DNA of 54,874 bases, the filler included, from Sphacelaria rigidula (Eukaryota), in assembly GCA_964200075.2 (NCBI GenBank). It is 3 parts of 3 records of this genome, joined end to end, with 100 filler letters (N's around TTAATTAATTAA, not from the genome) between each part and the next. Parts side by side here need not be neighbours in the genome. Positions count along the whole stretch, not along the records: positions 36,653 to 54,874 come from CAXNAA020000891.1; 2 more parts are not named here. The stretch is one strand, 5' to 3'. How positions within the stretch are numbered: the stretch's first letter is position 1; each line of letters begins with the position of its first letter. Shown piece by piece: positions 1 to 54,874 of the stretch. Below the pieces are notes generated by a model, which worked only from the letters and a program-made list of their open reading frames with translations, was not told the DNA's origin and searched no databases. A program made the translations under genes and the position numbers.

Positions 1-396
1 AAAGCACTGCTGTTTTCGAGTTGAAACTCATTAAAATGTTGAACCTCAATAACGAATCCAGGCTGTTCGGTCATACTGGCTCATGTATCAAGCTCATCCA
101 ACGTCCAACGATGCTTACATGACCTACTTCGGAGTACATACAGTAGGACAAACGTTGCCTATATTACAATTCTTCTTACTTTGCTTATACTGTATGTCAT
201 TTTTTTACATAACTCGACCGTTTGTTATCGAAAATGCAAGCTTGGGCAAAAAACAACACTGCGGCCACCGCAAAACGCAAAGGTACGAGCCTGGAATGGT
301 CTCAACGCGTAGAGCAAGCCAATCCAAGGTGCCAGCATCCGCCTGGTCCTCTGTTCGGACGTGAAACGACGGAGAAGGGCCAAATAGGCAGTTGAC

Positions 397-670
397 TAGA
401 AACAGTGTTTTCGTGAGATTGAGAGTAAAGGATACGGTTGAGAGTGAAAAGCGGTCAATTAGTGAATGAATCGTTTCAGTTCCGAAATGCTCCTCCACGA
501 GGCCCAATATGCCTCCTGTAGTAGCTTGCCACTGAGGCCCGTGATATCCCTGGAAATGATATCGACGTTTAACTGTAAGCATACGCCAATAATGAATGGA
601 GGCAAAGAAAAGCACCCACGGAATAAAAAATCGGTTAAGCCACTCTCAATCTCACGAAAACGTTGTTTAG
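397..670. mobile_element. MITE-like element with ~28-bp TIRs
   Basis: AAACAGTGTTTTCGTGAGATTGAGAGT (399-425) is the inverted counterpart of ACTCTCAATCTCACGAAAACGTTGTTT (642-668). A related copy lies at ~1810-2012 and an end fragment at 36661-36714. Confidence 0.7.
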
Positions 671-1809
671 AATATTCTTTCTTGCCAGCAGAGTGGCCAA
701 ATGCTACAGAGTAAAAATATCTGGCGAGAAACCGTTTCTGGCGTTCCAGGGGCGATTTTCTACGGAATTTGGGACCTTGCACGTGTGGTGCAACCTTGGT
801 ATGGGTGTATAATCTCCGTGATGATTCTAGTGCACTGTCCTCATCTCTATGCACCGAGGTTGACTTACTTCACGAACGAGAAAGTGTTTCCCACACGACA
901 CTACCCAAAGAAACAAATTCGTCCTCCAAGAAATCTTGGGGAATTAACCGCTGGAATAAAAACCCTTCTTATTCTTCTGTTTTACCGTTGTGATTCGCCC
1001 ACACATATTGTGCACCGACGGATGTCGACCCAAGGATATATGACGAAAGAGCAGCTCTGCTCCTTGGTCATAACCTTTGGTGTAGACTGGTGCTCAGAAT
1101 AGATGACGTGACAAAATAGTCACATACCACACTGTTTAGGACATCACATGTCTAGTCAAGGATCAAACTGGGAGGATAAACGATCGGAGAGAGGCGCAGG
1201 AATACCCTTGAAGAGTGCAGCATCACGGGCCACCGGTGATTCCAAGACTCTCCCGCAACTCCTGGGTCATTTTCGAGGGTTGCGACGTATGATGGGCAGG
1301 TTGAGCGACGTGCAGCAAGCGCGAAGCGGTCATGATAGCGCCCGCTTTCGCGCCTTCCAAAACATTCAAAATTGGCAATAATCTTAATTTTAAATATCGA
1401 ACGCGTCCCATACTCCACACGTACTGCTAAACTCGTCAATACACCAGTAACGTTTCGAATGCGGATATTTTAGCCACCAGCGAGTGGCCACAGATACTAT
1501 CTTCCTGAGGTGACAGCTTCGGTTCCACGAATGAGTTCGGCCGCCCGTAATACCACACCAAGTGTCGGACTAGGCGCACGAGAGAGGGGGAAAGTGTAGT
1601 GCACATGATACTCTCGGAGCTCGAAGAGCATAGCGAATCGTTTCGAGGTGGCACAACTGTCCACTCCTCCTCGATTCCAGCGTAAATTACTCGGAAACGG
1701 CGAGACGCAGTTCAGTACTATCTTCAGCAGGGGTAATCGAGTGAATGTGACCCAACCCGACATCAACATCTCGAGCTTGGTACCTCCTTCATGTTCGTTT
1801 CTAGTGAGC

Positions 1810-2012
1810 ATAACAATGCTTTCGTTAGACAGTAAAGGATACGATCGAGAGATACAGCGGTCAATAAGTTAATAAATCGTTCCGGCTTCGAAATGACCCT
1901 CCGCGAGGCCCCCAATATCCCTGGATAGGATATTGACGTGGCAAGGAACAGCACACACGGAGTGAAACTGCCAAGTGAAAGCTAGCGATCAAGGCCACTT
2001 TCACGAAAACGC
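1810..2012. repeat. Diverged copy of the 397-670 MITE family
   Basis: Shares AGTAAAGGATACG...AGCGGTCAAT...AATCGTT...CGAAATG...CTCC.CGAGGCCC...AATAT and a right end GCCACT...TCACGAAAACG. Confidence 0.6.
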
Positions 2013-3929
2013 CGCTGTATGTCGATCATTCGACTATTACGTCCGGCCGTTTAACCACCAAGCAAAAGAGAGTGAGTGGGTTGTGTTACATAGAATGCAC
2101 GCCTTTCGTATCCAGAATTCGGATGGTTAAGGCGTGTGCACCCTGTCAATGTAGACGATAGCTTCCAGAATCACATCCGAGATCAAGGTCGCGGCATGGA
2201 TGACTGCGGGGTGCACACTGACTTTCAACAAGTTTCGCTCGTATCTCGAAGCTTCTACTGATGTCGAGTCACCCATGTAATGGGGCGCAGTACATCTCAG
2301 TGTGCGGCCAGCAAGACGCTGAAGAGTCTTCCGCCCGGTTGTCCGGGATCATGTGAAAGTTACCGGCAAAATGGGGAGACATCCCGCTGCAAAAATTATC
2401 GACAATAACAACAGAAGCCCGCTGGCCCCTTCGACCGCGGTGCGGGTACATCATCTGGATTGTGCATACTTCTTCCAAGTAAATATTGATACCGATTCAG
2501 CACGGCACCTACCCTTGCTGTCAAAGGGTTGAAAACCCTGACAGTTCGTCTTCGTGCATTCAATTCTTCCACGCTTCCTTTCCTGCTTCCATCAAACTTA
2601 CGGATGCCGGGGACTCGCATCAACCAGGGTGAAAATGCGATGAATCAAAACGGTGTACGCTCGTGGAGGTAGCAGGCGGATACACAACGCGGCGCCGATT
2701 CCACCGCTTCACGTCCTACAACCGATTACAAAACAAATGCGGCAAATATACCGATCATTCCGCGCTCACATATACCGGACGGTGTCCAGAATATATGGAA
2801 TGCTACACATCACCCGCTGCTCACTCCCACGACGTCCAATTTACAGTATTACATCTAGGAACGAGAAGACTCGGGTAACTCTCCAACCCATGATGGGATG
2901 CAGGGGGGGGGGGGGTGACCACATGAGGGAAGTTCCCACGTGCCAACGCGAAGATGTAAACGACATCCCGTTGCTAATGTTATTACTAATCTTGGACCGC
3001 CCCGCCGTCCGCCACATCCTCGACAAATATTCACGCACACTAATCTTGATATATCGGTACATCTCTCCAGTCACACGAAGCACAAACGCCCGCGAAGACC
3101 GTAAACACTTTCCCGCCTTTTTTTCAACCCCACACGAAAAAACCTGGCAATCATGCTTCCCACTCATCTCGGAACATTTTGCGATTGGTCACTCAGCCAC
3201 TCGTGCAAGTGAGATCAACTTGCTGCCAAAAACGAACCAAGGAGTGCGGGTGCGCCCGCCCCGATGCCGATTTTACATGCTATGTACGCTCAGAGCTCTG
3301 CTTTGGCGGCCTGTTGGGTACCGTAACGCGGGTGCAACATCAGGAGATGTGTGTGGGAGGGGGGGGAGGGGGATAACATTACGCATGAAGGTCACGTCCT
3401 AGTTCATGGATTTCCAGTACCAAGAACAGGTACATCTTCAAAGCACAGCATCGAGTAGAGACGGTCATGCGTACGCTCTCATTGCCATCGGTTTTGAAGT
3501 TATCGACAGCTTGTGATCATCGCGTGTGAAAATCGTGACGGTATGTATTAACGCGTGAAGCGTGAATGCAGGAGACGCACCGCCCACGGATTCCATTTGT
3601 TTCCAAGAATCTCATTCCACCCTCTCGGGAAGAAGACCCAAGGGGTCGACAATCAAACTCTAGCATCGACAGCGATTTATCTCGAGTTTTTTCACCACCC
3701 CTCAGATATTTAGTACTCAAGATTGTGACGTCGAAATATACTGTACTTTGGGGATACCACAAGAATGAAGACGAGGCGGTTCCTCACTCCAGGTTACTCT
3801 GACTCTGGTCGAGCTTTCGATTGGATTGGATCGGACGGCATGGGAAAAACTTTTCCGACAATATCGAGCATCGAGCCTCTTGATGAAACCGAGTCGAAGC
3901 GACCGGACGACTTTCCACGCCGTCCTCAC

Positions 3930-6900
3930 CTCCTCCTGACCGTGACCGAAACCGTCAACATGGTCCCACGAATCATCCGAATCATCTGAATCAGAGTCGT
4001 CCGAAGAATCTCCTGAATATAAGTCATCCGAGGAGTCTCCTGAATCACTTTCATCCGAAGAGTCCTCTGAATCATACTCATCAGAAAAATATTCCGAATC
4101 GTAGTCACCCGAAAAGTCTTGCGAATCATCGTCATCTGGAACCTTTTCCGAATCGTTTTCATCAGGGAAATCATGCAGGAACAATTAAGCGACCAGACAT
4201 AAAAATAAAACACGGCGGAGTGAACGGTGAACGAAAAACGAACGGTCTAGGTCAAGGATCGGATCGAATCGGTATCGTTCATGCCGGGGGATACATTTCC
4301 GAGAATATCAAGCATCGTGGCCTCGAGCGCAACCGAGCAAGAGGCAGACAATCGTCCCTCGCGCGGCCCTCACCTCCTGACCGTCATCGACTTCATCATC
4401 TTTGTCTGACGAATCATCTGCCGAGTCATAGTCATCTGAATCATAGTCATCATCATCATCGGCAGAGTCATACTGAAAGAACACGACGACGAGAAAACAT
4501 CAAAGCAAGAGACGAAAAAAAAAAGGAGGACGCGAATGGGGAGGAACCGAGAGCAAAGAAGAAAAAAAAGGGAAGGGAGAAGAAGACGAGGGCCGTACGT
4601 ATATGCAGCAAAAAAAACACAACACGAACAGAAAACAGAACGAGGGCGGGGGGGGCGGTTCGTACATGCAAGGAGCGAAAAAGTCAGACCTCGTTTCATG
4701 CCGCCCGATCCCAGTGGCGTTAGCGCACACAATAACGTTCTCCCCGAAGCTGATGAAGCTGTTAGCAGGAAAAGATGCCACCGTACACCCGCCATGAAAC
4801 ACACATGGCGGAAGGATTTTATCTTCCATCATCCGGCTGGACGTACACAAGATATGCAACTTTGGATGAAGACAGCTTCGAACGAACGTTTTCAGTTTGT
4901 GTGTGAGGTGGGTCGACCGCGGACGTCGTGTCACACTTGTGAACAGGAGCGGCAACAGCTACACTCTTCCATAGGTGACGAACAACGGTGGCTTTCGCCT
5001 TTCAGCTGGTTTGTTGCAAAGAGGGGTACTCACATCTCCGTCTTCCAGCTCGTCTTCCTCCGCCGGCTCCTGCTCGACCAGATGTACCAGGTGACAAGAT
5101 CATTGATGTCAGATGGGGAAATGCATCGAAGAGATAAGGGGACAAATCGAAACATGAGGGATGGGGTCAACACCTAGCGTGCATCAGCGCACAGACCAGT
5201 CGACCGACACAATTACGAAAAATTGACCGGAAATTAAGTCATCTACTCGCCCCGGTGGCTCAGTTGATGACCTCATAACCTGGTGGTTGAGTTGCAGGGT
5301 TCGATTCTCGGAGCGATCTGGGATTTTTTCCTACACCGTACCAAACAGTGGAGAGCGACTATGTCGTGGGTACACAAAATTCGACTCAACGGTCGACGAG
5401 GGAAAGGGACGGAAAGGGACCGCTGAACTCCTCTCGCGATAAAAAATAAAGGCAAGCACCGCAGAAGGAAGGTGGGGTACTAGAAACAAATAAAAAAGAA
5501 GCTCCTGTGTTGACCTTTCTCCTGTGTGACCCCGGCCGATGCGCCCACATATCCCGAAAGGGGTAGACTGGCGTCCACAATAGATGGAATGACGACACAA
5601 AACACGCACATATATTTGTTGTGCTATTTTGGCAAATCGTGTGAAGACTGTTGCCGTATGTTCTCGATAATGCTACCTAGAAGATAAATCATGCCCCACT
5701 AGGCTTGCATATTGCACCACCCGAAAAAAGCAAATAATGTCTGCAAGGAGGGAATGAAAACGTGCTCCTAGGAGATTTCCCACGTCTTCTTTCCTTCCCC
5801 ACGCCCAACACATGGTACAGTACGATTATGCAGCCATTGGGCCATTCACCATGCACTTGCCCGGCTTCAAAGAAATCAGCCGCCACAACCGATCAAAACG
5901 AAAACTTGTCGGGAACATCGGGGACCTGGGACTTGATAGATTCGACCACTATTATACCCCCCTCGAAACAACGTTGGCCAAATCCCAGCGTTCCGAACCC
6001 CACGTCAATTTTTTTTATCCGCAACAAATTTTGATTGCACCAGGGAGGGGTCAACATCCTTAGCCAGTGCGAATCATCACGTACAGAAATCGACGCCAGA
6101 CAAGAATAAGTGCCGTGGCACACGAGAGTTTCCAAAGGGGCTGATCGGCGGCCATGTTAAAACCGCCGAGTGACTGTCGAGCACGCTTTTCACGCCACCC
6201 CCAGTTCTCACCTTGCTTTCCTCGGAAAGATACTCCACGATTCCCGCGGAAGTACGAGGGCCTTCGTATTCGAACGCCTCGCCACTCCTAAAAATCTTGA
6301 GCGTCGGGTATCCACGGACGCCGTACTTGGCCCCTACAGGTTTGTTCTTTTCATCGTTGAGATCGATCTTCCCGAGCCTGTCGGGAGGAGAATGATCGGA
6401 AAAAACATCAACGTCGTTCAATTGACGGGTCCATGTGTATGATGCGACCCACAATTCGCGGGTGTGACAAAATCATCGAAGAGTTCGATGAGGCAAATCG
6501 CCGTGCTCGAAGTTGAAAGATGTCAGTCGCAATTCATCAACACTCGTGGGAATTCCGGATAATCATGCTTTCATGCACGTCGTCGCTACGGAAAAGAATC
6601 AGTTGTGAACGTGTCGACGACTCCTTCGCGAAGCAAGGGTCCCTTTATTCGAGGTTCACGGGAGGAATAACGATCAGAAAATGACATGGCTGCTACCCAG
6701 TCTCCATGGAGATAACAAGGCCTTCACGTCCTTCCTCCTTTATTCCCGAATCGCCTCGTCCCTCGACCACGGATGTGAGGGGTGACCGTGAAGTATGTGG
6801 GGGGAGGACTCATGTACGAGAATGAGGTTTGTTTCCACGTCTCGAATCGGGTCATGTGAACGAACGGCCTTGACATCCCCCTACGAGCCTCGTGACACTC

Positions 6901-9900
6901 AAATAACGGTGCTACCTTGTTTTATGCATTCGTCAATGCAAACACAGGTGTCACGGTTTGAATCACGAACTGAACGTGTACTTCAGAACGTGTTCTCGAG
7001 TTGCCCCACACATCTCGACTTCATTCGCACTTTACGCACGTGGCGATGACAGAACTCAAGAAACATGTGTCGAGATCAAGCATCCCACTTCAGTTGGATG
7101 GATTTCCGCGTTCCGACACAGAGGCAGCTCGACTCACTTGATTGGGGGCTCGTGTCCCTTGAGCGCAATGGAAGCCTTCGTGTACTCCGGGAAGAGCTTT
7201 TTGCAGTGCCCTGGCGAGCGAGGACACGCGCAATGAATGTAACGAAGCCAGAAAAAACAACGAATAAAATAAATCGGCACAGTTCTTCCTCTCATCACCT
7301 CGTGATCGGCGTGGCATCAGTTCACCGTACGTTGCATGAGAAGGTGAATTCCATGACAGTGCGGTTGCGACACATTCTGCACACAACTCACCACACCACG
7401 GAGCGTAAAACTCCACAACGGCGAACTCATTCTCCTCGACGAACTTGTCTAGAGTGTCGATGGTCAGCACCTCCACTTCGCTATCGGCGGGCTCGACCAA
7501 AGGCTCCGCCGGGGGTCTTTTGGGCGCGGGCGGCGGAGGAGGTGGTTCTACGCCGTCCTGTAGACAGAAAGCCGTATCGGGCACCGGACACATACAAAGC
7601 ACGTGCCCGCGGTTCAAATTATGAGATGATCGTATGCTCAATCTCACGCGAGTATGCGGATGGTGAAGGTGTTACGTCTGCTTCACGATACGCCCCGATA
7701 CCATTATTGCAACAACCGATTGCCATGAACGGCGCTTGCCGAAGCACTCAATCGTCAGTTGGATGGCACGTGATCGTGGGTGCAACCAACGCTGCAACCC
7801 CCCTCACCCACCATAAAACCTCGAGTCAGTGTACGAACACTGTCACAAAATATGAGTCAACCACACACTGAACGACAACATAAAGTGAAGATACCACTCC
7901 AGGTGCGTTCTTGGCTCATCTCGGAGGGTGGGAGAGAGGGAGATTCAGGGCAACATGCACCGAAACCAAATTTACCCTCTACGGACGATTCCTCACTTTA
8001 ATAGCCTTGAAGTACTGCATGAGCTGAGGCATCACCCTCGGAGGTTTGTGCTCTTCTGCGCTCTCCACACTTCCCTTGAACAACTACCCCGCAACATTCC
8101 AGTGGTCAATAACAAGTGAGAGAGACGGGGAAAAAACAGGAGGACGGGGAGGGGAGGGGAAGGCGATCGGCTCAAAGCACTCGAGGAGGTGCCGGAATGG
8201 TCAATGTCAATTTTATGTCCTCGATGTCGTGCATGACTCGTGAGCTCAAAACATGCAGTAAACTTTGTAATAAAATTCAAGTACAATTTGAAATACGTCT
8301 GTAGGCCAGGGAATCGAGTGAGAAAATCAAGACTACCGGGTGGCGAGTCAACAGGGGAGAAAAATATTTCTCAGAACCAGACGGTTGTCGGGTGGAGGGT
8401 TGTTAAATTACGAACGTGGTGCGAGCAAGGTAACAGGTTTTCCACCGTGATGGCACCTCACGTCGGCCTTCAGCAGGTCCGAATCGAAATCTCAGAAGTG
8501 CCCGTGCAAGAAAACCGGTTGCCCATGTATTCGAACCTCGTCTCCGGAGGTTTTGCTATTTTAGCTTCATCCGGCACACTTGCCCTGCTGTTGAAGCGCC
8601 AGATTGGCACTCTGCATCAAAGTATGCAAAAGTATGCGAAAAACAACAACCAAGTCTTCGTCCTCCCTCCCATTGGGTTCGAGAGTGAGCGGATGAGGCG
8701 CGGCACTCACAAAACCTCGTGACCGGTAATTTCTTCGGATTATGATCAGACCTTATTCCGCCTAGCATGCTCCTGTAGGGAAGTGCTCCAGAAAGCACGA
8801 ATCGGCGGCACGGTTGTTGAAGCTCTAATTCGGAATCACAGGGATACCCAAGACCCAAGGTACTCACCCGGAAGCTTGGGAAGCCACTGATCCCCATCTT
8901 CTGTTTAAATTCCTTGTTCTCATCCAATGTACAGTCCATCTGCAGATGCCGTCCAACCAGAAGAGTGCGGGAAAGAGGCCGGGAAAGACGGACGGGAGCG
9001 GGAGCGGTTGGCGGTTTCTCCCAAACCTTCGCGTTTCCACGTGTGCACCAAGTCCAGCTCAAACTTTCCCAATCCCCAAATGTCAGGTTTTGCAGTGCTC
9101 GTTGCTGGTATACCACGCTTTGAATGCACGGATCTTCCCCTTGGCATGAGAGTACATCGAATTGCAGATGAAGCAACAAGGAATTCCTGTCCGGGTGCAT
9201 TCTACATCCCAAACAGGCTATATTGTCCGGAAGTGCACTGCGTCCAGTATCGACTTTTGGGACTGCTGCACAAGACACTACACTCTATTCAGTGCCCACT
9301 TTACTTTTCGACAGGGTAATCTTTTGTCGGGGCTGTGGTGCATTTCGCGTTTGTGATCGAGAATCATCAGCCTGCGCTCCACAGTCTTCAGTACACCTTG
9401 TCACCTCACTTGCCCTAAACCTTGGTGTTCCTACAATTCCACTTTTATACGAAGCAGTAGATGCATACCTCCAACCGAATGAAGGGGAACCAAACGAGCA
9501 AGCGATAAACAAGTTATATAAGAACAAGCACCACCAACCCCGAAGGCAGATGCAGCACATTTCTCATCCTACGGTTTGGATCATTTTACACACCTTCGCG
9601 AAGACGATGTTGGGGTCCACCTCCTTTATTTTCTCAGCGGCCTCCGACAGCGCCGGGGCGAGTTTTTTGCAGTGCCCACACCCTTCATCATTCACGTGCG
9701 TGCAAAATACGTGCAAAAGGTACGGTGTCAAGCTGCAGCAAGTTATTCCGATGACGCATCTTTTTGTAGGCTTCACCGGAGTTGGGCTACACCTCATCCA
9801 TGGTTGACCCGGACCCAAGGCATACCTTGTAGCCCAACTTCAGGTGACTAGTTTGACAGGAGGACAAATTTGTAAGGTTGCGATCATCGGACAGCTCATC

Positions 9901-12900
9901 AACTACCTCGATTACTTCTCGTACTGTACAGATCCGGATCATGAGCTCACTCATTTGGCCCCTTTCCCCATTTTTGCCCCCACTGGTACTTGTCAAGAAG
10001 GACACCAGCTCTCCGCCTTCTACTCTGCCGTCAAGTATTTCGTGCTTTCCGGACGTTCTCCCGACAAGAGATCCGAGAGCCCTTTCCGATTGGTTATTCC
10101 ACGTAGCTCATGAGATTATCCGACGTGTGTAAGGTTGTGTTCTGTAGGGTATACCCGAAAGTGGCGGATTTTTGGTTGGCATCCAAGACCATACTGATGT
10201 GTGCATCAAACGTCCGGGTATGGTTCGACAGGCGTGTGCAGCCCTATTCCGAACAATGTCATGGTCAGAAGGATAGGTGTCGATGACTGTCTCTCCTACT
10301 CGATAAATAGTCCAACTAGCTGGACTTTAATCAGTATACCCTGCACAGCACAACGTTGCAAATTTCAATACAACGCTCGTTGTATACTATAGGGATTTCA
10401 CCAGTGAAACTTCAAGATCTGGCTGACTTCTCGAGTATGCAGATTGTCGGAGTAACGATTCTGTTTCGCTTCGGACGATGATGAGACTTCGGTCAAGCAG
10501 GGCACAAATAACGTGTGGGGGGGGGCGTCACATTTGGGTAATCTGTTTCACGATTCCCCAACCTTACTTCCCATTCTTGAAACTTCGGGCGGACTTTTGC
10601 CCATGATGGGTGTACTTTCAACAAAGAAGGGGGGACTCACTACTGTGGTGACTAGCCCGCTATACTTCTTCATACAATGTCAACGCACGTGCCAAGGATA
10701 GTGATGCCGAGCTCGGACTATGAATGCAACAAAATTAAGTCAAGATTGATGAGAATTGACCGCGAGATGTTGACTCCCAACTTGCAGACCACGCTGGATA
10801 CCACCTTTCCGCATAGTAATGGAAACATCACATCATGTTCTCAAACCGACCCGGACCGCAGCAGAGGTCACGAGTTGATCGCCGGGTATATCTACTGCAA
10901 TAATAGGAAAACACCTTCCAACAAACGCTGCACGAAACAAAAGCGTAACAAGATGACAAATTTTGACGAAAAGGTTTGTTTTTTTTGTTTTTTGGCTCCA
11001 CTGTGGAGACATGAGGAAAGTTGGTGCGTCATTTTCAACGTCCTGTGTGTGGGCGGGGGGGGGGGGGGTATGAAGCGCCACGGGTCGGCTTCCTGTGCCG
11101 AGAAACCCACGATTAAAGCACTGCAGTTGCGGTACAGTTCGACCAATTCGGAGGGGACGCGAAGCGGGGTCTTGCTCCAGACATCCAAAATAAAAGCTGG
11201 GACCACGGGGCAGGGCAGAGAAAATCCCGAGGCAGGTAGCCCACGACGCATCAGTGGTCGTTCAGGCTCTCATTCACCGGCAAAACTGTGCACAGTACAA
11301 AAAGTATTGCACCGTTTGTATCGAACACAAGCAAACAAGTACTGACTCACGACCTTCACGTCTGCCCCGATCGAAAGTGTGCTGATTCCATTGGATCCGA
11401 ACGCAGTCAAATAAAGGAACTCAATCCCCCGCATCTCGTGTGAGTCAAATACATTTCGATGGGTGCGTATTTTAGCACTCCATTTTTTTATCGAAAAAGT
11501 GGGATCGATTTTTTCTCGATCCTTCATTTCCACTGCATATCCGTTCCTAAAAGGCTTCAGCTCGTTCCTATCATGAGTCGATCGAAAACTTGAGGTCAAA
11601 AAGCACGAAGCGGCCCTGGACCCATCCCACAGGCAACCACGCCAGATGCCACGAGTTCATAGAACCATGCAAAATTCACACAACTCATTCTTAGCCACCA
11701 CCGCAACCCTGCAGCATAGAGGACGAGTGGGTACAGAAATAGATACTGTGGCAGTTGGGTATGCTTCGTTTCTTCTCCGTTGGCGAAACCTCGAGTATTT
11801 TTCATGGGAGGGACCGGCGACACAAGTGCATAGTGAAGTGGGCAATCGGCTTGGGTACACGCTTTTGACAGTGCAGGCAGTACAAAGCTCCACGTTGTTC
11901 GAGTCATCTTCACGCCGCATGACAAGCAGGCACAACAGATAGTCAGGCGTTGTCCGTGCACCACGTTCCCCGCTTCTTTTCACATCCACTTGTATGAAAC
12001 ACACAAACGCACACGCAGACATGCTGCATGCAAATAGTAGACTCTGTCCTTTACACAAGCGACCGATCATATATTTTTTTAGATCGAAAGCTCGGAAATT
12101 CGACTGGACCGAACGCGACAAAATTAAACGAATTTCGCTCACATCATTTCCACCGCCCCTTGTTTTCCGTTAAAAAAAATCGCTGAGGCCATTCCGTGTG
12201 GCAGTCACAAAAACGGATCTGAACGCAGATCAGGGGACCTGACCCGGAAAAGCCTTGAATGGGCCCTCACTTGGTCTAAATCGCCGAAGCTCAGATTCGT
12301 GTGTCGCGATTTCAGAAGGGCTTTCCCCGAATCTGAGCGCACATTTGGGGGAAATCGACGTCTCCCGAATTTGTAGGAAGTGTTGTACGTACACTGTGAC
12401 GTTCAGTGATGGGGCAGCAGGCGTTCAATATTTTACAACCTCAGCAGCAGGTAAGTCTAGTGACAGCACAGGGCGTGGCTTCCGGCGCCAGCTGCTGCAG
12501 CCGCTTCGCACCGGGTTTGTGGACCGGATAAAAAGTGTTGACGCCGCACCCTGCTACAATGATCTGTCATGCTGCACTGCGCTGCTGTATGTGTGGTGAT
12601 GACGGTGCTCTACCATCCTACACTCTGCTGTCGACGTATTTGAAGGGTTCCGGATGGCACTAGACTCATGAGGTCTTGTCGCACACTTTGCACCTTTCTC
12701 GCAATACCGACTGTATCATGTACTGCCACACGGCATCACCGTGTACTGCACTGCATCATGCCCTTGGGTACAACCGTACGACGCTGCTCTGCACACCACG
12801 ACCCTGTAGGAAATAATCTCTTGTGACAGAACACCCCCGACAAATCCGAGAAGCCATAACGAAAATAGGCTTACACATGAATCCGAGTCTTCCCGATTTG

Positions 12901-15900
12901 GTACTCATCAGGTTCCGCAGGATTCGGGATTCGTATCTGGTACGTCCACGGTTTTTTTGTTCTCGGGTGGCTCCAAGTCCATTCAACAATCATTCGCGCG
13001 CGACGAGCACGGTGAAAACAAGCGGCGGCAACGATCCAAGGGGCACATGACTCTCATGTCGACGACAACCAGCCAGATAGAATCCGTATACGGATTTATG
13101 CAGAAGCCAGACGGTTCATGTGCAGCCATCAGCTCAACCGTGCAATATAGATCACGGACCGAGCACAGGACATACTGCAGTGATGAGGAACCGAAACCAC
13201 ACGACCACCCTTTAGACATGGATCTGTTCCATCTTCGCCAGTAGAAGCTCGATTATATTTTGTGTAGCATCCAAGTTGCGTGTTGAGGTGAGCAACCGAA
13301 TTGCGAACACGCTTATGGATGGTCGAAGCGATGAAAAACTGCACGAATCACATTTGTTTCTCATCCTCTGGCGTGTCACGTTGTTCCTTTTCGACACCGC
13401 GCCTACATGCTGTGCGAAACGCACATTATGAAGACAGTAGAGGCAACACTACTGTACAGTCAAACAATTACTGCTTCACTAATTTTACCCAGCTTCTTCG
13501 ATCGCAAGCGTGAAATCCTCCGCGACCTAAACACAGCAAAACCAAATGAATCAATTACGCCACACGAACTCGTTTGAAAAATATCATCGACGAGACGAGG
13601 CCAGAGACACGGCCAGGGCAGCTGATATCATGATAAAAATCGACAGAAGGGCCGGCTGAGCATTCAAGTTTGCCTGTAAAGCGAGCCAAGAAAAAAACAA
13701 GGCGCTCAACGAATCGTTGTTGCAACTGCAAACCCAATTAAACCGGAAGCATCCCAAGAGTCCACAGGAAGTACCATGCGCCAGGTATAGGCCGGGCCGG
13801 CCAAGAAACTGCCTCAAGTTTGGGCCAACACGTAGCCATCTTGCCGAGGAATCCGCAGAGTTCGTGTCAACACTGAGATCGCGAGGGTAGTCTATCTGGA
13901 TCATGGATACTTTTTTCAAGTGAAATCGGTGCCGATCTGACAGGTGATCAACTGTCGCTCTCAGGGTTAAACATGCGTCTATATCCTCTCTCTCTTCTGT
14001 GTTGTCGTCCAAGTTATTCTGGACGCCAGTCTACCCCTTTCGGGATATGTGGGCGCATCAGCCGGTCACACAGGAGGAAGGTCAACACAGGAGCTTCTTC
14101 TTCATTTGTTTTTAGTACCCCACCTTTCTTCTGCGGTGCTCGCCTTTATTCTTCATCGCGAGGGGTTTAGCAGTCCCCTTCCCTCGTCGACCGTTGAGTC
14201 GAATTTTGTGTATCCACGACATCTACTTTCCACTGTTGGGCACGGTGGAAGGAAAAATCCCAGATCGCTCCGGAACTCGAACCCCCCTACTCCACCATCA
14301 GAAGATTACGAGGATAACAACTGAACCACCGGGGGGACCGGCACATGTATCAAATTTTCATTATGCTCTTCGTCGGAAATTTTACATGGAAAAATGGTCC
14401 AACAACGTTCGGGTAAACGTATACCCGGTGAAGGAACATTTGAGTGCGACGGTCGTAAATACATAATCCTTGACGAACAGGTGTGTATGACGACGCAATT
14501 TTACCGAGTGGAGGCATGCACATGGACAATGTAGCGTAATTTTCAGAGCTGCCGACATGTACTCTTTCGACCAGCTCGCCATACTCTCCCGGATCAAGAA
14601 GTATAGAGGTCCACTCGAATTCGCCCTCGTGTCTTGAAAGGTGTGATCAAGGCTGCCGTAACTGAAGGGGGCTACAGGTTTAGAAGCAATCGATATCATT
14701 ACATCCACCACGTTCGGTCGAGTGACGAATGATGGGTATTGGCCACGGAATTGGTTGTTAGTGTTGAGGGAGGCGCAGATGACAAGGGGGAAAACGCTTC
14801 ATGCACATGGGCCTTCTTTCGGTTAGGAAACCATGTTTGAAAGGAGGGAAAATACTAGAGATGGCCCACGTGAGGAACACGGCTTTTGCGAAAAGGCCTC
14901 AAGCAGATCCGTGTCGGGAAAACCACCACAACGGGCAGTCCAGCCGTGTTCCTGCGGTTGGTATTTTGAACCATGCTGCCGAGACAACGTACAATCTCAA
15001 TTCTTCACATGAAAGTGTTGTCGAATCATCTCAGATGTTCCCGGGTAAAGGAAATGTACCTCATTCACCTTACCGCACCTGCCCGGGAATTTGTTTGATC
15101 ACATGATAAATGTTCAAACTCTCATGGCGGGGAGAAAAGCCAGTAGGGTTTGGCGCGAACTATTCGATAATTCACATGGATGAATCAGAACTTGATATGG
15201 ATGAGCGTGGTCACATTCGGGTCTTTTGAGGGCCGAGAGTCCCAGCTGCGGCCTGCGCGCATCTCAGCATGGCCCCGATTTTAGCCCTCGTCAATGCATA
15301 TTTTTCTCAAGGTTCTCCGTTGGAGGTGAGTTTACCGCTCAGTAGTTGACAGGTAGTTCTCGGAAATTCATGGTTTGTGGAGGTGCTAATGCATTTCGAA
15401 CAACACTAACCCTTGCCCCAACGAAGACGTACCGAGAACCCTCGGGCAAGGGGGTGCGACATGTTCCGTAGGCGAGGTGTGAGTTACCAGACCTCAAATT
15501 GGGTAGGAGGACGCCGACTTGGACAAAAATGCGTTTTGCACACGATGGGAGGACGCCAGGGACGTAGCCCCCTCCAAAGATTCGGATTTCGGTTCCCACA
15601 CTAAAATTGAATACGCCCCTGTCCACAAGCCGGAAATTTCCGAGAACTATCAACTACCATGTGGTGAACTGTCCCGCTCGGTTGCGGGCTGTTTGCTTCT
15701 TGACACTAGGTTTTGGAGAGTATTCTACACTCGAAGGGACATGCGATGTGATCTGCGAGGTACCCGTCGACACGATTCGATACACCTCGTTTCTCGGGGG
15801 ATTCCACGAGAAATGACCACGTCAAAAACACGGCGTACGACTCACCACAGTGATTCGGCGCAAAATTGACCAAATTACTGGGGAAGCTCGGAGTGTGTCA

Positions 15901-17428
15901 CGGAGTGCTCGGGATATCCGTGTCAAGCTTTCAGGTATCACGAGGAAAAAAATAGTCGCGGTTGGCGACAGGGGCGAATCTCTCGGTTCTTGGGCGTTCC
16001 AGTCTGTACGCTCCAAGACAGACGCTGACAACAGCTGATTGATGTAGGGAACTTGGTTTGCAAAGAGCTTTCGGTGCGCATATCGGTCAGTGCTCGTGCC
16101 TACCCACTCGTGAAGACCATCATCACCTATACAAGCCAGTACGTTTCGATTGGCATTCCCGACGACCAGTCGGGGTTCGACACTTGACTGTACCATGGAT
16201 TCAACATGGAGAACCTTCCATGAGTGGAAACGGATAGGACACCACTAAAATCGGGTTGATACTGTCGACTGATACACTGCTCACGAGCTCTCGTTCCGGT
16301 GTGCATCTGGCTGACAGTCCGACTGCGAGCGCACCACCCCCCACCGCGGTGATGGAGGAGCACGCCCGCGAGGCATGTGCTTCAGGCGTTCACATACATA
16401 GATGAGGGGAATGTCTATTTGGTGATTTGAGCTTCTTCCACAATAATTAAACGATCTCACGCTAAGCTCTCATCCCCACACTTTACTTGGTACTCTGAGG
16501 GGCTACAAAGCCGTGGGAGCATTACGGGCTGAGTCTAGTGTTAGCTGTTGGGTGCTGCCGTCGAACCTCTCAGTCCCTCAATCATCCAGGATTTGCACCA
16601 AGGGACTTGGTGAGGGCCAACGAACAAGGGTTCAGACTGGGGATGCCGTGAAGATGATTCGGTACCCAACCGGGCTGTGTGTGCCGCTCGGACCAACGCT
16701 TACAGCACGGCGTCTCTAGGCCAATCGGCCTATCCCCGCCCTGCTCTCCGTCATCAAACAGCTGTCAATGAGTACTTGGCGGGCTGTGCCCGTCCACCGG
16801 CATTCGCATTTATTCAACGTAGTTTCGTCGACTGTGCGGGATCTAAATGTATGGAACAAGTCACGAAACCAAGATGAGGACACATGCACCATCCACAGGA
16901 AAGTCGATGACAGGGCTCACAACACGAGTATGATACGTGGAAAACACGGCAAGAACAGGAACGCACGGCACACATAGTGGGCACCATACATGACATCATG
17001 TTCCGTCCCTCACGTGCAGACACTCACTTCACTTGAGGAAGAAGTAACACGCTTCATACATGTCACACCGCATCCGTACGGTAAAGGAACAAATGTGGAT
17101 ATATTTGGACCGCCGAGGAAGAGCACCATGCGAAACATCGATAGGGCTCACACACCTCGGAACTAACAGACACACCCCACACTATGCCACCCGATAAAAC
17201 ACAGGCCCTTACCCCCTCTCACTGCCGAAGGTTTTACTAACAACAGACATGACGCCACTCACAGGGTGCGTAGAACTCCACAACGAGGTGTTCGTTGTCC
17301 TTGATCGCTTGTTCGATGTTGCCGCCATTCACAACCATCACTGCATCCTCGGTTGCCACAGCGACGTTGGACGCAATCAACAGCGGCGCGGCAAGTGCCA
17401 CCGCACGTCTCAACACCGAGAACTTCAT
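3930..17428 (-). CDS. Protein disulfide isomerase-family protein (signal peptide, Trx a, Pro-rich linker, Trx a', acidic tail); multi-exon, last exon and stop not identified
   Basis: Phase-consistent GT-AG exons: 17428-17263 (MKFSVLRRAVALAAPLLIASNVAVA...VVEFYAP), 9682-9594 (WCGHCKKLAPALSEAA...FAK), 8939-8868 (MDCTLDENKEFKQKMGISGFPSFR), 8083-7997 (LFKGSVESAEEHKPPRVMPQLMQYFKAIK), 7557-7392 (DGVEPPPPPP...EFYAPWC), 7210-7138 (GHCKKLFPEYTKAS), 6377-6212 (LGKIDL...YGVRGYPTLKIFR...YEGPRTSAGIVEYLSEESK), 5069-5034 (EPAEEDELEDGD), 4472-4374 (Asp-rich), and possibly 4142-3930 (Asp/Ser-rich). It has two WCGHC active sites and the G(F/Y)P(S/T) cis-Pro motifs typical of PDI thioredoxin domains. Confidence 0.92.
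5247..5606 (+). mobile_element. tRNA-derived SINE, full-length copy (PDI intron)
   Basis: 5' head GCCCCGGTGGCTCAGTTG (Pol III A-box) followed by GGTTCGATTC (B-box). The body is highly similar to the inverted copy at 13998-14338, and there is a 3' stem-loop TCCC-GAAA-GGGG. Confidence 0.85.
10290..12140 (-). pseudogene. Decayed SWIM-like / YqaJ (lambda-exonuclease)-like gene of a probable DNA transposon
   Basis: Broken reading frames in the expected order: PDYLLCLLV...SLCTCVAG (SWIM-like, ~11813-11950), a coding-like exon 11350-11570 ending at a GTGAGT donor, then ARALTLYEEV* / PIMGKSP / GNRETDYP / GYTD*SPASWTIYRV. These loosely resemble the YqaJ ExxAxxxY, GASPDG, EIKCP and DFvvW motifs. Recognised by eye only. 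Confidence 0.4.
13998..14338 (-). mobile_element. tRNA-derived SINE, full-length copy of the same family
   Basis: The reverse complement aligns along its length with 5247-5606 (e.g. CAAAATTCGACTCAACGGTCGACGAGGGAA and GATGCGCCCACATATCCCGAAAGGGGTAGACTGGCGTCCA). Confidence 0.85.
15327..15672. mobile_element. MITE-like element with ~50-bp imperfect TIRs
   Basis: GTAGTTGACAGGTAGTTCTCGGAAATTCATGGTTTGTGGA (15342-15381) is inverted relative to TCCACAAGCCGGAAATTTCCGAGAACTATCAACTAC (15622-15657). Confidence 0.7.
15930..16330 (+). pseudogene. Decayed DDE transposase fragment (Harbinger/ISL2EU-like)
   Basis: FRLAFPTTSRGSTLDCT...TFHEWK, then after a frameshift DTTKIGLILSTD. This resembles the FP....IDCTE...YSxYK..TxK.L core of DDE_Tnp_4-type transposases. 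In-frame stops are present. Confidence 0.4.
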
Positions 17429-18189
17429 ATTACCTCAGTGTTGACTGGTAATATGATCTCGAGTTACGGCACGGGACGCAATCAGGTCTGAATACTAGTG
17501 AATCGGTCCGTCGTTGTGGTGTGTGCGCTCGTGCTGTCATCCGACAACCAGACGGGTGTTGCGCTGTGATTGGCGGACACTGAGAAAATACAAGGAGACG
17601 TGGTTTCATACCCGTCGGTCTTTTGTGTGGATGGAAATAGGGCAGCTCTCTTCCATTCCAGGCCAAAGTCTCGTCCACCCAATTCATACTTAAATGGAGA
17701 AGAGGAAGATATTCTTACTGGAAATTTCATGTTGTTGTTGTTGTTGTTGTCTTCACATTAAAAAGCCGTTCCGATACCTGCGCGGTACATTGGTACCGGA
17801 GACGTCGAATCCGAGATGCCTTTTGGCATTTCACGACATTTACCCTTCTTTCGTTGGAAAATGACAGCTGAAAATATCGCGTTGCCGGATCGGGGTCCCG
17901 TAGTGAAGGAATGCAATAGAAAACTTCATCGCGGTAATCCAGTCTACGCTGTCGATTTAGGGGGGTATCAGTGATTGCGGCCGCCCCGGGTGACGCCATT
18001 CGTGGCAGACGCCAGGTACAGGCAAAGGATATGACATCGTCCTAGAATGTCATACCCATTGTAGAGGATATTGCACATCGACCAGCGGGTTTTGACCAAT
18101 TTGTTTGATTTCAGAGCATTTGCGGCCTAATGTTACCCCGCTTTTGTTTTGGCTGTTTTACCGTACATTCTAGGAATCATCATGCCCTG

Positions 18190-18230
18190 GTCGCCCCGGT
18201 GGCTCAGTTGGTAACCTCGTAACCTTCTGA
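18190..18230 (+). mobile_element. SINE 5' head, cut by an assembly gap
   Basis: GTCGCCCCGGTGGCTCAGTTGGTAACCTCGTAACC matches the head of the 5247 copy and is followed directly by Ns. Confidence 0.8.
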
Positions 18231-18330
18231 NNNNNNNNNNNNNNNNNNNNNNNNNNNNNNNNNNNNNNNNNNNNTTAATTAATTAANNNNNNNNNNNNNN
18301 NNNNNNNNNNNNNNNNNNNNNNNNNNNNNN
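18231..18330. other. Artificial scaffold spacer (N44-TTAATTAATTAA-N44)
   Basis: Exactly 100 nt with an all-frame stop linker; the same spacer occurs at 36553-36652. Confidence 0.95.
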
Positions 18331-18788
18331 GGGGGGGGTGGAGGAGGTTAGTACTCATGATTTTGGGATGCCGTAGACATATGAGCGTTGACATCACATC
18401 TCTCCAAAGCCGGGACGAAGCACGTCGGGTTATCGCCGGACCAGGCTCACAGCCAATCACCAAGCGCGAATTGCTGTGATGTGTTCGGCGAGTCGCATGA
18501 AAGGTGGGCTGCATCCCGCCAAGATTGTTCGGCGCGTAAACTACTGATTATCTTGTCTTTGCAGAACACTTCAGTGGCTTCATTGTTGGCATTGCCACTT
18601 CCAGAGACAGCCACGGCCTACACACTGTCTCATGGTGAGTATGAGGGGTGGGAGGGAATCAAATTCTGGTGTTGTGAGTATATCTTGGAAATTCAGTGCT
18701 GGATATTGTGAAAATTGCGAATATATTTCGGGTAGACAGAGGTCGAGAGGGTAAAAGAGCCAACGTGGATCGTGGAAAAAAAACGCAC

Positions 18789-21700
18789 CGAACTCGCGGT
18801 GGAAGAGCTTTTTGAAGGACAGAGATTGCAGGTCCGAACCAGCATTCCGCCACCAGGTATCTGCGGCAAAAACGAACAGCGAAGCAAGCATCGAAAAGTA
18901 ACATGTTAATTGATCATCGGAACCACGAGTCTGTCGTCGTGAAAGCCCATAGCTTATTTTTTTCCGATTTGATCGAGAACGTGCGGCGGGATCGATTCGA
19001 TCGACTTCGTTTGTTGTGCATAATTGGGTCCGAGCTGGTGAAAACGAAGCGCGGTACATGCACACAGCGTGCGAACATCGTACGAAAGACAAACGAAACA
19101 GGTGACTGTTACACTGCACAAGATATGGAACTGGTGGAATGGATTCAAAGCAACGGGTCGTGGTATTTTGAAACTAGCGCAAGGCAGTTATCCCCCCATC
19201 GTGGGAGGCGTAGGTAGTTTCACGAGCAGGAGCGACATCTGTATTCCAGAGGTATGACATCAATACTTCGTTGGTTACTTCTTGTGGCAAACTGTCAGCC
19301 CTCCTTTCCTTCGAGGCGAGTCTGCCGTGTCAGAGTGATCCATAGATCCCTACCCCGCTACACGCCTCGCAGTTTGATTTTGGAGATAGATCAGCGCTCC
19401 TGCATCGCATCAACGCTCATCAAACAACATATTTAGTCCTGCCCAAATCTTCACGTTTGCAATGATGGACACCATACGCTCACGAGGACCTCAACTATGT
19501 ATCGTCCGATCCAATACCCTCAGTTGTGGCATAAGACCACCGGGGTGCAGCAGATCGTTGGGTCGAACCCTTGTCATACTGCAAATAGTTTCGGCTTCAC
19601 TCTCACAAAAATGGGAGAAAGCCTTGTACCCCCACACGTATCAGCTTGACAGAACCCCACGAATTACCTATATTGTGAGTGATTTTGGGGCGTTTGAAGA
19701 TTCCAAGAGCAGATCATAAAAAAAAATACATACCCTAAGATTTAGGATTCTACCCTGTAAAACGATTCGGGCGTTAAAAACAAGGGCTCTCACTCCAAGA
19801 ACAGGAAGAACATGGACCCGTAAAAGCTCGGGACGAGGATGACTCCAAGGAAAGTAGGGATGGCCAGTAACGCTCCGATCGCCGGGATGTACATCCTTGC
19901 CCTGCTCTCACCAGCTTGCTCCCATCTGACATTGGAGAGGGGAGAGGGGCGGGCGCGAGAAAGCGTGGAAAAGAGGCAGGGCTCACAATACCAATATAGG
20001 AAATATGGCTTGAAAGTAGCTTGAAAGCAAATGAAGCGAGTAGATACCTGAGAAGCGGCCAGTCTTTCCATCGAGTGGACAGAACAAGCGAGTACCGCCA
20101 ATCAAAAACAAATTCCGGGCGAGAAGTCGAACTATCAATCCAGTAGTGCAAAGAAAGTGTTGAATATCGAACCACTTGGCACTTCGATACGATATCAAAT
20201 TTTTCAACGTTCGATCAACAATAATTTTCGGCGAAGCCTCACCTCGACGAGCGCAGCAAGCCCACTCGCTGTGCCAGCACCGAATCCCCCCCCCCCCGCG
20301 CGCGCGCGGTGCATGAGGCGGCACCGCCCAAGGCGACGCCGGAGGCGAGAAACTTCGGATACATGGCTTCAATTGTTATTTCCATCGAAACTGGCCGAAT
20401 CACGGTCTCCTAGCCCAGGAGAACACGTGTGCAGATTCGACGAAACCCCATAGTCACACCGCACGTTTCATCGTCCTATCGAAATGGTTTCGATAGGACG
20501 ACGAGAACAGTATCTCGATACGATACATGGAAGGTTTTGACGCGATATACAACACCAAAACATACAAGTTTCATCCGTGTGGACGCAAGACATGAAGCTG
20601 AGGACATTATCCGAACTTCTCGCTCGTCGTTAGTGATCGTCACGCGCGATCAAGACAGTATGATGTTGCGCGTGTGTTCTTGTTTTCGCACGTTGATCTG
20701 TGGGGCTGAATGCTGTTACTGTGCTGCTGTCCCTGTATTTAGATACGCGTGACGGTTCTTATCCGTTCGTTGTACCAACCATCGATCATGTGATGACCAA
20801 TCCTGATGACGGCACGCTTACACCAGCCCCAGATCGCACGGCACGATCTTACCTAACACCAACACTCCGTGAGCGCAAAAAACCGACGGCTTGGGAGTCG
20901 TGAGTCCAGTTCCTGTGTCGATGCGGCGAGACTCGGGAACTATTTTCGGAGAAAGAGGATGTGGTCGGTGAGGACTTCATGAATGGCTCATGAGCCGAAT
21001 GTGTAAGCGCAATGGTTGGAGTTGGCGCGTGGATATCATGCGCGCTCCGTTGTTCCATCTTTTGTTCCTAGTGTTTTTTTTTGTTGCTTTTGTTTTGTCT
21101 GTGCTTTACACCCCCTCCCCCCCGCCGCCGGAACGAGCCTGGCTCTCTCTTCATTCTTCTTCATGTTTCTTCTTTTTTGTTTCTGATTACGAGCTGGAGT
21201 GTTGCAGTCAGCTACGTAATGCGCGATCATATTTTTTGTCTTTGTTGTTCGTGTTTGTCGTTATTTTTGTTGTTATCGCTGCCTCCTTCATTTATTTTCT
21301 GAGGCCGTTGCTTCCGTCGATTTTCTGTTCCTTTTTTTCTTCACTTTTCTGTTTTATTTTTGCTGCTCCTGACCACGGGCTGGATTGTTGCAGTCAGCTA
21401 ATGTGAGATGATCAATCAATCAATCTATCAAGTGTGCCGCACCAGGTACGGTGTGGGAAGCTATGGACCAGGACAGGTTTTTTTGGGGCCGACTGGTGGC
21501 CCAAAAGAGGTACGATTGAAACAGAATTCGTAAGTCAGGTAGACCTGGCCGAAATTTGACCTAGAGAAGGAAATGTTTTCTAGAGGCAAAACGTCCTTCT
21601 GCGCATCTCGCGGGGAACATATCTTTTTTTCTGGTTTTTTTCCGAGGCCCGGATGCCGAGGAGCTCTCCGGTTGCTGTGCAGGGGGAATCCAGAGCGAAA

Positions 21701-24628
21701 TCTGTCTAAATGGTGTCTTTCGCTGTCTTCGCGTTTTTGGTCTGTTTCCGTACCTTCCTTGGGCAAAAAACAAGGAGGTATACCTTTCCTAGGCCATTGT
21801 TCTGGATAAGATGGGTCCGGAGGACCCCTGACCGTTCGCGTCCAATCATCAAGTTTCACCTGTCAGCAAAAAGTCCACCGAGGTATGAAGACAGAGCTCC
21901 TCCAACCGACACGACAGACGCGTTCAGGTAGCTATCTGTCAGTAGCAGCATTACAGGGAGATTTGAAAGAAAATAAGAGAAAAAACAAGGGAGCAATGAA
22001 CAACAGCACAAACATTCGTCCTTTCAGTATCAGCCATCGTACATCTGTGAGAAATCTTGGCATTTGGATCGCAGAAGGAAAGACAACAACACCACAACTT
22101 TCCTCCCGTCACCTTTTGATCCGGTGCACCGATGGAGGTTATTTTCCAGTGCTTCCCACACGCGTTTGTCGACAGTCACGTGTTTTAGCTTGACCTCTGT
22201 GTACAAGCGCACCTCCAGTGAACGAAAAAAATCTTCACTATTGTGAAGCCAAGCAGTTGAATGTCATCGGATGACTTCTCATTTTTCAACGACGATGATT
22301 GAGTCAATACCTAACTGAATCCGCGACAAAGCCAGTGAGTTGTGTGTCACAAGGCAACACGGCCGACTAACGTATCGTGCGAACAGTACGACCAACTCAT
22401 CGCGTACACTGTTCGCCGCCACGCCTCGGTGGTCTGACTTCTCTAGTGTCGGTGCATCTACAGCCAGTGACCGCGGAAGGTAGGTGGGGGTCCAGATGAG
22501 TCCCTGCAGACGCAGTTCTTTTCAAAATTATATGGTTGCCGTCCATCGTTGGAAGAGTGAGGACAGACGTAGGGGGTGCTGATGTGATCCACATCCTGGA
22601 CAATGTATGGTCAATAGATGCGATAGACGAGAAGTGTAGTGCATAGAGTATGGGCCTATTGCGACTATCGCCGGCCGACAATAGTCGCACTAGGCCCATA
22701 CTTTATGCAGTACGCTTCTAGTCTACTGCAACTATCGACCATATAGTCCAAGGTGTGATCTGATCCAAAAATACCACCAGGGGGTTCAGGCGGTGTACCG
22801 TGGAAAAAGTGGGTCGACGCCTCAACACCACGGACTCGTCTCGAGGAGGGAGGAGGAGGGGGTCTGGAATATGACAGAACAAAAGAAATACAGTAGTACT
22901 TGCCAACACCACGGTGCACGTTCAGTGGTAGGTCGAAGAGTCACTCACAGACAGTGTTGTCGTCCGGGTAAATTTCGCTGTAGAAATCAGGTAGGTAGGA
23001 GGCGATGGCGTAGCCGGCCATGTAGCGGACCATCCCCCCGATGATCAGCAACACGATCAGTTTATCCGTGAAAATTATCCGGAAGCTGACGTCACGGCAG
23101 TGGCAGGCAACGCAGCGCACATCGTACACGTCCAACACGGCAGCGACACGCAAGACGGAGCTCAAACATTCAAGTCAATCTGTGTTTCGGTTACGCACGC
23201 TATGCACAAAGAGTGGGCGGATCGTGCCTCCCTTCACCACTCGGAACATACGACAACGAGGCCATCCCTGCGGTATAGTATGAAGCCCGCGACTGGCGCC
23301 GCTGCGCTCAACGAGAGTGATCTCAGCTACGGCGCCATGTTGTAGTCAGCGGTAATATCTTAGGATGTAAGTATATCACGTGAACAGTTCACAAATGCCA
23401 GCAGCAGCGGCCTGAATCAGGGATCCTGATACCGGACTTGGTTCATCACACCACACCCGGTTCAATGAGTGTAGAAAGACAGACTAAGCTCTCGGCTTCC
23501 GAAGAAACGAACTACTGTGATTTGAGCGCAATCAAAATTTTGAAAGAGACCTACATGGGATAAAACATTGACCTTCGTAAGCGATTTCGTAGCACCCGGA
23601 TGACGATTTGTGCTTCACTCACTGCGTTTTGGGGACGTTTTCTTATGCATGTTTCGATCCTGCTTGCTCGGTAGATTCACCGTCCCCACACGAGACATGT
23701 GAAAATAGCAGCGTGGAAGCAACGCCCATGGTTCCAGAGTATCAGCCTCACGCCCGATTTTCGTCAACTGATCCACGTAGACATACAGCCACCATAAATG
23801 CCAGACGCCGCACGTTACCCGAGCAACGTGAGGAATCGAACCTCGCTATTTTCGCACATTACAGCTGCCGAGACCACCGAAAACTGTCGTGACCAATCTC
23901 CACGATGCCGTTGCCTTCATTTTTTTTACACACGAGAGATCTAGTCGAAGCATCAACATTGAGGGGAGGCACGGAGACTGTGTTCTTCTGGCGAGGCATT
24001 TGCATTTTACCGCTATGGCGTATCATCTAGGTCACGTGGTTATTTGTTACACACGACCCACCCTAACGGCTAAATGATGCATTCCGTCTGCTGTTTCAAA
24101 AGGTTTCTCATGGCATCTTCACCGCCAAAAACAAACCGACGGTCGGTAGAGTCCAGTCTGAGCTGTGCACACAGTACCGCGGTCCGATACGCAGATCGAG
24201 AGGATCACGTACTGCGTACACTATAGAAGCGTACATTGTTTCAATGCCGTAATTGCACCGCACCCGGACCCTCCTGTTTACGAAAGGTTCGCAGTCTGTT
24301 TGTCTCTAGGGCTCCACCTGTCTCTACCCCGATAATGTATCCGCCCTACAGCTCACTACAGAGAATTGAAGTAGCACCTGTCGCAACACTTTGATTTTTG
24401 TGTGTACCGAATCATCTTGTCAACTCCACTTCTCGTGTTTTTCGTACGGCGGAAGTCAGGGAAGATGACTCGATCTGTCGGAACTCGGAAACACAGAATC
24501 GGCTCTTCGACAAGAGTACGGCGGAAACTAGAGAAGAGGGCTGGATAGGTCAAAAACCGGAAACCACAGAATCGGCTATAAGCGCTTCCTGCACGTGTAC
24601 CCGTATTTGACCACGGGGACGCGGCAAT

Positions 24629-24666
<38 letters not shown>

Positions 24667-27600
24667 GAAAAGGTACAAACCTCTCCATGATGGTGAAGTC
24701 CTTCTGCGCATCCGAGCCTTCCTCTGCCCGGGTCCCGACGCCGGATGACGTGCGCATTGGTTCTCTGACGCTCAACCGCACGAATACCGACAGGATGAGG
24801 CCATAGCCGGCGACGATAAAGGCAGACATGCGCCAGCCGACTCCCTCTGCCATAGCAATGCTGAGGGAGCTCAGGCCTCCGCCCACATACACTCCAAATG
24901 CGTACACGCCGTTTGCCTGAAGTGCCGTGATCCGGGGAAAATATTTGGGCGGGAGGCGGGGGAGGTTTGTAGCATCCCTGCTTTATACCGACGAATCAAA
25001 AATGCTGGGTATAAGGGGTGAAAAATATTCATGGTTGCATTTCGGGGGAGTGAAGAGAACCTTTGCACGAACCTGCGTAAATATACCTTTCTTTTGTACT
25101 CAAAAAGGGTTTAGTTGACATGTCCAAGCTGTGTACACGAGACAGATTTAGATTCACCGCAAGCCATCATGTACTTCCATATTACCCACTTTATGGAGCC
25201 TTGCTATCTTTTCTCACAACCTAGACGGTGATTTGGAACCCCTTCGTTTTACACCCCCCTCGTCAATTGCCCGTGTCAACTACCGACCCGTCCTCTTTTC
25301 ATGCACAGCAAAATCTGGATGTATGCACTCACGACTTCTTACGTTTAGCTGTTGCACCAGCGGCAGGGAGCTTGGAGGGGCAAAGAGGGTCGGGGCGGGC
25401 CGCTGGGTGGGAAGGAAAAGGGGATCACGATAGCAACGCTGCAACCATGCCAGAGACCAAATCTACTTGAACCTGGGTAACACGGTGTTCCACTGTGAAA
25501 GAAGAGCCTTTGCAGTGTACTGAAATAGAACACCTCAACTTTAAGAAAAAAAAGGGACAAGAAGTTTGAGAAGAAAAATGAACCCAGACTGTAGTATACT
25601 GAAACGAGACACGAAAAGAGAGGGGCACAACTTACGACGATTTTGTTTTGAGGATCTCGTTTCTACAACGGGCTTTTTTCTTTTCTCTTCGTCACACCCC
25701 CCACCCTTCCCCTCCCTCGGGACGAGCCTGTGGTGTGAAGGCATCAACTCATCTCTCGAGGTGTGGTGTACGTCATCTACGGAAATGGCGCTTCCATCTC
25801 GTGACAAAAGCAAGATATATATCGTTCGGCTGCTGTTCATATGATCCTTCGCGTCTGCATTTCTGTTCATACTGACGATCAGATCTTCCAGATTTCCGCT
25901 GTCTTTTTCCTTCAGTCATCAGTTTACATCAATTTTTTCGTATTTCGTTTTAATTCTTTCATTTTTTGTATCGTCGACTTTCCTTCAATGAGTGATTTTG
26001 CCATGTGCCCATCTCGACGAGACAGGAAAAAGAAAGAAGTGGAGAGGAAAGCAAGGGTCGGGAAGCAGCATGTTCACTGGTCGCCGCAACTCAAGTGACG
26101 GACTCATGGTGACGGCGACCAATTGACGTCCTGCTCTTCGACGCTTGCTTTGTTCGCCGTTTCGATTCTCCTGTCTACAAGACAGGGGATCAAACTAGAC
26201 GTTGGGCACGCAGCGTACCAGTTGGGCGTGTAAAAACCAATCCATTATTCGTCATTTTTAAACCATTCAAGAAAAATAGACCGCACGCAACAAAAGTTCA
26301 TGCCCCGGGATAACGCCGCGCTCTGAAACGCTGCGAGGGAGCAAAGGGAGAGAGGGGACTAAAAAGCAAGCCCACACGCTAACTCCAAAAAATGCCATGA
26401 CCGATCGTAAAACGATGACTTTCTCAACAAATTGGAGAATCGGGGGGGGGGGGGGGGGCCAACCATGCGCAAGGAATCCCGAAGAGAAAAGAGCAAGGAT
26501 GGGAGAGAAAAGGGGGGCAAGAAAAAANNNNNNNNNNAGTATTTGGTTTGACTTTTGCCTTTTTAGGAGAGGATGTTGGGGTGTTGTGGAGGTGGGGCGA
26601 TCTCACCTGGGCCAGCGATTCCGCAGGAAAGTAATCGGCAATGATCGAGTAAGAGGCTGGTATCGAAAAAGATTCGCCGATCCCCAGGAAGATCCGCGAG
26701 AACAGCAGCCCAACGAAGTTTTGGGACAGCCCCAAGCCCACGGTCGCCAAGTTCCAGATGATCAGTCCGTAGAAGATGATGTTTCGCCGGTTGTACAAGT
26801 CCGCCGCACGCCCCATGAAGAGGCCGAAAATTACCTGTACGCAACCAACAGCCAACAGGCATTATACATGGGAGATTCGTTTTACGCGACTCGATCACCA
26901 AAAGCCATGGTCATGAGGTTTATATATACGTCGGAGAACAGATGGAAAGCGTGAAGATGGTATTACTCGATTTTCTTCCTCCAGCCTGCCATTAGGGTGA
27001 ATGCACACGCCCACCGATGCAGTAGCCGACTCGCTGGTTTCGATATTCATGGTCCATGTCTGGGCCCTTGTGTTTGTACTAAACAAATTCATGGGAGATC
27101 CGACCGGGCCATCTTGGGTATACTCTTTTGAAGACGCCAAGACTCACCTATGGAATGGAGGACATGAAAAACATCGCTCGCCATCCCTTTGACAGTATTA
27201 GGAATAATCACGATAGTTCCAAGGCTACCAACTGAGTCACCGGGGCGACTGGCATTCCGAATATCAAGAGGAAAAAAAATGCAGGGTGGAAACTGAAACG
27301 AAACAAAAAAACTCGAAACATCGCTCTCACGTAAAAGAACGAGAAGCCGTATCCGACCAGTAGACCGTACTCGGAGGTGGATATGCCGGTGGAATCCGCG
27401 ATGCTGATGAAGTTCTTCTGCTCGCGCGTCATCCCCAGCAGGAGGGCGGGGGTATGTGAAGACAAGGCATTCACGGGGGTAAACAACAAAAACAAGAATA
27501 CATGCGAGTGGATGGACGGGTGAGTGGCAGGGTTAAACGCAACGCAAAATAACTGACGGATTTCGTCAGTATTTTCCCTGTTTATTCTTGTATTTCAACA

Positions 27601-30600
27601 TTGGGATATTACCTTTTACTATAGTGAGCAGTTCGAGAGGACATACCGCTGCGTGAGGCTATTATCGATTAGCCAGAGAACGAACACTTGATTCAACCCG
27701 GCGAATCGAGATGAAAAATTCACCGTGGGAGAAAAATAATGAACAGCCACCCGGCGGAACCATCTGCACCCTGTTCTGGCAGAATTGAAGCACAGCCGTT
27801 GTCCAGCAAAAAAAAAAGCTGCAGAACCGACAAACGGTATTAGTGAAAAAATGAACAGCTTGATGATACATCATACTGCACACCTCCCCCAGATACCACC
27901 CCCGCATGTCATCATTCGCGGGTTCAGCACACGCCCACACAGGCAAGTAGTTGCTCGTGGCATGAGTTCGGGAACGTTTCCAAGAAACAGACGCCCGTCA
28001 CCTCGGTTTTTTGTCGTGTTCTTCCACCGCGTTTGTATAAACTCTCTGAGGAGGGCCGACTCGACCTCAACACACAACAATACCGGGCACATAGCCGCAC
28101 GAGATGAGCCGACCCCCGATGGGCACATGACTAACGTTGTGCGTAGTGAGCGTTTGTGGTCATGAGCGTAGACCCACCCATGAACGGACATCGAATGATA
28201 AGCAACGACGAAGCCTTGGTGCATGACTTGAACCATACATAAATTCCTCCAACGTGGTACAATGATGTGCGATCCTGCCTCTTCTCCCGGGGGGAAGGAG
28301 TACTCATGTGTTGCTTGCCTTAGTCGTTCGACCAATGACCACGCATGCCTTTCGAGACGGAGCACCGTTCCTACTCGTAATAGACACCTCCCAACATTCC
28401 GGCGCTCACTACGTTTCTTTCATGCGTTGCACAAAAACCTTCGATGTATTTTACCCCTGTCCTTTTTCGCCGTCTCGGGCCATCAGTCATCTCGTAGTAT
28501 AGCCATCGTTTTCTCCCTACTTCCAATGCATCAAACGATTTCATGCCACCTTCGTTCAAGTCCAGCATTTCCCCCTCCAGCACGTCCCGTTCCTTCTTGT
28601 ATAGTTCAATTTCTGTAACTGTATGGCTTCTGCTCTTTATCGATTCGTCACAAAGGCAGTTCTGCGCATCTACTTCCCCTTCCACACGACTACTGGTATA
28701 TCCATTCATTCTTCTTGGCGGGTCCAGGTCCCCCCCCGATATCGCAATTCCGGCTTCTTCGCCGCTTGGATGGGGCCGTGCATATATATGTTTTCATCCC
28801 TATCCTCTCTCTCAACCCCCCGTGTATCTCCGGGTGTTTTTTCTCGTCTCCCTCGCGTCTGAGCACTCCTTCTTCCCTTATTTCCATCGTGTCTCTTACT
28901 TTTGTCTTGTACCCCGCGCCTTTACATATGGACAGTATTTTGTCTTGATTTCCTTTTGTCTCCTTCCATACTTTCTCGACTCCTCTATCCCACCTTTTAG
29001 CTCCCCTTTCGTACTTTTTTTCCATACAGCTCCATCAACAATAGCTGACAATCTCTTTCTCTGCATGTTCTTTAGGATATACTGCCATCACAATTTCCTT
29101 CTGTCTCTGTTCGTTTTCAGAGAGTAAATTGCAAACGTCAGTACTGTATTAGTCGTCGTTCTCGAGCATTCAAGTATCTTCTTAGCTGCTGCCATCTGTA
29201 CTGTTTGCAACTTCTCCACCGAGTTCACGTTCCCCTCCTATACGTCTCCTGCATATTCCAGCTTTGGTACGATCACGTTCATCAGGAAACATCTATTAAT
29301 CCTAGCGCCTAGGTGCGAGTCTATGAGGACCACGTCCATCCTGCCGATTTGTGCCTCGCCCTTATTTATTACTTCGTTCATTCTTGCGTCCGAAGAACAG
29401 TTTCTGGAGTCTTGAGATCTCTAGGCCAATGTATGTATACTGGTTTACGATCGTCAATTCCTCTCCTCTCCACTTCCATTTGAACTCTACCGGATTTTTC
29501 TCATCTTAGTTACAGACGAGTACCGCGCATTTGTTGACGTTCGCTGTCACTCTTCATTCTCCAGGGGAAGGGGGGGGGGGGGGGCTCTTGTGCTGTATGG
29601 CTGGGGCACACGTATCTCGTACTTGCACAAAAAACGAAGATGGGGAGTGTCCTTGGAAGCATACCGACCTCACCTCATCGTCATCATCGTAGTCGTCGTC
29701 AGAAACAGCGTACAAGTAGTTCAGCAGATATCGGGCCCATTGATTGCTGACTGTTGTTTGGGAGAGGAGAGGGTGTATGGGAACGGGAAGGCAAAACGGA
29801 CGCCGCAAAGCGACGCACCGAGGAGGAGTCAAATCGAGTCAGTAACGATGTATCATGTCATTCCTCCAGAGCGTACGTCACCAGTTGTGTACTTCAGAGT
29901 GTCTCGAACAGGTGTGGGGCAGCGATTTGGACCCGTTTTTCTCAGCCGTTTGCACTTCTATGTGTATATGATACTCTCGCACAGGGCACTACGGTCGTGT
30001 CTCGTAAGAAAACGGAAAGGGCCAGCATGATTGACGCGGGATGCGTTTCGTACATTTCCACTCGTTTCGTGGGGTTTCGCCTTCATGTTTGGCACCTCGG
30101 GCGAATTTGGAAGTGCAGGACGAGAAAATGCGGGGGATGCCATCGATGGATCGCGGTAGCACCCCACCCTCACACTTTCAAAGTTGTGCGCACGATGGTC
30201 GCGCGACACGCTGCATCCCATACAGCGCTCGGTAGTCCAGATGGTAGTTGTCAATGAACTCATTAACTTCAGTATATACCTGGTTTGGTACAGGCCGGTC
30301 ACTAATTGAAACAACACCCGCCTACTGGGGGAGGCAGCTGCGTCAGTCCAAGCTGTTCCTCCCTCTCATGCTACAATTTTCTCAAGCAAGCGGATGCTGC
30401 TCAACCGATAGGAATTCTCGAATGTATGTGCGACTCGTTTCGGCTCAGTCTAAACTCAAACTGCGCGTGCTGAAGATCGTCCAAGAGCACCCGAGATCCT
30501 CACACCGCAGTACAACTCCAAGATGACGTCATCTACCTGGGTGTTTTTCACGCGAGAGTGCTGCCCCTAGGCCGAAAGAGGCACTTCCAATATGGTGAAA

Positions 30601-33600
30601 GGATATCAATTTCATCAGGAGTTATTTAGTGCACGCCCCACGCAGGCCTGTCAACAGAGAGGATCACCCTGACTATAATTGATTTGAATATCGCACTTTA
30701 CCGAACCCCCCAGGGATCGAGGCGTGGTCACATCATAGACGTAAACTCCAGCATCGGACAAGGGCGGCTCCTACTTCAACACAAAGTAACGATATATGAC
30801 CGTGTCGTTCGAGAAACACTTTGCCGGCCTCAACATGTGACGTCGGGATAACACGCTTTCCTCACGCGTTTGTATGCATTCCCCGTTGTCATTTTGTTGC
30901 AGGCGTTCTGTATGATATACGTTGATCCGAAGGAGGCTAGGCAGATACCGTCAACGTGGGATTCATCCGCCACCGTCCTGTATTTACACCGTACACCTCT
31001 CTGATGGGATTGAACTTCTATTCTAATCTCGGGATTCTTAGGTATGTAGTGGGGGTTATTCGTGTAACCTGGAGATGTGTTTAGAATCAACGATAACGTG
31101 GCGCGCTCGAGGTGTGACGTTTTGGTTGGTTACACGAGTTGGGATTTGCCAACGTTTTCATTATTAGTGTGTTACGGGACTCACGCGTGATGGGTACAGT
31201 AGAGTCGCTCGCCAACGACCCCACGATCAATCCTTGCTCTGTTTGACACTCCTGCCTGGCAACTATGCTCAGCAATCCCAGCCGCAACCTCAACAGTGAT
31301 GCGATTATAAGTATGTGGTGCGTGATTGAGTACATCGGCTACGCATGCGCAGATACAGGGCTGCGATCGATACCCATGGCAAGTCATGAGAGGCTGGTGC
31401 GGCTGCGCCCAGCGTAATCTCCAGATGGGGGTCAACGGTCGGATACGCGAAGCCGCTGTTCACGGCGGACAGCTTGGAAAAACTGTGTTTTCGAGATAAT
31501 GCGTCGTTTCACGCCCCGAAAGAGAGCGGAGCGGATTTTGACCCGGGGTGCAACGCTGAAAAACGGAACGAAGGATTGATTTGTACAGTCAAATCAGTTA
31601 CACTAGAAGCGGGTAATATTGAGATAAGTCGCTATTCGTCCGATTTTCGCAAAAATCGAAAGCAGCTGTGAAATAGCCATACCCTGGACAATACAATACA
31701 GTCCAAAATTCTACTGCTGACAGTATCCATTGTTGCGTCTTTTGTAACAGACGAAATATTTCATACTGTACGCAGTACATTTTCCGCCGATAGAATCTCT
31801 TGTCCAGGGTGTGAAAATAGAGGGGGGTTGACCCTTTGGGTACTGGCAGTGGGAAGTGTGGATTTCGAGGTGCTGTGTTTTGAACGACATGTGGTTGAGT
31901 ATTAACACCTTTCACACAAAATTACACTAGCCCGACCCGTGTTCTTCAGATCCGTATAAAAATAGATGGGTAGCGCTGATTTTTGTTTGTGTGGACTTCA
32001 GGCACTCATGTGCTGATTTTGGCTGTGTGCACAACTTGGACAACCTTGACCCGTTGCGTCCCTCACTGGACAAAACGCATCTGACTGCACCAGGGTGACT
32101 AACGTTTTTGGTGCGCGCATGATGTATGCTGGTGGTCCTTTTGTGGTCTTCGGCCGTTAAAATAGATGCCGTCGATCTCTCTTCTTCTCACCTTCTTTGT
32201 CAGGGCTTGAAATAATGAGGCGTCTGGCCAGGGGTCGAAAGGGGAGGAGTCACAAAGGGCAAACCTTCAGACTACGAACCTCGCCTAGATGGACTCAGAT
32301 GGACTGGGCCACGTTTGGGGCTCAGAACAGCTGTTTTCTTCAGTCCACAAAATATCAGAGGAACCTGCGGACGGAGGCCGTGTCTCATCTTCCAAGGACG
32401 TTGGCCTTCACGTCAGTCATGACTTCCCACGAAGTGTAAGGGAATGGAGCGTGTAGAGACGCGACGTGGACTTGAACTGGACGGGCTTTGCAAGGCAAGG
32501 CTTGGGGGTTGGAACACGGAGTGCCTGGTGTGAAGGCTCCGAGACCGGACGTCAAGTGAGGAGCATGACTAGTCCAGCCTGGGGATTGGAAGATGACAGC
32601 CCCAGGGATCACGGAGATGACGGTCGGGGTGGACTTGCCTGACGTTTGGGCAATTCTCACCGAAGGGATTTTTCCCCTTTTCAGAATCTTTTTTTCGAGA
32701 AACGACCTTTGATTGATCGCTGCGACACCACCTCCCCCCCCTAATATCCCCCAAACATGCGTGGAAACCCCTCTATGGGGGAGATTTCAACAAGTGCAGA
32801 AACACTTGCTGGAATTCCATTTCCGAACGGATTTTCGTCAAACAAAGACTGACATGTGTAGACTAGTGAAGACTGCGATTGAAGTAATTCGCGTGAGTGG
32901 TGGGTGTCTCTGCACGTTTTTTCGGGGGTGGGTGCGTAGGTGTTGTTTTGTTCCTTCTTGTCTGTAGCATCACAGACACCACAGACGCCGCATTTCTGAA
33001 CGTGCTTGCAGATCTGGGATTGGATCGGTACAAAACTGCTCTTCGATCGGACTCGAAACTGGTCGGGGTATCCCCGTCTAGTGGGGATTTTGAGAAGGGG
33101 GACAATCCCCTTCCGTAAGAACGGTCCTCACTAGTGAGCGGGTGGGTTCACACAGAGGTCTTGGTTACAAAAACGTCATATATATATTTAGAAAACGGAG
33201 AAACCCTGACCGACTTGTAGATCTTCGCTGAATACACCCGCAAGAAACAGTGAGCGTGCCGTCGCTCTCCACTGAGCACAGTCCACCGCACGCTGCTGGT
33301 GTCTTTGATGTTCCACAACAACAACACAGTGTAAAGTTATGCTGGCAGCACGAGGGGGTTCAGGCAGAGGGCAGAGACCACGAGTAGACTAAAAGGCACG
33401 TTGGTTGTGCGGATGCTTTCACGATTCGAAGGTCACGACCAAAACGGAAAATACTGCTGGGGTGTGGCATACAGACTATTTCGATCATCACAGCCATCAC
33501 AATACTGTTGTAGTCACGCCATGTTTCGGCACTGGGCCCACAGATGGGGGCAAGATTTATGAGTTGCAAAGTTTCTCGACCAATCAGAATCTTCAAATAC

Positions 33601-35889
33601 ACCAAAATTCGGCGACCTTTTTTCACTCAGATGAGAGATATGAGTAGCAGGTGAGTCAAAAAGCAGCTCTGATTAGTCCACACATTGCGCCGCTGCGACA
33701 GAGACAGCTGCTACCGACAATAAATGAGGATACAGCAGCTCCGTGCTGGCTCAGTTTGTTTGTCCCAACCTGCACGCACTCGCCTGGCGTGTCTTCCCTT
33801 ATCACAGCCCCCGACTATGATTGAAGTTCCGGAGAAGACTCAAAAGACGGCTGAACAGCCGTCATGTGACGATTGTTTCGGGCTTTCGTTGTTCCGACAG
33901 CACCTTGATCCCACCCCATTCTTGTACGGACTCTCCAGTGCACATCGCACCGTGATCGTCGTAGAGTGTTGAGATGCCCAACAGCACAGCGAGAACTACA
34001 GCACAGAAATGATGGGTTTGGGGAGCGCCTTTTTCCTCTGACTCGAGACGAAGTAGCCAACACACCAAGAACGTTTCAGCGGTGTGTAGAGAGCACTGCG
34101 TGCCGACGAGATTATTTTTCATTGAGACGAACGGAATTGCAACATCAAGCAACTCAGGCACTCCCAGCGGAGATCAAACCGTTTCCACAAAGGCCTGCAG
34201 ACGCCACAGCGCAGCGACACCTACAATACACAAGACAGAGCATGAGTGAGTGTGTTCGTGCTGCAGCACAGTGGTACAGATCATGTCCCATTGGATAGTT
34301 CTTTCCCTGATTTCAGGTGGGTGCTCGATTTTTCCCCAGTGGCGATTTTCAAACGCTAGGCCATAATCGCGCTTCGCGCAAAAATATTCTTCATCACTTT
34401 GAGTTTTACCCCCATCTGTGGGAGGTGAGCCCATTTTTCAGTCTCTGTTGCCGGCTTGGAAATTCCCGAGGGGGACTTTCACACAGACATGACATAATTG
34501 GCTACGTGAGCTTTTTGGCAGTTTCAACAACAGGTCACCACCTCCTTGTCAAGAAGCATATCCCTGGACTGTCAGCCGGTGAAACTGCTCCGAGGCGACG
34601 CTGGCAGTTTGAGGGACAACAAAGAAATCCAATCAGCATGGATTGGCCGTGTCCTCCGCTTTGGACAAGATGAAAAAATTGCATAGCTCGCAATGCGGCT
34701 TCCAACCAACCATCACCGTTACATTCTTTAACGAAACCATGAAGGTTTGCTCATGACTTTTCTTCACTCTGCCTCAGGCGCACATTATTTGGACAGTGTT
34801 TCATTCAGGTACTTCACCTCTCACTACATGCCATGATATGGAGGGCGGCGGGACAAGTGCCGCGGAGCACAGCCCTACAGCCCCGAATCTGTGATTGATC
34901 TTAAATCTCTCATGTGACCTACTCTCTGTGTCATAGCGTGATTTCAGTGAGCTTAGCATCAAGAACAACATCGGAAGAACGTTTTTCCGGTTGCCATTTG
35001 TCCGGCTCAGGTGAGAGCGCACACAACGAGTCAGATTAGAGTGATTTCAAAAGCTGCTGATAACGAACAAGGCAGCCCCACCCAAAGGCCGAGCGCCCCA
35101 CGCCGCCCTTTCAATCGCACACACAGCGGTATGATCACATACTGACTGAATGGAGGCAAAGAAGGACACCAAATCTCCACGATACTGCACGGTACGGAGG
35201 CGTCTGGTACAACAGTCTGCGGTGTTACTGATCACGTCTTGTGTACTGACTACTGTTGTAGTGTACTGCAATGTATTATGTGCTGTAAAACGTCCAGTCT
35301 GTATAAACATCATGGGGGTAAAGGGCCATGCTTCCTGCCGCAGGGGTGCGGCTGGTACCTTTGCTATTTTCTTGCACAGATCTAGTTACCATGCGTTTTT
35401 GAAACGAATAGCGCAGGATCCCCACGGCAACTTCGCGAATGATCGACAGGAGGTATGCTGCTGAGCGTCTCATCCGCCCTTGCGAGTCCAATTATCCGAG
35501 AAAACTATCCGCCACACCGAGATACTTGAGATTCACGAATGGTATAACTTATACGGGGGTCTGTTATTCACAGTGACGAGACAGAGCAGACATCGAGCGT
35601 GTGTGACTCAACCTGCAGTCCGTAACGGGGTATCCCTCGCCCCCACCCTGTGCCCTCATTTTGAGCGGTTGCCCATTTACCACCAGGAGCACACTAGAGA
35701 GGAACGTTTCAGGCATTTTAGGGCGACACCCCGCTCATCACCGTTGCAACCCTCACAACTTCCGTGAAGTACACCTGTAGCGAGATTTTTCAAAGACGAT
35801 GACAACAACAGCAATGGCAAAACCTTCCACCCACCATAGACCATCAGCAAAACGCCAAGCACGTATCGAGCATACGTTGTCGGCGCCAT
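18789..35889 (-). CDS. Major facilitator superfamily transporter, Spinster-like; multi-exon, 3' end not found
   Basis: Phase-consistent exons: 35889-35835 (MAPTTYARYVLGVLLMVY), 29750-29674 (VSNQWARYLLNYLY...), 27417-27331 (...EYGLLVGYGFSFFY), 26834-26607 (FGLFMGRAADLYNRRNI...SRIFLGIGESFSIPASYSIIADYFP), 24916-24681 (ANGVYAFGVYVGGG...GWRMSAF...VREP), 23085-22949, 21935-21860 (GGALSSYLGGLFADR), 19925-19794, 18860-18789 (EYLVAECWFGPAISVLQKALPPRVR). MFS motif A and the RxxxGxGE and ADYFP motifs are present. Confidence 0.9.
21371..21425 (+). repeat. Retroposon-like 3' tail ending in (AATC)n
   Basis: TGTTGCAGTCAGCTAATGTGAGATGATCAATCAATCAATC. Related sequences occur at 21185-21228 and 50021-50060. 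Confidence 0.6.
22581..22765. repeat. ~185-nt foldback hairpin in MFS intron 6
   Basis: Arms of ~85 nt, e.g. TAGACGAGAAGTGTAGTGCATAGAGTATGGGCCTATTGCGACTAT pairing with ATAGTCGCACTAGGCCCATACTTTATGCAGTACGCTTCTAGTCTA, around a ~12-nt loop. Confidence 0.85.
22800..22895 (-). repeat. Dispersed repeat, homologous to ~25670-25775 (+)
   Basis: Reverse complement CCTCCTCGAGACGAGTCCGTGGTGTTGAGGCGTCGACCCA compared with CTCCCTCGGGACGAGCCTGTGGTGTGAAGGCATCAACTCA. Confidence 0.55.
24631..24663. repeat. (TG)n microsatellite
   Basis: Directly visible dinucleotide run. Confidence 0.95.
27211..27249 (-). mobile_element. SINE 5' head fragment
   Basis: Reverse complement reads GTCGCCCCGGTGACTCAGTTGGTAGCCTTGGAACTATCG. 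Confidence 0.6.
28280..29560 (-). mobile_element. 5'-truncated, degenerate non-LTR retrotransposon (LINE) in MFS intron 2
   Basis: Minus-strand translation with stops and frameshifts gives RT C-terminal/thumb-type motifs: RVTANVNKCAVLV...WKWRGEELTIVNQYTYIGLEIS...FLMNVIVPKLEYAGDV*EGN...KLQTVQMAAAKKILECSRTT, then a Cys/His-like segment (AQNCLCDESIKSRSH). Confidence 0.85.
33537..34422. mobile_element. Possible non-autonomous TIR element
   Basis: Perfect 14-bp inverted repeat CCCACAGATGGGGG / CCCCCATCTGTGGG (17 of 19 when extended) about 890 bp apart. No TSD seen. Confidence 0.45.
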
Positions 35890-36552
35890 TTTGTCCTTCT
35901 TCATTTGCAAGGTCCGTTATTTGCTTTCACCAGTTTGCTGCCCTGGTGGTGCGAGGGAAGAACAAGTGGCGAGCGGAATGGCATGCATGCCTGGGGACTT
36001 CACATTTATCCTGAGCACGGCAAGTATTTGTCACGTGATCGACCTTTGATCACGTGAAACCCAAGACTCATCTTGATCGTTATATGGACCAATCAAAAAT
36101 CGGTTCCTAAACATGCGGCGCAATTGAATAACCTGTTTGTCTGCTTTCCGCTTCCAACCTGGTGTGTTGAAGGGAACTAGCCTTGTGGGCAGCGCGAGAA
36201 ACAGGTGCGATGATTAACTGCTGTAGTCCTAGTGAGCTTGTCGCGAAGCGTGGGCGATTGCGTTGGGTTCCGAGTGGAAGTGCATGGAAATACTACTTAT
36301 TCCTGGAGTAAAGTGTTGTCGGTCGAATGCGCTTCGGTGTTGATGGCACAAGCATATCTCTGTTGTGACCTCGCTGCTCTTGGCTAGGGTAACGACACGG
36401 CGAGGGAATGCAGTGATATCATTTTGTTGGAATGGTATGGAGTGAGCAACAGAGGGAGACATCGATCTTGATTTAACATCAAATACACAGCATTGCGCCG
36501 ATTAAAAAAATAAGTTTTTCGGAACAGATTCTGACTTTTTTTTTTTCTCCTT

Positions 36553-36652
36553 NNNNNNNNNNNNNNNNNNNNNNNNNNNNNNNNNNNNNNNNNNNNTTAA
36601 TTAATTAANNNNNNNNNNNNNNNNNNNNNNNNNNNNNNNNNNNNNNNNNNNN
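36553..36652. other. Artificial scaffold spacer (N44-TTAATTAATTAA-N44)
   Basis: Same 100-nt structure as 18231-18330. Confidence 0.95.
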
Positions 36653-36714
36653 GAATGATCAAAGCCACTCTCAATCGTATCATCTACTACTCCCAATCTC
36701 ACGAAAACAGTGTT

Positions 36715-36949
36715 GATAGCCCCCCCCCAAAACCAGCTAAAAGTGTTACGAAGAAAATGGCCATAAAGCGCCCGATGTTTGGGTTCAGGCTGCATGAAGC
36801 GCCTCATAGTGGCGACATAGGCTACAACGAACCCAAGCGTGGGAATTCCCAGCTTCGCGTTGTGCTCTGCTTTTTCCATTTCGATTTACGTGAACATTAT
36901 GCCTCCTAAAACCATGCACTTTTGGGGGGGGGGGCTATCCTAGAAAGTG
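36715..36949. mobile_element. MITE family B, copy 1 (left TIR truncated)
   Basis: GATAGCCCCCCCCCAAAA ... TTTTGGGGGGGGGGGCTATCCTAGAAAGTG. The interior (GATGTTTGGGTTCAGGCTGCAT...AACCCAAGCGTGG.AATTCCCAGCT) is shared with 45441-45688. Confidence 0.8.
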
Positions 36950-38927
36950 TCTGCATGATAAACGAGGTGAAGGACTGAACCAGATTTTGCGAAAAAAACA
37001 GGATATATATGTCGGGCTTCGACCTCATGACCTCCATAATGATGTAATGATGACTGTTAATAATAGAGTCTCTGGTACTTGGACTACTACTACCCGTGCG
37101 CAACGGTGTCAAACCAAAAGTTGAACACTAAAATCCCGATTTGAGCAGTTTTCAGCCGACACTTCACAGGGATCTTTCGCGCGAGTCAAAAGTTTTGATC
37201 GGGGATGCCGCCGTTCTTTGCCCCTCATAGCGTTAGTTGGGTTGTGGGTATGGGTGGTATGCTCCTTGCACTCTGTGACCACGGGTTCGAGAGATCGACC
37301 TAATGTGACAAACATAACAGTAATAACAACAAAAATAATTGAGTTGTGACTTTGACTAGTTTCCGCCGAAATTTTCCATCGCTCTCCCTCCCTTTCTTCC
37401 CAACCCCAGAACCTATGGATTTCTTGTCACAATTTCAGTGCTCATATCCTCGAACAAAGCCCTGCATCACCTGCAAACCGACGAAGAAGACTGTCGGCTG
37501 ACTCGGCTCGTAGCCATTTCTCTGGGTGAAACGACGAGAAGGACCAAATAAGCCGTGCCATCTTCCGGGATGATACACTTGTCTGGCCTTCCATTCAAGG
37601 GGAAGGGAGAAAACTCAACAGGAAGGAAAGGAGAATGAAAATCGATGCTCCTACTTGTTTTATGAGAATGCTCTGAGAACCCCTTTCTTTCGTTTTGGAT
37701 TGTCGACGGAACATTTCCAATGGGGTAATCGGGGTAATTCTACGGCGGGGAGTAGGGGTGCACTTTTCAATCCAAACGTTTTCTGGGGTTACACAGTAAG
37801 GACCAGATCGGGTAGTCATCGAAAGGCCCTCAAAGGTCAGCTCGTCCCACAAAAAGGTACACTCCTACCGTGGGAAAACTCAGACACAGGTGAAAAATGT
37901 CGTATAACTCGTGGAACTTGCAATTGAAGTGTATGTGGACATAGTATTGGCCAGCGAAGGGATTGGCCCCTTATCATGTAACGTGTCCACACATGCTGAA
38001 AAGTAACTGCCAGAGGTTTGTGGGTACCCTTCTTGGCTGCTTTTTCCACGCATCCTGATATGGGTTGCAGAAAAACATGGTCCCAACAAGCTGGCTCGCT
38101 TTGTTGTTCACGATATTCCGTCTAAATTTGTAGACTTCAGACGATAAACCAAGACAGGTATTTGACCGACACACTTATTGGGTATGCGCACTCATGTATT
38201 CATCACTATTGCAGTTCGTTGTGGAAAGTACCGGGCTTTGACTGCCCAACATATATTTACTGCAGGCACAATCAACACGTTTTGAAGTGCTGGCAGCACA
38301 CGACACGCCGATACAAATCTCAACAGAATCCGAGATACGTGATCGATGTGCGTGCGGCTCGTGCCTGCACAGACCGACCGCGCACAGTCATCAAACGGAT
38401 GGTAAATGCCCTCTCCAACGGCACTAGGAGCCCTTCCCGCCCTTCCTACACATTACATGGATGGGCGAGCGAGCACGTCTGGGGTTTTGTAATAGCACGA
38501 CGGACTCACGAGTAGGTGATAAATAATTCACCGCTGCACGATCACAAAAAAGTAGTGCCATCACGGCACTCAGGTCGAGATTCCAAGAGAAAAAAATGCC
38601 TCTCAAGAGACAGAGACAAACGTTGGACGCATCTACTCCCGCGCCACAGTGCTGCGAAATGTGTACTCCGCAGGCGTTACCCTTGTTCACGAAAATACGT
38701 TTTTACCAGCTTAAATTAATCTCTCGTAAATATTGATGCCTTCATTTTCAGACGCCCCCACTCCCTCTTCACCTGCCCTCCAACCCTTAACGAAAAGTCA
38801 TCACTTTCTGAAACGAAATCTGGAATTTTCAAGACAATAACCTGATCTTACATTTACCCCCCCCCTTCCTCCCCTCCCCCCCGCAATCCGCTGCTTTCTC
38901 CCGCACGGCTAGAAAAACAAACTCCCA

Positions 38928-41900
38928 TCATCCCCTCCCTCTTGTCAACAGAGTCCACACGGGAGTCAACCACCCCCGCACCGCTTCTCCTTCTGACCGA
39001 TGAGTGGCATCATATTCCCCAGTGTCGTTGCTGGCATCATGATTCTCCTCGCGCACACGTTTAGTACGGATTCGCGTATTACTCCCTGCCCTTCCGTCCT
39101 TGCCCGTACTATTTTCATTGCCCTCTGCAGCTGCCGCGTCTGTCTCAGAAACGTTCTCTGGATCGTTCTTGTTTCTGGTGGAACCCGAGGTGAGCACGAC
39201 ACGAGAGGTGGTGCTGCTGCCTGAGCGGCGACGGACATCCGTAGGACCAGGTTTGAGAACGGCGCGGGTCAAGGTAACGCTTGCGGAGGTCGGTCGCCCG
39301 GAAACGGCGGAGTTTGGGACGCCACCGCTACCGCCAACATTAATCCTTTTCATTGTAACGCTCTCGCTGCTGCCCCCCGTGTTGTCGGTCGTGGCCTCGG
39401 GAGCGTCAGTCCGACCGGGAGCATCAGGGTTGGCGGAAGCAGGGGCGTGGGAAATAGCCAGCCTCATCCATCCGCTCACCTCACCGTTTTCGTCGATGTT
39501 GCCGTTGTCGGTGGAGGGGTCCGTAGGCAGCGGGGGGACATCGGCATCAGGTTTTTGGTCGGCGTTGGTTGTCCCGGCGCTGACGCCTGATGTCACTCCG
39601 CCCGGGTTGTCCTTTTCCCCGCGTCCGCCCGACACCTTGTCTACATCGCTCGCGGCGGTGGCCGCGGTCGACACCTCCCCCGCCGTTGCATCTCCTCGTC
39701 TTACCTCTTCTTTCCCGGATACCGTAGTACCAACTACTGCTGTCGTGGTGTACGATGCCCCGACGCATGTATTTTGATCTGTCAACCCTCGCGTCCCCAC
39801 TTTCAATTTTCCAAAATGAGAACCACCAACCGGCCTGCCGTACATTTTCCCGCCTCGCAGCAGCACTGTCGTGACAGATCCTTCTCCCTTCTCGCCTCCA
39901 ACGGTACGCCCCATATCCTCTTGACCATTTCTGGACGTCCCGTCTGCCGCAACACCGCAGGGCGGTTGTTCGGCAGTGGTGCAGGACCCTCGCCGAGTCG
40001 AGGCACGTACAGGGTCCGCCGTTGGTACTCGCCTTCGCTTCCGGGGCGGCTCTGAACTACTCTTCGGGTCGTCTTCGGCGTTGAGAGGTGGGCACGAACC
40101 GATTTCGTTCTCGTTCTCTTGTGGGAGGGGTACGGAAATCTGCTGCGTCCTCGCCTCGATAGATATCGGCTCTTCAACGGACGATGCAGATCGTTCCTTC
40201 GCTGCGTCGGAAGTGTTCTTGTCGTTGTTGGGTAGCGGCTTGCTCGACCTGGTCGCCACTGGCGGACAACGGACAACGCCAGCGCCTTGCGAAAGCTCGG
40301 AAGGTCTCGAAATCTCTTCGCTAGTTTCTCGCTGGTCCGGCTGCTGCCGTCGAAGCCGCATCCGCTTGCCGGTTCTAGTTTCGACAGGGTCGCAACCCTC
40401 TGCGATCCCGGCGGGAGCATCACCAGCATCGCCGGTGCGAGCCTCATCCTCTGGTCGCTTCATCAACACGGTGTTCATGGCTTCGAGTGAGGTTGTGCTG
40501 CACTGCCGCAGCGGCGCAGCGACCGCGGTGACAACCTCTATCTGCGTCACCGTACTCCCCTGCCGCGCACTCCTCCTCCTTCCAACACACTCGACGGTCG
40601 AACCTGCTTGCCCCGAACGCAGCTTCCTGCCCACCACCGGCGCCTCCGCCGTGGCGGCCTCCGGGGCGACCTGGACAGCGCCATCGCCGTCGCTTCCGCC
40701 GTCTCCATCCGGCACGCCACGTCCCGTAGTACCACCGATCGCCACCTTCTTTTCATCTCGATCCTGGGATCGCAATTTCCTCCCGGCCCCGTTTGTGACG
40801 GCATTCCTCCCGGACGTTCGAGACGCTCGGACGTTTCTTCCACGTAGCCTCCGTCCGGCCGTCCTTGCTTCACCCACCAGTATTTCTTTTTTTCGGCGCA
40901 GTACTTCCGACAGGGGAAGGTCCTCCCACGCCACAACTTCGTTCTCGTCCACAGCGGCCTTCTTTCGGCGCAGTACTTCCGACAGGGGAAGGTCCTCCCA
41001 CGCCACAACTTCGTTCTCGTCCACAGCGGCCTTCTTTCGGCGCAGTACTTCCGATAGGGGAAGATCCTCCCACGCCATGACTTCTTCCTCATCCACAGCG
41101 GCCGCCGCTGCATCGGCACCAGCTGCCTGACCTTCGCCAGCTCCTGTTTTTCCTACGCCATTTCTCGGCTTGTCCTCCATCGATTCCCTCGCGTGTTTGT
41201 TGCTCTCGGCCGCCACCACCCCCGTCGCCACCGTAGCAGAAGTGCTATCGCTATTGCAACATGTGCTGTCGTTGCTGGCGGCGGTGGTGGTAGTGCGGTT
41301 GCCGGTGCACTCCGCCGGAACGTCTGTGATTGCAGTAGCGTTCCCCCGGTGTCGAGTCACGACGGCCTCGCGTTCGCGAGCTCCTAACGAAGATGTGGTA
41401 TCCGTTTCCTCTGCGGGCGACGGTGATGTTGGTGTCGTTGTTGTGGTCGACGGAGGTGACAGTGCCTGACGTCTGGATGTCATAGCGCGGGTATGCACCG
41501 GTCCTTCCCTTGATCTAGTCCTCAATGCTGCGGGGGCAGTGCTTGAATGACGAGCCTGGGTAGTGCCCAACGGCGAGACAGACCGTTTCGGTGACACAGA
41601 TCTTTTCGGGGATCGAGCGCGGACACGTCTCCTTCTATCCTTCTGCTTCGGCTGCTCCCTGCTTCAAGGGGGAAGAGAAACATGCCGAAGCGGGAAAAGC
41701 AGGAAAGCAAGAACGGCACGGTGAATTGAAGGTGAAGGGAATAGGACGGGGTTGTCATGATAAAACACACTGCACACCGTGTGAATTCGACCCCGAGCGT
41801 TGCCGGGCAGATGAAGGCAAGTCGGAATAACACTTTTCTCCGCGGAGAGCAACTCCGTAACCGTATTTATTCATTCAACAGGGCGCGCCCAACACTGCCG

Positions 41901-44900
41901 GCAGCAGCGTCAGAAGTCAACAATGAAATGCCGACGAAAACCAAACCACTCACCCGTCAGGACGTCCACCATCCGCTCCATCTTCAACCACAACACAATC
42001 TACACCCTGTTCGCCCACCACGATCGGCCTCGTTTGCACACCCCGAGCGTCGTCGCTGGTCGAAGACAAGGTACCGTGAGTTTCTCCATTTCTCGCGCCC
42101 ACTGCGGCTGATACCACAGCAGCTTCTGCGCCATCAAGCCTCGTGCGCGCCGACCGCAAACTACTACGGCGCGCCAACTGCTGCTGGTGGTGCCGTACGT
42201 CTCGACCCTCCTTACCGACGCCATCGCGTGCACGCATGACCCCCCGACGGCAGGCAACAGCACTGTCCTCTGAAGTCTCGGAGGGAGTTGGCTGGGGCGC
42301 CGGGGATATTGGAGTCACCGATTCCACAGCGACCTTCGATGGAGAAGCAACGGACGCCACCGGTGCAGCAGGCGACGGCAGGACCGTCGGGCGTGGACTC
42401 TGCGCGGGCGGCGGAGAGTCCCACGCAACAGAGGGAACTGCTTCGATTTCGTGCACGGTCCCTTTCCCACGACCAGGAATCCCGTCGCCGCCGCCACCGT
42501 GGCGAACACCATCCATACCGCAACTACCGCCGTCTTTCACGCCGGTGTTTGCTGCGCCATCGTCATCGCCGCCATGGTTGTCCCTACTACCGGTATCGCT
42601 GTCGAATGCGTGGCTCTTTTTGTCAGTAGTGGTGTTGCTGGGGTCTGGAGACGTGAGCACAGGCGTTGATGCCGGCGCCGGAGACTCGTTCACCGAGAGA
42701 GGAGTGACGATTGCTGGAGTTTGCATACATCTGCGTGTAACCGGAAACGGAGAACCAAGTGGCATGGAAATCGGTGGGAAAAAGGCTTCAGTCCAACACG
42801 GCTTTTCGGAAAATATCCTCGTGATTTTTTTCCGGCACGTGCTTCAGAAGCAAGGCGTGTCTGGGCGATCGTGCTGCCTAGCTGTTTTCTCATGAGAAAT
42901 GATGAAACTCGACCCCCCGATCGACACACTCTCGTGACCGGAGGCAGACACATCTTCGGTTATTTCGAGTCTCCCCTATACGAACTCACTGCGACCTTTT
43001 CCCCGTTAAAGGCATGCATGTGACGACACACGCGATACGCCCGGTGTAGGTGTTTTCGTTGGGATCACCAAGCTATGCATGTGCCGCATCGTCACTCGAC
43101 AAAATGCTCGGCACACTCTCAAAGTGTAATGCAGTCGAGCACACCTCCGCGCATGTGGCTGTCATGCTGTGACAGCATCTAGCAAGCTCTGTGCACATTC
43201 CCGGCGCTCAATAAGCGTGGAGGTGAGATGCAGCTCTCCACAAGGGGTACAGATCGACAACAAAAAAGCCGGCTGCGCACGATGGGAAGCATATACACCG
43301 TACAGCTCCAATCTTCACGTAAGTTTAACGTTGGATATGACAATAAAATATAGTGCAGGTGGCCCATTACACACACGTACCTGGAAGGGGTCGACTTTTG
43401 CGCAGTGTCATTGGCCAACAGCGGGGTGGACCCCCTGGGAGTCGATTGCCTGAATTTCTCAGACGACACGGGGAGAAGAACGGTGGGTGTTACTCCGGCA
43501 CCGGGAGATCTCGCAGATCTAGTAGATCTAGTAGACCTGGTGGATCTGGTGGATTTTGCCCATCTCGTGGAACGAGAAACGCTGTCTGTGATGTCTCCAA
43601 TGTCAACATCAGCCTCAGTTAACTCGGCCTCGCTAGCTGACCGAGACTTCTCCGCTTCGACATTGGTTCCCGCCGCCGTGTTGTTTGGTGATGCACTGGC
43701 GGCACCACTGACATCGTTTTCAATACTCAGCCGCTCAGAAGCGGAACCCTTCAACGCCCTTGCCGTTTCGCGTTCCAATGACGATGACATCCTACGCGTA
43801 GCCGCCACCACTGCTTTCGCCGGCGCAGACGCCGCATGCTTGTCGCCACTTTTCTGGATCACTCTACTCTTCCCGAGGGCATCCGGAGACAGGACACGAG
43901 CCTCATTGGAAGCGGTCGAGTCCTTCCTGGAAGAGTTCCTCGTGATTCTTTTCGTCGCCGAAGCTTCTGGCGGAGCGTCGCGCAAAACTTGGCATGCATC
44001 GGCGTTCTCGTCCACCGCGGTGTCGTGCTTGGCGTCGTGCGCCGAGGAGCACGCCGTCGGCACAGCCACCCCAGCCGCGTAGTCGCGGTATCCCATCAAC
44101 CCACCCTGCCCCGCCTTGCGCTGTGAGGTGTCCACACTGTCATCGTCAGGTGATTCGGCGGCGATGGCGGCGGAACATGCCAAGTTACCGTCACTCCCTG
44201 ATCCATACATCTTCCGCTTTTCCATTCTGGCCACATCATCGCACTCAGGAGTTGCCCCCGCCGCCCCCGGCATCACCGCCCCCGACTCCTGCGACACTTC
44301 GGCCAGCGAGACTGTCCGTTCATCATTGCCGCAGCAGTCCAGAGAAGGGGAGAAAGGGAGTGGGCTGCTGCTCTCCCCGTCTGTTTTGCGATCGAGTTGT
44401 CTGCCAGTGGTCTCAGTCGTGGTAGCGGGGCTCGAGGAAGCCGACGGTGGCGGTAGAGAAGTGAGAGCTATCCGTTTGCCGTTACCGTTGCCGCTGCCGT
44501 CGTCGACTGTCGAACTTTCGTCAGCATGAGAGATACTGCCATCGGCTGACGAGCGTGACTGCGGCGAAGACGCCGGCAGCAACGGCATCGACGATGGTAT
44601 GGGGTTCCGCCGCGGCAGTGCCCGGCGCGACAGTTGTCGTTCCAGGGGAACGGGTGCCGACTTGGCCGGGAAGGAAGATTCCGGGGCCACGGGATGAGCA
44701 GAATCATCGCACATCGCAAGGTCGGACATCGCAGTAGCGCCAGCACCAACACTAGCGCAGGAAGATCGAGACGACTGTTTTGTCGGCGGTGGGGACCTAC
44801 GGCGTTGACGGGGCGGGGGCGGTGACGCAGTATCCGTAGAACTCGGAGATCCAGACGAACAAGGAGACGTGGACGTTGTAGAACTAGATGGAGACATCGT

Positions 44901-47638
44901 AGATCCCAATGGAGAAGTTGTCGGCGACGTGGAAGATGGCGGAGATCGTCCCCTCCTCAAGTCATCACCCGACGCCATTCCTCGCCCGAGTGTCTTCGCC
45001 GCACCCTCGGTCGCCACAGTCGTGGCCGTCGCCGCTGCCACCATCCTGGCGGAACGGTTGCGCGCTTCTTGCACTTGGAACATGCGGTGCCCCCTGGAGT
45101 ACGCGCCACCTGCCGCTACTGACGCCCCCCCTGTACCCATTCTGGTCAAGGCCTGCAGCGCGGCGTTACTCGAGCTGGCGTCAAGTGTGGCAGACGGGCG
45201 GGCGTGGAGACCATTCCAAAAACTGCCAGTTCGCGGCGCTTTTCCAAGGCACTGATGTTTTGTTTCACGTGGGGAAGGGACAGGCGTGCGGGGATTATTA
45301 GGGAGTGGAGGGGAATCGGATACTGAAAAATGGATATCAAGGGAAGGAGGATAAACTTCACTTTTAGGGGTTTCAGGTCTGCTGACTGGCAATTTTTGCT
45401 GTAGTTGCCATTTGAAAAGTATAAATCGACGGAATGTCGACACTCTCTAGGGTAGCCCCCTCCCCAAAACCAGCTCAAAACCGTCACAAGGAAATGGTAT
45501 ACAGCGCCTGCCTGATGTTTGGGTTCAGGCTGCATTAAGCGCCTCATGTGAGCGACATTGGCGAAAACAAACCCAAGCGTGGAAATTCCCAGCTACTTGT
45601 TGTGCTCGACTTTTTTCACTCCGACTCACGTGTAGATTTCGCCTCCCCACACTAGCCACTTTTGGGGGGGAGGCTATCGTAAAAAGTGCAAGTCGCTCGA
45701 CGCCGCGGGGAGCAGGGAGTGCGTTGATCGGGATGGAGGGAGGAGGGAGTCATCATGTTCACGCGTCACACACTATGTTGTTTGTCTCCCTGTGCGCACG
45801 GCGACATCAAAAAAGTGTTTCCATAATTCGTTGTAGCTCTCGGCCGATCCCTTTCCAAGCCATCGGAGAACAATTTCATGCCGATGGAGATGTCTCACCT
45901 TTCCATCATGGCGCGTCCCAGAAGGAGGCGAGCACCCGGCGCCCCCGACGTTGAGGTCCAACGTCTGGACAGAGGAGGCCAGCATCAGCCCCGCGCTCGA
46001 GCCTCTGGGGTTCAAAAGGCCCTTCGTTCGACGCAGAGCCCCACTACGCTTGGACAGGCGGGCCCCGGCTCCAGGTCCAAAATTATTGCTGTTGCTGTGG
46101 AGTTTTTCTCCACAACGGAGGCTACCCTCCTGTCACAATTCACACATTGATTTTTGCAGGCGCGTTTCAGGGGAAGTGGTGAGGAACGAATTGGTTGCTC
46201 AACCGCGCACACACCGCCACACGCTGCGGAAATTTCACATGTGATGCATGTGGACCACAGCCGTGGTCACGGCCATTTTTTTAATCAATTTCGTGCCGGT
46301 TTCTGAGCCCTTAAAACACCCTCCAATAATAGTGGACACCAGGGGCGATCGTACATACGGTTGCAGTGCTCCGTTTGCATGCAAGGTATAATCGTGTATA
46401 TCTCAAGGCTGTGTGGTTTCAGAAATTCAAACACCAAAGTGGTGCCCCCCATGCTATGAACCACTGACCGTACGAATGAGTATACATCCTCTTCTCCCTC
46501 CGTGTACTTGCTCTCCAGGGGAGTGCGGGATCAAACTGGCGGCTTTTGTCGGGCTTCAGCACCTAGTTGCTGTTCATAAGTAACTCAGCAGTGGTACCGT
46601 ACATGTACTGCTGTAGCAGACAAACGGAGAGAGCTACTGTACGGATATCACGGACCGTGCAGACAGCATGCATGACAGCCTCGTGCTTATTATTTTCAGT
46701 ATCAACGCCGGGTCTTTGTGAAGAGTACCCGATTTCGGGCCAAGTGAGAGCCAGGCTCAGAAGGTATGGGAGCGGCCAAATGTAGTTCAAACGGGGTTGC
46801 CAGTTCATGCGCAACGACACGCGTTAACGGTGTAGGGTAGTACAGTAGATACTACCCCACCGTGCTGGCTCATTGTACTATAATAGCGTTTGTACTTCTG
46901 TATCCAGAGGGTATCGATCCCGAGGTATCGCGCCATCAGGCAGCACCTCAAGGTATCTGACTGGGTAACTGGGGGCAACAAGACGAGCCCATCCCATTAT
47001 GGAATGACTTGTCCGTAACTTGTCTGCACGCGCTGGGGAGCACAGCAGTCCAGGCAGCGAGTCGTGTTCACCATCTGGGCGGGCCGCACAGGGTATATAC
47101 AGAGTAAGGCATGCTGAGACTGTTTATCCTCGCCGATTTCATAGTCGCATCACGGCGCCAGAATCCTGGTGACATGCTGCAACGACCCTCATCGGACATC
47201 AGGAATCGATTAAAATGCATTGAGAGCGCAAAACACAGCACCATCCTTTGCGGTCGCAATGTACAACAGTCACGTGATTGCCAACTCCTGCCATGCAACA
47301 TGCATGAAAAATGCAACACACCCCCTGCCGTCCTGACCAGCAACCGTTGGGCCAAATCAAAATCGGCGCGAAGTAGCTGCTGCCCAGCTTGGGGTCCCGA
47401 AACCTCTGCACCAAATTTGAAAAACGGGTCAAAACTCAGTACAAAAATTTCTCGCACACACACCAACCGACCAACTTACCTTGAATGATACCCTTTTCGG
47501 CTCGGCGCCTTCCGCGGACGAAGGTGTCCTGTCCCGGCGCAGAATAGACTTGGGTGTGATTGACCTGTAACTGTGGCTGTTGTTGTTGCTGCTGCCGGTG
47601 CCTTCCTGGGTGACATTGGCTAGGCATCCCTCCATCAT
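38928..47638 (-). CDS. Large (~1,940 aa) low-complexity, probably disordered protein with N-terminal PP1-docking motifs (KSILR, KRVSF, FDPALP); function unknown
   Basis: Exons 47638-47480, 46562-46474, 46094-45899, 45251-43381, 42730-41954 and 41658-38928 join in consistent phase with GT-AG sites, giving 5823 nt ending in TGA. Three long ORFs (754, 271 and 889 aa) fall into this frame. The exon 2 donor and the start ATG are the least certain parts. Confidence 0.8.
40890..41105 (-). repeat. Coding minisatellite, 72-nt unit x3 (AAVDENEVVAWEDLPLSEVLRRKK)
   Basis: GTACTTCCGA recurs at 40901, 40973 and 41045; the units are near-identical. Confidence 0.95.
45441..45688. mobile_element. MITE family B, copy 2 (in intron 3 of the large gene)
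   Basis: ~29-bp TIRs CACTCTCTAGGGTAGCCCCCTCCCCAAAA / TTTTGGGGGGGAGGCTATCGTAAAAAGTG; homologous to 36715-36949. Confidence 0.8.
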
Positions 47639-49049
47639 TTTCGTGCTGTCTGTCTGAGACCTGGTTGACGCTCCGTCGCGTGTTGCGCACTGCTCCTGAT
47701 CCACGCGGCTGTTGAAATATTCAGGTCCAAGCACGGTATTCAGCCACGCGTACACTGAAGGTAGCAGTGACAATAGCAGAGGTAGTGATGGTAGTGTGTC
47801 AAGCCCGCGTAGGGTTGTGGCGATTCGAGGGAAGCGCACTGTCTGTGAGAGAGAGGGCACGGAGCAAGATTTTTGATTTTTTGAATTTATCGGATTTTCA
47901 AGTCTTGACGGATTTCATAACTTCTGATTTCTCACGATGAATCCGATGTAGCCTGCTACGCTCTCTAGTCAAGCAGCACGTCAAATCAACCCTGGGGTTA
48001 TCGTATCGTCTGACGGGGAATGAGAACGGCTGACTGTACCCAGTGAAAGAGAGTGGGAGAGGAAAATATGAACCGTAGTGGACTACATTGATGGCAGTTA
48101 GTATTGACAACGAGGAGGTAGAGGCGTTCGATGCCTGTCCGGAGGTTGCGTCCGCCTACTCTGTGGGAGCACCGGTGGTGACCACCATCCTTGCTCGTCC
48201 CTATCCAAGGTGATATGAACGTTGATCGTTTTGGACATACTGCATGCAATCTTTACGCTGTAACTGGAGGGTATTGTCGATGCAGCACGTGGGGGCTTTC
48301 GTCGTAGACTGTTGTGGGGTCGCTTGATGAGAGGATGATCCGGGTTTGGTGATGTATCCAGTTGGCACTCTCACGGCATTCTGCGACGGTAGAGACCACT
48401 TTTTTTGGGGGGGGTGAGTGTGACTTCTGCGTCTTGATGTTTGCTTTGCTCGTACATTTGTTTGACTTTGAACGTAAAAACACGAGCGGGTGCTTTGGTT
48501 TCTTTTCGGAAGCTTCGTGTGCAAGAACGCGCCCAGAAAAGTTCGCAAGAAGTGGTAGTAGGACGAACCGGAGCAAAAGTACACGGCAACAACAGCAGCA
48601 GCTTCGTGGTATTCTCTCCTCTCGTTCGCGCTTTGATTCGCTGATTGATTGAGCTGTAGTTGCTGCATTCTCGGGTCGAAGCTGTTTCGACTTTCGTGTT
48701 CCCCGAAGCGATGTCACGTAATACAGCCCAAGTACCGTCTTCACTTGATCAAGACTGTCTGAGCGAAAATTTCGGCGGGCTGATGTAACTGGACCCGGAG
48801 AGGGTGCCCTGTGAACGTGATTTCAGACTCTATCGTCGGAGACATCCGTGTCTTATCCACTGCTCGCAATCATTGGCATGTCTCGACTGTATACGGTACT
48901 GATTATTGAAGAGGCGTCGTAGAGGACGGAAGATGTCCCTTTTTATCAGTTTGTGGCGTAGCGAAGCGTTGTTCCTACAGCATGCGCATACATCTGTCGT
49001 TGTACTACGACGCATGCACATGGCATTCCCGATGTTTATTTTATCAGTC

Positions 49050-49283
49050 CAGTAGTGGGTACCGTAATACTGTAAGTGCACGAAGGCCGACAGTCACCAT
49101 CGACGAGGGAAAAGGAACGCCGAACCCGTGTCCGAGCAAAGGGTAAACACCGCAGAGGGATGGTGAAGTACTATCAAAACAACAACACTAGAAATAACGA
49201 ACTCCTATGTTGACCTCCCTCCTGTTCGACCCCGGATGATGCGCCCACATAAAAAGAGAGGTGTAGACTGATGTCCGGAATAC
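49050..49283 (+). mobile_element. Diverged 3' portion of the same SINE family
   Basis: TCGACGAGGGAAAAGG...CACCGCAGAGGGATGGTG...GTTGACCTCCCTCCTGT...GACCCCGGATGATGCGCCCACATA...GTAGACTGATGTCC matches 5390-5600. Confidence 0.7.
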
Positions 49284-49301
49284 ATGGGATGACAACATAA
49301 C

Positions 49302-49337
<36 letters not shown>

Positions 49338-50070
49338 ACCCGCACACAGGACGGCGAACACCAACGAACAAGGGACTCCACGNNNNNNNNNNCCCCCCGG
49401 TGGAGGCCCCCACAAAAAAAGGAGGGGTGGCTTGATGTCCGGAAACACTGGGATCAAAACAAAACACCCCCCCCCCCCCCCCCCCCCCACACACACACTG
49501 TAGAGGCGTCGAAGATAGAGTACCTTCATCTGGAGGCGAACATCTAGTGGTGAGGTGCTTGACGTGTCGAAGAATCAAGCTGGTCTACCGAACTGCACAG
49601 CACACCGTAGCGAGAGCGACAGAGATGGACATGTGTGGATGTTGACTGTATATCAAATATTAAAACGAGTACACGAGTACAAAGTCAAATATATAGTATG
49701 GTGTCGTTTTGCACCAAGTTCCGGTTCCTCCTGCAACCAGGATGTGCCGATTCGGCAGTTCAACAGTACAGTAGTAGCACTCGTATATACTTTTGCCTCC
49801 CGTCTCTCTGTCTTTTGGCATTCACACGTTTTAGCAATATTGCAATGTTGTACATGTTGACGGAACAACCGCCATAAAAGCAGAGTATGATGGCCTCTGC
49901 CAACAGCTGCTCGAGCAGCTACACCAGTATCTCAATGTCCATGCACATTTTGTTACAGTAATTGAAGTGGGCTAGCTCTCTCTGATACCTAGACCATCTT
50001 GTACGTCAACCAATCCATACAGTGTTGCAATTAGCTAATGTGAGATAATCAATCAATCAACAGTATTTGT

Positions 50071-50961
50071 TAGAGTTGTGAACTGGCTGCCAGTTTAACT
50101 GACCAGTTACAGTTCATTGGTACAACTGGTGAACTGATCGGTTTTGTAACCAGTTGAACCAGTTATTTCACCTGACATCCGTGTCATACTCCGAAGTGTT
50201 TTGTGTTCATATCTGTCATACTCGAGTCAACGTTTTTGGAGTTTTATCGTACCACAATGACCCTAGGGACGCTGTTACAGAGGCGAGTACATGGATGACC
50301 GCATATCGCACACCTGAACGTAGACACGAATATCGCAGACAAAATATACTTATACAAGAAGAAGTAGAGATTGAGCACGGACAGTTGTTGATTGAGCGGA
50401 TCTGAAATGTGAAGCAAGACTGCGCTCCATAGCGTTGTTGTGTGTGTTTTGCTTCATTCTGTCGGCGTTGAGCGTTGATCGTTTTGTGGTGGCTCGTCAA
50501 TGTGATACCGAAGCATGAGGAAGAGTCGAGATTTCTATTAAATTTTCTTGACTGATGAAATCACACTCAAGAACATCACCAAGTTGTGCTACTATAGTAG
50601 TAGGTTCTGTCGCTTGGGTGGTACACGCGTAACGCTATATATGCTGCACTACTGTCTCACCGCTTCGTTTTTTAATTAACGTCGCAAAGTTGAGTGATAT
50701 TTCCTTTTTCCCCATACATATTTTTGTGCACCGATTACGTGCTCGAATTGCTGGCGCTAGGCGACTGGAATTCACCACAATTTTGAAGAGATATGAAGCC
50801 AAGTAGTGTATTTTTCTTGCCTCCGGCAGGGCCCCCTCACCAGCCGAGGGAGGCCGCTTAAGCGACTTTGCCGCCAGTTATCCACTTTTAACTGATAACT
50901 GTAACTAGTTGTAATTTTTTGCAATCAGTTAACTGGTTAGCCAAACCAGTTCACAACTCTA
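50071..50961. mobile_element. hAT-like non-autonomous element
   Basis: Perfect 16-bp TIRs TAGAGTTGTGAACTGG / CCAGTTCACAACTCTA, many subterminal CCAGTT/AACTG repeats, and flanking 8-mers GTATTTGT / GGATTTGG (6 of 8, a decayed 8-bp TSD). Confidence 0.75.
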
Positions 50962-50980
50962 GGATTTGGTACCTATATCA

Positions 50981-51224
50981 GCCCGTCTACAGCCGGTTTT
51001 CCCCTGTGGATCCATATCTCGGACCCCAGTCCGTTGGGCGATGTTTTTCGCGTAGCCCTGAGGAAACCACATCGATTCTCTGGACGTTGACTTTTGGTTT
51101 ATCACCTTTCTGCTCAGAGAATCAGAGACTTCATGTGGTTTCCTCAGAGCTAGACGAAAAACATTGCCCAACGAACTGGGGGCCGAAAAATCAATCCACG
51201 GGAGAAAATCGGCTGTAGACGGGC
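50981..51224. mobile_element. Foldback MITE with ~90-100-bp arms (possibly Harbinger/Tourist-like)
   Basis: GCCCGTCTACAGCCGGTTTTCCCCTGTGGAT...CTGAGGAAACCACAT pairs with ATGTGGTTTCCTCAG...ATCCACGGGAGAAAATCGGCTGTAGACGGGC. Confidence 0.8.
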
Positions 51225-52094
51225 TCGAATCCCCATATTTGTACAAATCCGGTTTGGTTGCCGTACAAGATGGTCTAGCCCTTTGTCTACGGGGTGGTCT
51301 CCCGCCAATTGCAAAACTAAGCCGCCTCGCTAGCATCGATCGTTTTGATCTCTCTGGCCCGCGGTCAACTCTCATTAATCTCTCGGAAGCAGACGTGAAT
51401 CCTTGTTCCGTGTCCACCTGCCTACCCTCAATACGTGAGCCAACCTGAGTATCAGAGGTTCGACTACGTCTGGCAGCTTAATTACTCGGATGAACAGTAC
51501 GTTCCCCCTGATTCTGGACTCCAGTCAAACGAACTCTGGGTGCGCGATCTTCCATATATGTGAAACCCCCGGCCGTACACGCGAAACACCAACGAGTTTA
51601 TTACCTGAAAATCTCACGACAACCCGCGCAACCATGTTACGGTGACATCTGCTGTTGTGTTATAGCACCGTAGAGTTTGTCATCTTGTGTACGTTCCTCT
51701 CAGATTGACACGGAGCTTTAGCGCATGAAACTGATGCGCGCCAGAACTTCTTTCTCACTCATGTCCAGTTTTTTTCAATGCTGATGAGTCCCAATTCCGG
51801 TGTTCCGACTGTACCGTACACGTGTATACACATCCGGATGCATGTGGACGGGCGGGCACGCCAAAAAAAAAATCATGCCCTTGATAGCGCACCACGTGCA
51901 TCTCGCCTGCCGGATCCGTTCTTCTTCCGTCCCTCACCGACCTCGACATATCGCGCCTGGATAACACAAACGTCCGAAACACGCACCCCGTCATGGCGCA
52001 CTTTCCCGCGTTCCCTTGGACAACATCGCCACAAACGCCGACTTTTTTAGGTTGAGATCGAAAGGACCCAGTTTCCGGCGCGGCAGTCATCCCC

Positions 52095-53450
52095 ATGAAC
52101 GGAAATAATGGGCATGGAGGTATCGTTAGCTCGTCACCATCAACAACGAGAGCAAGCTCTGGGCCTCCGGGGCCGGCGGCGGCAGCGGCGACAGAAGCGT
52201 ACCCGCCAATAGACAGGCAACCTATCCGGCCGCGGTTGGCGCCTCCCGCTTCCATGCCCCCAGCTTCGGCGTTTGTAGGACAGATCCCGGGCGCAGATGG
52301 AAATTTCGGTGTAGCAAATGACCCGCCAGCGGTTGGAGGGGATGCGAGATTGCCGGGCCGGTCACCACAACAACACCACCACCACCACCAGGTGGTGCAA
52401 AACACACCTGTTGGAGCCAGCGGCGGCGGCAAAACAAGCGTCAGGCAGACTGTGGTCAACACGCGCGCAGCTGTCGGTTTCCTCAAGTCGAGCAGGAGAA
52501 TAAGGGAGGCGAGAAAAAAGGTTGAGATGGAAAGGAGGGCTAGCAGTGCGGCCGAGCGATCGACTGCGGCAACTCCCACCCCGTCTGCTGCGGCAGGGTC
52601 AACGGCACCGGGAGCGGGAAGCATCAACACTTCACCCGCGGGCTCTGCCGTTGCACCTGATTCGTTTGGAGCACCAAACCTCCCCCAGACAAGAGCTTTG
52701 ACCAACGGGACGGTACAGGTCGTGAAAGGTGGGATATCACCCGCACCGGCGGCGGCGGGCCGATCTCTTCCAGGTGGTGTCCTAAGCGCATGCGCCGGGG
52801 TTAAGTCTACGGCGGAGGGGTCGCCTCGGAGGCTAGCCATGGATCGATACCGTGAGCTGGCAAGAAACAGCGACTCTGAAGCTGCGGTAGCTGCGCAAGC
52901 TGCAGCAGCCGTGGCAGCGGCGGCGGCAGCGCCGCCTGATCGACCTCCCCTTACACCCATCAACCCTTCCCCGATAGCACCACAAGGTATCGGGGGTGAT
53001 CTCGCGGGAAACATCCCGATAGGGCAATACCATCAGCGCCCACCACTGCGAACATGCGCGGATCACGCAGGTCGAACCCAACCCCCGACAGAACAGCAGC
53101 CCGCCGAAGCGAATGGATCGGGGGCGGCGGCGGTCACGGCGGTCAACGCGGCCGCCACCAGTGTCACTCCAGGTACAGCAGGTTTGGTGCGCGAAGCTGT
53201 GTTGGCGGTGGAGCCTTGGGCGGAAGGAGTTGTTTCTTCGTCGAGGGGAGGCGATCGAGCTGCGCTTGGAAAGACAGACCGGAGGGAGAGCGGCGGGTCT
53301 GTTGGAGAGGGAAGGGGGGAGCTGTGGGCTTCGGATACCTTGAAGGAGCTGTATGGGGGTAGGACGGCCGATGTAGAATACACGGTCCAGGAGCATGCGA
53401 CGCCGACGAGTGAGCCCAAAGTGGTGCTGTTGCTGGAGGAGGAGGCCGAG
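52095..53450 (+). CDS. First coding exon of an Ala/Pro/Gly-rich protein of unknown function; continues downstream
   Basis: 485-aa ORF. An in-frame TGA lies just upstream of ATG 52095, after a TTTTTTAG acceptor at 52050 (likely a 5'UTR intron). Likely donor GAG|GTGGGT at 53450/53451, after which composition becomes intron-like. Confidence 0.7.
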
Positions 53451-54474
53451 GTGGGTACTGTGGGCGCTACATCACTCGGCAGAGTGTTTTCGGTTTGGTG
53501 CTGTTTTGCGGTTCCGACTGTTACGTGCGGTAGACGAGGCCTGTATGTGTGATGTATATTAATGCCGCCCAGGCTCGGAGATTGCTTGGTGTATAGGTCA
53601 TCATATACTCTTGTTCAGATGCTCCCCATACCTGTACTGAAGAGCCTGTTGCTTCTCAAAAACCTGTGCACTAGCTTCTTGCTCGCAAGATACGTCTTGT
53701 TGGTCGGTATACTTGACGTACTATAGATCCAAATACTCACTATTACTACAATGTGGAGATTTTCGGTATAGTGCATGCAGAGTTATCACATTGGGGTTTT
53801 GACCTCTCCCGCTTTTATTTATTTATTTTTTGCACGAGGAAGAGAACTTGTTGCAGTGCGCGAGATCGGATTTGTGGCGGGAGAGAAAAAATCACGTACA
53901 CTTCCCCCCCCCCCCCGAAAGTACATCGGTCGTCCCCCACTTTTTCCTTTTTTTTGGGGGGGGGGGGGGGGGGGGACGCATTTTTTTTTTTTTTTTTCCC
54001 CCCTTCAACTTTTAAATAATTTTTTTTTTTTNNNNNNNNNNGGGGGAAAAAAAAATACACTCCCGCCCCCCCCCCCCCCCCGAAGTAACTGGGGTCCCCC
54101 CCCTTTTTCCCTTTTTTTGGGGGGGGGGGGGGGGGGGGGCATCATACTTTGTTGATTTAGTGCCCCCTTTACACTGTAGATGAATCATTGTTGTTTTAGT
54201 ATGTTACAGGGGTCCATGACTACTGCCGCGCCCCGGCGGTCTAATGACACAACTTATCCGTTAGGCCAGGAAAGGCAGATCCAATGCCGGCACATACGTT
54301 CGTATATTTATTTGTGGAAGTATCTGATGTCCGTTTTTTAAAACCTGAGGACCGTGAAGACCGGAATAAGACTTCATGATTATAGTCATGATCCAGTCCG
54401 CGGTGGTGCCAAATTGCAAGGCGTGTGTCGGGGGAAGTATTGGGGTGTAAAAAAGTGTGCCAAAAAAAAAAAAG

Positions 54475-54874
54475 CAGGGAGGGATACGTGACACACGTGA
54501 CACATTTGAAAAAAACGGAAAAAACGTAACTTTGGCCCATTTGACGCTACGTACGGTTTGATTTTTTGGACGGGACAAGTGCAACGTAACGTGATGTAAC
54601 ATGTGGACCTTGAAGCAGTGTAAAAAGGCTGTTTTTGCGATTTTTTTACGTGACACGTGATATATTCACGAAAACAAGCAGAGTTTTCGTCACATTTGGA
54701 AAGTAAACCGCAATGTTGGGGTTCATGCGAAGAAGCACCACACGTTACATCACGTTACGTTACACATGTCCCATCCAAAAAATCAAATCTTACGTAGCGA
54801 GCGTTAAATGACCCAAAGTTACGTGTTTTCGAATGTGTCACGTTAAAACGTCACGTGTCACGTATCCCTCCCTG
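54475..54874. mobile_element. hAT-like MITE with long (~130-bp) TIRs
   Basis: Perfect terminal 20-mer CAGGGAGGGATACGTGACAC / GTGTCACGTATCCCTCCCTG, with imperfect pairing continuing inward and many ACGTGA/ACGTAA repeats. The right TSD is outside the window. Confidence 0.85.

Follow-up and report, generated by a model that had tools for sequence, protein, structure and literature searches.

Gene structure and transcript evidence

The window analysed here is a 54,874-nt stretch of DNA from Sphacelaria rigidula. On its minus strand lies a gene that runs from 47834 to 38210 and consists of five exons, which together encode a protein of 1922 amino acids. Its exons and its first intron are placed as follows.

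47480..47638, minus strand: coding part of exon 1, 53 codons in phase 0, starting from the transcript's first ATG
46130..47479, minus strand: intron 1, 1350 nt, GTAAGT...GACAG, with its joint in X1, X2 and X3 and not in X5
45899..46129, minus strand: exon 2, 231 nt, 77 codons, the true continuation after RVSF-K, with joints 47479->46128 and 45899->45251 and an open frame
43381..45251, minus strand: exon 3, 1871 nt, bounded by contig joints, with an open frame and no Pfam match
41954..42730, minus strand: exon 4, 777 nt (cut in the +1 reading), with joints 43381->42730 and 41953->41657 in X1-X3 and an open frame
38928..41658, minus strand: coding part of exon 5 with the stop codon (38928-38930), to the end of the ORF; contigs cover 38886-40941 (X2) and 41025-41657

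The transcript evidence consists of assembled contigs, which a rare isoform could escape. X1, X2 and X3 belong to one study and were taken as cDNA-like since their contigs carry GT..AG joints without counterpart in X5; the RNA label itself is a guess. All four joints are found in contigs of X1 and X2 and three of the four in X3, compared with none in the unspliced X5. Across the four verified junctions the frame stays open for all 1922 codons, and each of the four intron acceptors reads CAG. Contigs covering 38210-38870 place the end of the 3′ UTR at about 38210.

At the other end of the gene, the 5′ UTR extends to at least 47834: record 3 of X1 (47479-47834) and record 7 of X2 (to 47808) run through this region without a joint. 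No ATG occurs between 47834 and 47638, and a stop codon in frame with exon 1 lies upstream of its ATG, at 47915-47917. The closest contigs further upstream stop at 48211, beside a plus-strand AAG|GTGAT donor, and are separated from the gene's own contig by an uncovered gap of 179 nt. This arrangement fits a divergent neighbour on the plus strand and not upstream exons of the same gene, in keeping with an N-terminal position of the motifs encoded by exon 1 (SILR and KRVSF; see below).

The FDPALP segment lies within intron 1

The initial annotation had proposed a different second exon, and from it a protein phosphatase 1 (PP1) docking module of the type found in Ki-67 and RepoMan, in which an RVxF motif is followed by FDxxLP. 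The segment concerned is the following.

46474..46562, minus strand: proposed 89-nt exon (hereafter the pseudo-exon), with FDPALP at 46518-46535, inside the bridged intron 1 and absent from the assembled transcripts

The letters themselves are as described: when 47638-47480 and 46562-46474 are joined by script on the minus strand, the translation reads exactly as the annotation gave it. The exon 1 piece is a 53-residue stretch that holds SILR and KRVSF and ends at the GTAAGT donor. The junction from 47480 to 46562 is not the one used, however, as the contigs of X1-X3 join 47480 to 46129 instead. Intron 1 is bridged in all three cDNA-like runs (47479/80 directly to 46128/9, with 1350 nt skipped), and among the contigs listed none from X1-X3 touches 46435-47284, a region that X5 covers at a depth of about 70, which is this run's single-copy baseline. 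The annotation had made its proposal depend on this segment being spliced in; the FDPALP stretch lies in intron 1, outside the mature message, and there is therefore no RVxF + KiR-SLiM module of the Ki-67/RepoMan type. A pattern search likewise finds no FD..LP in the 1922-residue product. The Pfam PP1_bind profile, a check that the annotation itself had suggested, gives no match at E ≤ 10 when exon 1 and the 29-residue pseudo-exon are scanned separately.

We may ask whether the pseudo-exon is instead a rare cassette exon, whose inclusion would yield a short protein of about 121 residues with SILK, RVxF and FDxxLP, that is, a KiR-like PP1 module outside animals. Its borders would allow it (AG before, GT after), the frame of exon 1 runs on into it, and rare variants could be missing from the assembled contigs. 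The spacing from RVSF to FDxxLP would be ten residues, near the eight of Ki-67 as counted from the residue numbers in the accessible part of PMC5005033. Translated in all six frames, the 54.9-kb window contains FD..LP a single time, inside intron 1, and 29 of 5000 shuffled introns contain it too; we regard its presence there as an unlikely coincidence, improbable but picked out after the fact. Against such an isoform, neither the pseudo-exon nor either of its junctions appears in the contigs listed for the three cDNA-like runs. Inserted before the verified exon 2, it shifts every verified downstream exon out of frame, with a stop after 121 residues (89 nt) or 86 residues (94 nt, with an alternative donor). 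Its acceptor is TAG, compared with CAG in all four real introns. GC content does not discriminate (0.55 for the pseudo-exon, 0.50-0.52 for introns and 0.57-0.63 for exons). The KiR-SLiM consensus, given in the accessible part of PMC5005033 as FDxxLP(P/A)N(T/S)PL(R/K)(R/K)Gx(T/S)P and reported there solely in Ki-67 and RepoMan, has 17 positions, of which the hypothetical join fits FDxxLP and two basic residues only; the empty PP1_bind scan points the same way. We consider a cassette exon of this kind exceedingly improbable, and hold the five-exon splice structure and the absence of a KiR module to be nearly certain.

A KiR-SLiM in so distant a eukaryote, if true, would have altered views on the origin of mitotic-exit phosphatases, but the evidence fails here. 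The lesson is that motif modules assembled over hand-called exons require transcript support.

A SILK/RVxF motif pair in exon 1

The other two motifs of the proposed module are located in the verified exon 1.

47537..47548, minus strand: SILK-type motif SILR, residues 31-34, the sole [GS]IL[KR] in 1922 residues, identical in P0002
47483..47497, minus strand: RVxF-type motif KRVSF, residues 48-52, the sole [KR]V[^P][FW] in 1922 residues, identical in P0002

Both fall within the first 52 residues and are present in the spliced contigs, with SILR 14 residues N-terminal to KRVSF, in the canonical order, and a single codon (K53) between KRVSF and the exon 1 donor. SILK stands N-terminal to RVxF in PP1 interactors according to the accessible text of PMC3792071, and a validated plant pair has a similarly short spacing, as judged from the mutated residues C46/L47 and V63/F65 in the part of PMC13652734 consulted. 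The serine of KRVSF is in a [KR][KR]x[ST] context.

Exon 1 has a single relative among the matches found, P0002 (E 4.5e-17). The 28-residue block at the end of the exon (R25-F52), which includes both motifs, is identical throughout, compared with 12 of 23 at the preceding positions. In the variable part of exon 1, CAG/CAA/AGC repeats give rise to a low-complexity run of Ser and Asn, and once this run is left out the comparison with this single close relative becomes 28/28 versus 10/11 (Fisher p = 0.28); the conservation may therefore reflect just ordinary coding constraint. Read through beyond the junction, P0002 differs at several positions, which indicates that the DNA has diverged. Exon 5 also has one match, the distant P0001, the sole one among 1.84 billion representatives. 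The C-terminal half is only 32-37% identical to it, against 100% for the exon 1 module and P0002, although P0001 and P0002 possibly come from different organisms.

Further searches for relatives were empty. Exon 1 against proteins of 94-2000 residues gave 13 candidates, none at E ≤ 10, and exon 3 against proteins of 342-1091 residues gave none at E ≤ 0.1 among 8000 candidates scored. In metagenome contigs, patterns derived from alignment A1 produced 573 pattern matches, of which none was confirmed, and a degenerate pattern of the C-terminal motif produced eight loci that on translation were all due to chance. The PDB sequence search returned no match for exon 1 or for alignment A1, and the ESM Atlas no usable match for the C-terminal 220 residues or for exon 1. 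The protein is best read as a lineage-restricted orphan, as far as these sequence comparisons indicate.

In such a fast-evolving disordered orphan, SILR and KRVSF could be a chance pair, kept identical in the relative by coding constraint or by short divergence. The lone relative of exon 1, the p value given above, the empty searches and the lack of a Pfam match to any PP1-regulator family are all compatible with this, and the pair was singled out of a very large scan. By a rough estimate, uncomputed, a proteome of typical composition gives a few SILK/RVxF pairs by chance. On the other hand, none of 20,000 composition-preserving shuffles of the 1922-residue protein reproduces the pair (defined as [GS]IL[KR], 5-40 residues, [KR]V[^P][FW]), and each motif is unique in a protein that is poor in Phe (0.5%) and Ile (1.6%). 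Order, spacing, the strict KRVSF form and the N-terminal site all match known PP1 interactors as far as the consulted sources describe them, and the module is far better conserved than the C-terminal half, with the reservation about the two relatives made above. We judge a chance pair to be unlikely, but a plausible alternative. As to PP1 docking through SILR and KRVSF, we put its chances at about even.

The remainder of the protein

Downstream of exon 1, the protein is long and appears largely disordered. Pfam scans of the true exons and of the pseudo-exon return nothing above the cut-off, and below it just DUF4658 (E 0.025 for exon 1 and 0.015 for P0002), on which a literature search (DUF4658 / PF15555) found no publication. 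An AF2 model of the last 909 residues, built on an alignment of two sequences, has a mean pLDDT of 37.5 and no confident fold. Four short elements can be delineated by comparison with P0001.

40888..41103, minus strand: three tandem 72-nt units, each with a WEDLPLSEVLRRKK helix motif, of which a single copy is kept in P0001
40026..40055, minus strand: basic patch SEPPRKRRRV, conserved in P0001, a pattern match to a candidate nuclear localization signal
39441..39473, minus strand: conserved island GWMRLAISHAP, from the alignment with P0001
38943..38981, minus strand: conserved island VRGWLTPVWTLLT of the C-terminus, 11/13 identical to the P0001 C-terminus; short helix, four residues from the end

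The AF2 model has helices just at the WEDLPLSEVLRRKK repeats and in the last eight residues; the repeat helices alone exceed a pLDDT of 60, and the C-terminal helix (898-905) reaches about 50. Elsewhere in the window, Rfam gives no match, and no PP1 is encoded in the ORFs of at least 130 residues that were scanned (49, plus six stretches of this gene).

An N-terminal SILK/RVSF pair followed by a long disordered region with repeats recalls KNL1/Spc105, and the gene could be a highly diverged member of that family, in which a lineage-specific repeat replaces MELT in the disordered middle and the kinetochore-binding C-terminus is degenerate. The N-terminal SILK/RVSF is among the criteria for KNL1 orthologues in the accessible part of PMC4558858 and is present here, as is a tandem threefold repeat, and the sequence and repeats of KNL1 evolve rapidly. 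Plant KNL1 offers a precedent: according to the accessible text of PMC11797493, it has lost SILK and MELT but kept an N-terminal RVSF that recruits PP1. However, the repeat unit WEDLPLSEVLRRKK is not MELT-like, and the 1922 residues contain no MELT-like motif ([MILVF][DE][MILVF][ST]) where 1.1 would be expected from shuffles, which bears out the remark of the initial annotation that MELT is absent. Pfam yields no KNL1-type match at E ≤ 10, the KNL1/Spc7 models included. The AF2 model, low in confidence as it is, contains no coiled coil or RWD-like fold, and the likeness to P0001 at the C-terminus takes the form of short islands and not of a 300-residue domain. A diverged KNL1 is in our view very unlikely.

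Candidate PP1 docking and comparison with known PP1-binding proteins

Taken as a whole, we lean modestly towards a five-exon orphan gene for a disordered protein that docks PP1 through a SILK/RVxF pair and carries no KiR module. The large disordered PP1 regulatory protein of the initial annotation survives as a hypothesis in this form, with its SILK/RVxF pair in exon 1 and in the spliced contigs and identical in P0002, but without its FDxxLP. The SILR/KRVSF pair would dock the catalytic subunit of PP1, with SILR in the SILK groove and RVSF in the RVxF groove, on a side of PP1 remote from its active site. PP1 may then be brought to a probably nuclear partner or substrate by the rest of the protein, a long disordered stretch that carries the NLS-like basic patch and three conserved short motifs (helix/Trp). 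Given the basic context of the KRVSF serine, a kinase could abolish docking by phosphorylating it, a switch described in KNL1, Ki-67 and RepoMan. We think it quite unlikely that the full-length protein serves this lineage as a PP1 scaffold of its own on mitotic chromatin or at kinetochores, an analogue and not a homologue of these three. We are left with a candidate that is reasonable but not remarkable, a further example of a disordered protein carrying a SILK/RVxF pair; it is useful as a testable handle on how PP1 is targeted in a poorly sampled lineage. A literature search on PP1, RVxF and brown algae found no publication.

By the features tested, the best reading is that the protein is not Ki-67/RepoMan, KNL1 or Rif1. 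It resembles Ki-67 and RepoMan in being large and disordered with a nuclear-type basic patch, and its RVSF tetrapeptide is the same as that of Ki-67. The mature protein nevertheless lacks the KiR-SLiM, an FHA domain (none is matched by Pfam in any exon, as the initial annotation had noted), Ki-67 repeats and a PP1_bind match, whereas it possesses a SILK motif, which the accessible part of PMC5005033 does not describe for Ki-67 and RepoMan. The intronic position of FDPALP, the PP1_bind result and the absence of FDxxLP from the product all speak against identity with either. Rif1, according to the sources consulted, recruits PP1 via SILK and RVxF alike, but this gene has no HEAT-repeat exons and no corresponding Pfam match. 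The absence of HEAT repeats reported by the initial annotation stands, the exon scans being empty for HEAT repeats and PP1-regulator families and exon 1 being the first exon. Rif1 identity is likewise disfavoured: no exon has a Pfam match to HEAT/ARM, the first ATG is at 47638, the in-frame stop lies at 47915-47917 and the upstream contigs fit a divergent neighbour.

With KNL1/Spc105 the protein shares the order SILK then RVSF in the first 60 residues or so, great length, disorder and tandem repeats, as well as the basic kinase context of the RVSF serine (in the accessible descriptions of KNL1), yet it differs in that MELT-like and KI motifs are absent and its C-terminus shows no detectable coiled coil or RWD. 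In the docking segment a further parallel is with Inhibitor-2 and the plant protein SBG1, in which [GS]IL[KR] likewise occurs shortly upstream of [KR][KR]VxF in a disordered stretch. The accessible text of PMC13652734 indicates that in SBG1 a pair at about equal spacing suffices for binding PP1 (TOPP). These proteins are small inhibitors (129 residues for SBG1), whereas the present protein has 1922 residues, no sequence similarity to them and no evident inhibitory C-terminal element. With its [GS]IL[KR] N-terminal to [KR][KR]V[^P][FW], the protein fits the SILK + RVxF group of PP1 interactors, which is a functional class and not a homology family.

Transcript evidence and gene structure

The 9-kb gene region is present in eight public runs, none of which is recorded as RNA. 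Over 36660–49380 we compared three runs from one study (X1–X3; 55–64% of words present) with the unspliced run X5 (99%). X1 provides a single 3868-nt contig composed of the blocks 41025–41657, 41953–42730, 43381–45251, 45899–46128 and 47479–47834; a single 3842-nt contig of X2 has the same blocks but ends at 47808, and three of the four X1/X2 joints are present in X3. Each piece that these contigs skip begins with GT and ends with AG when read on the minus strand. X5 contigs, on the other hand, span the gene region (37279–49250), interrupted by short gaps only, and carry the joint at none of the four junctions. It follows that X1–X3 behave like cDNA and that the gene runs along the minus strand. 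The four verified junctions lead to a single open frame of 1922 codons with its stop at 38928–38930, which wrong junctions would not yield; the splice structure is almost certainly that given by the contig joints.

The FDPALP segment

The features concerned are the following, the two motifs being read from the translation.

47638–47480 (−): coding part of exon 1, starting with ATG and coding for 53 residues, with a GTAAGT donor at its end, one codon beyond KRVSF
Residues 31–34, exon 1 (−): SILR
Residues 48–52, exon 1 (−): KRVSF
46562–46474 (−): segment of intron 1 coding for FDPALP, with AG just before it and GT just after

The initial annotation had spliced 47480 to 46562 and seen in the product a PP1-docking module like that of Ki-67/RepoMan. 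A scripted join of the two segments reproduces its peptide exactly, but the presence of these letters in the DNA is separate from the question of whether the join occurs. The contig joints show that the partner of exon 1 is 46129 and not 46562: 46435–47284, FDPALP segment included, is bridged and omitted in all three cDNA-like runs (one study; contigs can miss rare isoforms). X5 depth over 46435–47284 is about 70, its single-copy baseline. The initial annotation had named the omission of 46562–46474 from the spliced message as an outcome that would refute it, and this is what the contigs show. A rare cassette exon, which contigs could miss, is a very improbable explanation of the segment; placed ahead of the verified exon 2, its 89 nt shift the frame and lead to a stop after 121 aa, an alternative donor (94-nt segment) leads to a stop after 86 aa, and its acceptor is TAG, compared with CAG at all four verified introns.

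The resemblance to Ki-67/RepoMan falls with the splice, as the spliced contigs skip FDPALP and a pattern search finds no FD..LP in the 1922-aa protein. In the hypothetical join, FDxxLP would lie 10 residues from RVSF, compared with 8 in Ki-67 (RVSF 505–508, F517; excerpt of PMC5005033), and outside FDxxLP it agrees at two basic positions only with the KiR-SLiM consensus in that excerpt, FDxxLP(P/A)N(T/S)PL(R/K)(R/K)Gx(T/S)P. Scanned separately, neither the exon 1 half nor the pseudo-exon half matched Pfam PP1_bind at E ≤ 10. A six-frame translation of the whole window contains a single FD..LP, in intron 1, and the pattern turns up in 29 of 5000 shuffled introns; in our view FDPALP is there by coincidence and was picked after the fact. 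The striking part of the original finding is an exon-calling artefact.

The N-terminal SILK–RVxF pair

Exon 1 contains both SILR and KRVSF, which are also present in the spliced contigs; each is the sole match to its motif pattern in 1922 residues (0.5% Phe, 1.6% Ile). An ordered SILK..RVxF pair at 5–40 residues appeared in none of 20000 shuffles of the protein. No ATG lies upstream of 47638 as far as the contig end (47834), and the exon 1 frame has an upstream stop at 47915–47917. The next upstream contigs (X1 record 4 and X2 record 8) stop at 48211, adjoining a plus-strand AAG/GTGAT donor, and a 179-nt uncovered gap separates them from the contig of the gene. The module is at the true N-terminus, and the upstream contigs fit a divergent neighbour better than upstream exons. 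Rif1, which requires HEAT exons upstream, is thereby removed.

48014–48211 (+): end of the X1 (1928 nt) and X2 (3085 nt) contigs, the remainder of each lying beyond 36660–49380; probably the first exon of the divergently transcribed neighbour, with a promoter region of ~180 nt common to both genes

Relatives and conservation

The family is very sparsely represented. Searched against short proteins, exon 1 finds P0002 (58 aa, one 4816-nt contig, E 4.5e-17), which is the exon 1 of a relative continued into its intron; the V-S past its junction is consistent with a retained GTAAGT donor. Its intron read-through differs from ours at several residues, so its DNA has diverged. R25–F52 (28 residues, both motifs inside) is identical, compared with 12 of the 23 preceding positions. 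P0002 is the single orthologous exon found. The variable part before R25, however, is a Ser/Asn run coded by trinucleotide repeats, and the contrast is not significant when this run is left out (28/28 versus 10/11), so that the identity weakly supports constraint on the module.

Against longer proteins (94–2000 aa), exon 1 gave 13 candidates, none at E ≤ 10. The last exon (909 aa) has one match at E ≤ 0.001 among 1.84 billion representatives: P0001 (597 aa, encoded on one 3045-nt contig), which is collinear with our protein and resembles it only in short islands.

WEDLPLxEVLRRKKEIL
SEPPxKRxRV, basic patch
GWM[RK]LA..H.P
VRGWLTPVWT.LT, C-terminal

The exon 3 search (proteins of 342–1091 aa, 8000 candidates scored) found no homologue at E ≤ 0.1, and two metagenome scans no further relatives.

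The rest of the protein

Exons 2–5 match no Pfam family at E ≤ 10, and nothing was found in the ESM Atlas or by sequence search of the PDB. Pattern searches found no MELT-like motif (1.1 expected), KEN box or D-box (RxxL....[NDE]). AF2 modelling of the C-terminal 909 aa, from a two-sequence alignment too shallow to prove disorder, gave a mean pLDDT of 37.5, with helices limited to three WEDLPL...RRKK repeats (pLDDT 61–81) and the last few residues. We therefore see neither an RWD/coiled-coil end (KNL1) nor an FHA domain, Ki-67 repeats or HEAT repeats; the initial annotation had likewise noted no HEAT, MELT/RWD or FHA.

40888–41103 (exon 5): 72-nt unit present three times, 89–99% identical; the triplicated helix motif is single-copy in P0001, and contigs of all runs break here
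40911: X1, X2 and X5 have G where the window has C; either collapse of the repeat or a mistake in the window sequence may explain this

Other features of the window

36720–36933 (downstream of the gene) and 45457–45673 (inside intron 2): two copies of a dispersed high-copy repeat, 76–80% identical, joined by X5 contigs; summed X5 contig depth rises to 11,692 at 45160–45584 and >100,000 at 36660–37509 (baseline ~62–70)
6080–6472 and 7093–7671 (−): ORF pieces matching the C-terminal and N-terminal parts of Pfam Thioredoxin (E 1.9e-6 and 2.4e-4); together probably a split-exon thioredoxin-domain gene
24359–24982 (−): ORF with a sub-threshold Major Facilitator Superfamily match (E 1.6e-4; 21 bits, cut-off 33)
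18231–18330, 26528–26537, 36553–36652, 49383–49392 and 54032–54041: seven N runs, 206 bases in total, with the appearance of scaffold gaps or masking; two sites are paired 44-N runs with 12 bases between, and long G/C homopolymer-rich sequence (poly-Gly/poly-Pro in ORF translations) flanks the 10-N runs that start at 49383 and 54032
51758–53549: long ORFs overlapping on both strands of a G+C-rich stretch, 425 aa (−) and 498 aa (+), neither with a Pfam match

Possible PP1 docking and comparison with known systems

The evidence best supports an orphan protein, disordered over most of its length, with an N-terminal SILK–RVxF pair; its basic patches suggest that it is probably nuclear. The pair is predicted to dock PP1, a proposal that we hold at even chances; the conserved short motifs would bind a further partner. 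The RVSF serine matches [KR][KR]x[ST], so phospho-regulation is plausible: its phosphorylation would regulate docking, as described in excerpts on KNL1 (PMC2845083) and Ki-67/RepoMan (PMC5005033). Judged on the defining features that were testable, the protein belongs to none of the Ki-67/RepoMan, KNL1 and Rif1 families. It is left as a further candidate PP1 interactor, predicted to work like other SILK/RVxF proteins: SILR precedes KRVSF, as in the PP1 interactors for which an excerpt of PMC3792071 places SILK upstream of RVxF, and the 14-residue spacing is similar to that of plant SBG1, an experimentally validated SILK/RVxF pair (excerpt of PMC13652734).
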